Origin: Candidatus Hydrogenedentota bacterium | GTDB lineage: Bacteria; Hydrogenedentota; Hydrogenedentia; Hydrogenedentales; SLHB01 | DNA length: 64,000 bases | NCBI GenBank assembly: GCA_019695095.1 | Contig: JAIBAQ010000008.1 | Location: 9,748-73,747 of the forward strand | Reading direction: 5' to 3' | In this document: positions 1 through 64,000 of the stretch, piece by piece | Layout of the letters: every line of letters begins with the position of its first letter | Numbering within the stretch: the stretch's first letter is position 1 | Position numbers and translations under genes: made by a program | Notes under the pieces: model-generated | The model's database searches: none | Seen by the model: only the letters and a program-made list of their open reading frames with translations | What the model was told of the DNA's origin: nothing

Positions 1-37
1 GCGGCTTCCGGAATTTCACTATTCGAAATGCTCACGG

Positions 38-1504
38 TCACGGCTCTTTCGCGGGGTTTAACCACGAATCATGGACGTCACGCGGAACGCGCTCGAGTTG
101 GAACAATGTTCCAATTATCCTGCCGTCCTTCCTATTTGTAAACCCCTTCATCCCGGCCATATCAGCGCCGACAGTATTGGGATTCCAGAATTCCCAGACG
201 ACCTCTCCTTCCTTGGTGACTTCGATGGCTTTCCCTTCATTGCTGACAACGATGAGTGTGTTTTCATTGGCTAACCGTTCTGCGGTGCACGAGAACAATG
301 AGAAGAACTTGTGCTTGGGATCGTTGCCCGAAACCTGCCACACGGGCCCTTGCTCTGGGTACGCGTACTCAAATACGTGCGATGCCTCGTCTTCCGGACC
401 GTCAGGAGAGAGTCCGTTATGAAACAACAGATAGTTGCCGTTCGGCAGGAAGGTCGGCTGATGAATGCCCCCTTTCCAGGGGCCGAACCAGTTCCACACG
501 ACTCGTTCGCGTTCAAGATCGATAATGAAGATGCACGGATGCACCGGCGAGCAAAACACCGCATTGCCTTTCCTGAGCAATGGAGACACATTCGACAGGG
601 ATCCATCGAACACTTCAATGGTATTCGTGTGAAACGTCTCGACCGGTATCTTGGAGTCGTGAACCGTTAAGGCAACGAAGTCGCGAACCTTCTTTGTGAT
701 CGCAGGGAACCATTCTGTACCTCTAAAAGCATTATAGATCGAAAATCGTTTTATGCGTTTTCCAGTCGAGTCAAAGAGTACAACGGTGTCGTCAATGACC
801 TCTTTTACCGGGTCAATCTCTGGGATGATCCCCACACGACGGCCGATTGCATAGACCATTCCCGTCGTATCAACAAAGAAATCATGATGTAGAAGATCTT
901 CTCCGTCCGTATGCCAGATGAGTTCCGAAGTCCTATTCAACTTGATGATGCCGTTTGTGTCAACGCACGCATATAGATCGCCGTTCTTACACAAAAACAC
1001 TCGCCGCCAATAGTCCTGTGTCGGATTGACTGGGTAGAGAGTTCCAGCGTTGAATTCCCACGTATGCAAGACTGTTCCGGACATATCGGTTAGAAATGCT
1101 GCTTGCGTGTGACCGGACGTATAAAGGTTGTACCCAGGCTGTGCTCGCCTTTCATCAAAAACAGTGACTCCAGTTTGCTCTGGCTGCTCGGTGTATCCGG
1201 CTAGATATCCTATTGAAGCAAGCTGATCGCGCGTCTCCTGATCCGGCATAGCATTACTATCTGAAGAAACACTTGGACTAACAGAGTGCGTTGATTCCCC
1301 GTTCGAAGGTGGAGGAATCTGAACAGGTTGACCCGACAGCGGTTTTGTGCAGCCGATCAATAGAAGCAGAACACAAGCAGAACAAATTGTAGAGAAATGG
1401 GCAGAACAAAATGACCTACTGTGGAAGCTGTGGTTCGATGTCGTCAGTCTAGGCAATCTTAGTTTCCCCAAAGATGTGCTTATTGAAAACGTTAAAGAGG
1501 TCAA
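38..1504 (-). CDS. Secreted beta-propeller-like lipoprotein, possibly arylsulfotransferase (ASST)-like. Family assignment uncertain.
   Basis: 488-aa ORF. N-terminal lipoprotein-type signal (LLLLIGC). Repeated aromatic/Gly-rich blades (NGNYLLFHNGL, VVWEFWNP) typical of propeller folds. No motif I can verify by eye. Confidence 0.4.
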   Translation of the reverse strand: MTSLTFSISTSLGKLRLPRLTTSNHSFHSRSFCSAHFSTICSACVLLLLIGCTKPLSGQPVQIPPPSNGESTHSVSPSVSSDSNAMPDQETRDQLASIGYLAGYTEQPEQTGVTVFDERRAQPGYNLYTSGHTQAAFLTDMSGTVLHTWEFNAGTLYPVNPTQDYWRRVFLCKNGDLYACVDTNGIIKLNRTSELIWHTDGEDLLHHDFFVDTTGMVYAIGRRVGIIPEIDPVKEVIDDTVVLFDSTGKRIKRFSIYNAFRGTEWFPAITKKVRDFVALTVHDSKIPVETFHTNTIEVFDGSLSNVSPLLRKGNAVFCSPVHPCIFIIDLERERVVWNWFGPWKGGIHQPTFLPNGNYLLFHNGLSPDGPEDEASHVFEYAYPEQGPVWQVSGNDPKHKFFSLFSCTAERLANENTLIVVSNEGKAIEVTKEGEVVWEFWNPNTVGADMAGMKGFTNRKDGRIIGTLFQLERVPRDVHDSWLNPAKEP

Positions 1505-1731
1505 TATTCGCGGAAATGATATCCTGTTGTGATCACACGGATAGAAGCAGCAGCTGCAAGCGTCGCGACTAAGGTGCCGGTTTCGTGACCGTCACGACAC
1601 GTGTTTGAGTGCGCAATAGGCATAAAGTCAGGCACTTAGTTCTCTTCAACTCTTTTTGCCATGCTATCGTAAGGCAAATATTCCTTTCAAGAACAGTGAG
1701 TGGAACTGATATCTGTGGGCAGTATTCGAAG

Positions 1732-4089
1732 TCAACCCTTCGACCCTGTGTCCAGCTTCTTGCGTTGCTCGGGAATCCAACGTTCCAGCAGGTCGCGGCA
1801 ATTGAGGACTTTCTCGCCGAGATCGACATTCACGAAGAAATACTGGCAGGCCGCCTCGAATCCGATACGAGAGTCGTCGCTTTGGAGCTCGCGAAGGCGG
1901 CTGGCAAGCGCGATTTCGCTCTTGAGGATTTCTTCGAGGGAGTCCAGAAGTCCTTTGGCACCAGGGTTGGCGTCCCATGTGTCAAGCTGGATTAACTGGT
2001 CCCGTTTGATGACAAACCACGTTTGATTGGCTACGCTCTGGAAGTTGGCTGCGGATGCCTCGGCAATTCCCGCCTCCAACGTTAGCGCCGGATTAGTTTC
2101 TTTGCCTGTCTCGAACTTGAACTTTTCAAGCGTATCGCGAAATCCGCTCGCCACACGACCGAATTGGGCCGCGAAGACTTCCGGAGGATACGGACCTCGC
2201 CAAAAGTCGATCGCGTCGAATGGATACGCGAACCCAGTTGCACCACGCTCTCGATAGCTCGTCGTGGTGTCCCAAAGCAAGTTCGCGGGTCCCATGTGAA
2301 CAGGGCTGTTGTACAGGACGGCGGTGGAGAAGGGGTATTCGCGCAGGGCGGCGCTATAGCCTTTCCATGCGCGTACAATCGCAGGTGCCGCGGATGCACC
2401 ATAGCATCGAGTTGCTACGGTCATCAATGCATCGTCAACGGAGGGTTTGTCACGGCGCCCCATTTCAATGGCAGCTTCCATATTCACCGAGGGATACCCA
2501 CCGAGCGTCCAGCTCATCATAAGACCGTTGATACCCGTGTCACGCAGATTGGCAACATGCTGAGCGACATTCTCGACGGCCGGGATGTAGGGCACGGAGC
2601 CGATCTCCCAACAGGTACCGGCCTGAATCTTCGCAATGGTCTGAAGACCTTGCTTGCGTGCCCACTCCCAGTGGCGTAGCGCGCGCGGACCGGGCCCAAT
2701 CGTAGAGAGGGAGTATTCGCCAATCGTGCTTGAAATACCGCCGCGCGTAATCGGGAGGGACCACTCGCTGACACTCTGAAGGGCGGCATTCTTCGGCAGA
2801 CGGTTGATGATGCCCTCGGCCCATTCGTCTTTCCAACCCCAATCCCAGACGATCAAGCGGCATGAGCTGCCGGACTCGGCAATGCCTTGAGCCATTAAGG
2901 TGTTGACCTCGGCGATGACTTCCTCGGGTGCGCGTTTACTACACCGCGGACATTGGTCTCCGCTCATGTGCGACCAGCAATTGGTGTAGTTCTCGGAGGC
3001 TGTAATGGTGAATATTCCTGCCAAATCCGGTACGGCCTTGCAGAGGTGCGAAATGCCGTCGCGGAGGTAGCCCGCGACTTCCGGAACGCTCGTACACAGT
3101 GTGGCTACCTGCCCAGCAATCACGCCGGTGTCGTCAACACCTTTAAGTTCGGGATGTTTCTCGAAAAAGGACATGGGCATTGGGCGCGGCTCGTTCATGT
3201 AGAGGTAAATGCCGATACCGCGTTCGCGGGCGCGCGCGACGAGGTCCTTCAAAATTCCGAGGCGGGCCTCATTGCCCTCGCTCAGTGCGGGATCCCATGG
3301 AAACGGAGCAAGATGGTAGAGGGGCTCGTGGAGCCACACCCCGTCGATTCCGCGCGCTGCGAGCTGGTCGAGGTAACCATTGGGATAGGGATCCTGCTTG
3401 CCGTTGAGCGGGTCGCGGAAAGCTCCGAAATAGGAGAAGCAATAGCGCGGCGTAAAGATGCTTTCTTTCGATTGCCTGATGTGCTCTTCAGGTTTGGAAG
3501 AGGAGAGCCGATCGATGAAGGAGAAGAGGGGATCGCGTGTCCGATCGACGCCATTCGGAAATACCTCGCTGATGATTCGAGCGATTTCTGCTTCGCGGGC
3601 CTTCGCCGCGGCATCCGGAGAGGAATAGCGTAAGGGGTCGAGTTTCGGTTTGTAGCCACCCATCCACCAAAGGAGTCCATCGCCTTCACGCAACGTATAA
3701 TCCAGTTGGTCGAGTGGCCACTTCAGCAGTTCTGCAATCTGTTCGTAGGGCAACAAGTGCCAGTTCCTGCGAATGATGGTGATGTAAGTGCGCGCGAGTT
3801 GGTCGTCCGATATCGAGGGAGGATCGGAAAGGCCCATCGCTTTGCCTAGGGCAACGATATCCTCAGGCTTCGTGCCGACGACGGTTGCGAGCCGCTCCGT
3901 AGGGACCAGCGTCCAGTTGCGCCAAACATAAGCGTGCAGACGGTCAGGGAAGTGTTGAAATTCGGCTGGCTCCGGAGACCACCCCATGGGCAGGCTCGCG
4001 GAGACTGTGACAACCAGTAACAGTGTCGGCAGCATGGACATGGCCCCCCTTATCGAAGAGGTGCGTCTGTCGATGCCACGCATACACAC
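1732..4089 (-). CDS. Secreted TIM-barrel glycoside-hydrolase-like protein (family not assigned). Probable start at Met17 (nt 4041), MSMLPTLLL signal peptide.
   Basis: 785-aa ORF with N-terminal signal peptide. Central region (GVWLHEPLY...IYLYMNEPRP) resembles catalytic barrels of carbohydrate-active enzymes. Call is weak. Confidence 0.4.
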   Translation of the reverse strand: MCMRGIDRRTSSIRGAMSMLPTLLLVVTVSASLPMGWSPEPAEFQHFPDRLHAYVWRNWTLVPTERLATVVGTKPEDIVALGKAMGLSDPPSISDDQLARTYITIIRRNWHLLPYEQIAELLKWPLDQLDYTLREGDGLLWWMGGYKPKLDPLRYSSPDAAAKAREAEIARIISEVFPNGVDRTRDPLFSFIDRLSSSKPEEHIRQSKESIFTPRYCFSYFGAFRDPLNGKQDPYPNGYLDQLAARGIDGVWLHEPLYHLAPFPWDPALSEGNEARLGILKDLVARARERGIGIYLYMNEPRPMPMSFFEKHPELKGVDDTGVIAGQVATLCTSVPEVAGYLRDGISHLCKAVPDLAGIFTITASENYTNCWSHMSGDQCPRCSKRAPEEVIAEVNTLMAQGIAESGSSCRLIVWDWGWKDEWAEGIINRLPKNAALQSVSEWSLPITRGGISSTIGEYSLSTIGPGPRALRHWEWARKQGLQTIAKIQAGTCWEIGSVPYIPAVENVAQHVANLRDTGINGLMMSWTLGGYPSVNMEAAIEMGRRDKPSVDDALMTVATRCYGASAAPAIVRAWKGYSAALREYPFSTAVLYNSPVHMGPANLLWDTTTSYRERGATGFAYPFDAIDFWRGPYPPEVFAAQFGRVASGFRDTLEKFKFETGKETNPALTLEAGIAEASAANFQSVANQTWFVIKRDQLIQLDTWDANPGAKGLLDSLEEILKSEIALASRLRELQSDDSRIGFEAACQYFFVNVDLGEKVLNCRDLLERWIPEQRKKLDTGSKG

Positions 4090-4112
4090 AGACGCACCTC
4101 ATATTTTAGACG

Positions 4113-5270
4113 CTACAACTCAACTATACGCATGTACTTCGATGAGAGTTTTTCCACACCTGTCTTCGTGACGCGGACGCCATTCTCCCAGCGCAAGCCA
4201 AAGTCCGAGCCTTGGAAGAATGTATCGACCTGAAATGTCATGTTCTCCTGGAGATCGTAGGTGGACGTCGATTCCATCCATGGGCGCTCGACTTCCATCA
4301 TCCCGATGCCGTGGCACGGACCATAGAGCATGTTCTCTTTGAAACCGCGTTTCTCGACGAAAGCTTCGTACTCTTTTACGACTTGCGCGGCCGGTTTGCC
4401 GCCCTTCATGAGTTCGATGGTTTTCAAGTGCGCCTCAAGGCCGAATTCGACCAGGCGCTTCTTTCGCGGGGGCAGTTTGCCAATGCTGCACGGAATGCCA
4501 ACGCTGGACGAATAGCCTCCCACGCGCGCGCCTATGTTGAGTTGAATGATCTCACCGCGTTTAAGTTTGTTGTGTGTCGGGCGTGAGATGGCGTGCTTGG
4601 TGCCGTGACCCGAGAAGCAGTACAGGGCGTGTCCTTCATATTCGCCGCCATGCTTGTAGATTTCGCGCTGAGCAATGCCTATGACCTGAAGTTCGGTCAT
4701 GCCCGGCTTCATTTCACCGAGGATGGCGTCGATGGCGATTTCACTGATCTGGAATGCGCGCTTCATGAGTTTGATTTCATTCGCGCTCTTGGCAATGCGC
4801 AGACTCGACAATGTTTCATCGGCCTTGATTAACTTCACGTTGGGCAGTTCCCGCTGCAAGCTGAAGTAGACCGGAAGGGGCATTACGGAGAAGCCCACAA
4901 GGCCCAATTTCTTCAGTGCGCGTTTGCCCATCGCCATTTTCACCACGTCAGGAAAGTGCGCGACGGGGATGCCCGGATATTCAGGCTCGGCGGATTCGCG
5001 GTACTCGACCATCAATGCAATAGTCGGGATGACGCTGCGGCCTTGCGCATACGCTTCGCTTTCCGGGCCGATGATGAGGACCGGGGTTCCGGTCGCGGGA
5101 ACGAACACCCCAGCCGCCTCGAACGTGGGCCAGTATTCGGTCAGGTAGCGAACGTTGGCGAAATCGGCTTCGTTGGCGTGCACCAACGCGGCGTCGAGCT
5201 TTGCCGCTCGAATGTTCGCCTGAAACTTCTCGATTCGTTGCAGGTACTCTTTCTTTGGAATAGCCAGCAT
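4113..5270 (-). CDS. M24 family metallopeptidase (Xaa-Pro aminopeptidase / creatinase / ectoine-hydrolase-like)
   Basis: 385 aa. N-terminal creatinase-like domain (LDAALVHANEADFANVRYLTEYWP). C-terminal pita-bread fold with metal-ligand context (HGIGM, EVERPW). Confidence 0.8.
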   Translation of the reverse strand: MLAIPKKEYLQRIEKFQANIRAAKLDAALVHANEADFANVRYLTEYWPTFEAAGVFVPATGTPVLIIGPESEAYAQGRSVIPTIALMVEYRESAEPEYPGIPVAHFPDVVKMAMGKRALKKLGLVGFSVMPLPVYFSLQRELPNVKLIKADETLSSLRIAKSANEIKLMKRAFQISEIAIDAILGEMKPGMTELQVIGIAQREIYKHGGEYEGHALYCFSGHGTKHAISRPTHNKLKRGEIIQLNIGARVGGYSSSVGIPCSIGKLPPRKKRLVEFGLEAHLKTIELMKGGKPAAQVVKEYEAFVEKRGFKENMLYGPCHGIGMMEVERPWMESTSTYDLQENMTFQVDTFFQGSDFGLRWENGVRVTKTGVEKLSSKYMRIVEL

Positions 5271-5271
5271 T

Positions 5272-6156
5272 TCAGATCTCCTTTACCGCTTGCCGCGCCT
5301 GGATGAATTCCGCTTCGCGTTCCAGCAGCGCATTGATCAAACCATCCAATTGTTCTGCTGCGTACGGCCCACAATTCCTCACAATGAAGGGGTCCGGACG
5401 CACGGCTCCCTCTCCGTACCAAATCTCTCCTTCGGGCATCGGGTGAAATTCCCAAGGATGGAAATAGAAACACAGAAACGGCGCCGTGGCCTTCTCTTCG
5501 CAGTAGCGCGCATAACCGTCAATATGACGCATCACCGCGTGCGCACCTTCGGTGCGAAAAAGCGGCCACTGGTCCATATCGCGACCATAGGGGTCCTTCG
5601 AATCCATCGATAGGTCTGCGAAGTTAGGTAGTTCGACGATACGAAGGTCTCCTTCCTTCGTCCAATCCTCTCGACTGGGGTGATAGGGACGCAGGCGTTC
5701 GCGAAAGTAATACATGGGATAGGTCGCATCGGCCACGTAGCCGAGGTCTTCTAAAGCATTTACGACCGCCGTTGAACCGAAAAGACGCGGACAACGGAAC
5801 GAGACGGGCCGCGTGCCTGCAATCTCCTCAATCCATTCTGTACACAGCCGTAGACGGTTGGGTACTTCTTCCGGGAGGATGGGCATCATGCCCGGTATTT
5901 CGAACAGCGATTCGCCGATTGTTTCGTGGAAGAGGGTGTGCGCCCCGATCTCATGGCCACACGCTTGAACCGACTGCACGACTTCCGGGTGCTTGCGCGC
6001 GGCATCACCGGTGAAGAAGAACGTGGCGGTGACGCCGTTGCGCTCAAGGACATCGAGAATGGCCGGCGTCCCGTTCACGAGGCCTTCGTAGAATGGGGTC
6101 CAACTGCCGACATCGGTTTCCATGTCGAAACCCAGAACCACCTGCATTCGACTCAT
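5272..6156 (-). CDS. Polysaccharide deacetylase (CE4) family protein. Start set at Met45 of the track ORF (nt 6156), which has a GGAG Shine-Dalgarno and avoids a 100-nt overlap with the upstream gene.
   Basis: NodB-type motifs FFFTGDAARKHPEVVQSVQACGHEIGAHTLFHE. The stop abuts the start of the downstream M24 gene at 5270. Confidence 0.8.
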   Translation of the reverse strand: MSRMQVVLGFDMETDVGSWTPFYEGLVNGTPAILDVLERNGVTATFFFTGDAARKHPEVVQSVQACGHEIGAHTLFHETIGESLFEIPGMMPILPEEVPNRLRLCTEWIEEIAGTRPVSFRCPRLFGSTAVVNALEDLGYVADATYPMYYFRERLRPYHPSREDWTKEGDLRIVELPNFADLSMDSKDPYGRDMDQWPLFRTEGAHAVMRHIDGYARYCEEKATAPFLCFYFHPWEFHPMPEGEIWYGEGAVRPDPFIVRNCGPYAAEQLDGLINALLEREAEFIQARQAVKEI

Positions 6157-6184
6157 TTCGATATCTCCGCTTACAAAGACGCCA

Positions 6185-7351
6185 TTATGCAAAGAGCCGG
6201 TCCATTCGTTTGCTGAACGGAACCGGACCTTTCTGCGTGATTTCGTATCCCGTCTCGATGCGCGCGCCGTGCCATTCGGGGTGACCAAAGAAGCTCACGT
6301 CGACGCAGACCGCCATGCCCGGCCTCAGGGCGTCATCGCCGTTGGGACCAAAGAAGGGGGCCTCCGCCTCATGCAAACCGATGGTATGCGCGAACGGGCA
6401 TACAAGATATTTCAGCAGGCCGTGTTTCTCGAAGTAGGCTCTTCCCGGCTTGTCGATCTCGCGTCCCGAATTGCCAGGTACCAGCATTTGCTTGGTCAGA
6501 TGAAACACCTCTTTCAGGTGTTTAAGGGCCTCTGATTGGCTGCGAGAGCACGTGCCGGAGACGGGAATGCTGTCACCCACGACACCCGCATATCCGCGAA
6601 CTTTGGGCGCGATACCAATCATCACCATCTCGCCCTTCTTGAGCTTCTTGGAGGTTGCGGTGGGTACCACCGCGTTTGAGCGCGCGCCTGAGCCAACGAT
6701 TGCGCTGAAGCCAAAACCAGTCGCCCCGCGGCTGCGGGCGGCATACTCGCCGGCTGCGGCAACCTGAATTTCCGTGACGCCAGGCTTGATGGCGCCTTTC
6801 ATCGCATCGTAACACTCGTCCGCCAGCGCAAATGCGGCGCGTATCTGCTGCAACTCCCACCGCGACTTCATATACCGAAGGCTGACGAAGTCCAACGTTA
6901 TGTCAACCAATTCGACACCTTTGAACCCCTCCGCAATCTGCCGATAACACGCGGCAGGCATCCGGTCGCCGCCCACAAGGCCGATTCGCTTGATGCCCCG
7001 TTTGCCCCCCGCCGTCAGTTCACGGAATAAAGCCGGGAAATCGATGATGGTTGCGTTTGGGTATTCTTCGTCGGGGACCATGAATACGGGGAAGTTGCGC
7101 GTTTCCGTGATGGCGCTGTCCAGCTTCGCAAAGGGCTCGCTTTCGGGTCCTCCCAACAACATCGGCTTGCCGTTCTTGGGAATTAGCACTGCCCCGCTTT
7201 CGAACTGGGGACACCATCCTGTCAAGTACCAGCCGTTTCCGATGTTGAACTCGTCGTAATAGACGAGAGCCGCATCGAGCTTTCGCTTGCCTAGAATTTC
7301 CCGAACCTTCGTCAACCGCGCATTCATTTCGTCTGTTGTCAGATAGCCCAT
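6185..7351 (-). CDS. M24 family metallopeptidase (creatinase/prolidase-like), paralog of 4113..5270
   Basis: 388 aa. Same two-domain organisation (LDAALVYYDEFNIGNGWYLTGWCP; HTIGLHEAE). Third gene of an apparent M24-CE4-M24 operon. Confidence 0.8.
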   Translation of the reverse strand: MGYLTTDEMNARLTKVREILGKRKLDAALVYYDEFNIGNGWYLTGWCPQFESGAVLIPKNGKPMLLGGPESEPFAKLDSAITETRNFPVFMVPDEEYPNATIIDFPALFRELTAGGKRGIKRIGLVGGDRMPAACYRQIAEGFKGVELVDITLDFVSLRYMKSRWELQQIRAAFALADECYDAMKGAIKPGVTEIQVAAAGEYAARSRGATGFGFSAIVGSGARSNAVVPTATSKKLKKGEMVMIGIAPKVRGYAGVVGDSIPVSGTCSRSQSEALKHLKEVFHLTKQMLVPGNSGREIDKPGRAYFEKHGLLKYLVCPFAHTIGLHEAEAPFFGPNGDDALRPGMAVCVDVSFFGHPEWHGARIETGYEITQKGPVPFSKRMDRLFA

Positions 7352-7422
7352 GTTATGCTCTCCCCCGGCGCGATGCCGTGCCCTGTGTTATTGAAACCCT
7401 ATTTGAAAGCCCGGTCATAGGT

Positions 7423-8439
7423 CTAGCCCAAGTCGATTGACATCTGCTCCTGCTCGCCCAGTACCCTGCGCAATGTCTCCAGATTGCCTTTCATGATCGT
7501 CGTCTCGGACGTTAGTTTACTTGGCGCGAAGACTCCGTCCTCGACGTTCATCGCGCCGATCGTCTCCAACTCGTAGAAACCGAGTCCACCGCCGTTGAAA
7601 ATACTGAACAGATCCGCCGCCGAGTGAGGGCCCTGTGGCTGGTCGTTGTCGGCGATGTTGAAATAGACACCGGGAGATTCTTTGGCGCGGCGCAGGATAA
7701 GCATGGAGCGGTTGATATCGAACGCGCCAATCAGTTCCGGAGACGAAGCTACGGTGACTCCGATCTGATGCCGATCCTCGCCGCCGAGGGCAAAGGTGAA
7801 ATGCGTATCGGTGCATGCAATTCGATCGCCCGGTTGGCCGTAGAAATCGAAGTTGATGGCGTGCTTCGAGTCTTTGACCTTGCCGAAGGCAACGATACCT
7901 TCCGCACCGGGAAACTGCTCAAGCGACCACGGCGCAATGAGAACGTGTTCTGTCTCGTATTGACCAAGGGGAACGAAGCTGTCTTCCGTTTGGTAGGCCA
8001 GCGCCGCAAGACCATGGACGTTGGCCACATGGGGAAGATCCAAGAGTTTTACCAAGCGCCGCCACAGCAAGTCGATTGCATACCCTTTTCGATTGGTGAG
8101 CTGGATCTGCTTTTCGATTTGTACGGAGCAATGGTCCGCGTGTATTACCGATGCTGGCGTCCGATTGATGCCCGGTTGCACGTACCATTGGTCCGTTCCC
8201 GGGACATAGTTGAAGGCGAAGGGCCCGCCTTCAGGCGCCGGCCATAGACTGTTGCCGCCGACGTTGTTGAAGGCCGTATCCGATGGAGCAGATAGTGCGT
8301 CCGCATCCAATCGATGCACCAATTCGCCTTCCAGCGAACAGAAAATCCGCCCCTGAAGTCCCGGAGCCACGAGAACGCTCCCGCGATCGCATTCGAGTTC
8401 GACAAGCGACGGATCGCCGCTGCGTAACAATGAAAGCAA
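7423..8439 (-). CDS. Hypothetical protein
   Basis: 338-aa ORF on the same strand and upstream of the M24-CE4-M24 operon. No recognisable motif. Confidence 0.5.
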   Translation of the reverse strand: MLSLLRSGDPSLVELECDRGSVLVAPGLQGRIFCSLEGELVHRLDADALSAPSDTAFNNVGGNSLWPAPEGGPFAFNYVPGTDQWYVQPGINRTPASVIHADHCSVQIEKQIQLTNRKGYAIDLLWRRLVKLLDLPHVANVHGLAALAYQTEDSFVPLGQYETEHVLIAPWSLEQFPGAEGIVAFGKVKDSKHAINFDFYGQPGDRIACTDTHFTFALGGEDRHQIGVTVASSPELIGAFDINRSMLILRRAKESPGVYFNIADNDQPQGPHSAADLFSIFNGGGLGFYELETIGAMNVEDGVFAPSKLTSETTIMKGNLETLRRVLGEQEQMSIDLG

Positions 8440-8680
8440 GACGTTTCCCCCCTCAGCCGTAAACGTTGGTCGGGAGACCGTGCACAGAACGTAACGAAGA
8501 TGACTCTACCAAAACGTTCCGGTGCTAATCGATCTCTCCCTGCACCCCTTGCTGTTGCGGGCGCAATGCCTCACGGAAGTAGCTGCTTGAATAGCCCTTT
8601 TCACGCATGCCAGAATCCTCCCAAGGGGAAATTTCCCAAGGCCGCGCCGGTTCCTGACGGTATACGACAGGGGGGTACAC

Positions 8681-10156
8681 GTGTCGCACTTCGGATGGCT
8701 TGACGGAAGTATCGTGGGATGTTACATCCTCGCCACGATGGTGGCAGGAATCGCTGTTCGCAAGTATGTGGGGAAAGTGGAGCATTTCCTCATTGCAGGC
8801 CGCGAAATGAACCTGTACCTCGGCATCGCGTCGCTCGCGGCTACCGAGTTCGGCGTCGTCACGTGCATGTACACCGCGCAGAACGGGTACAAATTCGGTT
8901 TTGCGGGCGCCACTCCCGGTATTCTGGCCGCCTTGGCGATGTTCTTTGTCGGCTACACCGGGTTCTGCGTCAAGCCGCTCCGCGACTCGGGTGTGATGAC
9001 GATTCCCGAACTCTTCGAAAAACGATTTGGCTCGCGCATACGTTGGCTCAGCGGCGTCGTGATAGTTCTGGGCGGCCTGCTTAACATGGGCGTGTTTCTT
9101 CGAACCGGGGGAGATTTCCTGGTTGCCGTGTGCGGGTTCGATGCCAAGTATCTCGAAATCACCATGACCGCCCTTCTCTTGTGTGTGGCGGTTTATACGA
9201 TCCTTGGCGGCATGCTGTCTGTGCTTATCACAGACTTCCTTCAGTTTGTTGTGATGAGTGTTGGTCTTATAGCTGTGACCCTTCTTGTCCTTGTAAATGT
9301 GGGGTGGGAACGTCTCACGTCAGTCGTCGCCGAATATCACGGGGCCGGTGGATTCAATCCATTCGTGAACTCGGAGATGGGCTGGGAATTCGTTGCCGCC
9401 AACAGCTTGCTGAGTCTTGCCATGGTGATGACATGGCAGACGACCATACAACGTCTGCTGGCAGCGAAGGACACACAAACCGGACTGAAGGTGTATACGC
9501 GAACCAGCTTCTTCTTCCTGTGCCGTTGGCTCATTCCCGTTATTTGGGGTATTGCCGCGCTGTCCATGTTCAGCCCCGAGGAAGTGGGCAAGGATACCCT
9601 GCTCGCGATGCCGCGCATGCTGAGTCAATTGGTGCCCATGGGGTTGATGGGAGTACTGATCGCGGCAATGCTGGCTGCAGATATGTCGACCGATTCGTCC
9701 TACATGCTCACGTGGTCCAGCGTCATCTACAACGATATTCTGGCGCCGTTTCACAAGAAGCAATGGACGGAAAAGCGTGGGTTGATTGTCAGCCGAAGCA
9801 TCGTCGCCATCATAGGCGTGTTCTTGCTTGTGTACGGACTCTGGTATCCACTGCAAGGCAACCTTTGGGATTACCTCACCGTGACGGCCAACATCTACAT
9901 GACGAGCATGTCTGTTCTGCTTGTTGCGTGCTGCTATTGGAAAGGCGCGAACAGTTGGGGAGCCGCGGGGGCGATCATCTTTGGCGCCATTATCCCCATT
10001 GCGTTTCTGGTCATGGAACAGTTGCCCAGCACGCAGCATTTCGCAAAGGAAGTGGTCGGCCCACACTTCGCGAATATCGGGGCATACGTCATCGCAGGAA
10101 TGGCGATGGTCGTAGGTTCTTACTTGAAGCCGCGCACGGGAGGTCAACATGCCTGA
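8681..10156 (+). CDS. Sodium:solute symporter (SSF) family transporter
   Basis: 491 aa, ~13 predicted transmembrane helices. SSF-like N-terminus (LIAGREMNLYLGIASLAATEFG). Divergent from the peptidase/deacetylase operon. Confidence 0.85.
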   Translation: MSHFGWLDGSIVGCYILATMVAGIAVRKYVGKVEHFLIAGREMNLYLGIASLAATEFGVVTCMYTAQNGYKFGFAGATPGILAALAMFFVGYTGFCVKPLRDSGVMTIPELFEKRFGSRIRWLSGVVIVLGGLLNMGVFLRTGGDFLVAVCGFDAKYLEITMTALLLCVAVYTILGGMLSVLITDFLQFVVMSVGLIAVTLLVLVNVGWERLTSVVAEYHGAGGFNPFVNSEMGWEFVAANSLLSLAMVMTWQTTIQRLLAAKDTQTGLKVYTRTSFFFLCRWLIPVIWGIAALSMFSPEEVGKDTLLAMPRMLSQLVPMGLMGVLIAAMLAADMSTDSSYMLTWSSVIYNDILAPFHKKQWTEKRGLIVSRSIVAIIGVFLLVYGLWYPLQGNLWDYLTVTANIYMTSMSVLLVACCYWKGANSWGAAGAIIFGAIIPIAFLVMEQLPSTQHFAKEVVGPHFANIGAYVIAGMAMVVGSYLKPRTGGQHA

Positions 10157-10494
10157 GCATTTGTTTTGGCTGACGCTTACAACTGCGTGTATCGTCTGGT
10201 ACTCGACCATAACGGTTTACGTCGCGGTGCGCGGCGTGCTGGACATCAAGGGGATGCTAAGCCGTTTAGCCGAAAACGGTCAGAAACCGGATGCCTGATC
10301 GAGGTTCATCTACGAGCTTTTGAATTGGGAGAGGATCGCTCCGCCTTGTCCCAGGAATGAACTGGTGAGGCCGATGATGGCTTGCAGCAGGTAGATCAGT
10401 TCCCACACAGGCTCCAATCCTGCCATGGAAGGGCGAGCGTGCGACAGCGTCCGAATGTGTGTTGACCGTTTCATAGTCTTAATCTCCTTGTACA

Positions 10495-12279
10495 CTATCC
10501 ATTTTCGTCCTTTGCATAGTGCGCGGCCAGCGAGGATGGGCTCTCTTCAAGCGCCACGGGATCGCGGCCAGGGCATCGGATGCCGCGCCGCTCCAACAAC
10601 GATCCTTCCAAGCGATAGAGGTTCACAATGGACTTGAGATAGGCGGTTCGTGCCTGGACTTCGCCAATCTGGGCTGTCAGCAAATCCCGCTGGGCTTGCG
10701 TGACCAGCAACACAGTAGACCTGCCCAAACGGAACTTCTCAACCTCAGCCTGCATCGTTTGCTCCTGCAATTCACGCGTGGCCGTGGTTGCCGGAATCTG
10801 CTCCCACGCGCGCCCGACTTCGATGTAGGCTGCCCGTACGTCTTGTTCCACGAGCTGAGTCATATTCGCCAACGCGCGCATGTTCCGCGTGCGCGAAAGG
10901 TCGGAACGTGTGTCGCGCGCGCGCGCGGCGCGATTACCCAGCGGATAACTGAACTGTGCGCCAACCTGCGTCGTATAACGATCGTCATCTTCATCCTGGG
11001 AAGGTCCCTCGAACGACGCTGCGTAATTTGTTTCGCTGAGATTCTTGGAAATGTTGAGAAAGAGGTCGAGTTGAGGCAGTAGTCCGTTCTTTGTCTTGAC
11101 TACTTCCAGATCGTCGCGCTTAATCTGCAGACGCGCTTGATTCAGGTCCGGGCGCATTCGTTGCGCCAACTGGATGGAAAAGTCCACGCCGCTGAGTCCA
11201 ATTTGAGGTGTAATCGGATCGCTCTGCAGATTCAGATCGACTGGGCGCAGCGAATCGTTGTTGGGATTCACCAATCGCAACAGCGATAAACGCAGCGTGT
11301 CATAGGTGCTATGGGCGTCAATCAACGAACTCTTGCGCTGGGCAACTTCCGATACCGCACCCGCGCGCTCGACTTCCGGCAGTTTTCCAAGCCGAATCCG
11401 CTCTTCCACTTCATCGGCCTGCGCCTGCGCCAACGCCAGCGACTCTTCGTAGATCTTGATCTGACGCTGTGCGAGGATGCAGTCCCAATACGTTTGTTCA
11501 ACTTGGGACACCAAGTCCTCTGTGAATCCGCGCAACTCATAGTCCGAGGCAAGCGTATCGAGCTTGGCTTGTCGAAGCGATGCGAGATTAACGCCCAGCC
11601 CACCGCCGCGAAGCAATTGCTGCGTGATAGACAGGTTGAGATTGCGCTCGTCACTGTCTGTATCTCTCGAAAACACGAGATTGGGATTGTTGGTGGAATT
11701 GCGCAACTCCGTATCCGTGCGGTCGTACGTCAGACTAATGTCCATGCCTGTCGGAAGATGCTGCGTAACGCCCACGCTTCCCGCTTCGGTCATGGTTTTC
11801 GCCTTTGTTTCGATCGGCGCGAGGATATTTACAGTTTGAGTGCCCGTTCCCGTGATATCCGGTACGGATAGAGGCGTCTGAACTTGAAAGTCGCGCGTGA
11901 GGCGATCTTCGGTCCGCGTGTAGCTGCCGACCAGAACCGGGTCGAACACCGAGCGCTGTTCGGACACAAACGTGTGTTGCAGGGCAGGATTCACTTCCTG
12001 AACGGAGAGGTTTTGATTGTGTTGAAGCGCCAGCACCAGCGCCCCCTCCACCGTTAACGAAAGGGGCTGTGTCTGTGTTTCAGTCTGAGCGGGCGCGTTT
12101 GTCGCGGACTCTTCAGCTGGCAGTGCAGGCGGCGTTACGTGTTCTATGGACCCAGCCGCGGATTGGACGGAAATCTCCGGCATCGCGCGTGATGGGCGGT
12201 ACTCTACGGTTGCGCAACCGCTCACTGCGGCCAGAATTCCCGCCGCGCAAGCACCTTTGTAGATGAATCGGGGCGCCAC
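10495..12279 (-). CDS. Outer-membrane efflux protein (TolC/OprM family)
   Basis: 594 aa. LSLTVEGALVLALQHNQNL, typical of OEP-family N-termini. Tandem coiled-coil repeat structure. Last gene of the MacAB-type operon. Confidence 0.85.
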   Translation of the reverse strand: MAPRFIYKGACAAGILAAVSGCATVEYRPSRAMPEISVQSAAGSIEHVTPPALPAEESATNAPAQTETQTQPLSLTVEGALVLALQHNQNLSVQEVNPALQHTFVSEQRSVFDPVLVGSYTRTEDRLTRDFQVQTPLSVPDITGTGTQTVNILAPIETKAKTMTEAGSVGVTQHLPTGMDISLTYDRTDTELRNSTNNPNLVFSRDTDSDERNLNLSITQQLLRGGGLGVNLASLRQAKLDTLASDYELRGFTEDLVSQVEQTYWDCILAQRQIKIYEESLALAQAQADEVEERIRLGKLPEVERAGAVSEVAQRKSSLIDAHSTYDTLRLSLLRLVNPNNDSLRPVDLNLQSDPITPQIGLSGVDFSIQLAQRMRPDLNQARLQIKRDDLEVVKTKNGLLPQLDLFLNISKNLSETNYAASFEGPSQDEDDDRYTTQVGAQFSYPLGNRAARARDTRSDLSRTRNMRALANMTQLVEQDVRAAYIEVGRAWEQIPATTATRELQEQTMQAEVEKFRLGRSTVLLVTQAQRDLLTAQIGEVQARTAYLKSIVNLYRLEGSLLERRGIRCPGRDPVALEESPSSLAAHYAKDENG

Positions 12280-12332
12280 GTCATCTCCTCACTCTGGGTA
12301 ACCCGCTTTGGGCGACCAGCTACATCTGATTT

Positions 12333-13532
12333 CTACTCGTATCGCAACGCGTCAATAGGATTCAGTTTGGCGGCGCGTCGCGCAGGGTAATATCCAAAAA
12401 AGACACCGACGGCTGTCGCGAACAGCATCGCCATGACGATGCTCTGCATCTGCAGCACCGTGGTGAACGTTGTCAATCGCGATACCATGACGGCTGCGCC
12501 CACTCCGGCGGCCACACCGATGACGCCGCCAAGGCCGCTCATCAAGATGGCCTCAAAAAGGAACTGCCGCAAAATGTCGCGGTCCTTGGCTCCAATGGCC
12601 TTTCGTATACCAATCTCGCGCGTACGCTCGGTCACCGTCACGAGCATGATATTCATAATGCCGATGCCGCCGACCAGCAATGAAATGCTGGCGACAGCAC
12701 CGAGCAAAACCGTGAACGTTTGTGTTACGGCGGAAGCCGTGGAGAGCAGATCGGCCTGATTGCGGATCTCGATGTCTGGCGGCATTTCCGGAAGGATGCG
12801 GTGACGTTTCCGAATCAGGGCAGTCACGTCGTCCTGAACCTTCATCAAGTCAGCCCCTGCGACGCATTGAATATCAATCTCGCGCAAATAATCCATGCCG
12901 AATAGCTGTTTCATCGCGGTGGTGTAGGGGATAACAATGTTGTCGTCGGGATTGAACCAGCCTTGATCTCCCTTGGATTTGGTTATGCCGATGACATGAA
13001 AGTTGATTCCGTTGAGTTTAATCGTCGCACCTACAGGATCGTCTTCGCCAAAGAGGTTTTGCGCCACGACCGGACCCATAATCGTCACTTTCGCCATCCG
13101 TTCCTCTTCTGCGTCCGTAAAGAGACGTCCCCGTTCGATCTCGAAATTTCGAAGTGGGATATATGTTACTGACGAGCCGATAACCGAGGTGGCGGTGTTC
13201 TTGTTGTAGTACTTGAGCTGGCCACGTCCTTGCACGACCGGCGCAACACGCAACACATTGGGGACTTCGGCCAGAATGGCCTGGGCGTCTTCTACGGTCA
13301 GGTTTTGCTGGGTGCCCGTCATGACGCCACCGCTTCCGTGTTGCGCGGGGCGCACAACCAGGAGATTCGTTCCCATCGCGCTGATAGTTGTCAGAACCTG
13401 TGCTTTCGCGCCTGCAGCAATCGCCAGCATGGCGATGACCGCGCCGACACCGATGATCACGCCTAACACCGCAAGAAAAGAACGCAGTTTGTTTGCGAAT
13501 AGACTGTAAACGGCGACTTTCAGCAAGACCAT
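12333..13532 (-). CDS. macB: ABC transporter permease, MacB/FtsX family. Start set at MVLLKVAV (nt 13532).
   Basis: N-terminus MVLLKVAVYSLFANKLRSFLAVLGVIIGVGAVIAM matches the MacB permease start. Large periplasmic domain plus C-terminal FtsX 4-TM bundle. The track ORF extends to 13613, which overlaps the ATPase gene. Confidence 0.85.
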   Translation of the reverse strand: MVLLKVAVYSLFANKLRSFLAVLGVIIGVGAVIAMLAIAAGAKAQVLTTISAMGTNLLVVRPAQHGSGGVMTGTQQNLTVEDAQAILAEVPNVLRVAPVVQGRGQLKYYNKNTATSVIGSSVTYIPLRNFEIERGRLFTDAEEERMAKVTIMGPVVAQNLFGEDDPVGATIKLNGINFHVIGITKSKGDQGWFNPDDNIVIPYTTAMKQLFGMDYLREIDIQCVAGADLMKVQDDVTALIRKRHRILPEMPPDIEIRNQADLLSTASAVTQTFTVLLGAVASISLLVGGIGIMNIMLVTVTERTREIGIRKAIGAKDRDILRQFLFEAILMSGLGGVIGVAAGVGAAVMVSRLTTFTTVLQMQSIVMAMLFATAVGVFFGYYPARRAAKLNPIDALRYE

Positions 13533-13554
13533 GAAATACACGTTTCGGTCTCCG

Positions 13555-14214
13555 TCAGCTTTCCACGATGCGTCCGTCCAGGATGCGCACGGAACGCTCG
13601 CAATGATCGGCAACGTTTGCGTCGTGCGTCACGACAATGATTGTTCGGCCAGACGCATTCAGGCTCTTGAACAGGGACAGAATCTCCTGGCCCGTCTTGG
13701 AGTCCAAGTTCCCCGTGGGTTCATCGGCCAAAATCATAGACGGGTTTGAGACAATTGCCCTCGCAACGGCGACGCGTTGGCGCTGACCGCCAGACATCTG
13801 ATTGGGTTCGTGATACATGCGGTCTTGAAGCCCCACCACTTCAAGCGCCTGCGCAGCGAGTTTCCTGGCATCTTGCCGCCGTGAATACAACAGGGGCAGC
13901 TCGACATTCTCGAGGGCCGAAAGACGGGGAAGCAGGTTGAACGTTTGAAAAACGAAACCGATATGTTGGTTACGGATTTCGGCCAGCCGATCGCGCGACA
14001 ATCCCGCCACGTTTTCCCCGGCGAGCACATACGTTCCTGCGTCGGGCGTATCGAGGCATCCGAGGATATGCATTAACGTTGACTTACCGCTGCCGGACGG
14101 ACCCGTGATAGCGACCATCTCGCCGTCGTTTACACGCATTGAGACATGATCCAGCGCATTGACGGTCGCTCCGCCGAGCACGTAGGTCTTGCAGACCTCC
14201 TGGACTTCAATCAC
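13555..14214 (-). CDS. ABC transporter ATP-binding protein (MacB-type ATPase). GTG start at 14214 overlaps the HlyD stop (GTGA).
   Basis: Walker A GPSGSGKST, signature LSGGQRQRVAVARA, Walker B ILADEPTGNLD. GTGA stop/start overlap with the upstream adaptor gene indicates translational coupling. Confidence 0.85.
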   Translation of the reverse strand: MIEVQEVCKTYVLGGATVNALDHVSMRVNDGEMVAITGPSGSGKSTLMHILGCLDTPDAGTYVLAGENVAGLSRDRLAEIRNQHIGFVFQTFNLLPRLSALENVELPLLYSRRQDARKLAAQALEVVGLQDRMYHEPNQMSGGQRQRVAVARAIVSNPSMILADEPTGNLDSKTGQEILSLFKSLNASGRTIIVVTHDANVADHCERSVRILDGRIVES

Positions 14215-15581
14215 CGGCGGCCACCTCCGCCGATGGTTCGCATCATCATCATGCGCCGGCGCGCATCGTTCTGTGCTCCGCCGTTTTCTGCGCGCCAACG
14301 GCTGTCTTCTTCCAGGCTGCGTACAATGACGCTGTCGCCTTCCGACAGCCCGCTTACGACTTCCAGATTATCTTTGTCGTGAATGCCTACTTCGATCTGT
14401 TTGCGCTCGCCGGGCGTTCCGTCCGATTTCGCAAGCTCCACATGCGCTCCGCCCTTTTGGTCAACGGCCTCGACCGGCACGACAAGGATATCCTGCTTGT
14501 CCGCGATGAGGATGTCCACGGTCGTTGTCATCATCGGTTTTAGAAGCGACTTGTTATCTCCCAGCACTTCGACGCGAACTTCAAACGTGACTACGTTCTG
14601 CACATTCAAGCCGTTGGTGGCAATTCTATCCACCCTTCCCTTGAACTTGACGCCTTGAAACGAATCCGCCGTAACTTCGGCTTCTTGGCCGATCTTGATT
14701 TGGCCGATATCTGCTTCATCCACGGACGTTAGGATGAAAATGCGCGAGAGATCGGAAAGCGTCAGGACCGTCGTGCCGCCGCCGACATTGCTGATCCCCG
14801 ACGAAATGATCTGCCCGATCTGAGCCGTACGCTTTGCCACAACGCCGTCGATGGGCGAGAACACCTTGGTGTATCCAAGTTGCCGATTGGCAAGCGACAA
14901 GGCGATCTTGTCCGATTCAACTTGGGCTTCGGCGAGCTTGATCTGTTGCCTGCTCGTTTCCAGACTCAGTTCTTGTGCTTTGAGTGACTCCAATTGCGCC
15001 TTGGCAGTCTGTAGTTCTTGCTTCGCTTGCGCTGCCGTCGTCTGCGCAGTCTCCACGCCCTCTTGGCTGGAGTACTTCTTTTCCAGCAATTGCGCCTCGC
15101 GCTCGGCCTTTGCGGCCGCGTCGCGCGCACGCACTTCTGCAGCCTGAACGGCCGCCGAAGCTTTTTGCCTGTCGGCAATCAATGCTTGTTCCGCCGCCGC
15201 CAACGACGATTTGGCCTGCGCCAAGCGTGCTTCCGATGCAGACAACGAGGCCTGTGACTGCTGGACCAGACGTTCCTGATCGACGGGGTCCAGTTCAAGT
15301 AGTAGATCGCCCTTTTTCACCGGATCGCTCAGGTCAAACGGCAGTTTGATTACTTCTCCGCTCGCGCGGCACTTGATCTCGACGTCGAGGTTGGAAACGA
15401 CCGACCCGGGAGATGAAACGACCTGGCGAATGTGTCCGCGGGTCACTTGAGCCGTCTTTAAGGTCGATGCTTCGGCCTCCGGTGTCTTGTCTTCCCCCTT
15501 CCACCACTTGAAGCCCCAGATACCGGCTCCCACCAACAAGGCTATCGTAATCAGTACCTTAATCGCCTTCTGCCAACTCAT
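14211..15581 (-). CDS. macA: Efflux transporter periplasmic adaptor subunit (HlyD/MacA family membrane fusion protein)
   Basis: 456 aa. N-terminal TM anchor. Long Ala/Gln-rich coiled-coil hairpin. Beta-barrel and MP domains. First gene of the adaptor-ATPase-permease-OMP operon. Confidence 0.85.
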   Translation of the reverse strand: MSWQKAIKVLITIALLVGAGIWGFKWWKGEDKTPEAEASTLKTAQVTRGHIRQVVSSPGSVVSNLDVEIKCRASGEVIKLPFDLSDPVKKGDLLLELDPVDQERLVQQSQASLSASEARLAQAKSSLAAAEQALIADRQKASAAVQAAEVRARDAAAKAEREAQLLEKKYSSQEGVETAQTTAAQAKQELQTAKAQLESLKAQELSLETSRQQIKLAEAQVESDKIALSLANRQLGYTKVFSPIDGVVAKRTAQIGQIISSGISNVGGGTTVLTLSDLSRIFILTSVDEADIGQIKIGQEAEVTADSFQGVKFKGRVDRIATNGLNVQNVVTFEVRVEVLGDNKSLLKPMMTTTVDILIADKQDILVVPVEAVDQKGGAHVELAKSDGTPGERKQIEVGIHDKDNLEVVSGLSEGDSVIVRSLEEDSRWRAENGGAQNDARRRMMMMRTIGGGGRR

Positions 15582-15894
15582 CCGACTTCCTCTTTCCGTG
15601 CTGGTGATACCGCAAAGCGAACGGGCGCGGGGTGTACCACGGTACGCGCTGCGCTTTTTCCAAACGCTCGCGCCTAGTATAGCATCGTCTCCGGCGGCTA
15701 TTCGTATGAAGTACGCCTCGGCGTCTGCCTCAAGACGTCATATGAACCTGATGTACCCCGTGCAATGCCCCGTTGGGCTGGCACAAGTCAGATCCGCGCC
15801 GACTACTGTATAGTTGCCACGGAGTCGAAAGAAGGTTACACGAGCACTTGATGCGGGATTTCTGTAGGATAAAGACAACCGTGGCATTCAGGAC

Positions 15895-17217
15895 TTGACG
15901 GCGCAACGCGGGAGTTCCATGTCTTCCGAACTGAACAAGACTCATCCTCATTGGAGTGTTCGAGCCCTTCGAGCGCTCCGGTATCGAGATTTTCGACTTT
16001 TTTTTGTTGGCCAGACCATCTCACTAGTCGGTACCTGGATGCAGATTATTGCGATGAGCTGGCTCGTGTACAGGTTGACCAATTCGCCTTTCATGCTTGG
16101 GCTGGTCGGGTTCTGCGGCCAGATTCCTTCCATGTTTGTCGCGCCGTTTGCGGGTGTATTGGCCGACCGATGGGAACGCCGGAAGATTCTCGTGGCCACG
16201 CAGACACTGTCTATGATCCAGGCGCTGGCGATCGCTTCCCTGGTGCTGACCGGCTGGATTTCGGTCTGGCAATTGATCCCGCTGAGTGTCTTCCTCGGTT
16301 GCATAAATGCCTTTGACATTCCCGCCCGCCAGTCTCTGTTCGTCGAGATGGTCGAAGATCGAAACGACTTGGGAAACGCCATCGCTTTGAATTCCTCCAT
16401 GGTGAACGGAGCCCGGCTCATCGGTCCTTCCGTTGCCGGCATTCTTATCGCCATCGTGGGGGAGGGGGTATGTTTCCTTATCAATGGAATCAGCTTTCTT
16501 GCCGTCATCGGGGCACTGCTTGCCATGCGTCCGTCGCCCCGAAGACACGTAACCGAGCATCCCCCGGTATTGGCAAGTCTCAAGGAAGGATTCACGTACG
16601 CATTCGGTTTCTCGCCGGTGCGCTCGGTGCTGCTCCTGCTGGCGCTCGTCAGTGTCGTGGGGGTGCCTTACTCGGTACTCATGCCCATATTTGCAGAGAA
16701 GATTCTCCACGGTGGTCCCCACACACTGGGCTTTCTAATGGGAACCGCCGGTTTTGGAGCGCTGGCTGGCGCCATCTATCTGGCATCGCGTCCGACCGTT
16801 CACGGGCTGGGGCGCATACTCGTTATGGCGGTGACGCTGTTTGGCGTGGGACTGGTCGCCTTTTCCTTCTCGACAAACGTGTGGGTGTCCATGTTGCTGC
16901 TGTTGACGACTGGATTTGGAATGCTCATTGGCCTTGCGGGCTGCAATACCATTCTCCAGACCATCGTGGATGACGACAAGCGAGGCCGAATCATGAGCTT
17001 CTACACGATGGCCTTTATGGGGATGACCCCTTGGGGGAACCTGCTGGCTGGCGGGCTCGCGAGCCGTTTTGGAGCGCCGCTCACGGTGCGCATGGGGGGA
17101 ATCGCTTGTATCCTGGGGGCGCTGATCTTTGCCACGCGCCTGCCCCGCATCCGCGAATTGGTGCGGCCTATATACGCCAGCAAGAACATTCTGCCGACGC
17201 CCGAAAGTGATGGGTAG
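15895..17217 (+). CDS. MFS transporter
   Basis: 440 aa, 12-14 TM helices. MFS motif region GVLADRWERRKIL between TM2 and TM3. Confidence 0.85.
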   Translation: MTAQRGSSMSSELNKTHPHWSVRALRALRYRDFRLFFVGQTISLVGTWMQIIAMSWLVYRLTNSPFMLGLVGFCGQIPSMFVAPFAGVLADRWERRKILVATQTLSMIQALAIASLVLTGWISVWQLIPLSVFLGCINAFDIPARQSLFVEMVEDRNDLGNAIALNSSMVNGARLIGPSVAGILIAIVGEGVCFLINGISFLAVIGALLAMRPSPRRHVTEHPPVLASLKEGFTYAFGFSPVRSVLLLLALVSVVGVPYSVLMPIFAEKILHGGPHTLGFLMGTAGFGALAGAIYLASRPTVHGLGRILVMAVTLFGVGLVAFSFSTNVWVSMLLLLTTGFGMLIGLAGCNTILQTIVDDDKRGRIMSFYTMAFMGMTPWGNLLAGGLASRFGAPLTVRMGGIACILGALIFATRLPRIRELVRPIYASKNILPTPESDG

Positions 17218-17298
17218 GAGCACGGGAACTCTTACCCTAGGACGCTACATTAATCTTCTCAGTTGGCCTGATGGCTATCGGATTGTGGAGACACGACG

Positions 17299-17958
17299 AT
17301 GCGGAAGTTCCACTCGCTGATAATCGCATTTGTGCTTTTCCATCCAGTCGCTTTGTCAGATGGCATTCCCGTTGACCGTGAAACCATGAAGATCACGGTA
17401 CCCAACACGGAAATACGCCTTAGCTCCGACCAGATTGAAGAACTTGAGGTCTTGGGAACAGTGACCCTGACGACGAAGCAACTGAAGTCCCTGGCGGAAG
17501 TTGCGCCCGATACCCCCAAACGTCTTGAGAGAATCCTGTCTTTAGACTACAGCGGTTGTACGTGTGGCCCTGACTCGTATTGCATTCAGTTAGATCGAGA
17601 CCGTATCGCCATTCTAAATAGCTCAAAAGACTGGGAAGCGAGCCTATGGGAGATGCCGAACGAATCCTACGTCATTCTGCGCGCGGATTCGAAAGGACTC
17701 TTCTACTACAAGGGGATGAAGGTTCCCTTCGAGGTGCTGTTAGATTGGGTGGGACGTAGGCCCGAACCGGGTAAGGCTCTATCTAGTCCAAGTCTTGACA
17801 TCTTGTTACCGATGGGCATGCGCCGAGACGATCCTATTGTGAAGGAGCACATAAAGCAGCTCTTCGAGAGTGCGGCCAAGGCGGGGCGTGAACAAGTCCA
17901 AGAGGAGGAGTCTTTGGAGCAGGCGACGCTGGCAGACCAACAGATAAAACGGATGTAG
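17299..17958 (+). CDS. Hypothetical secreted protein
   Basis: 219 aa with N-terminal signal peptide (MRKFHSLIIAFVLFHPVALS). No recognisable domain. Confidence 0.5.
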   Translation: MRKFHSLIIAFVLFHPVALSDGIPVDRETMKITVPNTEIRLSSDQIEELEVLGTVTLTTKQLKSLAEVAPDTPKRLERILSLDYSGCTCGPDSYCIQLDRDRIAILNSSKDWEASLWEMPNESYVILRADSKGLFYYKGMKVPFEVLLDWVGRRPEPGKALSSPSLDILLPMGMRRDDPIVKEHIKQLFESAAKAGREQVQEEESLEQATLADQQIKRM

Positions 17959-18047
17959 TCACGTTTCCGCGTCAGGTGGCTTCATGCCAGCGGTGTTTGT
18001 TGCGTCAGAGGCGATGTCGCGATGTACCTTCCAGCCTACTTCCCGAA

Positions 18048-19886
18048 TCACGTCTTATACGCGGTATCCGGCAGACTGGACGTGAAGTCTTCGCCGGGAT
18101 TGATGAATCGATCCGCCTCAATTCGATACTGCTTATCGTAGAGTTGCCTGTAACGGCCGTCCAGTGTCATGAGTTCTTCGTGATTGCCGCGCTCTACGAT
18201 ACGGCCTTCTTCCAGCACAAGGATCTGGTCCGCGCTTCGAATCGTCGATAGCCTGTGGGCAATCACGAACGTCGTGCGGCCCCGGCGCAAGGCGCGAAGA
18301 CCGTCCTGAATCAGCGCTTCGCTCTCGCTATCCAGGCTTGATGTCGCTTCATCCAGAATCAAAATGGATGGGTTCGCGAGTATGGCGCGCGCGATGGCAA
18401 TACGCTGACGCTGACCGCCGGAGAGCCGTACCCCGCGTTCGCCGACGATGGTGTCGTACTTGTTTTCGAAACCACTTACAAACTCGTCGCAATGGGCAAT
18501 TTTGCTGACTTCGAGGACTTCCTCCACCGAGGCGTTCGGTTTCGAGAAACGGATGTTGTCGAGAATCGTGCCATCGAACAGGAAGTTGTCCTGCATGACG
18601 ATTCCGAGGTGCTCCCGGTAGTCGTGCAGGCGCAAGGTCTCCAGATCGCGCCCATCGATGAGGAGACGCCCCTTGTTGGGTCTGTTGAATGCCATGACCA
18701 AAGAGATCAAGGTGCTCTTGCCCGAACCACTGGAGCCCACCAGCGCCGTGGTCGATCCTGCGGGGGCATGAAAGGAGATGTTGTGCAAGACCGGCGTGTC
18801 GGCCACGTACTCGAATCCAACATCCTCGAAGGTCACATCCCCCTTCATGGATTCAATCGGCTCTCGTTGTTCGTCTTCCTCGCTTTCGGTCGCCATGGTC
18901 ATGATCTCATGAATACGGTCGAGTCCCGCGAAGGCGTCGCTCAATTGTGTCGAGATGGAGGCGATTTGTACTACGGGCGCCGCAAGCAGCGCTGTGAACA
19001 CAATGTAGCGCGTCAGTTCCTCGGCGCTCATGGTGTGATTAATGAAAGCGTGGCCGCCGATGACGATCATGATGAGGCTCACGGCTCCAACTACGACCGT
19101 GGAAATGGCCGTGCTGGCCGAGACACCCGTCATCGACTTGGCAATGTTGCGAAACAGCCGGTGGACTCCCTTTGCAAACACGAGATTCTCGCGGCGCTCC
19201 GCCGTGTACGCTTTGACGATTCGGATGCCGCCCAATGTCTCGGACAGACGGCCTGTGACATCCGCGTTGATGTGTCCGCGCTCCCGAAACACCGGACGCA
19301 GGGTCGAGAAGATATACGCCATGTACGCACCGAAGAAACCCAGCGCAACAAGGATGAGCACCGTAAGCAGCCAATTGGTGTAAACAAGGACCGCAAATGC
19401 CACGATTGCCGTCAAGGTCCCGCCGACGAGCTGCAGGATTCCTGTCCCTACAAGGTTCCGGATGCCTTCCGCGTCCGTCATGATGCGCGAGATGAGAATG
19501 CCCGTTTGGGTTTGATCGAAGTAACGAACCGGGAGCCGCGTGATGTGCTTCTGCACTCGGAGACGCATGTCCGCAATGGCGCGTTGTGCGGCCACGCCGA
19601 TGATCTGCGAGTTGGCGAATGCGGTGACGGCCTGTACAACTGTGGCGATGGCGACCGCGATTCCCACTGGCACGAGCATTTCGCCTCGGCCCTTTGAAAG
19701 GTCCTTGACCACAATCTCCGTGGAGAAAGGGAGAACGAATCCCGCTCCACGATTGATGAGCATCATGGTCAGGCCTAGCGAAAGCCTGCGCCGGTGTGCC
19801 CATACCAACGACTTGGCATGCCGCCAGACTGAGGATAGTTGCAGTCTTTTCTTCGAGTCTTTGTCCGTCAACGCGTAGTTCCTCAA
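18048..19886 (-). CDS. ABC transporter, fused permease/ATP-binding exporter (MsbA/ABCB-like)
   Basis: 612 aa. 6-TM N-terminal domain. C-terminal NBD with Walker A GSSGSGKST, signature LSGGQRQRIAIARA, Walker B LILDEATSSLD. Confidence 0.85.
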   Translation of the reverse strand: MRNYALTDKDSKKRLQLSSVWRHAKSLVWAHRRRLSLGLTMMLINRGAGFVLPFSTEIVVKDLSKGRGEMLVPVGIAVAIATVVQAVTAFANSQIIGVAAQRAIADMRLRVQKHITRLPVRYFDQTQTGILISRIMTDAEGIRNLVGTGILQLVGGTLTAIVAFAVLVYTNWLLTVLILVALGFFGAYMAYIFSTLRPVFRERGHINADVTGRLSETLGGIRIVKAYTAERRENLVFAKGVHRLFRNIAKSMTGVSASTAISTVVVGAVSLIMIVIGGHAFINHTMSAEELTRYIVFTALLAAPVVQIASISTQLSDAFAGLDRIHEIMTMATESEEDEQREPIESMKGDVTFEDVGFEYVADTPVLHNISFHAPAGSTTALVGSSGSGKSTLISLVMAFNRPNKGRLLIDGRDLETLRLHDYREHLGIVMQDNFLFDGTILDNIRFSKPNASVEEVLEVSKIAHCDEFVSGFENKYDTIVGERGVRLSGGQRQRIAIARAILANPSILILDEATSSLDSESEALIQDGLRALRRGRTTFVIAHRLSTIRSADQILVLEEGRIVERGNHEELMTLDGRYRQLYDKQYRIEADRFINPGEDFTSSLPDTAYKT

Positions 19887-20088
19887 TGATGAAATGGGCT
19901 GCGAGTGGAACGGGGGTGCAGCCTATGGAGAACGAATCAACCAAGAATCGCCGGTTCGGCGAAGCAACCTGCCATGCAAAACGAGAGTATACGGCGAGCG
20001 GGTTTCGTGTCTCAAAGAACTCGAACTCGCCGCGTCTTTCCTCTTTGGACTGCGCGAAGCCTCGAAACTTCCGTCTGGAAACAGTGGC

Positions 20089-21513
20089 CTACTTCTTGGG
20101 CTTATAAATATGCGTACCGTGACCAAAGATGAGGTCGGCGGTTTCCATGATTGTCTCGCTCAGCGTCGGATGCGGGTGAATGGAAAGACCCACGTCAGAC
20201 GCAGTCGCGCCCATTTCGATGGCCAGCACACCCTGCGAGATAAGCTCACCAGCGCCGGGACCCACAATGCCCACGCCAAGCACCTGGCCGGAAGTGGGAT
20301 CGGTGATCAGCTTGGTGAGGCCGTCGCTGCGATTCAACGTCGACGCACGGCCCGACGCGCCCCACGGGAAGCGCGCGATTTCCACTTCGCGTCCTTCTGC
20401 CGTGGCTTGCGCTTCCGTCAGTCCGCACCACGCCAGCTCGGGATCGGTGAACACGACTGCGGGAATGGCGCGCGGCTCAAAGGCCACGTTGTTTCCTGCA
20501 ATGACTTCCGCCGCGATGCGACCCTCATGCGAGGCCTTATGCGCCAGCATGGGTTCGCCTGCGATGTCGCCGATCGCGAAAATATGCGGGTCCGACGTCC
20601 TTCGCTGAAGGTCCACTTCAACGAACCCTTTGCTGTTCACCGTCACACCCGTGTTGTTCAAGCCGAGTCCGCTCGAATTGGGACGGCGGCCGATACTTAC
20701 CAAGACGCGGTCAAACTTCTCTTTGCGCGACTTGCCCTGCGCATCCTCCAGGGTGACAACGATCCCATCTGCGTCTTCCGAGAGGCCCTTGACCTTCGTC
20801 TGCAATAGAATCTTGTGGAATATCGTGCTCATTCGCTTTGCAAGGATGTTTACCAAGTCGCGATCCGCGCCGGGCAGCAAACCATCGGTCATCTCGACGA
20901 CCGTCACTTTAGTGCCCAGTGCCGCGTACACCGACCCGATTTCGAGTCCAATGTATCCGCCTCCAATCACGAGCAGCGATTTCGGAATCTCCGGAATCTG
21001 CAGTGCCGAAGTGGAATTCATCACTCGCTCGGATTCGATTAATAGGTCGGGGATCGTGGCTGGGCGCGAACCTGCGGCCAGAATCGTGTAGTCGGTCTTG
21101 ATCATCTGTTCTTTGCCCGATTCACTCGTCACTTTGACGAGGCGGGATTCTTCGAAATTGGCGCGGCCCTGCACATACTGGATCCTGCGCGCTTTGCAGA
21201 GCTGCCCCAGCCCGCCCGTCATCTTGGCAACGACCGAGTTCTTGCCTTCACGCATCTTGTCCAGATCGATTTTGGGTTTGCCGAATTTGATGCCCCAATG
21301 CTCGGCTTCTTCGGCATCGTTGATAATCTTGGCGCAGTGGAGCAATGCCTTCGATGGAATGCAACCACGATATAGGCAGACTCCACCGGGATTGGGTTCC
21401 AGGTCGATTATGGTTACGTCCAGTCCCAGATCGGCCGCCATGAATGCGGCCGCATAGCCGCCGGGTCCTCCACCAATTACGACTACTTGCTTGCCATTCG
21501 ACTGCTCGCTCAT
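20089..21513 (-). CDS. lpdA: Dihydrolipoyl dehydrogenase (E3 component)
   Basis: N-terminal FAD motif VVVIGGGPGGYAAA. Redox-active disulfide GGVCLYRGCIPSK. C-terminal dimerisation domain with HPHPTLSE. Confidence 0.9.
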   Translation of the reverse strand: MSEQSNGKQVVVIGGGPGGYAAAFMAADLGLDVTIIDLEPNPGGVCLYRGCIPSKALLHCAKIINDAEEAEHWGIKFGKPKIDLDKMREGKNSVVAKMTGGLGQLCKARRIQYVQGRANFEESRLVKVTSESGKEQMIKTDYTILAAGSRPATIPDLLIESERVMNSTSALQIPEIPKSLLVIGGGYIGLEIGSVYAALGTKVTVVEMTDGLLPGADRDLVNILAKRMSTIFHKILLQTKVKGLSEDADGIVVTLEDAQGKSRKEKFDRVLVSIGRRPNSSGLGLNNTGVTVNSKGFVEVDLQRRTSDPHIFAIGDIAGEPMLAHKASHEGRIAAEVIAGNNVAFEPRAIPAVVFTDPELAWCGLTEAQATAEGREVEIARFPWGASGRASTLNRSDGLTKLITDPTSGQVLGVGIVGPGAGELISQGVLAIEMGATASDVGLSIHPHPTLSETIMETADLIFGHGTHIYKPKK

Positions 21514-21580
21514 TTCCTATCCTCAATGCGCCGGCGGGCGCTGGTTAGATATGCACACAGGCTCCGCGATTTCGCGCGGG

Positions 21581-22951
21581 TTATGCCTCCAGGAACAACA
21601 AGAACGGTTGCTCAAGCGCTTCGACTAAGAAGCGCGTGAACCGCGCGGCATCCGCGCCGTCGATAACGCGGTGATCGTACGACAACGACAAGGGCAGCAA
21701 CGTGCGCGGCACGAACTGGCCGTCGACGTAGACGGGTTCGACCCGTGCGCGAGAGATGCCCAGGATCGCTACCTCGGGCGGATTGACAATGGGCGTGAAC
21801 GACGTGCCGCCGATTCCGCCAAGATTGCTGACGGTGAAAGTCCCGCCCTGCATCTCTTCCAGTTTGCTTTTCCGCTGACGCGCGCGTTCCGCGAGTTCGT
21901 TCATCTCGATTGCGATCTCAATAACCGTTTTCTGGTCGACGTTGTGAATGACAGGGACCAGCAAGCCTCGGTCCGTATCCACCGCTACGCCGATGTTCAC
22001 GTATTTCTTGAAAACGATCTCGTTGTTTTCCATATCAACGCTGGAATTGAATTGCGGGAACTTTTTCAGCGCTGTGGCAAGCACTTTGACGATGATCGCG
22101 GTGACCGTCAACTTCGCGCCCGCAGCTTCGCTGCGCTTGCCGTATTGCTTGCGCAGTTGCTCGATTTGCGTGATGTCGACCTTGTCGAACTGCGTGACAT
22201 GCGGAATGGTCACCCACGCCGACGCCATGTTCTCGGCCGTGCGACGCCGCACGCTGTTCATGGCTTGACGTTCGATATCTCCCCAGCGTGTGAAATCGGG
22301 AAGCGGAACGCTTCCGGCGGCCATGCGGGGCGAAACGCCGCGAACGTCGGTATTCACCAGCCGGGCAAATGCCTTCACATCTTCGAGCGACACGCGCCCT
22401 TCGGGACCAGAACCTGGCACTTGGTTGATGTCTACGCCAATCTCGCGAGCCAAGCGCCTTACCGACGGCGACGCAGGGACAGGCACACCTCCGCCACGTA
22501 TGATGCGCGCCTCAGCACCCTCCTCGACCTGTGCGGCCGGCTCTTCCGCTGCGACTTCTTGCGATGGCGCCGGTGCAGCAGGAACCACGCTTACCTTTTG
22601 CGCAGGTGCCGCGACTTTTGGCGCGGGCGCGGGGGAGGGAGCGCGCTTCGCCGCCGGTGCAGGTTCAGGTTTCACGGGCGCGCTCACCGCCGGTGCGGCT
22701 GCTTTCACCGCGCCGTCTTCCTTTACAACAAGCACCACATCGCCAACGCGCAGGGTCGCGCCTTCCTTTGCACGAATCTCGGTGACAGTCCCGGATACGC
22801 TGGATGGAACCTCCGCGGCAGCCTTATCGGTCTCGATCTCGAGGACCGTTTGATCCTTCGCAACGGTGTCGCCCACGGCCACGAACACCTTCGTGACAGT
22901 GACCTTGTCGACGTTCTCCGCGAGTACAGGCAACTTGAATTCAGTTGGCAT
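21581..22951 (-). CDS. aceF: Pyruvate dehydrogenase complex dihydrolipoamide acetyltransferase (E2)
   Basis: N-terminal lipoyl domain (LEIETDKAAAEVPS). Ala/Pro-rich linkers. Subunit-binding domain. C-terminal catalytic domain with DHRVIDGA. Confidence 0.9.
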   Translation of the reverse strand: MPTEFKLPVLAENVDKVTVTKVFVAVGDTVAKDQTVLEIETDKAAAEVPSSVSGTVTEIRAKEGATLRVGDVVLVVKEDGAVKAAAPAVSAPVKPEPAPAAKRAPSPAPAPKVAAPAQKVSVVPAAPAPSQEVAAEEPAAQVEEGAEARIIRGGGVPVPASPSVRRLAREIGVDINQVPGSGPEGRVSLEDVKAFARLVNTDVRGVSPRMAAGSVPLPDFTRWGDIERQAMNSVRRRTAENMASAWVTIPHVTQFDKVDITQIEQLRKQYGKRSEAAGAKLTVTAIIVKVLATALKKFPQFNSSVDMENNEIVFKKYVNIGVAVDTDRGLLVPVIHNVDQKTVIEIAIEMNELAERARQRKSKLEEMQGGTFTVSNLGGIGGTSFTPIVNPPEVAILGISRARVEPVYVDGQFVPRTLLPLSLSYDHRVIDGADAARFTRFLVEALEQPFLLFLEA

Positions 22952-23084
22952 AGCGATTGTCCTGTCTGTATCCAGCGTTCCACTCCGAAGGACGGCGCGT
23001 GCGCGCCGATGCCTCCGCGAACCACACTGACGTTATGGGGGAATATCATTCCCCCGTTGACTTCACTTCCGCGCCGTGTTCAGC

Positions 23085-25772
23085 CTAGCTCACCATCGGG
23101 TTGAGCTTGTTCGGATCGATGTCCAGGGTCTTCATGGCCTTCTTGACCACGTCCGGCTTGATTGCGCCTTCCTGCAACAATCCGTGCAACGTGGCCAGAG
23201 TCACGTACCGCGCGTCCACTTCAAAGAAATCGCGCAGCATCTTTCGGGACTCGCTGCGGCCGTAGCCGTCCGTTCCCAACGTAACCATTCGCTTCGGAAC
23301 CCATTTGGAAATGCTGTCAGGCATGACCTTCATATAGTCCGACGCCGCAATGACGACACCCGGTTCATTCGCAAGGCATTGCGTTACATACGAAGCCTTC
23401 TGCTTCGCACCGGGATTCAGCATGTTCCACCGTTCGACTTCCAAGGCCTCGCGGCGCAGTTCTTTGTAGCTGGTAACGCTCCATACATCTGCGGCGACAC
23501 CATAGTCTTCTGCAAGGATTTCCTGCGCTTTCAGCGTTTCGTTGAGAATCGCGCCGCTGCCCAGGATCTGCGCTTTCAGCTTCAGTTTCTTGTTCGCCGA
23601 AGGCCGCAGCTTGTACATGCCCCGCAGAATACCTTCTTCCGCGCCCTTGGGCATGGCGGGCATCGCGTAACTCTCGTTGCCCACGGTGATGTAGTAGAAG
23701 ACACTCTCCTGCTCTTCGTACATCCGCCGGATGCCGTCGCGAATGATTACGGCCAATTCGTAGGCATATGCCGGGTCGTACGTCACGAGGTTCGGCACCG
23801 TCGATGCCAAGAGATGGCTATGCCCATCCTGATGCTGCAAACCTTCGCCCGCCAGCGTAGTACGGCCCGCGGTTGCACCCAGCAGGAATCCGCGGCAGCG
23901 AAGGTCGCCTGCTGCCCAAACAAGGTCACCGATGCGCTGGAATCCAAACATCGAGTAGTAGATGAAGAAGGGGATCATCGGTATGCCGTGCGTCGAATAC
24001 GACGTACCCGCCGCGATGAACGACGACATCGATCCTGCCTCGGTAATGCCTTCCTCAAGAATCTGACCGTCCTTGGCTTCTTTGTAGTAGATGAGACTGT
24101 CGCTATCCACCGGCTCGTAGAGCTGCCCAACGTGGGAGTAGATTCCGATTTGACGGAACAGCGCTTCCATACCAAACGTGCGCGCTTCATCCGGCACGAT
24201 GGGCACGATGTACTTGCCAAGTTCCTTATCGCGAAGCAGTTTAGACAAAACGCGCACGAAGGCCATTGTCGTCGAGATGGCCCTGTCTTCCGTGCCCTTG
24301 TGGAACTCTTCAAAGAACGATACCGGGGGCGTCTTCAGCGGCGCGCAATGCGTCGACCGCTTCGGTACGTATCCTCCAAGTGTCTTGCGTCGTTCCTGCA
24401 GATACAACATCTCCGGGCTGTCATCGGGCGGACGGTAGAACGGCGCAAGCGCAACGTCCTCATCGGAGATCGGCACGCCAAATCGCGTGCGGAACTCCCG
24501 CAATTCGTCTTCGTTCAGTTTCTTCTGCTGGTGAGTGATGTTCTTGCCTTCGCCACTCTCGCCGAGACCGTACCCTTTGATGGTCTTGGCGAGTATGACC
24601 GTCGGCGCCCCCTTGTGATTCACGGCCGCGTGATACGCCGAGTACACTTTTTCAGGGTCGTGACCGCCGCGCTTCAGTTTCCGCAGTTGTTCATCTGTCA
24701 GGCCTTTGGCGAGGTTGAACAGGCGCTGGTCGTTGTTGAAGAAGTGATCGCGAATGTACTTGCCACTCTCGACGGTGTACTTCTGGTACTCGCCATCGAC
24801 GACCTCGCCCATACGTTTGACGAGAACGCCTTGGGAGTCTTTCGCCAGAAGTGGATCCCACTCCGATCCCCATATCACCTTTATTACGTTCCACCCTGCG
24901 CCGCGGAAGATCGCCTCCAACTCCTGCATGATCTTCCCGTTGCCACGGACCGGGCCGTCCAGCCGCTGCAAATTGCAGTTGATAACGAAGATCAGGTTGT
25001 CCAGCTTCTCGCGCGACGCCAGCGTGATTGCGCCCAAGGTCTCCGGTTCATCCGTCTCGCCGTCGCCGAGGAACGCCCATACTTTTGCGTCGTTCTCGGA
25101 AATCAGGCCGCGGTCTTCGAGATACCGGTTGAAGCGGGCCTGGTAGATACTCATGATCGGACCCAAACCCATCGAAACTGTTGGGAACTGCCAGAACTCC
25201 GGCATCAGCCACGGGTGCGGATAGGAGGAGAGGCCTCCACCTGGATGCAATTCCGCCCGGAAATTCTCCAACTGCTCCAGCGACAAGCGCCCTTCCATAA
25301 ATGCGCGCGCATAGATGCCCGGCGCGGCATGTCCTTGAAAATAGATCATGTCGCCGGGATGGCCGCCGTCTTTGCCGCGGAAGAAATGGTTAAATCCGAC
25401 TTCATACAACGTCGCGGCGGACGCAAACGTGGAAATATGCCCGCCGATGCCGCTTTCTTCGCGGTTGGCCCGCACGACCATCGCCATCGCATTCCATCGC
25501 ACGAAGCTCTTAATGCGGCGCTCGATCTCGCGGCTGCCGGGATAAGGCGGCTGCTCGCCAGCCGGAATGGTATTGATATACGGGGTATTGGCTGTGAACG
25601 GCAGTCTGATTCCCGCCGCGTGCGCACGAATCTGTAGCTGGCTCAAGATGTGCGCCACATGCTCAGGGCCGCGCAGCTCAAGCAGATCGTTTAATGATTG
25701 GATCCACTCTAGCGTTTCGTCATCAAGCTCCTCATCGAGTGAGCTGTCGTAACCTATTGATTTTGCTTCCAC
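23085..25772 (-). CDS. aceE: Pyruvate dehydrogenase E1 component, homodimeric type
   Basis: 895 aa. Classic AceE N-terminus and ThDP-binding region (GHISTFASAATLYEVGFNHFFRG...GDGETDEPE). Immediately upstream of aceF and lpdA on the same strand. Confidence 0.9.
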   Translation of the reverse strand: MEAKSIGYDSSLDEELDDETLEWIQSLNDLLELRGPEHVAHILSQLQIRAHAAGIRLPFTANTPYINTIPAGEQPPYPGSREIERRIKSFVRWNAMAMVVRANREESGIGGHISTFASAATLYEVGFNHFFRGKDGGHPGDMIYFQGHAAPGIYARAFMEGRLSLEQLENFRAELHPGGGLSSYPHPWLMPEFWQFPTVSMGLGPIMSIYQARFNRYLEDRGLISENDAKVWAFLGDGETDEPETLGAITLASREKLDNLIFVINCNLQRLDGPVRGNGKIMQELEAIFRGAGWNVIKVIWGSEWDPLLAKDSQGVLVKRMGEVVDGEYQKYTVESGKYIRDHFFNNDQRLFNLAKGLTDEQLRKLKRGGHDPEKVYSAYHAAVNHKGAPTVILAKTIKGYGLGESGEGKNITHQQKKLNEDELREFRTRFGVPISDEDVALAPFYRPPDDSPEMLYLQERRKTLGGYVPKRSTHCAPLKTPPVSFFEEFHKGTEDRAISTTMAFVRVLSKLLRDKELGKYIVPIVPDEARTFGMEALFRQIGIYSHVGQLYEPVDSDSLIYYKEAKDGQILEEGITEAGSMSSFIAAGTSYSTHGIPMIPFFIYYSMFGFQRIGDLVWAAGDLRCRGFLLGATAGRTTLAGEGLQHQDGHSHLLASTVPNLVTYDPAYAYELAVIIRDGIRRMYEEQESVFYYITVGNESYAMPAMPKGAEEGILRGMYKLRPSANKKLKLKAQILGSGAILNETLKAQEILAEDYGVAADVWSVTSYKELRREALEVERWNMLNPGAKQKASYVTQCLANEPGVVIAASDYMKVMPDSISKWVPKRMVTLGTDGYGRSESRKMLRDFFEVDARYVTLATLHGLLQEGAIKPDVVKKAMKTLDIDPNKLNPMVS

Positions 25773-25905
25773 TTACAGAACCTTCCGTAGCCGGACGTGG
25801 CATCAGGCGTGCTGATTCGTCGCAGCGGGGTGTGGCTGGCTCCGCTGTTTGCGCGGAATCCTACCTTATCCCTGAACACACAACTAAGAGGCGATATTCT
25901 AGCCC

Positions 25906-25945
25906 GCAATTTGCACCGGCGCAACTAAGCACCGGTGCAAATTGC
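25906..25945. promoter_or_regulatory. Perfect 14-bp inverted repeat GCAATTTGCACCGG-(12 nt)-CCGGTGCAAATTGC in the aceE/arsR divergent intergenic region
   Basis: Read directly from the sequence. Lies ~135 nt upstream of the aceE start codon. Candidate operator or RNA hairpin. Confidence 0.5.
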
Positions 25946-26069
25946 TCACGTGCAAGACTTTGGGGTCATGCCTTGAGGACTCCTCAGCGCTTCTCCTGCA
26001 CACTTAACGCACTCGGAAACTCAGAGTCCGCATGTTCCACTCAACTTTGCCCTCGTCGTGAAAAGGGTC

Positions 26070-26120
26070 TTGACAGAAGCATCTCGATCGTGTATTTTAC
26101 CGATGGGTTAATTAACTGCA
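26070..26120 (+). promoter_or_regulatory. Near-consensus sigma-70 promoter (TTGACA-17 nt-TATTTT), followed by the GTTAATTAAC palindrome, upstream of the ArsR-family gene
   Basis: -35 TTGACA at 26070-26075. 17-nt spacer. -10 TATTTT at 26093-26098. 10-bp perfect palindrome GTTAATTAAC ~10 nt downstream, placed where an autoregulatory ArsR operator would sit. Confidence 0.5.
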
Positions 26121-26133
26121 AGGTGAATTACAG

Positions 26134-26496
26134 ATGCCTCAGGATACCCTCAGTACAACGTTTGCCGCTCTCGCCGATCCGACTCGCCGAGCAATTCTGG
26201 CCAGGCTGTCCACCGGTGAAACGTCCGTGACCGAATTGGCGCGGCCGTTCAAGATGACCATGCCAGCAATTTCCAAGCACCTGAAGGTGTTGGAGAGGGC
26301 AGGGCTGATACAGCGAAGCCGTGAGGCGCAGTGGCGTCCGTGCCGCCTCGACGCCAAACCGCTGGAGGGTGTTGCCGAGTGGGTGGAGCAGTACCGTCGC
26401 TTCTGGGAGGAGCGTCTGGACCGCCTCGAGATCTATCTCCGAGAGCTGCAAGAACAGGAGAGAAAACATGGCCGCAAGAAAAAGCCCAACCCCTGA
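26134..26496 (+). CDS. ArsR/SmtB family transcriptional regulator
   Basis: 120 aa. Winged-HTH region ALADPTRRAILARLSTGETSVTELARPFKMTMPAISKHLKVLERAGLI matches the ArsR family. Confidence 0.85.
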   Translation: MPQDTLSTTFAALADPTRRAILARLSTGETSVTELARPFKMTMPAISKHLKVLERAGLIQRSREAQWRPCRLDAKPLEGVAEWVEQYRRFWEERLDRLEIYLRELQEQERKHGRKKKPNP

Positions 26497-27400
26497 AGTG
26501 ACTGCCGACAGGGAAATCGTAATCTCCCGTATTCTGGACGCCCCGCGAGATCTCGTGTTTGCCGCGTGGACGGACCCCGATCAGATCGTCAAGTGGTGGG
26601 GTCCCGACGGATTCACCACGACGAACCACACGATGGATGTCCGGCCCGGCGGAACATGGAAGCTTACTATGCACAGTCCGGACGGTACCGATTATCCCAA
26701 TACAATCGTCTATCTCGAGATCGTGAAGCCCGACCGCATCGTGTACAAGCACGGCAGAGGGAAGGGGGGCAAGTCAGGTGCCAGCTTCACCACGACGGCC
26801 ACCTTTGAGCCCGTTGCCGGCAGGACGAAGTTGACCATGCGGATGGTCTTTGCGACAGCCGAGGCAAGGGACCTAGTCGTTCGCGAGCATGGGGCCATCG
26901 AAGGTGGAAACCAAACGATCGGCCGTCTTGCAACCTATCTGGATACTCTGCCCACGCACGAACTCGTTATTACGCGCGTATTTGATGCGCCACGCGATCT
27001 GGTTTTCAAGACGTGGACGGATCCCGCGCATGCCAAGCACTGGTGGGGTCCTAGAGAGTATCCCGCTTCGGAACTGGAGATGGACGCGCGACCCGGAGGC
27101 ATGTGGCGCGCCCGCCTGAAATCGACGGCAGGGGAGAAGGACCTCTGGCACAGCGGTGTTTTTCGCGAAGTGGTTGCGCCGGAGCGCATCGTATTCACGT
27201 TCGCATGGGATGAGATGGGAGAGCGCGGCCTTGAAACCGTCGTGACGGTGACGTTGAAGGAACAAGGACGCAAGACCCACATGACGTTTCATCAAGCCCC
27301 ATTCCGCTCCTCGGGCGTATGTGAAGGCCACGAAGGCGGTTGGGGAAGCTGCTTCGATCGTCTTGCAGAAAAGCTTGCCAAGCAATGCGAGGCCGCGTGA
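26468..27400 (+). CDS. SRPBCC superfamily protein with two tandem AHSA1 (activator of Hsp90 ATPase-like) domains
   Basis: Internal duplication: ...ILDAPRDLVFAAWTDPDQIVKWWGP... and ...VFDAPRDLVFKTWTDPAHAKHWWGP.... Start at MAARKSP (26468) overlaps the ArsR stop by 29 nt. The track ORF starts at 26321 in the same frame. Confidence 0.8.
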   Translation: MAARKSPTPEVTADREIVISRILDAPRDLVFAAWTDPDQIVKWWGPDGFTTTNHTMDVRPGGTWKLTMHSPDGTDYPNTIVYLEIVKPDRIVYKHGRGKGGKSGASFTTTATFEPVAGRTKLTMRMVFATAEARDLVVREHGAIEGGNQTIGRLATYLDTLPTHELVITRVFDAPRDLVFKTWTDPAHAKHWWGPREYPASELEMDARPGGMWRARLKSTAGEKDLWHSGVFREVVAPERIVFTFAWDEMGERGLETVVTVTLKEQGRKTHMTFHQAPFRSSGVCEGHEGGWGSCFDRLAEKLAKQCEAA

Positions 27401-27661
27401 CCGACGGCGAAACCTTGCGCGCAAATTCGATACGCCACCATCGTTGGTTATCGACGCGTAAGTGAACCCCAGATAGAGTGATGATTCAAACGCATTTCGA
27501 AACCGCTGCAATTCGAAATGCGATGCTGAAGAAGGGCATGAACAAAGGTTGGTCCGCAAATCTGGCCACGCTTGCCGTTCAACTTGCCCGCATGTAATTG
27601 CCGTTCGTAGGTGACCGAACGAAATCGAAGTCCTGCTAGGAAGTCCAGAAAGGAGACAACC

Positions 27662-28195
27662 ATGCTTGTGAAGGTATTGATCGCGGCTGTCTTGATTGTC
27701 GGGGGCATTGTCGCATTCATTGCAACTCGTCCGGCGGAGTTTAGCGTGTCCCGAAGTGCCACAACCTCTGCGCCGCCATCCGCGGTGTTTGCGCAGGTCA
27801 ACGATTTCCATAAATGGGACGCGTGGTCGCCGTGGGCAAAACGAGACCCAAACATGAAAACGACCCACGAGGGCCCGGCATCAGGTGTTGGCGCGATGTA
27901 CTCCTGGAACGGAAACAAGGACGTGGGGGAGGGGCGCATGACGATTCTCGAAAGCATTCCGGATGAGTTGATCCGGATCAAGCTCGAGTTCATTAAACCG
28001 TTCGCAGCGACCAACACGACCGTCTTCACGTTCAAGCCCCGCAATAACGGAACCGAGATTACCTGGACGATGAGCGGACAGAACAACTTCATGGCAAAGG
28101 CCTTTCAGCTTGTCATGAGCATGGACAAGATAGTCGGCGGTGACTTTGAGAAGGGATTGGCGCAAATGACGGCCGTTGCGGAATCTGCTTCGTGA
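27662..28195 (+). CDS. SRPBCC (polyketide-cyclase / Bet v1-like) family protein with N-terminal TM/signal anchor
   Basis: Start at MLVKVLIAAVLIVGGIVAFI. Core FAQVNDFHKWDAWSPW typical of Polyketide_cyc2-type SRPBCC proteins. Confidence 0.7.
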   Translation: MLVKVLIAAVLIVGGIVAFIATRPAEFSVSRSATTSAPPSAVFAQVNDFHKWDAWSPWAKRDPNMKTTHEGPASGVGAMYSWNGNKDVGEGRMTILESIPDELIRIKLEFIKPFAATNTTVFTFKPRNNGTEITWTMSGQNNFMAKAFQLVMSMDKIVGGDFEKGLAQMTAVAESAS

Positions 28196-28212
28196 GAAAG
28201 GACAAAGACATC

Positions 28213-28722
28213 ATGGCAATCACACTGGACAATCAAACAACCATTACTCCGGACGGCGTGATAGAGATCACGCGCGTGTTCGATGTCCCACGTGAGGTGG
28301 TGTGGAAGGCGTGGACAGACGCAGATGAGCTGCAACGCTGGTGGGGACCGATGTGCTTCACCTGCCCAGCCAGCCGAATCGATTTGCGCGTCGGCGGAAC
28401 CTATCACCATTGCATGCGCGCACCGGATGGCAAGGATTACTGGAGTACGGGGACGTATAAAGAGATTGTTCCCTTGGAACGAATCGCCGCAACGGATTCG
28501 TTCGCCGACGAGAAGGGAAACGTAGTCTCTGCGGCAGACATTGGCATGGGCGATGCCTGGCCTCTCGAAATGCATTTCACGATTAAGTTTGAAGACCTCG
28601 GTGGAAGAACCCAATTCCGAATCCAGCACCAAGGCATACCCGAAGGGCCCGTACGGGAAATGTGCGCGCAGGGTTGGAACGAATCATTCGACAAGATGGC
28701 GGACTGCCTGTCAAACGCTTAG
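28213..28722 (+). CDS. SRPBCC/AHSA1 domain protein
   Basis: ITRVFDVPREVVWKAWTDADELQRWWGP motif, paralogous to 26468..27400 and 29789..30316. Confidence 0.8.
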   Translation: MAITLDNQTTITPDGVIEITRVFDVPREVVWKAWTDADELQRWWGPMCFTCPASRIDLRVGGTYHHCMRAPDGKDYWSTGTYKEIVPLERIAATDSFADEKGNVVSAADIGMGDAWPLEMHFTIKFEDLGGRTQFRIQHQGIPEGPVREMCAQGWNESFDKMADCLSNA

Positions 28723-28776
28723 CGCCATTGCGCATTCATGTTCACGGCAAACAACCACTCAGAAGAGGAAACGACG

Positions 28777-29187
28777 ATGAAAGTTCAGACCTATTTGTTT
28801 CTAGACGGCAGTTGCGAGGAAGCGATTGAATTCTACAAGTCGACACTGGGCGCTAAGGTCACGGCGTTCATGCGTTTCAAAGAGAATCCGGAGCCGGATC
28901 AGTGTTCGCCCGCACATGCGGAGAAGGTCATGCATGCAAGTATCCGCGTCGGGGAAACCGAAGTCATGATGTCCGACGGCCGGTGTGAAGGCAAACGCAA
29001 TTTCCAGGGTTTCGCGCTGGCAATGTCCATCAAGGAAGTCTCTGAAGTCGAGAGAATCTTCTCACTTCTGGCCGACGGAGGACAGATTCAAATGCCATTG
29101 ATGCAGACATTCTGGTCTCCCATGTTCGGAATGGTCGCTGACCGGTACGGAGTGTCTTGGATGGTCATGGCGGAAGCGGCGAACTAG
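28777..29187 (+). CDS. VOC (glyoxalase/bleomycin-resistance/PhnB-like) family protein
   Basis: Start MKVQTYLFLDGSCEEAIEFYKSTLGA with an AGAGGAA Shine-Dalgarno. PhnB-like fold signature. Confidence 0.75.
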   Translation: MKVQTYLFLDGSCEEAIEFYKSTLGAKVTAFMRFKENPEPDQCSPAHAEKVMHASIRVGETEVMMSDGRCEGKRNFQGFALAMSIKEVSEVERIFSLLADGGQIQMPLMQTFWSPMFGMVADRYGVSWMVMAEAAN

Positions 29188-29249
29188 AACTGACTGAATA
29201 GGTTGCTACCTTGCAGACGGCGGCATCGCGCGTTTAGAGGACTCTAAAT

Positions 29250-29732
29250 ATGAACGAAACAAGTGTGCTGTCCGGCGCCCCGCGTGTTGAAACGGCAGGG
29301 CCTTTGAACATTGCAGGTTTGAACGAACGCTACAATCACACAACCCGAGTGAACATCCCTGCACAGTGGCAGCGCTTCGCCCCCTATATCGGTGCTGTGC
29401 CGGGTCAAGTAGATGGAGTCGCTTACGGTGTGTGCTGGAGCGGCAGCGCGTCTGGAGAATTCAACTACCTTACAGGTGTCGAAGTCGCCGGCGCATCGAA
29501 CCTCCCCGCGGGTTTTGAGTGCCTGACCATTCCGGCTCAGCGCTATGCAGTATTTACGCACCGTGGTCACATTGCGGGATTGCCGGAGTCGATACAAAGC
29601 GTATGGACCAAGGCACTACCCGCATCCGGATACCAAGCAGTCCAATCGCCCTTCATCGAACGATACGATTCCCGCTTTGATGCACAAACGGGTATGGGCG
29701 AGGTGGAACTCTGGGTGGCTATACACGACTAG
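29250..29732 (+). CDS. GyrI-like small-molecule-binding domain protein (AraC effector-domain-like)
   Basis: 160 aa. Pattern IPAQWQRF...GVAYGVCW...YAVFTHRGHIAGLPESIQSVW typical of GyrI-like/SbmC domains. Confidence 0.7.
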   Translation: MNETSVLSGAPRVETAGPLNIAGLNERYNHTTRVNIPAQWQRFAPYIGAVPGQVDGVAYGVCWSGSASGEFNYLTGVEVAGASNLPAGFECLTIPAQRYAVFTHRGHIAGLPESIQSVWTKALPASGYQAVQSPFIERYDSRFDAQTGMGEVELWVAIHD

Positions 29733-29788
29733 CATAACCTCATCGTCTTGCACGTGAGCAACTTGCGGACTAACCAAGGAGCATCAGC

Positions 29789-30316
29789 ATGAGTGAACCG
29801 ATACTGCAGCCAACGCAGCAAGTCCACGGGACCAAGGTATTCCAGCATTCGCGAGTCTACGAAGCTCCGCGCGAACTGGTGTTCAAGGCGTGGACAGACC
29901 CCGACTGCCTATCGAAATGGTGGGGACCAAAAGGGATGCAGTGGATCGGCTGCACCATGGACCTGCGGCCTGGCGGGACGTTTCTATACGGACTGAAGGC
30001 TCCAAATGGCTTCGAGATGTGGGGCAAGTTCGTGTACCGCGAAGTCACGGTTCCCGAGCGGCTTGTCTACGTGGTCTCCTTCTGTGACAAGAATGGAGCA
30101 ATCTTGCGGCATCCTTTGAGCGAAACGTGGCCGCTGGAAGTCTTATCCACGCTTGCATTCACTGAGCAGGACGGAAAGACGATTACCGATTCAACAGGCA
30201 TCCCCATCAACGCAACCAAAGAAGAATGTGAAACCTTCGAGGGCGGATTCGACTCCATGCGCAAAGGCTTCACCGGTACCCTTGACCAACTAGCAGAATT
30301 TTTGAGCAGATCTTAG
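29789..30316 (+). CDS. SRPBCC/AHSA1 domain protein
   Basis: YEAPRELVFKAWTDPDCLSKWWGP motif. Fifth paralog in the cluster. Confidence 0.8.
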   Translation: MSEPILQPTQQVHGTKVFQHSRVYEAPRELVFKAWTDPDCLSKWWGPKGMQWIGCTMDLRPGGTFLYGLKAPNGFEMWGKFVYREVTVPERLVYVVSFCDKNGAILRHPLSETWPLEVLSTLAFTEQDGKTITDSTGIPINATKEECETFEGGFDSMRKGFTGTLDQLAEFLSRS

Positions 30317-30427
30317 GGTTTACTCTCATGGCTGCTGGTGAACAGAGAATCCCTCTGCGTGCGTGTCGCGTAATACCTTGTGATGCTAGTCGCGCCGGTC
30401 TTCAGCCGGCATAGAACGGAGAATTCA

Positions 30428-30832
30428 ATGGACTCACAGACTCCCGCAACACCGGTCTCAAAGAAGATGCTTTGGGCAGGACGCATTATGAGCACCTTGC
30501 CCGTCCTTATGTTGCTCATGAGCGCCACCATGAAGTTCATGCAACCTCCCGACGCCGCAAAAGGCTTCGAACACCTCGGTTGGCCCATCACCCTGGCAAC
30601 CAAGCTCGGGATCGTTGAGCTCGCGTGCACGGCCCTCTACGTAATTCCCCAGACATCGGTCCTTGGCGCAATCCTGCTGACGGGATACCTCGGCGGCGCA
30701 ACCGCCACACATGTCCGCGTCGAAGAAGCATTCCACATGCCCATCCTGCTTGGCGTGCTAATCTGGGGCGGCCTCTTCCTGCGCGACCCCCGCATCCGCG
30801 CGCTGATTCCGTTGCGCAAGAAATCGTCATAG
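30428..30832 (+). CDS. DoxX family membrane protein
   Basis: Start MDSQTPA. Four TM helices with a DoxX-like pattern (LGWPITLATKLGIVELACTALYVIP...GYLGGATATHV). Confidence 0.7.
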   Translation: MDSQTPATPVSKKMLWAGRIMSTLPVLMLLMSATMKFMQPPDAAKGFEHLGWPITLATKLGIVELACTALYVIPQTSVLGAILLTGYLGGATATHVRVEEAFHMPILLGVLIWGGLFLRDPRIRALIPLRKKSS

Positions 30833-31249
30833 AGCGGTGCTGGTCATGTGGAAACGAAGACCGCGTATTCATGAGTTCCTGGCCATCGTTACTCATCTAA
30901 AAATCTACTCGCCAGCGACTCCTCTCGCGAAAGCGATCAATCAAGTGGACGCGTAGATGGAATCCCCCAGTCTGCACCAGTGTCTGAAGCGTCCGATTAG
31001 TGGATCGCATTGAAGAGCATGTTGCAGGAGTCGCGAGTGTCAGGGCCGCGTGTACATGACGCGCGAGTGGCGGTCATCTACCGGCAACAAGGTGTGGAAG
31101 AATTGTAGACGGCTGAACGGAACTTCAGCCGCTTCACGAATCCGAAAACGAAGAACCCGTTGCTCGCGCCCTGGCGGTGTATCTCCTCATTCGGCTCATT
31201 ATCGACCTGCGCTCAATGGCGCACTCGCGATTGGTCGAGAGAATTTCGG

Positions 31250-32092
31250 ATGCACATAAGGAATCTATCGCACGCAATATTGCATCAATCACTTGACCAC
31301 ATCTTCGCAAGATCAACTCCGCAAAAATGTTGCAGTGGGTGAAGTGTGAAACCAAATTCTTCTTGCGGAGATCATGATCGGATGCTATACTGCGCATTGC
31401 TTATTCGCGGGGCGGACCGCTTGAATAAGTGGTCGCGACTGCACCGCACAAAACCGGTCTTCGCGGTGGCATCTGAAAGCTTCACTCCTCAGTACTTTTC
31501 GAGCTTATGAGGGTCTTTTGTGTCTCAACGCGGGAGGTTGTGGCATGCTCCCTTTGTGTACGGCGCAGTCCGAGATCATGTCGAGAAGCGGTACCTCCCT
31601 CCCCCTCCAAATTCATCGGCGGTCCGGCTATCCTGCAAAAGCGATTGATCGCTCTGTCCACTCTCGCGGTCCAATCGCAATAAGATCGATGCGCGAAGAT
31701 CTTCGATCCTCCGCGACGAATTCGAGCGCATTGAATCCGATTCAACATATGCGGGCTTTGATCAGTACAAATCTGGCATTGCGCAGCGGCGCAAAACACG
31801 TGGGGTTCGCGCGTCGTAGTTTATGCCTTGACAGGCACCGTGTTCATGGTGCAAACTCCACGTCCATTTTTTGCGGATCGCCTGATTTTTCAGGCTTGTG
31901 GACGAATTGTGGATAAGTTGTGGATAAGCGATCGGGAGCGGAACTGGGTGCTGTGTGGGGTGATGGGATACGCGCGTGAGCGGCTGGATGCTATGGCAGA
32001 CGGTTGTCGCGCGCGGCCTCGTGCCCGATAATGATCGCATGACGATGGGAAGGGGTTGACAAGTGTTGGCGTCTGAAACTTGACGCCGCGCG
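31250..32092. other. Probable chromosomal replication origin (oriC) region upstream of dnaA. Tandem DnaA boxes TTGTGGATAAG x2 at 31907-31930.
   Basis: Two adjacent copies of the TGTGGATAA DnaA-box consensus ~160 nt upstream of the dnaA ORF. Relatively AT-rich stretch 31260-31400 with GATC sites. No coding signal across ~1.2 kb. Confidence 0.6.
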
Positions 32093-33574
32093 ATGGGTAG
32101 GGGAACAAACGTGAGTGATTCAAGCTTTGCTACCGTGAGGTGCGCCGAGACCCAATGGCACGTCGAGGTGAAGCAGGCAAGGCGGGAAGGGGATCAGGCA
32201 TTGCCCACTGAGGAGAACGTTGGGATGGTAGGACCGGTTTCGGGGAACCCCTGGGAATTGGCCCAAGACCGGCTCCAAAAGATACTCGACGAGCACAGTT
32301 ACAAGAATTGGTTTTCTCAGACTCGTTTTCAATCCTATAACGACGGCAAGTTAATGATTGCCGTGCCCAGTCAGTTCTTCGCGGACTGGCTGCGCGATCA
32401 CTATTTAGATGCAGTCAGTGCATGTGTCGGCGCGGTTGCGCCTGACTTGCGCGAAGTGGCCTTTGTTCCAACCGGCGAAGGATTGCCTCCGATTGCCGTG
32501 GATGCGCCGGCGCCGCATCGCGCGCGGCCGGCAAAAGACGTTCAGAAAATCGAAGGATTCAATCCTCGTTACGTGTTCGAACGTTTCGTAGTTGGCAGCG
32601 GCAATCGCTTTGCTCACGCCGCGGCTCGCGCCGTGGCCGAGAATCCGGCACGTGCCTACAACCCGTTGTTCCTTTACGGGGGAACGGGGCTCGGCAAAAC
32701 GCACCTTATGCAGGCCATTGGCCAGGAAATTGTGCGCCGTAATCCGAGCGCAAATGTCGCATTCATTTCTTCGGAACACTTTACGAATCAGCTCATCGAG
32801 AGTATCGCAAAGAAGTCGACGATGCGGTTCCGCGCCAAGTACCGCAAGGTCGATGTCCTTCTGATTGACGATATTCACTTCATTTCCGGTAAGGAAGCTA
32901 CGCAGGAAGAGTTTTTCCATACGTTTAACGCGCTCTTCGACATGCACAAGCAGATTGTCATTTCGAGCGATCGGCAGCCGAAGGAAATCCCCGGGCTTGA
33001 AGAACGCCTCATCTCTCGTTTCGAGTGGGGTCTGGTTACCGATATTCAGCCGCCCGATCTCGAGACCCGCATCGCTATCTTGCAGAACAAAGCCGCGCAG
33101 GAGAGCATCGTTGCGCCGCCTGAAGTGCTCAAGTACATCGCCACCTACGTCACCACGAACATCCGTGAGTTGGAAGGGGCGCTAGTCACCGTGATGGCGT
33201 TTGCGTCGTTGACCGGGCAGAAGATTACGCTTGCTCTCGCGGAGGAAGTGTTGCGCGACCTGATCGGACGCAACAAGGTGAAGCCGATCACCATCGAGAC
33301 GGTTCAGCGCGTTGTCGCCGAGCACTTCGATGTCCGTATCAGCGATTTGCGCGGGCGCAGCCGCCAACGTCAGGTGGCCTATCCCAGGCAAGTGGCCATG
33401 TACCTGTGCAAAGACCTTATTCCGAGTCTCTCGCTCATGGAAGTAGGCGAGGCCTTCGGCGGCAAAGACCACACCACGGTCATCTACGCTTGCCAGAAAA
33501 TCAGTCAGGAGATTCGCGAATCTGCCGAAGTCAGCCAGCTTGTCGGGCAATTGGAGCGCAAGATCCGCGCCTAG
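32093..33574 (+). CDS. dnaA: Chromosomal replication initiator protein DnaA (likely true start near 32225, MVGPVSGNPWELAQ)
   Basis: Domain I motif NPWELAQDRLQKILDEHSYKNWF. AAA+ Walker A LFLYGGTGLGKTHL, Walker B VLLIDDIHF. Sensor and box VII. C-terminal DNA-binding domain VAMYLCKDLIPSLSLMEVGEAFGGKDHTTVIYACQKI. Confidence 0.9.
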   Translation: MGRGTNVSDSSFATVRCAETQWHVEVKQARREGDQALPTEENVGMVGPVSGNPWELAQDRLQKILDEHSYKNWFSQTRFQSYNDGKLMIAVPSQFFADWLRDHYLDAVSACVGAVAPDLREVAFVPTGEGLPPIAVDAPAPHRARPAKDVQKIEGFNPRYVFERFVVGSGNRFAHAAARAVAENPARAYNPLFLYGGTGLGKTHLMQAIGQEIVRRNPSANVAFISSEHFTNQLIESIAKKSTMRFRAKYRKVDVLLIDDIHFISGKEATQEEFFHTFNALFDMHKQIVISSDRQPKEIPGLEERLISRFEWGLVTDIQPPDLETRIAILQNKAAQESIVAPPEVLKYIATYVTTNIRELEGALVTVMAFASLTGQKITLALAEEVLRDLIGRNKVKPITIETVQRVVAEHFDVRISDLRGRSRQRQVAYPRQVAMYLCKDLIPSLSLMEVGEAFGGKDHTTVIYACQKISQEIRESAEVSQLVGQLERKIRA

Positions 33575-33786
33575 CATACATCACTCGTTTTTTTTGCGGC
33601 GTTTGTCTCTGTTGAGCGAACGCCGCACTTCTTTTATGTGTCCAGGTGCGACCTGTAAACCGAAAGTGGCCATGAAGCGTTCTTACCGTGATTGTACGTC
33701 CGAGTGTCATTGAGGTGTACAATAGAAATCGTCCGGTGTACGTGATAAGTCAGACCGACTGTGAGCACTACGATGGGAGGCAAACC

Positions 33787-34458
33787 ATGCGCGCATTTCT
33801 CATTGCAGTAGCCGTGTTTGTTTCGACGTGCGTACCGTACCCTGCTTTTGCTGCCAGCGAGGAGGATGAGGCTACCCTTACCAAAGTCGGTGACGTCGCG
33901 CCGCCGTTTGACTTGACCACTCTTGATGGGCAACAAATTGACAATGCCTCCGTGAAGGGCAAGGTAGTTGTCCTCAATTTCTTCGCTACCTGGTGCGGGC
34001 CTTGCCAAGCAGAACTTCCACACGTGGAAGAACTGTGGAATCGTCTCAAAACGGAGGATTTGATCATCTTGGCTGTCGGGCGAGAACACACTCGAGAGGA
34101 AATGAAGCAATTCAATGAAGAGAAGAAGTTCACGTTTCTCCTCGCCCCTGATCCCGAACGTAAGGTGTATAGCGGTTACGCCACGAAGTCTATTCCGCGC
34201 ACGTATGTCATCGACAGAGACGGGCGCATCGCTTATCAATCCATCGGATACAATAATGCGGAATTTGACAAGATGACTGCGGAAGTTGAGAAGCTCCTCA
34301 ACACGAAGAAGGAAGAGAAGAAGAGCGAGGCGAAGGCCATCACTTCCTCCGGCGCGGATGAAGCTGATGCCTCGCTCCCGGGTTTGCAGCGCGTGGAAGT
34401 GCACGGGGAAATCCGAACCCGCGCACAAGCCTGGAAGGGCAGATCGCCGCGCATATAA
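33787..34458 (+). CDS. TlpA-like thiol:disulfide oxidoreductase (redoxin family) with signal peptide
   Basis: CXXC motif FFATWCGPCQAELP. Signal peptide MRAFLIAVAVFVSTCVPYPAFA. Lys/Glu-rich C-terminal tail. Confidence 0.75.
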   Translation: MRAFLIAVAVFVSTCVPYPAFAASEEDEATLTKVGDVAPPFDLTTLDGQQIDNASVKGKVVVLNFFATWCGPCQAELPHVEELWNRLKTEDLIILAVGREHTREEMKQFNEEKKFTFLLAPDPERKVYSGYATKSIPRTYVIDRDGRIAYQSIGYNNAEFDKMTAEVEKLLNTKKEEKKSEAKAITSSGADEADASLPGLQRVEVHGEIRTRAQAWKGRSPRI

Positions 34459-34540
34459 ACGGCGCGAACCTTGAGTCTGTTCTGGTGTCCAAAGGTATAT
34501 GAAACGGGCGAGCATACGGCTTGCCCCATAGTGGAGGAAT

Positions 34541-35956
34541 ATGACTATGCGTAGTTTGGGGATTTGGATCGTGGCATTCGCGGCCAGCGTCTCCCTCTTT
34601 GCCGACACTCCTGCGATGACGAGTACCGAAGCCGACCAAAAAGACGTGGCAGTCACGATTTACAACAACGGGCTTGCCCTGGTTCGCGATACGCGTGATG
34701 TGAAACTTCCGTCCGGCGAAGTAAGCCTTCAATTCATGGATGTGGCGCAACAAATCCAGCCGCAGACAGTCGGACTGCGCTCGACTTCCGCGCCGGGTTC
34801 GGTCGCCATCCTCGAGCAGAACTACGAATACGACCTGATCAGCCCTTCGAAACTCATGGAGAAGTTCGTCGGGAAGCGTGTGAAACTCATCAACTTCAGC
34901 AATGAGGTCAACTTCGAGCAGATGGAAGCCGATCTGCTGAGTGTCAACGAGGGACCTGTCTACAAGGTCAACAACGAGATCTACTTGGGCTATCCGGGTA
35001 ATGTCGTTTTGCCGGAAATTCCCGAAAACCTGATCGCAAAGCCCTCGTTGATCTGGCTTCTCGCCAATCAGGGCACGGACCAGACACTCCAAGTCAACTA
35101 CCTCACCAACGGCATTTCATGGACAGCGGATTATGTTGTTACGCTTGCCAAAAGCGAGAAATCGCTCGACGTCTCCGGTTGGGTAACTCTCGACAACCAG
35201 TGCGGCGCGACCTTCACCAATGCGCAGCTGAAATTAGTGGCAGGCGATGTCAACATCGCTCAACCTCCGCCCGTGCCAATGATGGCTAAGGGCGCGAGAA
35301 TGGCTGAGGCGGCCATGGCCCCGCCGATGCCGCAAGAGGAATCGTTCGCGGAATACCACCTCTATACCATGCCGCGCCGCACGACGATTAAGCAGAATCA
35401 GTCGAAGCAACTGGCGCTGCTGACCGGTTCCGGCATCCAATGCGCCAAGAAATACGAGTATCGCGGGCAAGTCCATTTCTTTAGCTCACCGATAGGCAGG
35501 CTGCCCGAAGAGAAGGTAGGTGTATTCCTTGAGTTCGAGAACAAAGAAGCCAACGGCCTCGGCATCCCGCTGCCCGGCGGCGTCATGCGCATTTACCAGG
35601 AAGACAGCGAAGGCATGCTGCAGTTCTCTGGTGAAGACCGCATCAAGCACACACCCAAAGACGAGAAACTCACTCTCAAACTGGGCAACGCATTCGATGT
35701 CGTCGCGGAACGCGTTCAAACCGACTTCCAACAACTCGCCGATCGCCTCACCGAATCCTCGTTTGAGATCACCATTCGCAACCACAAAGAGTCTGACATC
35801 AGCGTCGACGTTGTTGAACCGATGTCGTCCGATTGGCAGATCGTAACGTCGAGCATTCCGCACAAGAAGAAAGACGCGCAGACGGCGGTATTCACGGTGC
35901 CGGTTCCCAAGGATGGCGAAGTGAAACTCACCTACACAGCGCGTGTGAAATGGTAA
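34541..35956 (+). CDS. Secreted DUF4139/DUF4140-like protein (MuiA-like family), paralog 1
   Basis: 471 aa. Signal peptide. N-terminal VAVTIYNNGLALVRDTRDVKLPSGEVSLQFMDVAQQIQPQTVGL pattern typical of DUF4140. ~70% identical to the next gene. Confidence 0.6.
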   Translation: MTMRSLGIWIVAFAASVSLFADTPAMTSTEADQKDVAVTIYNNGLALVRDTRDVKLPSGEVSLQFMDVAQQIQPQTVGLRSTSAPGSVAILEQNYEYDLISPSKLMEKFVGKRVKLINFSNEVNFEQMEADLLSVNEGPVYKVNNEIYLGYPGNVVLPEIPENLIAKPSLIWLLANQGTDQTLQVNYLTNGISWTADYVVTLAKSEKSLDVSGWVTLDNQCGATFTNAQLKLVAGDVNIAQPPPVPMMAKGARMAEAAMAPPMPQEESFAEYHLYTMPRRTTIKQNQSKQLALLTGSGIQCAKKYEYRGQVHFFSSPIGRLPEEKVGVFLEFENKEANGLGIPLPGGVMRIYQEDSEGMLQFSGEDRIKHTPKDEKLTLKLGNAFDVVAERVQTDFQQLADRLTESSFEITIRNHKESDISVDVVEPMSSDWQIVTSSIPHKKKDAQTAVFTVPVPKDGEVKLTYTARVKW

Positions 35957-35999
35957 CTTCTGAAGCGGCAAGCGCAACGCTCCGAAAGGATCACTTTGT

Positions 36000-37475
36000 A
36001 TGCAATATCTGAGGTTGTCGATGGTCGCCGTTATGCTCGGCGTGAGCATCTGCTACGGTCAAGACGCCACATCATCGCCGGCTCCCTTCTCCAGTTCATT
36101 GAGAGACCCGCTAAAAGGGTCTTTGAACACGACGGAGAGCACCTTGGCCGAGCAGACAGAAGTAGCCGTCACGGCGTACAACAATGACTTGGCATTGGTC
36201 CGCGACGTCCGAAAGTTGAAGCTTCTGCCAGGAGAGTTTTCCCTGCGATTCGCCGACGTCGCGCAGCAAATCCGTCCTCAGACCGTCAGTCTGAAATCCG
36301 CAAACGCGCCGGGGTCGCTACGTGTGCTGGAGCAAAACTACGAATACGACCTCATCAGCCCATCGAAACTTATGGAGAAGTACGTGGGCAAGCCGGTGCG
36401 TTTGCAGAACTTCGACAACCAGATTCGCGTAAGCGACGTCGAAGCCGAATTGCTGAGCGTAAACGAAGGACCTGTCTACAAGGTCAACGACGAAATCTAC
36501 CTCGGGCATCCCGGTACCGTGGTCTTGCCGGATATCCCCGAGGAATTGATCAGTAAACCATCGCTCATCTGGCTGCTGGACAATGATCAATCTGAGCAGA
36601 CGGTCGAGGTCACTTATCTAACCGGAGGTTTTACCTGGCAGGCCGATTACGTGCTGACCCTTTCCGAGGATGCCGCGAACCTCGATCTTGCCGGCTGGGT
36701 GACAGTGACGAACAGCAGCGGGGCCACGTACAACAATGCCCAGTTGAAGTTGGTCGCAGGCGAGGTGAACGTAGTACGGATACCTGAAGACCCAAGCGGT
36801 GGATTGGTCTTCGATTTGAACAGTGATGGTCTGGCGCGCAGTGTTCAGCCTACTGAAGAGTCTTTTGCCGAATACCACCTCTACACCTTCCCGCGAAAGA
36901 CGACTATCAAGCAGAACCAAACCAAGCAGCTCAACCTATTGCAGGCGAGTGGCGCGAAGTCCGTCAAGAAGTACGAATACCGCGGACAGCCGGAATTCTA
37001 CTTCACTAAATTTGGTCCGCTTCCCGAGCAAAAGGTGGAGACATACCTCGAATTCGACAATAAAGAGGCGAATCAGTTGGGTATGCCCCTGCCTGCCGGC
37101 ACCATGCGCGTGTACCAGGCCGACAAAGAGGGTATGCTTCAATTTGCGGGTGAGGATCGCATTGAGCACACTCCGAAAGACGAGACCATTCGACTTAAGC
37201 TTGGCAACGCGTTCGACATCGTTGCGGAACGCGTCCAGACCGACTTCCAGCAGTTGGCTCCCAATCTCACGCAGTCGTCCTTTGAAATCACCCTGCGTAA
37301 TCACAAGGACCAAGACATTGTGGTAGACGTCGTTGAACCGATGGTGGGGGACTGGTCCATTCAGGCGAAGTCACACGAATTCACCAAGAAGGATGCGAAT
37401 ACCGCCGTCTTTAGCCTGCCGGTACCCAAGGACGGCGAAACCAAGCTCACCTATACGGTGCGCGTGAAGACCTGA
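36000..37475 (+). CDS. Secreted DUF4139/DUF4140-like protein, paralog 2 (tandem duplicate)
   Basis: 491 aa, collinear with 34541..35956 (e.g. LEQNYEYDLISPSKLMEK shared verbatim). Confidence 0.6.
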   Translation: MQYLRLSMVAVMLGVSICYGQDATSSPAPFSSSLRDPLKGSLNTTESTLAEQTEVAVTAYNNDLALVRDVRKLKLLPGEFSLRFADVAQQIRPQTVSLKSANAPGSLRVLEQNYEYDLISPSKLMEKYVGKPVRLQNFDNQIRVSDVEAELLSVNEGPVYKVNDEIYLGHPGTVVLPDIPEELISKPSLIWLLDNDQSEQTVEVTYLTGGFTWQADYVLTLSEDAANLDLAGWVTVTNSSGATYNNAQLKLVAGEVNVVRIPEDPSGGLVFDLNSDGLARSVQPTEESFAEYHLYTFPRKTTIKQNQTKQLNLLQASGAKSVKKYEYRGQPEFYFTKFGPLPEQKVETYLEFDNKEANQLGMPLPAGTMRVYQADKEGMLQFAGEDRIEHTPKDETIRLKLGNAFDIVAERVQTDFQQLAPNLTQSSFEITLRNHKDQDIVVDVVEPMVGDWSIQAKSHEFTKKDANTAVFSLPVPKDGETKLTYTVRVKT

Positions 37476-37480
37476 CGAAC

Positions 37481-38164
37481 GTGGGGGAGAAGTTGACTCA
37501 TCTCACGGCTGCGCAGATGCGAGAAGCGGACCGGCGTAGTATCGAAGAACTGGGTATCCCCGGCGCTGTCCTCATGAACAACGCCGGGGCTGCTGTCTTC
37601 CGCGAGATCCAGCGAGGTCCCGTTGGGATTGTGTGCGGCAAGGGCAACAACGGTGGGGACGGGTTCGTCGTCGCGCGACTTGCTCTGCTGGCGGGTCTGG
37701 ACACACGCGTCGTTCTACTGACTTCGCCGGAGGCAGTCACCGGCGATGCCGCCACGTTTCTTCAGGCCTATTTGCGCTTGGGGGGACATTTGGAGGCTGC
37801 CGAAAACGAGCAAGAAACGCGGAACGCCGTCGCGGGTCTGCGTGATTGTGCCGTATTGGTTGACGCCATGCTCGGAACGGGCGTCAAGGGAGAAGTACGA
37901 GGTGTATTCCGAGCCGCCATCGAAACTTGGCCCGGCGTGCCAACTATCGCGGTGGACTTACCTTCAGGTCTTGACGCAGATACCGGCGAATGCCTGGGGT
38001 GCTGCATTCGCGCCCATACCACCGTCACGTTCCAGTTTCCCAAGTGCGGCTTTCTAAACCCGGCCGCCCATCCATATCTTGGTCACGTCGTCGTAGCTGA
38101 TATCGGCATTCCATACATATGTGCCGACGATGAGGCCTATCGTGCGCTCTGCCTTCAGCGATAG
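37481..38164 (+). CDS. nnrE: NAD(P)H-hydrate epimerase (YjeF N-terminal domain)
   Basis: GTG start. Motif IVCGKGNNGGDGFVVAR typical of the YjeF_N epimerase domain. Confidence 0.8.
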   Translation: MGEKLTHLTAAQMREADRRSIEELGIPGAVLMNNAGAAVFREIQRGPVGIVCGKGNNGGDGFVVARLALLAGLDTRVVLLTSPEAVTGDAATFLQAYLRLGGHLEAAENEQETRNAVAGLRDCAVLVDAMLGTGVKGEVRGVFRAAIETWPGVPTIAVDLPSGLDADTGECLGCCIRAHTTVTFQFPKCGFLNPAAHPYLGHVVVADIGIPYICADDEAYRALCLQR

Positions 38165-38195
38165 CGCCCGACCTCACAGCGATTCCCCTCATTTG

Positions 38196-38213
38196 AACTC
38201 ACGAGTTCAAGTT
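38196..38213. promoter_or_regulatory. Perfect palindrome TTGAACTC-AC-GAGTTCAA between nnrE and the FAAL-PKS cluster
   Basis: 8-bp inverted repeat with 2-nt spacer, 32 nt after the nnrE stop. Not followed by a T-tract. Operator-like rather than an intrinsic terminator. Confidence 0.4.
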
Positions 38214-38692
38214 AACTGTCCCGCATACTCCGGGCCACACCCGTACCAATCCGCGAAATGTGTAATAGCCTCACTCCTAATTTGTATTTCCGATAGCAGG
38301 ATGGTAATCTTGTGATGCTTGCGCACTCGAACCCTGTAAACGCTTTGCCAATGGTAAGTTAGGTATTGTCTTCGACGTACAGGGGCGAGGTGGTGGGGAA
38401 GGCGCCGGCTGAAACCAGTTCCTTTTTGCGTAAGTCTGTACACCGGAAGGTGTTTTGTCGGCGCGAGGCCCAAGTCCATTCAGGATCGCAAGGTAGGTTT
38501 GCCCGTTCTCGCGGCCGGAAGCCCCGGTTGAGAATCGAGCGAATCGCGGAGTCGATGGTGGCGACATCTGCTATTGAGTTTGGGAGCATGAGTGAAACAA
38601 TCTCGCATATCGATGTCACTGAAGAATGTGCGCCGATTGTTCTCATGAAGAACATAGCCAATCGATCGCGTGGTTTGTTTAGGGAGTGATGG

Positions 38693-40552
38693 ATGACTCA
38701 AAAGAACTGGACTCATACCGACGTACGCCCGTTCCCCTCACACGCGGACAAACAGACCGCTAACCGGAGTTCCTGGCTGTCGCAGATCGAATGTTCCGCC
38801 GTTTCGATGGTTGACCTCCTGCGTCAACGGGCGCTAAGGCGTCCCGACAGAACCATCTATACCTTCTTGACAGACGGCGAAGAGATTGGTTCTTCCCTCA
38901 CGTATTCGCAATTGGATACGCAAGCGCGCGCCATCGCTGCGACGCTGCAGGAGTTCTGCAAACCTGGCGATCGCGCATTGCTCGTTTTCCCTCCCGGGCT
39001 TGAATATGTATCCGCATTTTTCGGCTGTTTGTATGCCGGTGTGTTGGCCGTACCCGTCTATCCGCCCGACCCTTCGCGCTTGAAGCGTACGTTGCCACGG
39101 TTCCGCGTCATCGTTGACGACGCACAGCCGTCCGTGGCCCTGACGTGCGCGGCCCTCCTGAACATGGAGCAGGCCCTGGCGCACGCGGACCCAAGTCTTT
39201 CTACACTCCGGTGGATTGCGAGCGACAAGGTGAATCCCAAGCTCGCGGAAGCGTGGGAAGACCCCACGATCATGCCGGACCACATCGCCTTTCTGCAGTA
39301 CACCTCCGGCTCCACGGCCAATCCCAAAGGCGTGATGGTCAGCAACGGAAATCTCCTCTTCAACTTGCACGACATGAGCCGGTATTTCGACGACACGGAA
39401 GAGAACTGCCTTGTAACGTGGCTGCCAACGTACCACGACATGGGCCTCATCCACAGTCTGCTGCATCCTTTATACAAAGACTATCCCTGCTACTCCATGT
39501 CTCCGATGGCGTTTCTGCAACGTCCTTACCGATGGTTGCGCGCTATTTCCAAGTTTCGGGCTACCACAAGTGTGGCTCCGAACTTCGCGTACGACCTGTG
39601 CGTGAGAAAAATTACCCCCGAACAGCGGGACGTGCTTGACCTGAGTAGCTGGCGTTCGGCCGGAAACGGAGCCGAACCGGTTCGCCCCGAAACGCTGGAA
39701 CGGTTCTACAACACCTTTAAGCAGTGCGGATTCCGGTGGCGTGCCATTACGCCCGGTTACGGTTTGGCGGAAGCGACGCTTGAGGTATCCCAGACCTCGC
39801 ACGAGGAAGGTCCGACGTTTCTGCCCATCAAATCGGATGAGCTGGAGCGGCACCGCGCCGTCGAGGCACAGAAGCCGGGGCCCGGTGTTCGCGTGCTGGT
39901 TAGTTGCGGGCGTCCTTCCAAGGATACACGGGTCATTATCGTCGATCCGGAATCGTGCCTTCAGTGTACCCCCGATACCGTCGGCGAGATTTGGGTAGCT
40001 GGCCCGACCGTCGCACAGGGGTATTGGCGTCGCGCGGAGGATACGCGGGAAACCTTCCAGGCTTGTCTAGCCGACTCCGGTGAAGGACCGTTCCTGCGGA
40101 CCGGCGACCTGGGCTTCATGAAAGACGGCTATCTTTTCGTTACGGGCCGCATTAAGGATATGATTATCATCGATGGGTTCAACCACTATCCCCAGGATAT
40201 TGAGCGGACCGTCGAACTCAGCCATTCGGCCGTGCGGCCGGGGTGTTGCGCCGCCTTTTCCATTGAGGAAGGCGGCCAGGAACGTCTCATCGTCGTCAGC
40301 GAAGTGGCTGAAACCGTCCAGCGCGACGTATCGGCTTCCGCGGACAGCGGCCAGACCCAGGGGATGGTGGAGCCGAAGGAAGTCATTACGGCGATTCGCC
40401 GGGCAGTTTCGGAGTGTCACGACCTCCGTGTGTTTAAAGTATGCCTGATCGAACCAAGAAGTATTCACAAGACAACCAGCGGGAAAATCCAGCGGCAAGC
40501 GTGCCGGTCGGCTTTTCTCGATGGGGTGCATCGGGTGGTAGCCTGCGAGTGA
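38693..40552 (+). CDS. Fatty acyl-AMP ligase (FAAL; FadD32/FAAL-type adenylation enzyme), the loading enzyme for the downstream PKS
   Basis: 619 aa. AMP-binding core TYTSGSTANPKGVMVSNGNL (A3), GYGLAEATL (A5), YRTGDLGF (A7). FAAL-style N-terminus and insertion. No CoA-ligase C-terminal extension recognised. Confidence 0.85.
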   Translation: MTQKNWTHTDVRPFPSHADKQTANRSSWLSQIECSAVSMVDLLRQRALRRPDRTIYTFLTDGEEIGSSLTYSQLDTQARAIAATLQEFCKPGDRALLVFPPGLEYVSAFFGCLYAGVLAVPVYPPDPSRLKRTLPRFRVIVDDAQPSVALTCAALLNMEQALAHADPSLSTLRWIASDKVNPKLAEAWEDPTIMPDHIAFLQYTSGSTANPKGVMVSNGNLLFNLHDMSRYFDDTEENCLVTWLPTYHDMGLIHSLLHPLYKDYPCYSMSPMAFLQRPYRWLRAISKFRATTSVAPNFAYDLCVRKITPEQRDVLDLSSWRSAGNGAEPVRPETLERFYNTFKQCGFRWRAITPGYGLAEATLEVSQTSHEEGPTFLPIKSDELERHRAVEAQKPGPGVRVLVSCGRPSKDTRVIIVDPESCLQCTPDTVGEIWVAGPTVAQGYWRRAEDTRETFQACLADSGEGPFLRTGDLGFMKDGYLFVTGRIKDMIIIDGFNHYPQDIERTVELSHSAVRPGCCAAFSIEEGGQERLIVVSEVAETVQRDVSASADSGQTQGMVEPKEVITAIRRAVSECHDLRVFKVCLIEPRSIHKTTSGKIQRQACRSAFLDGVHRVVACE

Positions 40553-40628
40553 GGCGGCGCGTGGGTGCGTCGCATGGCGCCATGACCCGCGTGCGCATGA
40601 TTAGCCTGTCTTCGCGCGTTTCCGCGCA

Positions 40629-43600
40629 TTGGTGGAGTTTATATTCATCGTGAAGACCAAAGAGGTCATTCAAGAATGGCTTGTGTCGCGTCTTGCCGAA
40701 GAACTCGGTATCGACAAATCGGCCATTGATCCACGTGAGTCATTTGACAGCCTGGGATTGTCCTCGCGCGACGCCGTGACCCTTTCCGGGGACCTTGAGG
40801 ATTGGCTCACCCATCGGCTATCGCCAACCATCCTATGGGAATACCCGACCATTGAGACCATGTCGCGTTACCTCGCCGAACTGGATGCGGGCGGAAACGG
40901 CAAGACGCAAACGTTTGAAAGCCCCGCCCCGGCGGAACCTCGTACGAAGTCATTGAACGAACCGATTGCCATAGTCGGCATCGGTTGCCGGTTCCCCGGC
41001 GCATCGGGTCCAGACGAATACTGGAAGCTCCTTTGCGACGAACGCGATGCCATTCGCGATGTGCCCGCAGACCGCTGGGACAACGACTCGTTGTATCATC
41101 CCGATCCTGCCACGCCCGGGAAGATGTACACGCGGCGGGGCGGATTTGTCGACGCCATCGATCAGTTCGATGCGTCATTCTTTGGCGTGTCGCCGCGAGA
41201 AGCTGCGCGCATGGATCCCCAGCAACGCCTGCTTATGGAGACGGCCTGGGAGGCCCTCGAACATGCGGGCATCGCGCCCGATTCGCTAGCGGGCTCAGCC
41301 ACGGGCGTTTTCGTCGGCATCAGTTCCAACGATTATTCGCAGCGTCAATTCAGCGACGTGGCCCACGTGGACGCGTATGCCGGTACCGGGAACGCGCACA
41401 GCCTCGCCCCAAATCGTATCTCCTATTTCCTGGACCTGCGCGGTCCAAGCTACGCGGTGGACACCGCATGCTCTTCTTCGCTTGTGGCCATCCACAACGC
41501 GGCAATCAGTCTGCGCCTTGGCGAATGCAACCTCGCCATCGCGGGGGGCGTCAACGCGCTGCTGTCGCCTGAAGTCAATATGGTCTTTTCCCATGCCCGC
41601 ATGATGTCGCCAGACGGCAAGTGCAAGACCTTCGATGCCTCCGCCGACGGCTACGTGCGCGGTGAAGGCTGCGGCGTCGTCATACTCAAGCGTCTCGCCG
41701 ATGCGCAAACCGATGGCGACACGGTCATCGCCGTAATTCGCGGTACCGCCGTGAATCACGATGGCCGCAGCAATGGCCTTACGGCGCCCAACGGCCTCGC
41801 TCAGCAGGCCGTGATTCGGCAAGCCTTGGCCAACGCAGGCATCGAACCGGGTCAAGTGGGATACGTTGAAGCCCACGGAACCGGCACCTCGCTCGGCGAT
41901 CCGATTGAGGTCGATGCGCTGAAGGCCGTCCTGCTCCCGGGCCGGGGCCGAGACCAGCGCTGCTTGCTTGGATCCGTGAAGACCAATATCGGACATTTGG
42001 AAGCGGCCGCCGGCGTGGCTGGTTTGATTAAGACGGCCCTTATTCTCAAGCACGGCATGATTCCGAGTCATTTGAACCTGAAGCAGGTCAATCCGCTTAT
42101 CAAACTCGACAACACTCCCATTGAAATCGTGACCTCGCCTCAGGTCTGGGCGCGCGGCAATGACCGGCGGTTTGCGGGCGTGAGTTCATTTGGTTTTGGC
42201 GGGGCCAATGCGCACGTCATACTTGAAGAGCCCCCGCAGCAATTCCCGGATTCGCGTGAGACCACCGAGTCTGGCCCGCGTCGCCGCGTGTTGGCGTTGT
42301 CTGCGCAAACCGATACGGCGCTGAAGGCCCTTGCGCAACGATACGCCGAATGTCTTAGCGAGAACCCGTCGTCCTCGGTCGCCGATGTGTGCGCGACGGC
42401 CAATTCGGGCCGCGCTAGCTTCGACCACCGTATCGCCGTAGTTGCCGATACGACGCACGAACTGTCCGATCGCCTCGCCGCGTATGCACAGAGCGGAAAG
42501 AGCACGGGAGTATTCATCGGAGAAACCAAGCGTTCTGAATCGCCGAAGATCGCCTTTTTGTTTACGGGGCAGGGCGCACAGTTTGCTGGCATGGGCCGCC
42601 AATTGTTCGAGCTAGAGCCTGTGTTTCGCGAGGCCCTGCTCGAGTGTGACGAGATTCTTCAGAAGTATTTGACGCGGCCCCTCTTGTCGGTCATGCATCC
42701 CAAGGAGGGCGAGTCCTCGCCTATCGACGAGACCGCGTTCACGCAGCCATCTCTCTTTGCGTTCGAATACGCGATGGCGAGATTGTGGATGTCGTGGGGA
42801 ATCGTCCCCGACTTTGTTCTGGGCCATAGCGTTGGCGAATACGTGGCGGCCTGCATTGCAGGCGCGATGAGCCTGCCCGACGGACTTCGCCTCATCGCCG
42901 AGCGCGCCCGTCTGATGCAAGCGCTGCCTGCTGGCGGGGCCATGGCTGCCGTCATGTCCGATCGCGACACCGTAGCCGCCGTTCTCGAACCCTACCGCGA
43001 TCGCGTGTCCATCGCCGCCGCAAACGGTCCCAAGAATACCGTCGTGTCCGGCGCGGGCGACAGTGTTGATGCCGTGCTCAAAGCGCTGGAAGAGAAAGGC
43101 ATCGCCAATCGAAAGCTCGTCGTGTCACACGCGTTTCACTCGCCGTTGATGGAGCCGATGCTCGACGAGTTTGAATCTACCGCCGCCCGGTTGCAGTTCG
43201 ACGTTCCGAAGATTCCTGTTATCTCTAACCTGACGGGTAAGCTCGTGGACTCGTCGTTCCGGTACGACGCCATGTATTGGCGCAATCATGTGCGACAGGC
43301 GGTGCAGTTTGCCGATGGCATGAACGCCCTCAACGATGCGGGCGTCCAGGTTCTGCTCGAAGTGGGACCGCAACCGGTTCTCATCGGCATGGGCAAGAAG
43401 TGTGTGTCGAACAACAGTCTTGTCTGGATATCGTCTCTGAAGAAGGGGCAGGAGGAATGGGCTTCTGTCATCGACGGCGTTGCTGAACTCTACGTCCGTG
43501 GCGCGCGCTTTGACTGGAAGCGCTTCTATGCGAGCGCGAATCCGAAGAGAGTGGCGTTGCCGACCTATCCCTTTGAGCGCAAGCGTCATTGGCTCGATGT

Positions 43601-46600
43601 TCCGCGCAAGCAGGTGTCCGCGGACACTACGGCTGCTCCCCAGCCAGACACAGCACCGGATACGCCGGTGGCGGACCTTCTTTACGAAATCCAATGGCGG
43701 CCAAAGTCCAACTTGGACAGAATGCCCATTCGACGTCCAATCGACTTTGTGCCCGAACCTCAGACTATCAAGCACGCCGTCGACACGCACGCGGCCCGTT
43801 TGGTCGAGGAGCATCAGTTAGCAACGATTGCGGGCGTAAACGATGCGCTTGAGTCCCTAAGTCTGTCTTATATCGTCGAGGCGCTCGGACAACTCGGTTG
43901 GAATCCCGGACCCGGCGAACGTTTCTCTGCGGCGAGTCTGTCCGCGAGCTTGGGTGTTGTTCCTCTCCACGCGCGCCTTTTCAAACGGCTCCTTGAGATC
44001 CTCGCCGAAGAAGGATTTCTGCGCGCCGATGGCGAAGACTTTGTTGTCGATAAACCCATCGCTGCGGCTCCTTCCACGCGGATTCATGCAGAAACGTTGC
44101 GTGCCTATTCCGTTTCGGAAACCGAACTGACGATGCTGGGCCGATGCGGGGCGAACCTCGCCAATGTATTGAAAGGCACGGCCGACCCGTTGCAGGTGCT
44201 TTTCCCAGGCGGTTCATTCGACGAGGCGGAACGCCTGTACGAGCAGTCTCCGTTCGCGCGCGTCTACAACTTGCTGGTCCAAGAGACGATTACCCGCGCG
44301 CTTGAGCGCTTGCCAAAGAACAAGGTTGTGCGTGTGCTTGAGATTGGCGCCGGTACCGGCGGAACCACTTCTTACGTGCTCCGCGCTTTACCAGACGCCA
44401 GCGAATATGTATTCACCGACATGTCGAGCATGTTCCTTGCGCGTGCTGAGAAAAAGTTCGCCTCGCACTCGTGCATGCGTTATGCGCTGCTCGATATCGA
44501 ATCCGACCCCGTGACCCAAGGTTTCTCTTCTCATCAGTTTGATGTCGTCGTGGCGGCCAATGTACTCCATGCCACCGCCGACTTGTCGCGTACGCTTGCG
44601 AACGCGCGAAAACTGCTCGCTCCCGGCGGCTTGATGATTCTGTTGGAAGGCACTTCGCCCATCCGTTGGCTCGATCTTACGTTTGGACTTACCGAAGGGT
44701 GGTGGAAGTTTACCGACACTACGCTGCGTCCAAACCATGCGCTGCTCCACCCGACCCGCTGGATGCAGGTCCTGCGCGCCCAAGGTTTTTCAGACGTTGT
44801 CGCTATGCCACCCGAAAATATCGCCGGCGTCGACATGACGAAGCAGACAGTCATCCTCGCGCGCGCATCGGCGGACACTTCGGAAAGCGAGTCAATGCCT
44901 GTTGTCTCGAAGTCTTCGGACTCGTGGATGATTCTCGCGAACGAGGTTGATGCGGCGAAATCGGCTTCCGATTGCATCCTCAATCGAGGCGGACAATGCG
45001 CTATTGTGCGAACTGGCGAGGCCTTCGCGCACAACGCGAATGAGTGGACCATTCGCGCGGACAACGCGTCAGACTACGAGCGGGTGATCCGAGAATGCGG
45101 TGAGGCACTAAAAAGGCCCATAGACCGAATACTATGTTTGCCTGCGTCGAGCGCCACCGATAATTCGGCACTTCATGCAATGCATGCCAGCCTTTCGGCG
45201 ACCTTGCTTGTGCAGTCCCTCGCCAACGTGCGTCCCCCCACGCCACCCCGTGTCTATTTCGCCACGCGAAATGCCCAGAGTGTTGCGGGTGAATCGACTG
45301 ACTTCGCGTCCGCATCCGTTTGGGGCATCGGCCGGAGTCTGGCCGCCGAACATCCTGAATTCTGGGGTGGACTGATTGACCTTGACGCCGGAGCGGCCGC
45401 GAGCGATCTAATTGACGCTGTGCTAAGCGCGGAAGGCGAAGATCAGATGGCACTGCGCGATGGCACGCGATTTGTCGCACGGCTTACGTCCTGCGCCAAC
45501 GCCACAAAGGCACCTTTGTCGCGCACGTTCGACGCAAACGCGGCGTACTTGGTGACGGGCGGCTTGGGCGGAATCGGCTTGCGTGTGGCCAAGTGGATGG
45601 CTGAACGCGGCGCGCACCACCTATTGCTTGTCAATCGTACGCCACTCCCTGCTCGCGATCTGTGGCCGCAACTGGAACCTGGTTCCGATGCGCGTGCGCG
45701 AGTGGACGCCATTCAATCGCTGGAGGCGCTCGGAGTAAAGGTATATACGCCGTCGTGCGACATCGGCGACCAACACGCGTTGGATGCGATGTTGCGTGCG
45801 TTCCGTGAAGAGTCCGGATTGACCATCAAAGGTGTTGTGCATGCAGCGGGCGTGCTGAAGAATCAAAGCTTCATAAACTCCGATAACGATACGTTACGCG
45901 CCGTCATGCGGCCAAAGGTAGATGGCACTCTTGCCTTGCACCGTGCGTTTGCTGACGCTTCGCTCGATTTCTTCGTTCTGTTTTCCTCCGGGACCTCCGT
46001 TTTCGGTTCTCCCGGTCAGAGCAACTACGCCGCGGCCAATGCATTCATGGATTCGCTGGCGCACGCGCGCCGCGCCGCCGGTCTGCCCGCCGTGAGCATC
46101 AATTGGGGGCCGTGGGCCGAAGTGGGCATGGTTGCGGATTTGGATGAACAGTCGCGCCAGAACATGCCCGGCGTAGAGTTCCTTCGACCGGAAGTGGGAG
46201 TGCGAGCATTCGAAGCGGCACTTTTACTTGATTCACCGCAAGTCACAGTGCTGCAAATCGACTGGTCTCGCTTCTTTCAGGCATTCGGCGGCGAATCGCC
46301 CAGTCCTCTCCTAGACACCTTCGCCAAGAGGGCCGCGCGCAAATCGCCTGCCGCCATGCCGCAGCTTTCTTCGTCTCAATCTGCAGGCTTGCTCGCCAAG
46401 CTGGCGAGCGCGTCCGCAAGCGAACGTCAATCGCAGCTTGAGTCGTATCTCAAGGAACATCTCGGGCGAATCCTGATGATTGACGCTGCTTCCATTCGCG
46501 AAGACGCGAACTTCATGGAACTGGGTCTCGATTCGCTCATGGCTATGGAATTGCTGAAGAGCATCGAGCGCGAGTTCCGTTTCCATATCTATCCGCGCGA

Positions 46601-48596
46601 GATCTTCGACCGGCCCAACGTGCGCGCGCTTGCCCAATATCTTGCGGGCGAAGTGGAGCGTGCGACCGGTCAAGTCAGGCCCGCCGCGGATGCCGCGTCA
46701 GACGCGCGCGAAGTGCAGAAGGCGCTTCAAGCCGGGTCCGGCTCGCTTAAAATCAAAGCGTCGGCAGTCGCTCCGTCGAAGAAGATCCCAGGCGCGGTGT
46801 TCCTGTTATCGACGCCCCGCGCCGGTTCGACGCTCCTACGCGTCATGCTTGCCGGACATCCCCAGTTGTTCTGTCCGCCTGAACTTCATCTTCTGCCTTT
46901 TGCATCGATGAAGGAACGCGCCGAAGCACTTGGTATGAGTTATCTCGACGAAGGCGTGCAGCGCGCGTTCATGGAATTGAAAGGTTTGGACGCTGATGCT
47001 GGTAAGCGTCTGATCGACGAAATGACGCAGCAGGACGTTCCGATTCAGGACGTGTACGCGCAGTTGCAGCAAGCCGCGAATGGCCGAATAATCGTCGACA
47101 AGTCTCCGTCGTATGCAGCGGATATCGAGACGCTTGAGCGCGGTGAGTTGTTGTTCGATGGGGCGAAATACGTCCATCTGGTGCGTCACCCCTACTCGAT
47201 GATCGAGTCGTACGTTCGCATCCGCCTCGACAAACTCATGGGTGCCGACAAACTAGATCCCATTGCCGTCGGCGAGCACGTGTGGGCCTTGAGCAATAGC
47301 AACGCGTTGCGATTCGGAAGACAAATCGATCCGAGCCGGTTCCACATCGTGCGCTACGAAGACCTGGTCTCGAATCCGGAAGCCGTGATGCGCCGCTTGC
47401 TCGAGTTTCTGGGACTTCCCTGGGACCCGAATGTCTTGAAGCCGTACGAAGGAAAGCGGATGACCGACGGCATCTACGCAGAATCTCGGCCGACCGGCGA
47501 TCCTCGTTTTCACTTGCACAAGAGCATTGAATCTGAGCTTGGCGAGGTGTGGCGCAAAATCGATCTGGGAAGGCCCCTCGGCGGATTCGTGCGGCGCATC
47601 GCGCCCGAATTCGACTATGAATTGCCGAACGAGAACATCAAGCCGAAGTCTCAACAGACTCCTTCGGATACGCTTGTGCCCATAAAGCCGGTCGGTTCAA
47701 AGCCACCGTTGTTCCTGATACATCCAGCGGGCGGACTCGTGTTTCCGTACTATGCTTTGATCCCGTACTTTGATGCGGATCAACCCTGTTACGGCATCCA
47801 GGATCCCGCGCTCGAAGCGGAGCACGTGGAGCAAGCCAAGACGGAGGACATGGCCGCGCGGTACGTGGAGATTATTCGCGGCATCGAACCGAAAGGTCCG
47901 TACTACCTTGCAGGCTGGTCCTTTGGCGGCACCCTCGCATTCGAGATCGCGCAGCAGTTCCTGCGCGCGGGCGACCAGGTCGCTATGCTATGTCTCATCG
48001 ATACGGAGATTCCGACATCGCGCGCATCGCGAAACAAGGGTCTGATGCACCGCCTGAAAATGCTGGGCACTCAGATTTACACCGTGGTTGTGGGTGCTCC
48101 GTTTACATTGCCCTATATTCGCGACGGCATCTATCTCGTCTTTGCGACGTTGCTTCGCCGAAAGAAGACTGGTGGACAGGAAGGCCCAAGCATCCGCGAA
48201 TACGCAAACTGGGCGTGGAACGACGCGTTGCGCCAATACTTCATCAGCCATTCGGAGATCGCGGGCGTGGTCGAAGCCAATTCCCGCCTCAATATGATTC
48301 GTTTGTCGATGACGCGTCGCGTGATGCAGTTGCTCAACATTCATATCCACGCGCGCGACAACTACAATGCGGGACCCTATCCCGGCGAAATCACGGTGCT
48401 GGTTGCCAAACAGCAGCCAAAGGTCCGCGAGATGTGGAACGATCCCACGCTCGGCTGGGAACGCATCGCACCCGGTCGAGTCAAAGCGGTCCCCGTCCCT
48501 GGGAATCACGTCGTGCTCTTGGCGAGACCGTACATCGACGATACAGCGGCGGCCATCAACCGGTGCCTCGACGAGGCGCAATCGAAACAGTTGTAG
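40629..48596 (+). CDS. Type I PKS, single module, domain order ACP-KS-AT-(MT-like)-KR-ACP-sulfotransferase-thioesterase: CurM/Ols-type terminal-olefin-forming synthase. Probable true start GTG at 40650.
   Basis: Seen directly:
- ACP1 DSLGLSS (Ser ~nt 40749)
- KS DTACSSSLVAIHNA with EAHGTGT and NIGHLE
- AT GQGAQFAGMG and GHSVGE (Ser ~nt 42828)
- Class I SAM-MT motif VLEIGAGTGG
- KR Rossmann YLVTGGLGGIG
- ACP2 LGLDSLMAMELL
- ST 5'-PSB-like LLSTPRAGSTLL plus sulfotransferase core
- TE PPLFLIHPAGG and GWSFGG. Confidence 0.9.
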   Translation: MVEFIFIVKTKEVIQEWLVSRLAEELGIDKSAIDPRESFDSLGLSSRDAVTLSGDLEDWLTHRLSPTILWEYPTIETMSRYLAELDAGGNGKTQTFESPAPAEPRTKSLNEPIAIVGIGCRFPGASGPDEYWKLLCDERDAIRDVPADRWDNDSLYHPDPATPGKMYTRRGGFVDAIDQFDASFFGVSPREAARMDPQQRLLMETAWEALEHAGIAPDSLAGSATGVFVGISSNDYSQRQFSDVAHVDAYAGTGNAHSLAPNRISYFLDLRGPSYAVDTACSSSLVAIHNAAISLRLGECNLAIAGGVNALLSPEVNMVFSHARMMSPDGKCKTFDASADGYVRGEGCGVVILKRLADAQTDGDTVIAVIRGTAVNHDGRSNGLTAPNGLAQQAVIRQALANAGIEPGQVGYVEAHGTGTSLGDPIEVDALKAVLLPGRGRDQRCLLGSVKTNIGHLEAAAGVAGLIKTALILKHGMIPSHLNLKQVNPLIKLDNTPIEIVTSPQVWARGNDRRFAGVSSFGFGGANAHVILEEPPQQFPDSRETTESGPRRRVLALSAQTDTALKALAQRYAECLSENPSSSVADVCATANSGRASFDHRIAVVADTTHELSDRLAAYAQSGKSTGVFIGETKRSESPKIAFLFTGQGAQFAGMGRQLFELEPVFREALLECDEILQKYLTRPLLSVMHPKEGESSPIDETAFTQPSLFAFEYAMARLWMSWGIVPDFVLGHSVGEYVAACIAGAMSLPDGLRLIAERARLMQALPAGGAMAAVMSDRDTVAAVLEPYRDRVSIAAANGPKNTVVSGAGDSVDAVLKALEEKGIANRKLVVSHAFHSPLMEPMLDEFESTAARLQFDVPKIPVISNLTGKLVDSSFRYDAMYWRNHVRQAVQFADGMNALNDAGVQVLLEVGPQPVLIGMGKKCVSNNSLVWISSLKKGQEEWASVIDGVAELYVRGARFDWKRFYASANPKRVALPTYPFERKRHWLDVPRKQVSADTTAAPQPDTAPDTPVADLLYEIQWRPKSNLDRMPIRRPIDFVPEPQTIKHAVDTHAARLVEEHQLATIAGVNDALESLSLSYIVEALGQLGWNPGPGERFSAASLSASLGVVPLHARLFKRLLEILAEEGFLRADGEDFVVDKPIAAAPSTRIHAETLRAYSVSETELTMLGRCGANLANVLKGTADPLQVLFPGGSFDEAERLYEQSPFARVYNLLVQETITRALERLPKNKVVRVLEIGAGTGGTTSYVLRALPDASEYVFTDMSSMFLARAEKKFASHSCMRYALLDIESDPVTQGFSSHQFDVVVAANVLHATADLSRTLANARKLLAPGGLMILLEGTSPIRWLDLTFGLTEGWWKFTDTTLRPNHALLHPTRWMQVLRAQGFSDVVAMPPENIAGVDMTKQTVILARASADTSESESMPVVSKSSDSWMILANEVDAAKSASDCILNRGGQCAIVRTGEAFAHNANEWTIRADNASDYERVIRECGEALKRPIDRILCLPASSATDNSALHAMHASLSATLLVQSLANVRPPTPPRVYFATRNAQSVAGESTDFASASVWGIGRSLAAEHPEFWGGLIDLDAGAAASDLIDAVLSAEGEDQMALRDGTRFVARLTSCANATKAPLSRTFDANAAYLVTGGLGGIGLRVAKWMAERGAHHLLLVNRTPLPARDLWPQLEPGSDARARVDAIQSLEALGVKVYTPSCDIGDQHALDAMLRAFREESGLTIKGVVHAAGVLKNQSFINSDNDTLRAVMRPKVDGTLALHRAFADASLDFFVLFSSGTSVFGSPGQSNYAAANAFMDSLAHARRAAGLPAVSINWGPWAEVGMVADLDEQSRQNMPGVEFLRPEVGVRAFEAALLLDSPQVTVLQIDWSRFFQAFGGESPSPLLDTFAKRAARKSPAAMPQLSSSQSAGLLAKLASASASERQSQLESYLKEHLGRILMIDAASIREDANFMELGLDSLMAMELLKSIEREFRFHIYPREIFDRPNVRALAQYLAGEVERATGQVRPAADAASDAREVQKALQAGSGSLKIKASAVAPSKKIPGAVFLLSTPRAGSTLLRVMLAGHPQLFCPPELHLLPFASMKERAEALGMSYLDEGVQRAFMELKGLDADAGKRLIDEMTQQDVPIQDVYAQLQQAANGRIIVDKSPSYAADIETLERGELLFDGAKYVHLVRHPYSMIESYVRIRLDKLMGADKLDPIAVGEHVWALSNSNALRFGRQIDPSRFHIVRYEDLVSNPEAVMRRLLEFLGLPWDPNVLKPYEGKRMTDGIYAESRPTGDPRFHLHKSIESELGEVWRKIDLGRPLGGFVRRIAPEFDYELPNENIKPKSQQTPSDTLVPIKPVGSKPPLFLIHPAGGLVFPYYALIPYFDADQPCYGIQDPALEAEHVEQAKTEDMAARYVEIIRGIEPKGPYYLAGWSFGGTLAFEIAQQFLRAGDQVAMLCLIDTEIPTSRASRNKGLMHRLKMLGTQIYTVVVGAPFTLPYIRDGIYLVFATLLRRKKTGGQEGPSIREYANWAWNDALRQYFISHSEIAGVVEANSRLNMIRLSMTRRVMQLLNIHIHARDNYNAGPYPGEITVLVAKQQPKVREMWNDPTLGWERIAPGRVKAVPVPGNHVVLLARPYIDDTAAAINRCLDEAQSKQL
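44271..44828 (+). other. Embedded SAM-dependent methyltransferase-like domain of the PKS (between AT and KR)
   Basis: Motif I VLEIGAGTGG. Post-I acidic residue (YVFTDMS). Motif II FDVVVAANVLHA. Motif III LLAPGGLMILLE. Confidence 0.6.
46776..47618 (+). other. Sulfotransferase (ST) domain of the PKS
   Basis: PAPS 5'-phosphosulfate-binding-loop-like TPRAGST. Sulfotransferase-family core resembling the CurM/Ols ST (RYEDLVSNPEAVMRRLLEFLGLPWD). Confidence 0.8.
47691..48548 (+). other. C-terminal thioesterase (TE) domain of the PKS
   Basis: alpha/beta-hydrolase nucleophile elbow GWSFGG. LFLIHPAGG start. Terminal position after ST, as in CurM/Ols. Confidence 0.8.
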
Positions 48597-48624
48597 GGCG
48601 AGACATCCGACGTCTCGCGCTATT

Positions 48625-49081
48625 GTCATTCTGAGTTCGCCTGCGGCGGACGAAGAATCTGGCTTAAGTCACATCTGTTTCCTCCAAATTCTTCGATTCA
48701 GTCCTTAGAAACACGGCAAGAAGAAGGCCGTATCCTTCAGGAGCGACGGACCCTGCGTGAACGGTAATTGGTGGAAGAGACAACAGCTAAGTGGGAATCC
48801 CGCACTCAGTATCGGGCAGGATGCCCAGTTCCATTTCTCCAACTACTCACGTGGTGCCTTCTCCGGAGTGCCATAGGCACGACAGACTCCAGCCTGGGGT
48901 GAGATTCGCGTCCCAAACGCGAATCGATACCCCAGGTTCCAGCCCACGCCCAACGTGAGCCCTGTAAGGGCGAAAGCAACTTAGTAGTCTGCTTCTTAGG
49001 GGTTCGCCTGAGGCGGACGTAAAACATGGCTTCAAGGACGTGTTTCTCTGCCACTTTCCCCGCTGTATCTAGAATGACAAA
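48625..49081. repeat. ~460-bp element bounded by 12-13 bp terminal inverted repeats (TTGTCATTCTGAG ... CTAGAATGACAA) with internal direct repeat GTTCGCCTG(C/A)GGCGGACG. MITE-like or structured RNA locus.
   Basis: Read directly. IR-L at 48625-48637, IR-R at 49069-49080. 17-18 nt direct repeat at 48642-48659 and 49002-49019. Internal hairpin GATTCGCGTCCCAAACGCGAATC. Confidence 0.45.
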
Positions 49082-49181
49082 AGACAATGTCCGCCTGGAC
49101 GAGCGGAAAGTTGACTATCGCGATACGCCTTAAGCGATACTTGGTCCGCAAGAGATATCTACTCGTACAAGGCGCATACCC

Positions 49182-49925
49182 ATGCACATAGACGACACTT
49201 GGCAACAGCCTCCCAACGAACTCACGCTTGTCGTTGGCGATGTTCACGTGTGGCGTGTGGTATTCGAACGCTTTACCGCCAGGCAGGACTCGTTTCTATC
49301 CGTCCTCAATGAAGACGAACGTGAGCGCGCGGATCGATTCCATTTCGAATCGGGACGCTCGCAGTACGTCGTTACGCGCGCGGCACTTCGCATGACGTTG
49401 TCGCGATACACCGGCATTGAAGCCCAATCGCTCGAATTCGAGTACAGCACCCACGGCAAACCCTCCTTGAAGGGCGATGGGCCGCCGCAATTCAATGTCG
49501 CGCACTCCGGTGGTTTGGCTCTAATTGCGGTTACAAAAGAAGGGCTGATTGGCGTCGATGTGGAAGCGCGCCGGCGCGACTTCGCCGGTCAGCGTATTGC
49601 GAATCGCTTCTTCTCCGCGCGCGAAGCGGGAGCGCTGCGCAATCTGCCCACTGACCAGCAGGAACAAGGTTTTTTGAACTGCTGGACGCGCAAGGAAGCC
49701 TACATCAAGGCGCGGGGAGAAGGACTATCCTGCCCGCTGGATTCGTTCGATGTAACGTTGGCGCCCGGCGAACCGGCTCGCTTGCTTAATGTCAAAGGCG
49801 ATCCCAACGAAGCGGCGAATTGGAATCTATGCGCTCTGCCAATGGACGACGGTATTGCGGCGGCTGTCGCCCTGCGAGGACCCCTGGAAAACGTGTGCTG
49901 TTGGGATTGGACCGACAGCACCTAG
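49182..49925 (+). CDS. 4'-phosphopantetheinyl transferase, Sfp type
   Basis: 247 aa. PPTase motifs FNVAHSGGLALIAV and WTRKEAYIKARGEGLS. Positioned to activate the two ACP domains of the adjacent PKS. Confidence 0.85.
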   Translation: MHIDDTWQQPPNELTLVVGDVHVWRVVFERFTARQDSFLSVLNEDERERADRFHFESGRSQYVVTRAALRMTLSRYTGIEAQSLEFEYSTHGKPSLKGDGPPQFNVAHSGGLALIAVTKEGLIGVDVEARRRDFAGQRIANRFFSAREAGALRNLPTDQQEQGFLNCWTRKEAYIKARGEGLSCPLDSFDVTLAPGEPARLLNVKGDPNEAANWNLCALPMDDGIAAAVALRGPLENVCCWDWTDST

Positions 49926-49934
49926 CTTCTATTT

Positions 49935-51701
49935 CTACTCGGGCTTCAGTCGTATGCTCTGAGCATTCATAACCGCATAGCTTGCCATTTTCTCTGGCTT
50001 GATGGTGATCGTATGCTTGCCTGCCGGGATGTCCGTCTTGCCCAATGCCACCGCTTTGTAATCCTTCCAGGTACCTGTTCCCGCGACGGAACCTTCGGCG
50101 ACTTGCTGGTCATCAAGCAGTATTGCGAACTGACTTCCGGCGGCGCTGTTCTCGCATGAGTAAGTGAGCTCGATTCCGAACGAACCGGCCTTCTCGATTT
50201 CAATCGTCCAATTCACGGTATCCGCGGGATTGGTCCAGAATCCGATGTCGTCCACCTTGTGTCCATCGGTCTGGTAGCGGGCCGTATCGCCATGAATAGT
50301 CGCATCAACTGCATGCAGCACGAACTCGCCGTTTGTCCCCGCAAGTATCGGCGACTCCACCACGGACGGCGTTCCTTCGATCTCCAGCGCCACTACCGAC
50401 GCGATCGCGTCGGGTGCCGCCGCTGGCACATGCACGGTAACGCGATCGTCTCCCTTCACGGTCTTGAGTGGCGCGTGTTCTGAGTCGGACAGCAGATCGG
50501 CCTTCTTCACCGCGTTCGTCAGCCCCGGCACAACAAGTTCCCCGCTGGACGGCCAATCGAACACGTGAAGATACAAAACGCCGGGCTTGCTTGTGCAACG
50601 GCCCCACGGCAATCGCCGGAACGGACTCGCGGTCGTGCCGTAGATGCTCTCGCCATTCACACGCATCCAATCCCCCATCGCCTTCAATCGCTCGACACTC
50701 GCCTCCGGAATCAGACCTTCCGCAGTCGGCCCCACATTCAACAGAAAGTTGCCGCCCTTGCTTACAATGTCGATCAACTTCCGGATCAGATCTTCCTTGG
50801 ACTTCCAATTCGCATCGCCGGACTTGTACCCCCACGTGTCGTTCATCGTCATGCAGACTTCCCAATCGCGATTGGGAATGCCCGTTGGCGGAATGTACTG
50901 CTCGGGCGTGTCGTAGTCCTGCGGAATCTGAATGCGGTTGTTGATGATGATATTGGGCTGTATGCCGCGAATCATGGAGACGACTTCGTTGGAACGCAAC
51001 TCATCCGGTTTGTGTTCCCAACCTCCGTCAAACCAAATGATGCCGATGGGTCCGTACTTGGTGAGCAGTTCTTTGAGTTGACCTTCCATATAGTCGATGT
51101 ACCGGTTCAGATCCGCCCCATCTTTCGGACGCGTATCCCACGGGCGTGGGCTTCCTTCCCCGCGCGGAAGATAATCGGGGTGATGCCAGTCGAGAATGGA
51201 GTGATACCAGCACATGGTCATGTCTTCGCGTCTCACCGCATCGGACAGCTCTTTCATGATGTCGCGCTTAAACGGCGTACTCATGACATCGTAGTCCGTG
51301 AGCGCGCTGTCGAATAGACAGAATCCGTCGTGGTGCTTGCTCGTGATGACGACATATTTCATCCCCGCATCTTTCGCCAGTTTTGCCCATTCGTCCGCGT
51401 TGAACTTAACGGGATTGAACTCGTGAATGAGCGGTTCGTAGTCGGCGACAGGGATCTTTCCGTTGAACATGATCCATTCACCCGCACTTTCCACGGGTTT
51501 GCCTTTCCAAACACCCGCCGGAACCGCGTAGAGTCCCCAATGGATGAACATGCCGAACTTGGCTTCGCGCCACCATGCCATGCGCGCGTCGCGTTGCTCT
51601 TTGGTTTCCTCCTGCGCGTGAGATGCGCCTGTGAGAATCATGGACGCGACGATTGCCAACGAGGCCAGACAGAACAGATCTCTCCGGATGCGATTCAACA
51701 T
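49935..51701 (-). CDS. Secreted alpha-L-fucosidase (GH29) with C-terminal carbohydrate-binding (F5/8 type C-like) domain
   Basis: Signal peptide. GH29 signature MAWWREAKFGMFIHWGLYAVPAG...VVITSKHHDGFCLFDS. C-terminal beta-sandwich. Confidence 0.85.
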   Translation of the reverse strand: MLNRIRRDLFCLASLAIVASMILTGASHAQEETKEQRDARMAWWREAKFGMFIHWGLYAVPAGVWKGKPVESAGEWIMFNGKIPVADYEPLIHEFNPVKFNADEWAKLAKDAGMKYVVITSKHHDGFCLFDSALTDYDVMSTPFKRDIMKELSDAVRREDMTMCWYHSILDWHHPDYLPRGEGSPRPWDTRPKDGADLNRYIDYMEGQLKELLTKYGPIGIIWFDGGWEHKPDELRSNEVVSMIRGIQPNIIINNRIQIPQDYDTPEQYIPPTGIPNRDWEVCMTMNDTWGYKSGDANWKSKEDLIRKLIDIVSKGGNFLLNVGPTAEGLIPEASVERLKAMGDWMRVNGESIYGTTASPFRRLPWGRCTSKPGVLYLHVFDWPSSGELVVPGLTNAVKKADLLSDSEHAPLKTVKGDDRVTVHVPAAAPDAIASVVALEIEGTPSVVESPILAGTNGEFVLHAVDATIHGDTARYQTDGHKVDDIGFWTNPADTVNWTIEIEKAGSFGIELTYSCENSAAGSQFAILLDDQQVAEGSVAGTGTWKDYKAVALGKTDIPAGKHTITIKPEKMASYAVMNAQSIRLKPE

Positions 51702-51736
51702 GGTCCGTCTCCCAGGATTGCCTTGCGTTTATGCTT

Positions 51737-52141
51737 TCACGACCACGTTTGCCGCGTGGCCAACTCAATACTGTTACCGGCGGGGTCGCGGAAGTATATC
51801 GAGTGGCCACCGTTGGGCCAGTCGATTTCCGTTTCGATACGCACGCCCGCTTCACTCAGGCGCACCCGCCAAGATTCCAGCGCTTCCGGTTTCACTTCAA
51901 ACGCGGCATGCCCCGGCCCCGTCGCGCCATGCACCGGAAAGGGCGTCCCCTCCACGGATGTCGCTTCGGGATTGAACACAAGAAACATGCCTTTACCACA
52001 ACGGAAAAAGACGTGACGCCCTTCCATCTTCGCATAGACTTCAAGGCCAATCACGTCACAATAGAAATGCTCCGCCGCTTCCAGATCGGCAGCGTAGACG
52101 CACGTCTCAAGAATGCCTTCAAGTCGTGGCATTGCCATCAT
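51737..52141 (-). CDS. VOC family protein (glyoxalase/bleomycin resistance-like)
   Basis: 134 aa. GLEVYAKMEGRHVFFRCG...GHAAFEV...HSIYFRDPAGNSIEL. Start overlaps the stop of the upstream gene by 4 nt. Confidence 0.8.
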   Translation of the reverse strand: MMAMPRLEGILETCVYAADLEAAEHFYCDVIGLEVYAKMEGRHVFFRCGKGMFLVFNPEATSVEGTPFPVHGATGPGHAAFEVKPEALESWRVRLSEAGVRIETEIDWPNGGHSIYFRDPAGNSIELATRQTWS

Positions 52142-52863
52142 CCTGCGTTGAGGTCTTCTATGAACCTTGTCTCGGGGGTCAGCATGTCCGGCTTAACGTC
52201 CAGCTTCGTAGCGATCATGTAAATGAGCGTGGTCCAAATTTCCTGATCGTCTCTTTCCTGCACGGGGACGGCAAGTTCGCTTCGAGTGCTGTTGATGACT
52301 ACAGATCGGGTCGTTATGCAACTGGAAGGCACATAGCGCGCGAACGGAAGCGTGAGTTCATCAAGAATTAACAAAAACAACGGTGTGCAGAATGCGACAA
52401 TCAGGAGGCCTACGAATAGGCCGCCAACGAATTCGCAGAAAGAACCTGCCGTAGCGATTATAACAATGGCTATTGGCATAAGTGTCAGCGCAAAGACCAG
52501 AGTTAAACCAGCGTTCAGCCAGTCAATAAGGCGAGGCCGTGCCAACTGCGGCAGTCCGTGGCCGAGCGACATCTCTAGTTCTTTCCACGCCTTACGTCTT
52601 TTCCTTCGCGGAACCAGTGTCTCCAGTGGTGTGTCCAGCGAGATCTCGCGTGTACTCTTCCCCGAGATTTCGGCTAAGGCTGAGCGGGTTTTCAAGAATG
52701 AGGCAAGCCTGCGGCACTTGTGATAAGGACGAGTCGCAACCTGATCGCAGATCCACGCATACAGACTACCTACGGTCCGATAGTCGATAAACCCGTCGTT
52801 ATCCATCCGGACGTCGAACTCTTCTTCGACGGCCATGATGAGTTCCGTGAGCTCCAATCCCAT
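52138..52863 (-). CDS. Membrane protein whose N- and C-termini are ACP-like (apparently circularly permuted acyl-carrier-protein fold lacking the phosphopantetheine Ser)
   Basis: AAGGAG Shine-Dalgarno 9 nt upstream of the ATG. N-terminus GLELTELIMAVEEEFDVRMDNDGFIDY resembles ACP helix II-III. C-terminus IATKLDVKPDMLTPETRFIEDLNAG resembles ACP helix I up to the DSL position. Central ~60 aa form 2 hydrophobic TM helices. Confidence 0.55.
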   Translation of the reverse strand: MGLELTELIMAVEEEFDVRMDNDGFIDYRTVGSLYAWICDQVATRPYHKCRRLASFLKTRSALAEISGKSTREISLDTPLETLVPRRKRRKAWKELEMSLGHGLPQLARPRLIDWLNAGLTLVFALTLMPIAIVIIATAGSFCEFVGGLFVGLLIVAFCTPLFLLILDELTLPFARYVPSSCITTRSVVINSTRSELAVPVQERDDQEIWTTLIYMIATKLDVKPDMLTPETRFIEDLNAG

Positions 52864-52910
52864 AGGGAATGACTCCTTACCGGTTGGCGGGCAAGGACGG
52901 AGTCCCTACC

Positions 52911-53744
52911 CTATGACGGAAACAGATACTCGATCAATGGCTCCACTTCGCTGAAGTCCGAGACAAGTATATCCGCGCCTGCCTTCGTGAGACGATCCAC
53001 TTTTTCTTCGTTCCAGCCATACCCGCGCAATTCATCCGAGCAAACACCCACGGAAACACAGCCATGCTCGTGAGCCAAGCGAATCTCTACCGGCCCATCG
53101 CCGACCACCAGTACTTCGGTGCCGTGCAGGTCGTGCTGCGCAATGATGTTCTTGATGATCTTCTCTTTGTTGCTTTCCTGGTAGGTGCGGAGCGCTCCCC
53201 AAATCTCTGTGAAATACTGCGCCGCGCCAACGAGCCTCGACTCGTTCTGCACGTCTTCAATATCGGTGCCGCTGAAGATATACATCTCCAGCCCCCGGTC
53301 GTAGAGCGCTTTCACAAATTCCAGCGAACCCTTCACGACCACTTCTCCCACGGGCAAATCACCGGTCTGCAAGCGAGCGATGCGTTCCTTCACGCGCACC
53401 ATCAACCGATCGTTGTAGATCGCCTTGTAGCCGTGCGCGTCGAGTATCTTCTCTTCCGGAACAAACCCATAGTCGCGCACCATCTTGACGAGATGTTCCA
53501 TCTGCAGGATCGTGTTGATGCCCGTCGACTCGGCGATGTAGTCCTCGACTGCTTTCTCAATCTCCGGTGTGTGCGGATGATCGCCGCAGATCATCTCCAC
53601 GCAGAGCGGCCCCATAACCTGCTGCCAGCCTTCGCGCAACAGGCTGACAGTGCCGTCGAAATCGAAGAGTCCGTATTTGAACTTTCCCCGCTTGGTTTCG
53701 CGAAGAATTCGAATGTCGGTTCCGGGAATGTACTGAGTCGTCAT
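52911..53744 (-). CDS. HAD superfamily hydrolase (phosphatase-like)
   Basis: Motif I LFDFDGTVS. Motif IV VVGDGPVEIRLAHEHG. The ATG overlaps the apt stop (ATGA). Confidence 0.8.
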   Translation of the reverse strand: MTTQYIPGTDIRILRETKRGKFKYGLFDFDGTVSLLREGWQQVMGPLCVEMICGDHPHTPEIEKAVEDYIAESTGINTILQMEHLVKMVRDYGFVPEEKILDAHGYKAIYNDRLMVRVKERIARLQTGDLPVGEVVVKGSLEFVKALYDRGLEMYIFSGTDIEDVQNESRLVGAAQYFTEIWGALRTYQESNKEKIIKNIIAQHDLHGTEVLVVGDGPVEIRLAHEHGCVSVGVCSDELRGYGWNEEKVDRLTKAGADILVSDFSEVEPLIEYLFPS

Positions 53745-54268
53745 TATTCATCCACCACAATTTCCACCAGCGCATGCACGGGATAGCCGCTCAGCCGCTC
53801 GCGTCCCCCAAGGGGTAGTAACTCGATTACAAACGCAATTTCCACTATCTCCGCCCCCAGACGTTCCACCATGTTGGCTACAGCCTTCATGGTCCCGCCG
53901 GTGGCGAGCAAATCGTCAATCAAAATCGTCCGGTCGCCCTTCTTCAAGGCGTCCGCATGAATCTCCAACACGGCCGTGCCGTATTCGAGCTCATACTCTT
54001 CGCAAATCGTGTCCGCCGGAAGCTTACCCTTCTTGCGCGCCGGAACAAACGGTACGTCCATTGCATACGCAAGTGCTGCCCCAAAAATGAAGCCCCGCGC
54101 TTCCGCGCCCACGATCGCCGTAATACCCTTGCCGCCATACCGCTTCTTCCAGCCATCGATGATGTACTTGAACGCCTCCGGATACTGGAGCAACGTCGTC
54201 ACATCCTTGAACTGAATTCCCGGCTTGGGAAAATCCGGCACATTGCGGATCAGCGGGACAAGGTCCAT
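53744..54268 (-). CDS. apt: Adenine phosphoribosyltransferase (start at MDLVPLIRN)
   Basis: N-terminus MDLVPLIRNVPDFPKPGIQFKDVTTLL. PRPP-binding motif ILIDDLLATGGT. The track ORF extends upstream to 54328. Confidence 0.9.
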   Translation of the reverse strand: MDLVPLIRNVPDFPKPGIQFKDVTTLLQYPEAFKYIIDGWKKRYGGKGITAIVGAEARGFIFGAALAYAMDVPFVPARKKGKLPADTICEEYELEYGTAVLEIHADALKKGDRTILIDDLLATGGTMKAVANMVERLGAEIVEIAFVIELLPLGGRERLSGYPVHALVEIVVDE

Positions 54269-54360
54269 TACTTCTGTCTCCTTCGGTGCATGGTTTGCAT
54301 ACCGCGCCCCGCGAATGGGGACGTGCATCTTGCAGCGTTACCGTTCAATGCGATGCCGCG

Positions 54361-55230
54361 CTACGGCCCAAAATCCTCCGCGCGCTCACCTACAAACTTG
54401 CGAAGCCTTCGCATCACATCGTTCTCGATTTGACGAATACGCTCACGCGTCAGATTAAACCGGCGCCCCGTTTGTTCCAACGTGTGGGCGCGCCCGTCCA
54501 TCAACCCGTAGCGGTACCGGATAATATTCTGTTCGCGGGGCGTCAACTGCTTCATGATCTCTTCGAGCTGCTGATCCAGCTCGATTTGCGCGATCGCATC
54601 GTCCATGCGGCGCGGTTCCATGTTCTCGGGAATGCCGCGTCCATTGTCATCGCTGGTTGTCTCAAGGTTGTCCAGCGGCGAGATATCGTCCACGAACGAC
54701 TGCAGTTTGCGCGCTTCCGCCACCTTGATGCCCATCGCCGTTGCAATCTCTTCGGGGTCGGGGCGTTTGCCGGTCCGGATATAGAGTTCCTCGGCCGTCT
54801 TCTTATAACGCGAGACGTTATCCGTCACGTACACGGGTATACGCACCGTGCGCCCATAGTTGGACAAGGCCCGCGTGATAGCCTGACGGATCCACCACGT
54901 CGCATAGGTGGAAAACTTGCAGCCGCGGCCCGGATCGTACCGGTCGACCGCCTTCATCAACCCGAGGTTACCCTCTTCGATGAGATCCTGGAGCTGCAAA
55001 CCGTAGTAGAGGTACTTCTTCGCGATACTCACCACCAAGCGGAGGTTCGACACTATGAGTTTTTTGCGCGCTTCGCCTTCGCCGCGCTGTGCCGCCTCGG
55101 CCAGTCGTATCTCTTCGGAAGCGGACAAAAGTGGAATACGAGAGATCTCGGCGAGGTACGCACTTAATCCGGTCTCTCGTGTATCCGCCATTGGTCTCTC
55201 TTCTTGGTAGTGGGGACGAGCCTGCGGCAA
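54361..55230 (-). CDS. RNA polymerase sigma factor, sigma-70 family (regions 2-4 present; group 2/3-like)
   Basis: Region 2 LIEEGNLGLMKAVDRYDPGRGCKFSTYATWWIRQAITRAL. Region 4 HTLEQTGRRFNLTRERIRQIENDVMRRLR. Confidence 0.85.
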   Translation of the reverse strand: MPQARPHYQEERPMADTRETGLSAYLAEISRIPLLSASEEIRLAEAAQRGEGEARKKLIVSNLRLVVSIAKKYLYYGLQLQDLIEEGNLGLMKAVDRYDPGRGCKFSTYATWWIRQAITRALSNYGRTVRIPVYVTDNVSRYKKTAEELYIRTGKRPDPEEIATAMGIKVAEARKLQSFVDDISPLDNLETTSDDNGRGIPENMEPRRMDDAIAQIELDQQLEEIMKQLTPREQNIIRYRYGLMDGRAHTLEQTGRRFNLTRERIRQIENDVMRRLRKFVGERAEDFGP

Positions 55231-55350
55231 CTCCGTCGGCTCTCAAAACACAACGGTTCCCAACGCTTCATTCTACTGGAGTTACGAGGATCGTTCAAGA
55301 AATGAACCGCGTTCGGTCGGCGAGACGTGAGTTGCGCTTGCGTGGACGCC

Positions 55351-56625
55351 CTACTCCGGCAACGGTTTGCCCTTGGTCTCGGGTGCAAGCCAAATGATTA
55401 ACATTCCAACAACATAGACCAACGTGATGACAGAACCCATCTTGGCATAGTCGCCGTCGAAATACCCCACGAGCTGCCCCGCGAATACTGCCCCCAGCGC
55501 GGCAAATACGCGTCCCGCATTGAAACAGATGCCCTGTCCCGTTGCGCGCATACGCGTCGGAAAAAGCTCAGGCAAGTAAAGCGGAAACCACCCATAGAAC
55601 GACGCCGTGGTCATGCCCACGAGAATAACCACGAACATGAAAAGGTAACCGAACTCCAGGCCGCCTCGAAAAAGAAACGCGCACGCCAGCAATGAACTCA
55701 AGCATAGAAGCGTGTAGGCGGGGCGGCGCCCGATGTATCCGCCGATGAGCGGGCCGACCAAGCCGCCAAAAATCGCGCCAAACGCGCTGCACATGGCAAC
55801 CTGAGCCTTGGCCTCCGGATATGCGGACCCCACCATCTTGTCCACCCACACCGGAATCCACTGAACGGATGCCCATGTTCCGATCAACGCGACAGAAGCG
55901 ATTAGGATCCCTAGGATTGTATTCAGAAGGTGAGCGCCGCTGAAGACATCGCGCAGGGGGGCCGAAGGTCCTTGTTTCACTGATGCCTTCCATCGCTCGG
56001 ACTCAGGCACGGCCTTCACAATGAAGAACACAATCAACGCGGGCAATACCCCGACAAGCCATACCCAGCGCCACGAAGTGGGAGTGATGGGGACCACGTG
56101 TCCCAAGAATGCAACGAGAAGGTATCCTACATTGGCTGCGGCGCCGATAAGGCCCGCCATCAGCGGACGCAGCCGCTCGGGCCAACACTCCATCACCAAC
56201 GCCACGCCCAGCGACCATTCGCCACCCATGCCCAACGCAGCGATCACGCGGAACAGGCCCAAGTGCCACGGCTCTGTCGCGAAGTATCCCAGTCCCGTGC
56301 AGACGGAGTAGGTGAGGATGCTGAGAGACAGTGCGCGAACGCGCCCGATTCGATCGCCAAGATAGCCGAAAACGAGACCCCCAAACGCCGCCCCCAGCAA
56401 AAACAGAGCCGTGATGTAGCCCATCCACTGCCCGACAAACGCGTCGACGTTCTCTGAGCCAACCGCACTCTGAAACATGCTCTGAAGCGCGGGCCGCGCC
56501 ACGAGAGGAAACAGCCCCATCTCAAAGCCGTCGAACAGCCAACCCAGGAATGCGGCGATTAATACCAGATAGTGACTGGCGCCTACCCCCTCAGTCCCGC
56601 CGTTCGATTTAGAGATCATAGCCAT
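55351..56625 (-). CDS. MFS transporter (metabolite:H+ symporter-like). Probable start at MAMISK (nt ~56625).
   Basis: 12 TM helices. WLFDGFEMGLFPLVARPAL in the TM1 region and sugar-porter-like loop motifs. Confidence 0.8.
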   Translation of the reverse strand: MAMISKSNGGTEGVGASHYLVLIAAFLGWLFDGFEMGLFPLVARPALQSMFQSAVGSENVDAFVGQWMGYITALFLLGAAFGGLVFGYLGDRIGRVRALSLSILTYSVCTGLGYFATEPWHLGLFRVIAALGMGGEWSLGVALVMECWPERLRPLMAGLIGAAANVGYLLVAFLGHVVPITPTSWRWVWLVGVLPALIVFFIVKAVPESERWKASVKQGPSAPLRDVFSGAHLLNTILGILIASVALIGTWASVQWIPVWVDKMVGSAYPEAKAQVAMCSAFGAIFGGLVGPLIGGYIGRRPAYTLLCLSSLLACAFLFRGGLEFGYLFMFVVILVGMTTASFYGWFPLYLPELFPTRMRATGQGICFNAGRVFAALGAVFAGQLVGYFDGDYAKMGSVITLVYVVGMLIIWLAPETKGKPLPE

Positions 56626-56770
56626 TTCACGAAAGAGTACCCCATTGCACCGCGAGATTCCACAACCCGAAGTTGTCTCTATGCGGCCTTCGCGGTAGGA
56701 TGAGTGTGTCCTGGTTTCACACAAACTTCGTCTTATCTGCCGCCGCCGGGCCCTTCTGAAAGGAGACCTC

Positions 56771-57682
56771 GTGATGCCGTTTGCCGCCGCTCCGCTTCTT
56801 GGTGTGATGATGCTCTCCGCTCCCGACGCCCCCGCAAAACCCGATGTCTTCGACCGCGTACGTCACGACTACGCCGACAACAACGGCGTGCGAATTCACT
56901 TCGCGTCCCTTGGCGAAGGTCCACTGATCATCATGATTCACGGTTTCCCTGATTTCTGGTATTCGTGGCGCTACCAAATGGACGCGCTCGCCGATCGCTT
57001 TCAGGTTGTTGCCATGGATCTGCGCGGATACAACTTGAGCGACAAGCCCGAAGGTGTCGACAACTACGCCATGCCGTTGCTCGTCGGCGATGTCCTGGCG
57101 GTTATGCAGAAGGCAGGGAAAGACAAAGCCATTGTCGTCGGCCACGACTGGGGCGGCGCGGTGGCGTGGGGCGTCGCGATGATGTACCCCGACAAGGTGG
57201 AGAAACTCGTCGTTTGCGACTTGCCGCATCCACGAGGTTTTCGCCGCGAGTTGGCCAACAATCCCAAACAACAGCGCAACAGCGCCTACGCCCGCACCTT
57301 TCAAAAAGAAGGCGCGGAATCCATGCTGACGCCCGAGAGCCTGGCGGATATTGTCGGCACGATGGACGACGCCACACGCGCCCGATACATCGAGGCATTT
57401 TCCAAGTCCGATATCGCCGCGATGCTCAATTACTACAAAGCCAACTATCCCTACGAACCCTACACAGAAGATACTTCGCCCCTCGTCAAAGTGAAGCCAC
57501 CCGTGCTGATGTTTCACGGTCTTCGCGACTGGGCCCTGCTGCCCTCCATGCTGAACGACACGTGGGAATGGCTCGAGAAACCGCTTACGCTCGTTACCGT
57601 CCCCGACGCCGGACATTGGGTACAACACGACGCCCGCGACCTCGTCAGCAACACAATGCGCTGGTGGCTTACCCAGCCTTAG
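56771..57682 (+). CDS. alpha/beta hydrolase (epoxide-hydrolase-like)
   Basis: [13 protein letters not shown] (HGXP oxyanion motif). Nucleophile elbow [13 protein letters not shown]-terminal His region ([10 protein letters not shown]). Confidence 0.8.
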
Positions 57683-57824
57683 ATCTCGGACGACACGCCA
57701 GCTTCAACACGATATCCGCAAAGCACGCATCACGCGTTCACTCGGTTGCCCCGTGATATAGTGACCAGTACCGAGCGACCGCAGGAGACAGACACGAAGG
57801 CGGACTGAACTAGGAGGGGCTGCC

Positions 57825-59186
57825 GTGAATCGTCGCGAGTTCTTAATGACAGCGGGTGCGGGATCGGTCTCACTTCTGGCCGCGAAGGGCGCGCATGCCC
57901 AAGAACAACCCCGCAAGCGTAACGTGCTTCTCTACGTGACCGATGATCAGGGGACCGGCGACGCCGGATGCTACGGAAGCCGCATCGCCAAGACCCCCGG
58001 CATGGACGCGCTCGCGCGCGAAGGCGTCCGCATGAACTCCGCCTATTGCACGACGCCAAGTTGCAGCCCGAGCCGCTCCGTTTTGCTGACAGGACTGCAC
58101 AATCACGCGAACGGGCAATATGGCTTGGAACACTCCTACCATCACTTCGCCTCGTTTCCCAATATCAAGACCCTACCCGTATTGCTCGCAGGCGCGGGGT
58201 ATCGCACGGCGTCAGCAGGAAAATTCCACGTCGCGCCCAAAGACACGTACCAGTTCCAGCAGTACATCGGCGGTCCGTCCCCCAGCGAAATGGCCGACAA
58301 TTGCCTCCCATTTCTCGCCGCGCGGGATGAGGCTCCGTTCTTCCTGTATTTCTGCACAACCGAGCCACATCGCAATTTCAAGCGCGACGGAGCCGATCCG
58401 GTTCGACCAGAAAACGTCGTTGTTCCGGCTTTCCTTCCCGATACACCCGAAACACGCCTGGAATTGGCCGCGTACTACGCATCTCTACAGCGAGCCGATT
58501 CAGGTCTTGTGCGTCTGATAAAGATCCTTCACGACACAGGTCACTGGGAAGACACGCTCATCATTTGTTTGTCAGATAACGGCATACCGTTTCCCGGAGC
58601 CAAAACAAACCTGTACGAGCCGGGGATTCACCTCCCCTGTATTGTCCGCAATCCCTACTCCGGCCGGAGAGACGCGTCCTGCGACGCGATGGTCACCTGG
58701 GCCGACATCACCCCCACGATCCTTGACTTCGCGCAAGTACGGCCAGACGCCGAATCCCACGGACGCTCCTTTCTTTCGGCCATCGAAGAAGACAACCCCA
58801 AAGACTGGGACGAAACATACGCTTCCCACACCTTTCACGAAGTCACCATGTACTACCCGATGCGCATGGTCCGAACGCGAAAATACAAGCTCATCTGGAA
58901 CATTGCGCACGGCCTGGAATTTCCATTCGCGTCCGACCTCTACGGTTCCAAGACCTGGCAAGCCGTCCTGAGCAGACACGAAACCCACTACGGTCCCCGG
59001 TCCGTTGAAGCCTTGCTGAAACGTCCCGCCTTCGAACTCTACGACCTTGAATCCGATCCAAACGAGACAAACAACCTCGCAGACGACCCCGCCCACGCCG
59101 AAGTCCTCGCTGATCTCAAATCAAAACTCAAATCCTTTCAAGAGCGCACACGAGACCCCTGGATTCTGAAGTGGGAGAGGGAATAG
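57825..59186 (+). CDS. Tat-secreted sulfatase (formylglycine-dependent arylsulfatase family)
   Basis: Tat motif RREFLMTAGAGS. Sulfatase signature CTTPSCSPSRSVLLTG (C-x-P-x-R). Confidence 0.85.
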   Translation: MNRREFLMTAGAGSVSLLAAKGAHAQEQPRKRNVLLYVTDDQGTGDAGCYGSRIAKTPGMDALAREGVRMNSAYCTTPSCSPSRSVLLTGLHNHANGQYGLEHSYHHFASFPNIKTLPVLLAGAGYRTASAGKFHVAPKDTYQFQQYIGGPSPSEMADNCLPFLAARDEAPFFLYFCTTEPHRNFKRDGADPVRPENVVVPAFLPDTPETRLELAAYYASLQRADSGLVRLIKILHDTGHWEDTLIICLSDNGIPFPGAKTNLYEPGIHLPCIVRNPYSGRRDASCDAMVTWADITPTILDFAQVRPDAESHGRSFLSAIEEDNPKDWDETYASHTFHEVTMYYPMRMVRTRKYKLIWNIAHGLEFPFASDLYGSKTWQAVLSRHETHYGPRSVEALLKRPAFELYDLESDPNETNNLADDPAHAEVLADLKSKLKSFQERTRDPWILKWERE

Positions 59187-59278
59187 CCCGCTTAGGCAAT
59201 ACAAACGGAATCCAAAGATAGTCACACGTGAAGCGAACGCCGTAAATGCCGATGCGCTGTTTCATCGCGTATGTCTTC

Positions 59279-59737
59279 CGAAACCAGGGACTGACGCAAA
59301 CGAAGCGACCGCCGGGAACGCAGACGTGGCTATCCCTCCATTCGGAACAATCTGTGAAATCGGCTTCATCTGTGGACGAACTCTTCAACTCCCAGAGACG
59401 AGGCAACGTATCAAGATCTTCATCCACAGATTCCGCAGATGAAATCTCGCATTCGTAGCGTCCGGTCTCCGCCGACACACCTGTCGGCCGCCGGGCGTCT
59501 TCAACTTGTGTCCCAGCCGCCCCCGGCTACGGTCGAGCTCTATCCATCAAGTGTCGACTTCCCTGATTCGCATTCAGTAGCGCCGACCTCGCCGAGGCGG
59601 CGACGCGTATGCGTTGATCGTTGAACCTCCGAATACTCTGCGTATCCCACTACACCACTCGCCGCTCGCCGAAACAAGGGACTGACACAAGCGAAGCGAC
59701 CGCAGGGAGCGCAGACGTGTCTGTCCCTTCTTTCGGC
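59279..59737. repeat. Composite repeat block with two copies of a 69-nt hairpin element (59279-59345, 59669-59737) and a ~260-nt spacer unit. Homologous block at 63607-63935.
   Basis: CGAAACAAGGGACTGACACAAGCGAAGCGACCGCAGGGAGCGCAGACGTGTCTGTCCCTTCTTTCGGCG occurs identically at 59669-59737 and 63764-63832. A diverged copy sits at 59279-59345. Stem GGGACTGACAC/GTGTCTGTCCC. Confidence 0.7.
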
Positions 59738-59848
59738 GTCAATTCACTTCACACATGTCCGTTTTCCCCACTCTGTGCCCTCTGTGACTCTGTGGTTAAG
59801 CTTCATCAATTTGCACCACAGAGCCACAGAGAATGCAGAGAATGCAGA

Positions 59849-59884
59849 GAATGCAGAGAATGCACCTACGTTCCCTCCATCGCG
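59849..59884. repeat. Tandem 9-bp repeat (AGAGAATGC x4)
   Basis: Read directly: cacagagaatgcagagaatgcagagaatgcagagaatgcacc. Confidence 0.8.
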
Positions 59885-59979
59885 GGATCTCCCGCTTGCT
59901 GACACACATGCCAAATTCCCTTATGTATTATGACTTCTAGAAATCAGGAAGCCCTCTATTTCTCAGCGTATAGTTGCAC

Positions 59980-60921
59980 TCAAACCATCTCCTTGGAGGT
60001 AAAACCTACATCCGGCACCGGACACTGGCCGCAGTCAATGAACCCTTCATACCTTCGATCGGCGACCGTCAGCAAGTCGCGTGAACAGAGCTCAACGATT
60101 TCGCCTGGAAGTAGGTTTATTCGAACCATTGTCTTGTTTTCAGTAAGCTGCGCACGTATCGCCCTGACAATCCTATTCTTCCGATGTACCAGTCTCCCAA
60201 TATCCAGAAACCACTTCCCCTTGGCATCTCCTATCAAATGAAGCAACTGTGCACTCACTATGTATTTGTCTCCGCAAATGACTGTGAATTCAACAAACTG
60301 TCCATCATTTACGAGTTTGGCAGACAAAAAAGACCCAAAGTTACGTCTTCGTATACTTCGCTTACTCAGTCTTGCTTGGACATATGGCCTGTTCTTCCGA
60401 CAGTACTGTCTCCATGGGACATATCCTCCTTGTTCTGGCCAAAAGAAATCCTCAAATGCCGGTTCGCACTGGCCAATAACATGGTCGGCATGAATCGTAT
60501 GCGCTTGGTTGTTGGAAAGATAAAGTTCAACAAAGCTGAACTCGGATCGCCTGCCGTAGTACCCTAGACGACTGAGCTTGATTCCTACTGTCCTTCGCAT
60601 GGAGCCGGAACGCATCGGAAGATGAGTCCTCCAATGCCTTGCCCAGCTTGCGAATTGATCCCGTGTGTCATGGGGCTCCGCCCACCACTTTCCTTGACTA
60701 TATATGAGATCGGGCACGCTGTACCAATCAGAGATATATGCAGTGCTGACTGTATATCTGGCTCCGTTGGGATACACGAAAACCACATTGGCTGCGTCCT
60801 CCGAAAGGAAACAATCTCGGAACGTGTTGTATGCAAAAGGCTCACTTCCTATTCCTTTGCCGATGACATGTGTCACTAGTGGAATTCGGTCGTTCAGCTT
60901 TCCCATCTCTTCTCTTCCCAT
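59980..60921 (-). CDS. Hypothetical protein, low-GC. Putative immunity protein for the upstream orphan RHS toxin.
   Basis: 313-aa ORF immediately downstream (same strand) of the RHS C-terminal cassette. Markedly lower GC than flanks. No recognisable domain. Confidence 0.45.
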   Translation of the reverse strand: MGREEMGKLNDRIPLVTHVIGKGIGSEPFAYNTFRDCFLSEDAANVVFVYPNGARYTVSTAYISDWYSVPDLIYSQGKWWAEPHDTRDQFASWARHWRTHLPMRSGSMRRTVGIKLSRLGYYGRRSEFSFVELYLSNNQAHTIHADHVIGQCEPAFEDFFWPEQGGYVPWRQYCRKNRPYVQARLSKRSIRRRNFGSFLSAKLVNDGQFVEFTVICGDKYIVSAQLLHLIGDAKGKWFLDIGRLVHRKNRIVRAIRAQLTENKTMVRINLLPGEIVELCSRDLLTVADRRYEGFIDCGQCPVPDVGFTSKEMV

Positions 60922-61035
60922 TCAGTATCTGCAATTCAGTCTTTGCATGTGTATGCGCTTACGCTATCGTAATCAAACTGGCTACTTGTAACTCTTTGGG
61001 GTGCTGCTGCTAAAACAGGTGTTGATGATAATGTT

Positions 61036-61908
61036 CTAGAAACAACGTTGCTGTCCACTTACATTTGGAAGCGGTGGTGGATATCTCAGAATTGTGGAAG
61101 GCTCATCATGGGGTACATAGGGAACGTAATGTTCAAGGGGAATCTCTGCGGCATCAAGTTCGGCGGGGCAATCCAGAAAGAGAAGTAGCGGCCCCAGAAA
61201 AGGTAATAAAGGCAATTTTGTTGGTGGCCTGGGTACGGGTGCCTTGCGCGGCTTTATCAGTCCTCTCTCTGTTAAGTGCTCTATAAGATTCTTAAGGCCA
61301 TCGTCGGATCCGGATCCAGGGACCGGTGTGCCATCCGGTCTCAACCGACAAATGGTTTTGCCTGGTCGTCCTCCGGCATTTGTCTTTACGTCTATGTGAT
61401 ATTCCTCTGGGGATATTCCGGGTCCTTTGTGTGAAGCAGTGTCTTTGCAGTACCAGTGTTGTTTGTATTTGAATTCCTTCTTCTTTCCAGCGAGGCCCAG
61501 TTCATCTACAAAGTGGGTTGGAATGCCAGATGCGTAGCTGTATAGATTTGATTCAACCTCAGCCAAATCCCTCGCCGTCCACCGCGCCAATCCTGGCGCG
61601 TAGTAACGGTACGGGGCGAAATACATCCCCGTGACGGGGTCGAGGTCGTGGCCGGTGTACGTACGCGTGGCGGACGCGCCGTCGTGGTACGTCGGGCCGC
61701 CGTACGGGTCATAGTCAAACCGCGCCAACGCCGCCTTCGCCTGACTGCGCAACGTCCGCGTCGACCCAAGATGATCCTGCGTATAATACCGCGCCGTCCC
61801 CGTCACCGGGTCGAGCCCCTGTATATCCGCCAACACATTCCCCCGCGACGCCGCACGCGATTGGGCTACGCTCCCTCCATCGCAAGGCTTCCCACTAGCT
61901 GCAGGCAT
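61036..61908 (-). CDS. Orphan RHS-repeat C-terminal cassette: conserved RHS core end (…YRYYAPGLARWTARD) fused to a variable C-terminal toxin domain of unknown type
   Basis: Contains the terminal RHS core motifs (RYYTQDHLGSTR, DYDPYGG, YRYYAPGLARWTARD). Followed by a unique ~190-aa C-terminus. Lacks the N-terminal ~1000-aa RHS shell, so it is a fragment. Confidence 0.7.
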   Translation of the reverse strand: MPAASGKPCDGGSVAQSRAASRGNVLADIQGLDPVTGTARYYTQDHLGSTRTLRSQAKAALARFDYDPYGGPTYHDGASATRTYTGHDLDPVTGMYFAPYRYYAPGLARWTARDLAEVESNLYSYASGIPTHFVDELGLAGKKKEFKYKQHWYCKDTASHKGPGISPEEYHIDVKTNAGGRPGKTICRLRPDGTPVPGSGSDDGLKNLIEHLTERGLIKPRKAPVPRPPTKLPLLPFLGPLLLFLDCPAELDAAEIPLEHYVPYVPHDEPSTILRYPPPLPNVSGQQRCF

Positions 61909-61979
61909 GTCATACGCCTGCTCGGCGTTTTATCTACTACTTAACTGAGATGTCCCAGTATTTCCAGATATAACTTTGC

Positions 61980-62828
61980 CTATTGTTGTTCCCCAGAGTT
62001 TTTAAATGAGTGACCAGGCGTGACAGTAAGAATTGATCCGTTCTTGCTGGACATCCAACTGACAAAGTATTCTTCGCTTCCATAATCGCCGGTTACAGAA
62101 AAACAATACCCTCCGAGTTGGTTGCCCAAACGATTTCTGGACACAAACCACGTCACGCAGTCGATGTCTGTCACAGGGCCAACTCTGTCATTTCCTACTG
62201 CCTCCATGCGTATCCTGCTGCGACTCTCTTCATATTCCGACCTGCGAAAGACATCGTATGCGGTGACAAATTGCCCGATCCCCAAGAAAGCGACACCCCC
62301 GGCCAGAATGGCTAGTCCCCTCTGACAACAGACAGGCAAATTCCTTGCGATTTCCGTAAGTATTATATTACACGGAACCCATAACCAAAGCGTTCCCTCG
62401 ATTGCACCTACCAACCCAGAAGGCCAATGAATACTCAACGCGCCTATCGCTGCGAACGTCATGAGGAGAAGCGTGGAGAGAATAAAGACTACAAATGTAG
62501 ATAAGTATTTTGCGGTCACCCGGCGCGAAGTTTCGGCGCCGATAAAGCAGTTCATGCAACGCGAGAGCACAAGGAACCAACTCACGGGCGCCAGAAGTAA
62601 ACTGACGAATACGGGCCACCTGGAACGAATAAACCGTGCTTCGGCAGGGACCAGAATGTGAGGCACCAACCCCAGAGCCATTATTATCCCAGAGCCAACG
62701 TAGCTCACGAGAATAGTGTCAAGATTCTTCACATTGATCCTTCCTTCATCGGAGCCCCTCTGGAAATTCGTTAGGGCATTATAAGAGGTATATTCAACGT
62801 ATCGCCTAGTGCGTTCTGTATTAGCCAT
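61980..62828 (-). CDS. Multi-pass membrane protein, low-GC. Putative immunity protein for the upstream orphan RHS toxin.
   Basis: 282 aa with ~6 hydrophobic helices. Sits directly downstream of the second RHS C-terminal cassette. Confidence 0.45.
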   Translation of the reverse strand: MANTERTRRYVEYTSYNALTNFQRGSDEGRINVKNLDTILVSYVGSGIIMALGLVPHILVPAEARFIRSRWPVFVSLLLAPVSWFLVLSRCMNCFIGAETSRRVTAKYLSTFVVFILSTLLLMTFAAIGALSIHWPSGLVGAIEGTLWLWVPCNIILTEIARNLPVCCQRGLAILAGGVAFLGIGQFVTAYDVFRRSEYEESRSRIRMEAVGNDRVGPVTDIDCVTWFVSRNRLGNQLGGYCFSVTGDYGSEEYFVSWMSSKNGSILTVTPGHSFKNSGEQQ

Positions 62829-63580
62829 TCAACCCATGTCATTTCACGCACGTTGGGATAGTAGAAGAATTCGTTCGTGTTGTGTATACAATTGTTGCTA
62901 AAAAGGTCAAAGCGTCGTTCAGATGACAGCTCGAACCATCGCTTGATCAGGGCTTCATCCTGCTCCGGTGTCGAGAGAGTATTGCTATATGGGACAGAGA
63001 ATACGTGCCAGTTATCAGGAGCAGCTGGTTCCTGAGTATAGTCTGGATGGCCTGCGAAGTTGGGCCAAGCATGGAGGTCAACCCATCCACCGGATCCCGC
63101 GGGTAGAGGCACTTTGTTTCCATATTCGTCGAAGTAATAGGGGGACTGTACGCGAATCCATTCATGCCCGTACAAATCGATTACCTTACACCTGTCCAGA
63201 CCAACTAGGTCTACTGACGTAGTCGATAAACCTCGCACGTAGGAATACATATTGGGGCCCTGCCTTTCCCCCAGCGGGTCCCTCGCCGTCCACCTTGCCA
63301 GCCCCGGCGCGTAGTACCTATACGGAGCGAAATACATGCCCGTGACGGGGTCGAGGTCGTGGCCGGTGTACGTACGCGTGGCGGACGCGCCGTCGTGGTA
63401 CGTCGGGCCGCCGTACGGGTCGTAGTCGAACCGCGCCAACGTCGCCTTCGCCTGACTGCGCAACGTCCGCGTCGACCCAAGATGATCCTGCGTGTAATAC
63501 CGCGCCGTCCCCGTCACCGGGTCATACCCCTGTATATCCGCCAACACATTCCCCCGCGACGCCGCCGGATGATCGATGAC
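62771..63580 (-). CDS. Orphan RHS-repeat C-terminal cassette 2 (RHS core end plus a different C-terminal toxin domain). The 5' boundary is uncertain: the track ORF runs to 63883 through the repeat block.
   Basis: Same ~95-aa conserved RHS core end as 61036..61908 (ASRGNVLADIQG…YRYYAPGLARWTARDP). It then diverges into a unique ~255-aa C-terminus (…DLFSNNCIHNTNEF…). Confidence 0.65.
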   Translation of the reverse strand, partial: VIDHPAASRGNVLADIQGYDPVTGTARYYTQDHLGSTRTLRSQAKATLARFDYDPYGGPTYHDGASATRTYTGHDLDPVTGMYFAPYRYYAPGLARWTARDPLGERQGPNMYSYVRGLSTTSVDLVGLDRCKVIDLYGHEWIRVQSPYYFDEYGNKVPLPAGSGGWVDLHAWPNFAGHPDYTQEPAAPDNWHVFSVPYSNTLSTPEQDEALIKRWFELSSERRFDLFSNNCIHNTNEFFYYPNVREMTWVEWLIQNALGDTLNIPLIMP

Positions 63581-63606
63581 ATAATACGCATTCGTGTCCC
63601 TGCCTT

Positions 63607-63935
63607 CGGCATGATCTGTGAAATCGGTGTCATCTGTGGACAAACTCTTCAGCTCCCAGAGACGGGGCAATGCATCAAGAATTTCAACCACAGATAGCGC
63701 AGATGGCACAGATAAAATCTCGCATTCGTAGCACCCTGTCTCTGCCGACACACCTGTCCGCCGCCGAAACAAGGGACTGACACAAGCGAAGCGACCGCAG
63801 GGAGCGCAGACGTGTCTGTCCCTTCTTTCGGCGCGGCTGCGCTCCCACAACCCCGATTGAGTAGCGACACCTTCGACTTGCATTCAGTAGCGCCAGCCTC
63901 GCCGAGGCGGCGACACGTAAGCGCTAACCTCTGAA
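63607..63935. repeat. Second copy of the hairpin-containing repeat block that brackets the RHS toxin/immunity island
   Basis: 63612-63680 matches 59351-59415 at ~85%. 63764-63832 is identical to 59669-59737. 63880-63925 matches 59570-59612. Confidence 0.7.
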
Positions 63936-64000
63936 CCCACCCAATGCCCTGCGTAACCCGCTGTCCAGGATACTCAGTACCTACGCCATCCACTACACCG

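Follow-up and report, generated by a model that had tools for sequence, protein, structure and literature searches.

Does a sulfotransferase (ST) directly before a terminal thioesterase (TE) mean alkene formation when the TE is not of the kind found in the curacin module CurM and the olefin synthase Ols? The question is raised by a Hydrogenedentota locus in the window analysed here (the whole stretch of 64,000 nucleotides). A preliminary description had read it as a cluster of a FAAL, a single-module PKS ending in ST-TE and a PPTase, with the TE as a release enzyme of the CurM/Ols type. The ORFs and Pfam domains were as described. Three ORFs lie on the plus strand, at 38693-40552 (619 aa), 40629-48596 (2655 aa from a TTG) and 49182-49925 (247 aa), and Pfam reproduced the order ACP-KS-AT-MT-KR-ACP-ST-TE in the large one (PP-binding, KS, AT, HTH_51 plus class I MT, KR, PP-binding, Sulfotransfer_3, Thioesterase PF00975). 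The difference that matters is the TE family, which the description had missed. The predicted features are as follows.

38693..40552, plus strand: stand-alone FAAL, the loading enzyme (Pfam AMP-binding and DIP2-like domains; PDB matches)
40629..48596, plus strand: single-module type I PKS, ACP-KS-AT-cMT-KR-ACP-ST-TE (Pfam and motifs)
40674..40877, plus strand: ACP1, carrier of the loading step that accepts the FAAL product, with Ser46 in LGLSS (two PP-binding stretches in Pfam; motif)
40959..42080, plus strand: ketosynthase (KS), C281, H416, H456 (PF00109 1e-104, PF02801 1e-44)
42555..43457, plus strand: acyltransferase (AT), malonyl-type (PF00698 2e-59, aa 643-943)
43734..44870, plus strand: PKS C-methyltransferase (C-MT; match to CurJ C-MT)
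45288..46121, plus strand: ketoreductase (KR), structural and catalytic subdomains (PF08659 1e-64, SpnB_Rossmann)
46446..46643, plus strand: ACP2, Ser1969 in LGLDSL (PF00550, aa 1940-2005)
46758..47657, plus strand: CurM/Ols-type PAPS-dependent sulfotransferase (matches to 4GBM and 4GOX)
47667..48596, plus strand: type I TE (PF00975, NRPS/PKS family) whose lid is long and helical
48597..49181, no strand: non-coding spacer of 585 nt between TE and PPTase
49182..49925, plus strand: Sfp-type 4'-phosphopantetheinyl transferase (ACPS, PF01648, 2e-17; AASDHPPT_N, PF22624, 1e-10)

The 2655-aa frame described earlier is present, but its true start is probably GTG 40650 and not TTG 40629, since the NCBI protein MBX7255252.1 (from a Candidatus Hydrogenedentes MAG, 100% identical over a 281-residue query at the ST-TE junction) has 2648 aa and a stop codon lies upstream of the matching position in the related locus L001. 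The spacer behind the TE contains a direct repeat of 57 nt in two copies (48635-48691 and 49002-49058); its equivalent in L001 and L002 measures only ~120-190 nt. As a candidate decayed second TE (the loci L028 and L004 carry tandem TEs) it was rejected, as no similarity was found. An Rfam scan of 36-52 kb gave ASpks as its sole match, with 31.7 bits where the gathering score is 52; this match lies inside the KS coding region and was dismissed as coding-sequence similarity. The GC content is 0.56-0.61 in the cluster and 0.54-0.57 in the flanks, so that calling the setting high-GC was an overstatement.

The first ORF is by its matches a FAAL, being nearest to structurally defined FAALs over its full length, insertion region included. 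The best PDB matches, 7R7E/F/G (1e-154), extend end to end (aa 38-616) with small gaps only through the insertion region. They are followed by LpFAAL 3KXW (1e-141) and FadD32 (1e-106), whereas acyl-CoA synthetases reach only ~1e-24; the Pfam match to AMP-binding has an E-value of 1e-66. The entry 7R7E derives from the PKS of Picosynechococcus PCC 7002, where it is the FAAL domain (PMC11837247). The FAAL does have its own ORF, but this is not the departure from Ols that it had been taken for, as two-ORF Ols systems with a separate FAAL are known from Moorea and Leptolyngbya PCC 6406 (PMC3903477).

A FAAL with a loading ACP, followed by a single KS-AT-KR-ACP module with a malonyl AT, corresponds to the layout of Ols. 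All catalytic motifs of the PKS are intact in an unbroken reading frame of 7.9 kb. The KS covers aa 111-484. The AT carries GHSVG (S734) and, at aa 834-837, the HAFH motif, which is malonyl-specific (PMC7327777). The KR (aa 1638-1831) shows TGGLGGIG and Y1800. Of the two DSL serines reported for the ACPs only that of ACP2 exists in this form, the serine of ACP1 being found in LGLSS; ACP1 is 90% identical to its counterpart in L001 and 64-67% to those in L003, L028 and L084. The two-lobed ACPS fold of the last ORF bears out the dedicated Sfp-type PPTase, which follows the TE in synteny in L001, L002, L003, L004 and L028.

The MT between AT and KR was also correctly placed. Its HTH_51 and class I MT domains (aa 1054-1352) match the CurJ C-MT 5THY at 3e-102 over 379 residues, and the gem-dimethylating DisA MT at only 7e-46. 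It has the SAM loop GAGTGG and keeps both residues of the catalytic dyad, H1314 (NVLHAT) and E1340 (LLEGT; LYEAT in CurJ); the role of such a His and acidic dyad has been described (PMC7327777). With SAM loop, catalytic His and acidic partner in place, the domain is, as judged from its residues, a CurJ-type PKS C-MT. As a novelty it does not hold, since metagenomic proteins (P0241) show MT-KR-ACP-ST-TE ending in a CurM-type TE. The same is true of the non-cyanobacterial setting, which is real but has a precedent in ST-TE outside cyanobacteria, for example in haliamide (PMC6274090).

The assignment of the ST to the CurM/Ols type stood. Over ~300 residues the domain (Sulfotransfer_3, aa 2057-2267, 3e-38) matches the CurM ST 4GBM with an E-value of 1e-99 and the Ols ST 4GOX with one of 4e-90; compared by eye over 300 residues, it and the CurM ST are ~60% identical. 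The motifs PRxGST, PPELH, VDKSP, RHPY and YEDLV are identical to those of both, and the PAPS loop (PRAGST), E2085 and H2087 (PPELH) and K2158 (VDKSP) align with the same residues in 4GBM and 4GOX. McCarthy et al. reportedly assigned catalytic roles to the Glu/His and Lys residues in 2012. With these elements the domain is, from its alignment, a true CurM/Ols-type ST. In a distance ranking the nearest STs were a mix, some located before CurM-type TEs and others before PF00975 TEs, which places this ST inside a clade whose sole characterised role is the installation of a leaving group.

The TE gave a different result. It matches only Thioesterase PF00975 in Pfam (aa 2360-2631, 3e-25), not PF12697 or PF00561 (Abhydrolase_6/_1), and shows the features of that family: an alpha/beta-hydrolase core with its nucleophile in GxSxG, an Asp that follows the next core strand and, towards the C terminus, a His. 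The triad is Ser-Asp-His (S2431 in GWSFGG, D2458, H2627). In structure the TEs of NocB, EntF and Pks13 come nearest to it; in sequence it is closest to the terminal TEs of C-A-PCP-TE synthetases found in the same phyla. Kinship with the CurM TE was sought in three ways, by sequence, fold and profile-profile comparison, and only a generic likeness of the nucleophile elbow was found. A sequence search with the TE left 3QIT (CurM TE) unmatched even at E<=10, while the control, Moorea protein P0018, matched it at 3e-88; 3QIT was also absent among the matches listed in a fold search, and hhalign against a CurM-type TE profile aligned 50 columns around the nucleophile only (83% probability). GWSFGG, which had been taken as a CurM/Ols sign, is present but is the signature of NRPS/PKS type I TEs; the elbow of CurM/Ols-type TEs reads GHSMG or GHSLG. 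The CurM-type motifs GHSxG, VRWRWD and GGHNL are absent from this TE.

The decarboxylating TE of CurM has a Ser-His-Glu triad and a lid arginine that binds the beta-sulfate; the triad of the Ols TE is also Ser-His-Glu. Among 31 PKS-linked, 39 NRPS-linked and 10 ST-less TEs, we found no group-specific conserved position that could serve as a sulfate-recognition signature, and no residue conserved solely in ST-linked TEs that could stand in for this arginine. The lid motifs PYxRDGxYL, EYxxWAWxD and RRV are common to ST-less NRPS TEs. In the AlphaFold model the core is good and the lid poor (mean pLDDT 70.7, lid 50-65), and the low lid values make the model unfit for active-site geometry. Judged by these comparisons, the TE is outside the CurM decarboxylating subfamily. 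A TE unrelated to that of CurM/Ols had been named beforehand as an outcome that would speak against the alkene reading, and this outcome is found in part, namely as unrelatedness at the family level.

Like Ols of Picosynechococcus sp. PCC 7002, the locus has FAAL loading, ACP, KS, malonyl AT, KR, ACP, ST and a terminal hydrolase, and the FAAL and ST of Ols are its best or near-best PDB matches. It differs in the C-MT, in the dedicated PPTase alongside, in the Hydrogenedentota host and in the TE, which in Ols is an alpha/beta hydrolase of the CurM type that has GHSxG at its elbow and also VRWRWD (motifs seen in relatives). CurM (KS-AT-KR-ACP-ST-TE) closes a long hybrid line as its final module, whereas a fatty-acid-primed single module is found here. 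Compared with the type I TEs of NocB, AB3403, EntF and Pks13, the TE is fused directly after an ST on a PKS. In sulfazecin biosynthesis (SulM/SulN) a carrier-bound intermediate is likewise sulfonated before release by a TE, but there the sulfonation occurs on nitrogen, in trans, and leads to a beta-lactam, whereas here an ST in cis would act on the beta-hydroxyl of a fatty acyl chain. The swf clusters of sponge symbionts were ruled out as relatives, since they contain a reductase-ST fusion rather than ST-TE.

Synteny of the FAAL-PKS-PPTase cassette extends to four further Hydrogenedentota loci (67-75% nucleotide identity); in this group the MT may be part of it or, as in the L003 type, missing. 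The cassette adjoins conserved housekeeping genes (e.g. YjeF_N, a HAD hydrolase), and no transporter or tailoring gene lies alongside, which fits a cell-retained lipid such as the cyanobacterial hydrocarbons. The ST-TE junction and the gene order recur in independent assemblies (L001, L002 (~75% nucleotide identity), L003, L004, L028 and P0001-P0005). Of the 148 best cluster representatives, 78 have an ST with a PF00975-type TE directly behind it, which makes at least 78 clusters at 50% identity; this pair also terminates many NRPS lines, and fused ST-C-A-TE and ST-C-TE architectures recur among database representatives. In the searchable literature we found no characterised example of an ST-PF00975 TE fusion on a PKS, and the fusion is apparently a widespread but uncharacterised off-loading didomain.

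We tentatively propose, at somewhat less than even confidence, that the locus encodes an Ols-like, vertically inherited lipid pathway of Hydrogenedentota ending in a 2-alkene. As read from the sequence, the FAAL would adenylate a long-chain fatty acid and load it onto ACP1, and the KS would extend the chain with malonate supplied by the HAFH-type AT. The CurJ-like C-MT would then methylate C2 of the beta-ketoacyl-ACP, the KR reduce C3 and the ST sulfonate the 3-OH with PAPS, both ACPs being primed by the co-encoded PPTase. The chain would be freed by the terminal PF00975 TE, presumably recruited from the NRPS-type family, and decarboxylative loss of the sulfate would yield an internal 2-alkene of n+2 carbons (2-octadecene from palmitate); the MT-less relatives would make a 1-alkene, like Ols. 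Because the TE is unrelated at the family level to the CurM/Ols TE, we infer the alkene rather than read it from the genes.

Several points argue for the alkene. The domain order and catalytic residues are intact, and every part except the TE is nearest to its Ols or curacin counterpart (FAAL, ST, MT). With the ST directly before the terminal hydrolase, the sulfate comes to stand in the beta position relative to the carboxylate that is released, as the CurM/Ols reaction needs (PMC11730487, PMC6274090). Against it speaks the TE, which lies outside the decarboxylating subfamily and shows no conserved residue specific to ST-linked TEs that could take the part of the sulfate-binding arginine. In NRPS lines ending in ST and a PF00975 TE, alkene formation would make little sense. 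Secondary alkyl sulfates are also stable, so that a generic hydrolysis need not be followed by spontaneous fragmentation.

The main competing reading, which we hold to be less likely than the alkene, is that the sulfate is kept. The TE would then simply hydrolyse the thioester to a 3-sulfooxy-2-methyl long-chain fatty acid (C19H38O7S from a C16 starter, [M-H]- ~393.23), which would act in the cell envelope as an anionic sulfolipid or surfactant. The TE comes from a family of hydrolysing or cyclising NRPS-type enzymes and has no detectable ST-specific adaptation. In the Hydrogenedentes locus L084, a C-A-PCP-TE module comes after an orthologous FAAL-PKS-ACP-ST (identity 71% for the KS, 54% for the ST) and would take over the sulfated chain. 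As this would make an amide, decarboxylation is impossible there, so that the sulfate would be kept or otherwise used in close relatives; the recurrent ST-C-A-TE and ST-C-TE fusions point the same way. However, every characterised ACP-ST-TE terminus yields an alkene (PMC11730487, PMC6274090), and the ST is inseparable from leaving-group STs in the distance ranking. No exporter adjoins the cluster, although an anionic surfactant might need one. To our knowledge, 3-O-sulfated fatty acids have not been reported as bacterial lipids.

It seems improbable that the sulfate is a surrogate for a dehydratase, lost by alpha,beta-elimination on the thioester or acyl-TE before release as a 2-methyl-2-alkenoic acid or a Pks13-like transfer to an acceptor other than water. 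The module lacks a DH, the chemistry of a beta-sulfate beside an acidic alpha-H lends itself to E1cB elimination, and the acyl-transferring TE of Pks13 is among the closest structures. However, a DH domain is what would normally do this, and at lower cost, the conserved cassette contains no acceptor-making genes, and in the CurM work sulfated acyl-ACPs were reportedly stable enough to be observed. That the cluster is an inactive relic or, coming from a metagenome-assembled genome, a chimera with an unreal ST-TE junction is effectively refuted by the recurrence of junction and gene order in independent assemblies, with the single unbroken frame, its complete catalytic residues and the 78 of 148 representatives with this ST-TE order also standing against it.

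The pairing of an ST with a PF00975 TE may, although we would not yet call it probable, be a sulfate-dependent off-loading didomain in its own right, the second after the CurM/Ols ST-TE, assembled independently of it and used across PKS, FAAL-only and NRPS lines. Hydrogenedentota would then make an alkene without a CurM-type TE, or new conserved 3-O-sulfated 2-methyl-branched lipids, and relatives bearing NRPS modules would make sulfated lipoamino acids. A sizeable uncharacterised group, the at least 78 clusters with an ST fused directly to a PF00975 TE, is flagged in this way.

The sulfonation-decarboxylation route to alkenes is attractive for hydrocarbon bioproduction but has so far been tied to one specialised TE subfamily. 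An Ols-like line with a natural NRPS-type replacement of its TE offers a ready test of the need for the specialised enzyme. If alkenes are formed, the engineering rules would relax and the C-MT would open a way to internal, methyl-derived 2-alkenes; otherwise, the locus is a pointer to a family of sulfated lipids not recognised so far. We know of no cultured representative of Hydrogenedentota, and either outcome would provide a candidate conserved lipid trait for this group.

All three ORFs of the preliminary description could be recovered at the same positions, and the Pfam domains agree with its assignment of an Sfp-type PPTase:

38693-40552, plus strand: FAAL; AMP-binding enzyme with DIP2-like C-terminal domain
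40629 or 40650-48596, plus strand: PKS; PP-binding, KS, AT, HTH_51 with class I methyltransferase (MT), KR, PP-binding, Sulfotransfer_3 (ST), Thioesterase (TE), in this order
49182-49925, plus strand: PPTase; ACPS and AASDHPPT_N

The true start of the PKS is probably GTG 40650, because the corresponding database entry, MBX7255252.1 on a 76-kb contig of a Candidatus Hydrogenedentes MAG (100% identical across the junction stretch used as query below), has 2648 aa and because in the related locus L001 the equivalent position is closely preceded by a stop codon. All catalytic signatures had been claimed to be legible, and motifs for every PKS domain were indeed located in the translation:

KS: C281, H416, H456
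AT: GHSVG; HAFH, indicating malonyl
MT: GAGTGG, H1314, E1340
KR: TGGLGGIG, Y1800
ACPs: S46 (in LGLSS), S1969
ST: PRAGST, PPELH, VDKSP
TE: S2431, D2458, H2627

Both ACP serines are thus present, but S46 does not sit in the DSL context ascribed to it. The setting, described as high-GC, has a moderate GC content of 0.56-0.61.

The best solved relatives of the FAAL are 7R7E/F/G (1e-154), listed in PMC11837247 as FAAL domain structures of the PKS from Picosynechococcus PCC 7002, which is Ols. The ST matches those of CurM (4GBM, 1e-99) and Ols (4GOX, 4e-90) over its full length, and their PAPS loop, PPELH and VDKSP are identical in the window ST. The MT matches the CurJ C-MT (5THY, 3e-102) with His and Glu retained and scores far lower against the gem-dimethylating DisA MT; together with the malonyl-type AT, this leads us to predict one SAM-derived alpha-methyl group.

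The terminus had been assigned to the CurM/Ols type. This holds for the ST, but the TE belongs to a different family, PF00975, a deviation that was overlooked although it sets the locus apart. Nearly all ST homologues in a search of 5.8 billion proteins are followed by Abhydrolase_6/_1, the CurM type, unlike in the window. The best PDB matches of the window TE are the TEs of NocB, NRPS4, AB3403, EntF, Pks13 and FAS, while the CurM TE (3QIT) gave no match in this search even at E<=10; 3QIT is in the searched library, since a Moorea ACP-ST-TE used as control matched it at 3e-88. Profile-profile comparison with eight CurM-type TEs aligned just 50 columns, at the nucleophile elbow, and instead of their GHSxG, VRWRWD and GGHNL the window TE has GWSFGG and PGNH. 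An unrelated, canonical macrolactonising TE had been named as speaking against the original reading, and the window TE thus bears out this objection in part.

Outside ST contexts, the nearest relatives of the window TE are found at the end of C-A-PCP-TE synthetases in Hydrogenedentota, Anaerolineae and Ktedonobacteria; they share its long lid and lid motifs. A comparison of ST-TEs linked to PKSs (31) or to NRPSs (39) with 10 ST-less TEs revealed no position conserved solely in the ST-linked TEs. The sequences thus provide no evidence of an adaptation to sulfate binding comparable to the lid arginine of the CurM TE, which reportedly has this role (Gehret et al. 2011).

A query spanning the ST/TE junction, run against 1.84 billion cluster representatives, gave 305 matches at E<=1e-30. 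In 78 of the best 148 representatives, a PF00975-type TE comes directly after the ST; the contexts are KS-AT-KR-ACP-ST-TE (about 15, some Pfam-confirmed), the short protein P0124 and numerous NRPS lines ending in A-PCP-ST-TE. The closest neighbours of the window ST in a distance ranking are a mix, some with CurM-type and some with PF00975 TEs; the TE partner has thus been exchanged inside a single ST clade. The metagenomic protein P0124 (1422 aa) is a minimal FAAL-ACP-ST-TE without KS, AT and KR, with a junction 52% identical to that of the window; it would act directly on the loaded fatty acid, presumably 3-hydroxylated. At L083:11-12125 (Pyrinomonadaceae MAG, DASVQM010000062.1), an A-PCP-ST-TE (PF00975) NRPS terminus has as neighbours an ABC exporter, SbnA/SbnB-like PALP and OCD genes for a diaminopropionate route, MbtH, a type II TE and a fused ATP-sulfurylase/APS-kinase. 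This set recalls sulfazecin-type monobactam logic but differs in having the sulfotransferase in cis. Our literature search found no paper describing the ST-PF00975 TE didomain or the Hydrogenedentota cluster.

Three other departures from Ols had been proposed. The FAAL is indeed a separate ORF, but this is known already from the Ols of Moorea and Leptolyngbya PCC 6406 (PMC3903477). The host is non-cyanobacterial, but haliamide provides a precedent for ST-TE beyond cyanobacteria (PMC6274090). The MT does lie between AT and KR, but a cyanobacterium-like metagenomic protein (P0241) has a C-MT before KR-ACP-ST-TE, with a CurM-type TE, and an acidobacterial protein (P0090) contains MT-KR-ACP-ST. 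The feature that distinguishes this locus is the TE family.

Relatives were sought with one genome per species. Two Hydrogenedentales MAGs (L001, L002) share the cassette, with about 75% nucleotide identity overall and 83-85% identity of the TE protein, as do two more distant Hydrogenedentota loci (L003, L028; KS 75%, ST 56-57%, TE 39-42%), which lack the MT. The MT-less relatives L028 (7436-9285) and L004 (819-2642) have a tandem TE pair, ST-TE-TE-PPTase, with nucleophile and His motifs kept in both PF00975 copies; ST-TE-TE recurs in the database protein P0122. The housekeeping flanks are syntenic (YjeF_N upstream, HAD hydrolase and phosphoribosyltransferase downstream), and together with the shared cassette they show that the cluster belongs to the chromosome and has been passed down vertically in this lineage, rather than being an island. 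About 5 kb upstream lies dnaA (32093-33574), followed by two DUF4139 genes, so the window may be close to the chromosomal origin; the GC-skew profile is not decisive. A pyruvate dehydrogenase operon is located farther on.

The TE-PPTase spacer (48597-49181) measures 585 nt, versus about 120-190 nt for its counterparts in L001 and L002, and carries two 57-nt direct repeats (48635-48691 and 49002-49058; 70% identical, 367 nt apart); a search for an ORF, Rfam family or TE remnant accounting for it found none. A window-specific insertion (52130-52908), not present in L002, L003 and L028, contains an ORF (52138-52863, minus strand) for a protein of 241 aa that has hydrophobic segments. The N-terminus of this protein matches the second half of PP-binding (profile positions 32-67), and its C-terminus by eye resembles the first half, ending right before the serine position. 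An Rfam ASpks (mycobacterial antisense sRNA) match at 41907-41981, minus strand (31.7 bits, below the gathering score of 52), lies within the KS coding region and probably reflects conserved KS coding sequence. Three further genes fit the use of a sulfated fucose-containing polysaccharide:

38-1504: arylsulfotransferase-like gene
49935-51701: alpha-L-fucosidase with CBM35, immediately 3' of the PPTase here and in L002, not so in L003 and L028
57825-59186: sulfatase

As product, we tentatively favor a 2-alkene, at slightly less than an even chance. Everything through the ST is Ols-like, the sulfate would be placed beta to the carboxylate released on hydrolysis, characterised ACP-ST-TE termini give an alkene in every case (PMC11730487, PMC6274090), and exporter and tailoring genes are absent from the conserved cassette. 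Against this stand the different TE family with no adaptation detected in its sequence, the recurrence of fused ST-C-A-TE and ST-C-TE forms among the junction representatives, and an ortholog that feeds an NRPS module. The latter, L084:3640-15639 (Hydrogenedentes MAG GCA_016215105.1, JACRLJ010000101.1), encodes orthologs of the FAAL and of ACP-KS-AT-KR, with ACP-ST on a protein of its own (identity to the window: FAAL 56%, KS 71%, ST 54%), followed by a TubC_N-C-A-PCP-TE NRPS protein. In this arrangement the sulfated chain has to be joined to an amino acid, so that decarboxylative release is ruled out in L084; the predicted product is an N-(3-sulfooxyacyl) amino acid or derivative, not an alkene. 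For the window, the same points leave room for release of a 3-sulfooxy-2-methyl fatty acid, which we consider unlikely although a serious competitor of the alkene. Formation of an enoic acid by elimination, or transfer of the acyl chain, appears improbable.

The observation behind the preliminary description is thus confirmed, and its interpretation is supported in part. The locus, from an uncultured phylum, is an Ols-like line that has a C-MT and a non-orthologous TE, and it is one member of an ST-TE class that is sizeable but uncharacterised. Nature has here set up a clean experiment to test whether a CurM-type TE is needed for decarboxylative alkene formation; alternatively, it may uncover sulfated lipids.

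Follow-up and report, generated by a model that had tools for sequence, protein, structure and literature searches.

A bacterial family of acyl carrier protein-like proteins with circularly permuted ends, represented by a membrane protein gene of Candidatus Hydrogenedentota

Few small proteins have been studied as much as acyl carrier protein (ACP), the identity of which hinges on a single serine at the start of helix II. The LVM core of helix II and its acidic flanks form the surface that is recognised by partner proteins (PMC3340395). A backbone-cyclised E. coli ACP has been described, by its title, as functional (Volkmann et al. 2010, J Biol Chem 285:8605, cited in PMC3340395), suggesting that the fold tolerates joining of the native termini, which is a structural precondition for a circular permutant. 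The cyclised protein is engineered, retains Ser36 and carries acyl groups, whereas in the natural family described here the chain opens at the serine position. Single chains with several ACP domains are known from PUFA synthases, aryl-polyene systems and PKSs (for example PMC3585217), and are the kind of precursor that gives a circular permutant by duplication and later loss of sequence from both ends. In tandem ACPs each copy has the native order and its serine, and the synthases to which they belong are soluble. A more distant comparison is offered by the amino-group carrier LysW/ArgW, a small acidic protein that carries its substrate on the chain terminus (the C-terminal residue) with no prosthetic group; its fold is of the zinc-ribbon type, its C-terminal Glu is conserved, and so are its ATP-grasp partner genes.

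Here, we analysed a 64,000-nucleotide stretch of DNA from a Candidatus Hydrogenedentota bacterium (the window), in which one gene encodes a protein related to AcpP (PF00550; TIGR00517/PRK00982). The two share helix I, loop 1 ending in DLxAx, the recognition helix II (LDxVELVMxxEEEF), helix III and helix IV (TVGxL). In contrast to AcpP, the window protein carries them in the order II-III-IV ... I, its backbone is interrupted between the equivalents of D35 and S36, Ser is replaced by Gly, and about 160 residues with a predicted membrane anchor lie between helix IV and helix I. Compared with tandem ACPs, it reads as (II-III-IV)(I'-II'-IV')(I), with the outer copy split and the inner copy degenerate and carrying a membrane hairpin.

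The gene and the permuted ACP match of its ends

The open reading frame is a real gene under selection (Table 1). The frame with the terminal sequences quoted in an earlier, sequence-only reading is present and encodes 241 residues, and the product is 100% identical to the NCBI MAG protein K1Y02_02750 (Candidatus Hydrogenedentes). The strong ribosome-binding site that had been claimed is a Shine-Dalgarno AAGGAG. The first in-frame stop upstream is a TAG at 52906-52908 and there is no start codon between it and the ATG, so the N-terminus cannot be extended. Purifying selection is evident between two orthologues, with a dN/dS of 0.32 over all codons and 0.13 in the N-half, while comparison of the window gene with the orthologues gave a dN of 0.23 and a saturated dS. 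The orthologues are 65-67% identical and come from two independent assemblies with conserved ends and synteny; the same gene is thus present in three independent assemblies, which excludes the assembly rearrangement that had been raised as a possible artefact. Read-through or frameshifting past the stop to complete an ACP was rejected, as the downstream frame encodes a VOC protein. The gene product is best explained, in part by inference, as a two-domain ACP-like inner-membrane protein.

Table 1. Positions in the window of the gene, its segments and the neighbouring features
Feature	Position	Strand	Details and basis
Whole gene	52138..52863	minus	241 codons and TGA stop; ORF listing, sequence
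Shine-Dalgarno AAGGAG	52873..52878	minus	9 nt 5' of the ATG; sequence
N-half, residues 1-45	52729..52863	minus	Gly2 (S36-equivalent) and helices II, III and IV of the outer domain, as aligned
Middle domain, residues 46-110	52534..52728	minus	helices I' and II' of the probable nested degenerate ACP-like domain
Membrane hairpin (predicted), residues 111-174	52342..52533	minus	two helices, between II' and IV'
Motif LPFAxxxPxxCxT(V/x)R and helix IV', residues 175-200	52264..52341	minus	family alignments
C-half, residues 201-241	52141..52263	minus	outer-domain helix I and loop 1, as aligned, ending at G241
ATGA overlap of stop with VOC start	52138..52141	minus	sequence
VOC/glyoxalase-family gene	51737-52141		downstream; Pfam PF00903
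HAD-family hydrolase gene	52911..53744	minus	upstream; Pfam PF00702, PF13419; synteny with L001
apt	53744-54328		upstream of the HAD gene, TAATG overlap; sequence
Sfp-type phosphopantetheinyl transferase (PPTase) gene	49182-49925		two genes away; syntenic in L002

Judged from profile and pairwise alignments, the two ends of the protein are the two halves of a type II fatty-acid-synthase-like ACP in permuted order. NCBIfam ACP models align residues 3-40 with model positions 39-76 of 79 and residues 207-240 with positions 2-35 of 77, with E-values of 2e-10 to 1e-9 for the half-matches. The Pfam PP-binding model matches residues 3-38 to its positions 32-67 of 67 at 29.1 bits against a cut-off of 20.8, with the N-half alone. 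The best-matching models are of the AcpP type and not those of PKS or NRPS carrier domains. Solved ACPs (1x3o, 2ehs and 2kwl among them) also align with both ends in the permuted order, with an identity of ~40-57% per half as read off the alignments, and higher in the minimal family members described below. For the N-half these alignments span ACP positions 36/40-75; for the C-half, residues 206-240 correspond to residues 3-37 of 1x3o, and the TIGR00517 match covers positions 2-35 of 77. The N-terminus had been read as ACP helices II-III and the C-terminus as helix I up to the residue before the DSL motif, and both assignments agree with these matches, the N-terminal one reaching helix IV and the C-terminal one comprising helix I and loop 1.

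In its native order the protein gives only a half-match to ACP models. When the C-half was fused artificially to the sequence from Gly2 onwards, the fusion matched NF002148 at 58.7 bits (E 3.9e-16), with residues 5-77 collinear with positions 4-76 of 79 and no insertion or deletion, in support of the proposal that joining the ends head-to-tail rebuilds a complete ACP. Retaining Met1 lowered the score to 52.5 bits. With TIGR00517, the score was 37.9 bits in native order and 55.9 bits after un-permuting, both below the AcpP equivalog cut-off of 70.45.

On these alignments, the break in the chain falls between the equivalents of D35 and S36, with G241 at the D35 position and Gly2 at the S36 position. 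The Ser of the D-S-L motif is absent; Gly2 stands in its place and the backbone is broken there. The sequence-only reading had G-M in place of D-S, which is right in putting Gly at the serine position and in denying the protein a phosphopantetheine serine, but the D35 and S36 equivalents are G241 and G2, and M1 is extra. Across the family, M1, G2, L3, E7, E13, F16, T30 and G32 of the N-half show no or almost no variation, and W210, D237 and L238 are nearly invariant in the C-half.

Predicted fold, middle domain and membrane hairpin

AlphaFold2 with a family alignment of 134 sequences gave a model with a pLDDT of 92.9 and a pTM of 0.72, while the single-sequence prediction (pLDDT 51) was unusable. 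The model places helices at residues 3-16, 24-27 and 31-44 in the N-half, at 111-137 and 142-174 in the hairpin and at 185-197 for helix IV', followed by a C-half helix at 206-221 and then coil. The helix positions are ACP-like. The last 20 residues are non-helical and have a pLDDT of 96-98, which is expected only if this coil is docked on a folded domain. In a mean-field DCA of 289 fused sequences, the top non-gap couplings are all between the two halves, a result confounded by gap artefacts and subfamily structure. That the N-half and C-half would join in one four-helix ACP fold is supported indirectly, by the confidence of the model and by family members that consist of the two halves only.

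The insert between the halves is about 160 residues long, not about 60 as first read, and the two membrane helices ascribed to it are retained as a predicted hairpin. Hydropathy (Kyte-Doolittle) peaks at residues ~128 and ~158, and K/R residues number nine ahead of the first membrane helix, zero in the short loop that joins the two helices and three after the second. By the positive-inside rule, this distribution predicts that both ends of the hairpin are cytoplasmic. The hairpin and its topology are thus predictions from hydropathy and charge.

The remainder of the insert probably forms another ACP-like domain, degenerate and with its helices in native order. Comparison by hhalign of the middle domain, with the hairpin removed, against the un-permuted outer-domain profile gave a probability of 88.6% (P 3e-7) over 83 collinear columns, and residues 175-200 align with the ACP helix IV segment. 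At the place of the ACP DSL motif, the middle domain has a basic motif, PRRKRRKAW (RRxRRxxW), and its signature residues C50, F56, R60, R89, W93, P105 and L107 are nearly invariant in the family. The top Foldseek matches in the PDB are ACPs, over 52-56 columns with a TM of ~0.55 and 15% identity, and their E-values of 1-6 are not significant; Foldseek alignment is sequential and therefore cannot show a permutation. The middle domain has no Pfam match, and in a profile search of solved structures it reached ACP only at E 0.7. A death-like domain was considered for it and rejected, the sole match being the NF-kB p105 death domain at E 0.071, with no Pfam match.

A large bacterial family and its gene contexts

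The circularly permuted ACP-like family is large, bacterial and spread over many phyla. Permuted carrier-protein folds had been called very uncommon, which does not hold: homologues with the same permutation were found in large numbers, and the family is undescribed rather than rare. Dedicated family models are absent from Pfam, NCBIfam, PADLOC and PHROGs, which give partial ACP matches only, and the literature searched held no relevant description of natural permuted ACPs. A whole-library profile search returned 1902 cluster representatives at E <= 1e-3 and 696 at E <= 1e-10, most of them 225-250 aa long and matched end to end (positions 1-239). A scan of genomes with a degenerate DNA pattern added at least 120 further members from more than 10 phyla; all 120 loci are family members, and 76 of 116 scan loci have no alternative upstream start. 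Cultured species with a member among the scan loci include Chitinophaga pinensis (237 aa), Duganella aceris (220 aa), Winogradskyella flava and Croceitalea marina (197 aa) and Bryocella elongata (121 aa), while Pelagicoccus mobilis has one of 85-86 aa.

The family signature is a start M-G-L-(D/E)-x-x-E with helix II and an end (D/E)-L-x-x-x directly before the stop, and the window protein fits it (MGLELTEL ... EDLNAG). Among 152 family proteins, 125 start with MGL and 123 end exactly three residues past D-L. The serine position is occupied by Gly in 131 of the 152 and by Ser in three, and the last residue varies (G in 51, D in 47, S in 14, N in 8 and E in 6).

Members form a modular series: the two halves only, a zinc-ribbon insert, a nested second domain, a membrane hairpin and a duplicated module. 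About 27 of the at least 120 scan members are minimal proteins of 82-91 aa, in which a linker of ~10-15 residues joins helices II-IV to helix I and loop 1 and nothing else is present; one of them matches the ACP 2n57 at E 2.4e-17 in permuted order. As these proteins are made of the two halves alone, the halves most likely form one domain. At the other extreme, members of 412-424 aa have the middle-plus-hairpin module doubled, with a single N-half and a single C-half at the extreme ends. The window protein belongs to the two-domain membrane class, having the middle-domain signature and the two-helix hairpin.

The gene context is local to the lineage. Coupling to the VOC gene, as first proposed, is borne out by the ATGA overlap, and this arrangement is also found in the orthologous loci L001 and L002. 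The apt-HAD-X-VOC operon is likewise present here, but it is confined to this lineage and missing in distant family members. No neighbour family recurs in more than four of the 120 loci from the genome scan, and three distant members on large contigs lie in unrelated contexts. Guilt by association therefore cannot be used for function. None of the local neighbours (apt, HAD, VOC and fucosidase) is linked to lipid metabolism. The nearby Sfp-type PPTase was rejected as a partner, since it sits beside a 2655-aa PKS that carries its own ACP domains.

Proposed reading and alternatives

The best explanation of the whole, which we hold with moderate confidence, is a two-domain ACP-like inner-membrane protein on the cytoplasmic side, which may act as a cofactor-free ACP mimic. 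The outer domain is, by sequence, a circular permutant of the fatty-acid-synthase-type ACP (AcpP), in which the chain, with Met1 removed, begins at the Ser36 equivalent (Gly), runs through helices II, III and IV, departs for about 160 residues, and comes back as helix I and loop 1 to stop at the Asp35 equivalent. The intervening part would be the degenerate native-order ACP-like domain, with the hairpin in its helix II'-IV' connection, and both ACP-like domains would lie on the cytoplasmic side. As the serine is missing and the chain is broken where the cofactor would attach, phosphopantetheinylation in the known way would be impossible and the protein would not be a conventional acyl carrier. 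The acidic helix II of the outer domain is nearly intact, with equivalents of D38, E41, L42-V43-M44, E47, E48 and F50, and it is this retention of the recognition helix that leads us to propose ACP mimicry. At the membrane surface, the mimic may dock ACP-binding proteins or compete for them with ACP. That it serves as an adaptor or regulator, and not as a carrier, is a tentative suggestion, possible rather than probable. If the protein were purely an adaptor, there would be no obvious reason for the two chain ends to be fixed to the exact residue.

This exactness of the ends is what recommends an alternative that we nevertheless consider unlikely, namely that the Gly alpha-amine (after excision of Met), the C-terminal carboxylate or both are functional in place of the phosphopantetheine serine. 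The start and end are residue-precise in most members, even the 412-aa forms with the duplicated module have them at the very termini, a Gly in second position favours removal of Met by methionine aminopeptidase, and the junction is collinear with ACP only when Met is left out. However, the conserved neighbours include no ligase, ATP-grasp enzyme or acyltransferase, the last residue is variable, and the conserved ends could reflect a single ancestral cut together with the constraints that also conserve DSL. The more specific proposal of a prosthetic-group-free carrier or self-closing ACP, in which Gly1 alpha-amine and the C-terminal carboxylate would serve as a handle at the classical attachment site, is in our view a shade less probable again. 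Such a handle might be used for covalent tethering of a substrate to the chain end, for N-acylation, or for enzyme-catalysed head-to-tail ligation into a closed ACP backbone. LysW/ArgW is an analogy for terminus chemistry only: its fold is unrelated, and the permuted ACP family has neither a conserved C-terminal Glu nor ATP-grasp partner genes.

Similarly improbable is that the N-half pairs with the C-half of another chain, which would make the split ACP fold a device for dimerisation or oligomerisation. The two halves are about 160 residues apart with the membrane hairpin between them, split domains frequently swap between chains, and the spacer can vary freely in length, as the 412-aa forms demonstrate. 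On the other hand, the ~10-15-residue linker of the minimal members suits closure within one chain, the AlphaFold2 monomer is confident throughout, and the two ends of the hairpin, being on the same side of the membrane, bring both halves together.

We regard it as very unlikely that the protein is a true carrier that is phosphopantetheinylated on another residue by the Sfp-type transferase two genes away. That PPTase is syntenic in L002 and some family members are named 'acyl carrier protein' or 'phosphopantetheine-binding protein' in databases, but the transferase is accounted for by the adjacent PKS, Ser is rare at the serine position, and there is no other Ser among the invariant or nearly invariant columns. 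The database names rest on the partial PP-binding match only, and these carrier-type labels are almost certainly wrong in the functional sense. Finally, a chance likeness of amphipathic helices, or an ORF that is an assembly chimera or pseudogene, has practically nothing in its favour beyond the poor single-sequence AlphaFold2 model, and is refuted by matches to curated ACP models at E 1e-9 to 4e-16, hundreds of end-to-end homologues that keep the ends, the recovery of the gene from separate assemblies and the purifying selection on it.

Natural proteins of more than 10 bacterial phyla thus keep the ACP sequence and its recognition helix while the chain is cut at the serine and the serine is replaced by Gly. 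If the protein is an ACP mimic, it would represent a layer of regulation or scaffolding in ACP-dependent metabolism; if the chain ends are used chemically, it would constitute a novel type of carrier protein. The family is a natural and well-populated example of permutation by duplication, and offers a ready-made template for the design of split or permuted ACPs.

Permuted order of the two chain ends

The ORF at 52138..52863 (−) encodes 241 residues that begin with MGLELTELIMAVEEEFDVRMDNDGFIDYRTVGSLYAWI and end with IWTTLIYMIATKLDVKPDMLTPETRFIEDLNAG, the same termini from which the sequence-only reading had proposed a permuted, serine-less membrane protein resembling the acyl carrier protein (ACP). 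The closest upstream in-frame stop is the TAG at 52906-52908, with no start codon between it and the ATG. A strong ribosome-binding site, as had been claimed, lies 9 nt upstream of the ATG (AAGGAG), and coupling to the downstream VOC gene is confirmed by the overlap of the TGA stop with the VOC start codon (ATGA).

Both ends match ACPs. Residues 3-38 correspond to positions 32-67 of the 67 in Pfam PP-binding (29.1 bits, cut-off 20.8), and NCBIfam AcpP-type models align in permuted order, with residues 3-40 at positions 39-76 of 79 and residues 207-240 at 2-35 of 77 (E 2e-10 to 1e-9). Using the solved ACPs 1x3o, 2ehs and 2kwl, ACP residues 3-37 pair with residues 206-240, and 36/40-75 with 3-42. 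The junction was tested with artificial sequences in which the C-half (helix I and loop 1) was fused directly to Gly2, Met1 was kept, or the native order was retained. Direct fusion to Gly2 gave a single collinear match (residues 5-77 to positions 4-76 of 79, 58.7 bits, E 3.9e-16), retaining Met1 cost 6 bits and one insertion, and the native order gave only a half-match to the AcpP-type model. Thus, the break in the chain falls between G241, which corresponds to Asp35, and G2, which corresponds to Ser36. The phosphopantetheine serine is absent, G2 standing in its place; of the earlier description 'G-M in place of D-S' the missing serine holds, but the junction residues are G241 and G2, collinear when Met1 is removed. 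The window protein is very probably a permuted, serine-less ACP-like structure.

Orthologues of 240 aa, 65–67% identical and with matching ends, occur in two other assemblies, one NCBI MAG and one JGI metagenome. Both orthologue loci share the HAD-X-VOC arrangement (X being the ACP-like gene), and in one, L002, synteny continues through the fucosidase as far as the oppositely oriented PPTase. Between the two orthologues dN/dS is 0.32 (0.063/0.200), with 0.13 in the N-half (helices II-IV); against them the window gene has a dN of 0.23 with dS saturated. Chance likeness or an assembly artefact is ruled out by the shared ends and synteny in two assemblies and the dN/dS of 0.32; the same ends and gene order also settle the earlier concern over a rearrangement in the contig.

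Family size, length classes and taxa

A profile of three sequences searched against 1.84 billion cluster representatives returned 1902 proteins at E ≤ 1e-3 and 696 at E ≤ 1e-10. The best 150 matches are nearly all 225-250 aa and align from profile position 1 to about 239, so that homologs with the same permutation, which the sequence-only reading had proposed to seek, are found end to end. Among 152 family proteins (profile-search matches, the window protein and family protein P0003), 125 start with MGL, 6 with MGM and 3 with MSL, and 123 stop exactly three residues past the D-L of a DLGAD-like motif; G is the final residue of 51 of the 152, D of 47 and S of 14. E13 is invariant in an alignment of 134 of the 152 (A2), and M1, G2, L3, E7, F16, T30, G32, C50, F56, R60, R89, W93, P105, L107, W210, D237 and L238 are nearly so. 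Members of ~412 aa double the middle region and the membrane helices and keep one N-half and one C-half at their extreme ends, which speaks for a partnership of the two halves.

A scan of one genome per species with a degenerate DNA pattern of the N-terminal motif gave at least 120 loci, and all 120 matches listed translate to proteins fitting the family HMM. Complete ORFs of these loci supplied the length classes in the table. In the 82-91 aa proteins, helices II-IV are joined to helix I and loop 1 by a short linker of some 10-15 residues; a match to ACP 2n57 (E 2.4e-17) places residues 57-86 of one such protein on ACP 7-36 and 3-38 on 38-73. N-terminal extension is impossible in 76 of 116 loci, the upstream in-frame stop lying at a median of 24 nt. 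A search with a profile of this minimal form returned permuted 85-87 aa proteins mixed with canonical ACPs: 93 of the 120 matches listed are permuted, all 93 starting with MGL and 77 ending in D. Taxa in the scan include Planctomycetota, Acidobacteriota, Verrucomicrobiota, Lentisphaerae, Bacteroidota, Proteobacteria, Cyanobacteria/Melainabacteria, Nitrospirota, Methylomirabilota and Riflebacteria, and the family further occurs in Armatimonadota and Hydrogenedentes.

In the 119-aa members at two scan loci, L065 from position 703 (+) and L082 at 6302-6657 (−), a zinc-ribbon-like four-cysteine insert (CxxC...CPECG) replaces the middle domain between the ACP halves. The minimal-form search also returned two canonical ACPs, P0155 (127 aa) and P0156 (136 aa), in which part of the domain is repeated internally in tandem (helix II to IV, part of loop 1, helix II to IV), on contigs of only 536-697 nt; these may be assembly artefacts, or genuine duplication intermediates of the kind able to yield a permutant.

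Predicted helices, length classes and neighbouring genes
Feature	Position or length	Strand	Detail
Helix II	residues 3-16		AlphaFold2 model
Helix III	residues 24-27		AlphaFold2 model
Helix IV	residues 31-44		AlphaFold2 model
Helix I'	residues 49-67		AlphaFold2 model
Helix II'	residues 89-100		AlphaFold2 model
Membrane hairpin	residues 111-137 and 142-174		AlphaFold2 model
Helix IV'	residues 185-197		AlphaFold2 model
Helix I	residues 206-221		AlphaFold2 model
Length class	82-91 aa		two halves only; about 27 ORFs among matches listed
Length class	119 aa		zinc-ribbon insert, CxxC...CPEC
Length class	121 aa		Acidobacteriaceae class
Length class	178-197 aa		soluble middle domain, without membrane helices
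Length class	217-257 aa		same type as window protein
Length class	424 aa		middle-plus-hairpin module duplicated
Long members P0004, P0006, P0020, P0036, P0053	398-418 aa		tandem middle domain and hairpin, one N-half and one C-half
Long member, scan locus L118	from 769; 424 aa	+	same tandem module, one N-half and one C-half
FAAL-type AMP-binding enzyme	38693-40552	+	
Type I PKS, 2655 aa	40629-48596	+	KS, AT, C-methyltransferase, KR, ACP, sulfotransferase, thioesterase domains
Sfp-type PPTase	49182-49925	+	
Last gene of same-strand run, 588 aa	49935-51701	−	signal-peptide-like N-terminus

Predicted structure and the middle domain

AlphaFold2 gave a poor model from the single sequence (pLDDT 51) and, with the 134-sequence alignment, one of pLDDT 92.9 and pTM 0.72 with helices assignable to ACP II, III, IV and I, in line with the proposed fold. 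The 20-residue C-terminal coil past helix I has a pLDDT of 96-98, which implies that in the model it is docked, like loop 1 in ACPs; contact of the N-half with the C-half we infer rather than see. Hydropathy peaks at ~128 and ~158, and the distribution of K/R (9 ahead of the hairpin, 0 in its loop, 3 beyond) predicts that both protein ends are cytoplasmic.

The middle domain is probably ACP-like as well. An hhalign comparison of its family profile, hairpin removed, with the profile of the outer domain in un-permuted order covers 83 collinear columns (Prob 88.6%, P 3e-7) and sets the basic RRxRRxxW segment against the positions of DSL and the beginning of helix II. Foldseek of the model against the PDB returned almost all ACPs over 52-56 columns, at a target-normalised TM of about 0.55 and a non-significant E of 1-6; the identity of only ~15% suggests that the aligned part is the middle domain and not the termini. 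A Pfam search of the middle domain found no match. Against solved structures, the profile of the soluble 178-197 aa class (A5) ranked the NF-kB p105 death domain best (E 0.07, not significant), through a W..L....LG...TVR.L pattern, ahead of ACP 2kwl (E 0.7, not significant). The nearly invariant C50 (52714-52716) opens helix I' in the motif C-x-[ST]-Q-x-x-F-Y-x-L-R, and the less conserved C182 (52318-52320) lies ahead of helix IV' in P-x-x-C-x-T-V; these cysteines could form a redox, metal-binding or acylation site.

Gene context and possible function

The operon in the sequence-only reading is present as apt-HAD-X-VOC-fucosidase, but it is shared by close relatives only. The neighbourhoods of three distant members are unrelated to it, and when the neighbours of the 120 loci listed were clustered, no family recurred at more than 4 of them. 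The L002 counterpart of the 588-aa protein, equal in size and syntenic, has GH29 alpha-L-fucosidase and CBM35-like Pfam matches; fucosidase function has no evident connection to the ACP-like gene upstream. The nearby PPTase sits after the FAAL and PKS genes, and its presence is accounted for by the ACP domains of the PKS itself. This FAAL-PKS-PPTase stretch (38693-49925, +) belongs to a Candidatus Hydrogenedentes MAG, and the architecture at 38693-48596 resembles CurM and Ols, makers of terminal olefins. Searches of defence-system and phage families matched only generic phage ACP families, on the N-half.

The window protein retains the ACP recognition helix, with equivalents of D38, E41, L42-V43-M44, E47, E48 and F50, and the helix II surface of ACP is recognised by partner proteins (PMC3340395). 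With this helix kept and the serine missing, the protein may, judging from its sequence, act at the membrane as an adaptor or as an ACP mimic lacking the cofactor, the reading we prefer, though tentatively. That the chain termini themselves serve as functional groups at the attachment site is unlikely; this reading stays alive because both ends are conserved residue-exact at that site.

Neither Pfam-A (newest models dated 2025) nor NCBIfam (June 2026) has a model covering the permuted family, whose members are named hypothetical, "acyl carrier protein" or "phosphopantetheine-binding protein", and a full-text literature search for natural permuted ACPs found no paper. An engineered backbone-cyclised ACP is reported to remain functional (Volkmann et al. 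2010, cited in PMC3340395), which fits a fold tolerant of permutation; tandem ACPs (PMC3585217) offer a possible duplication route to the permutant. In summary, the original reading of a permuted, serine-less ACP-like protein is supported and extends to a large family: ACP itself is already known, and what is new is a family of ACP-like proteins in permuted order, without the serine and with inserts of modular build.
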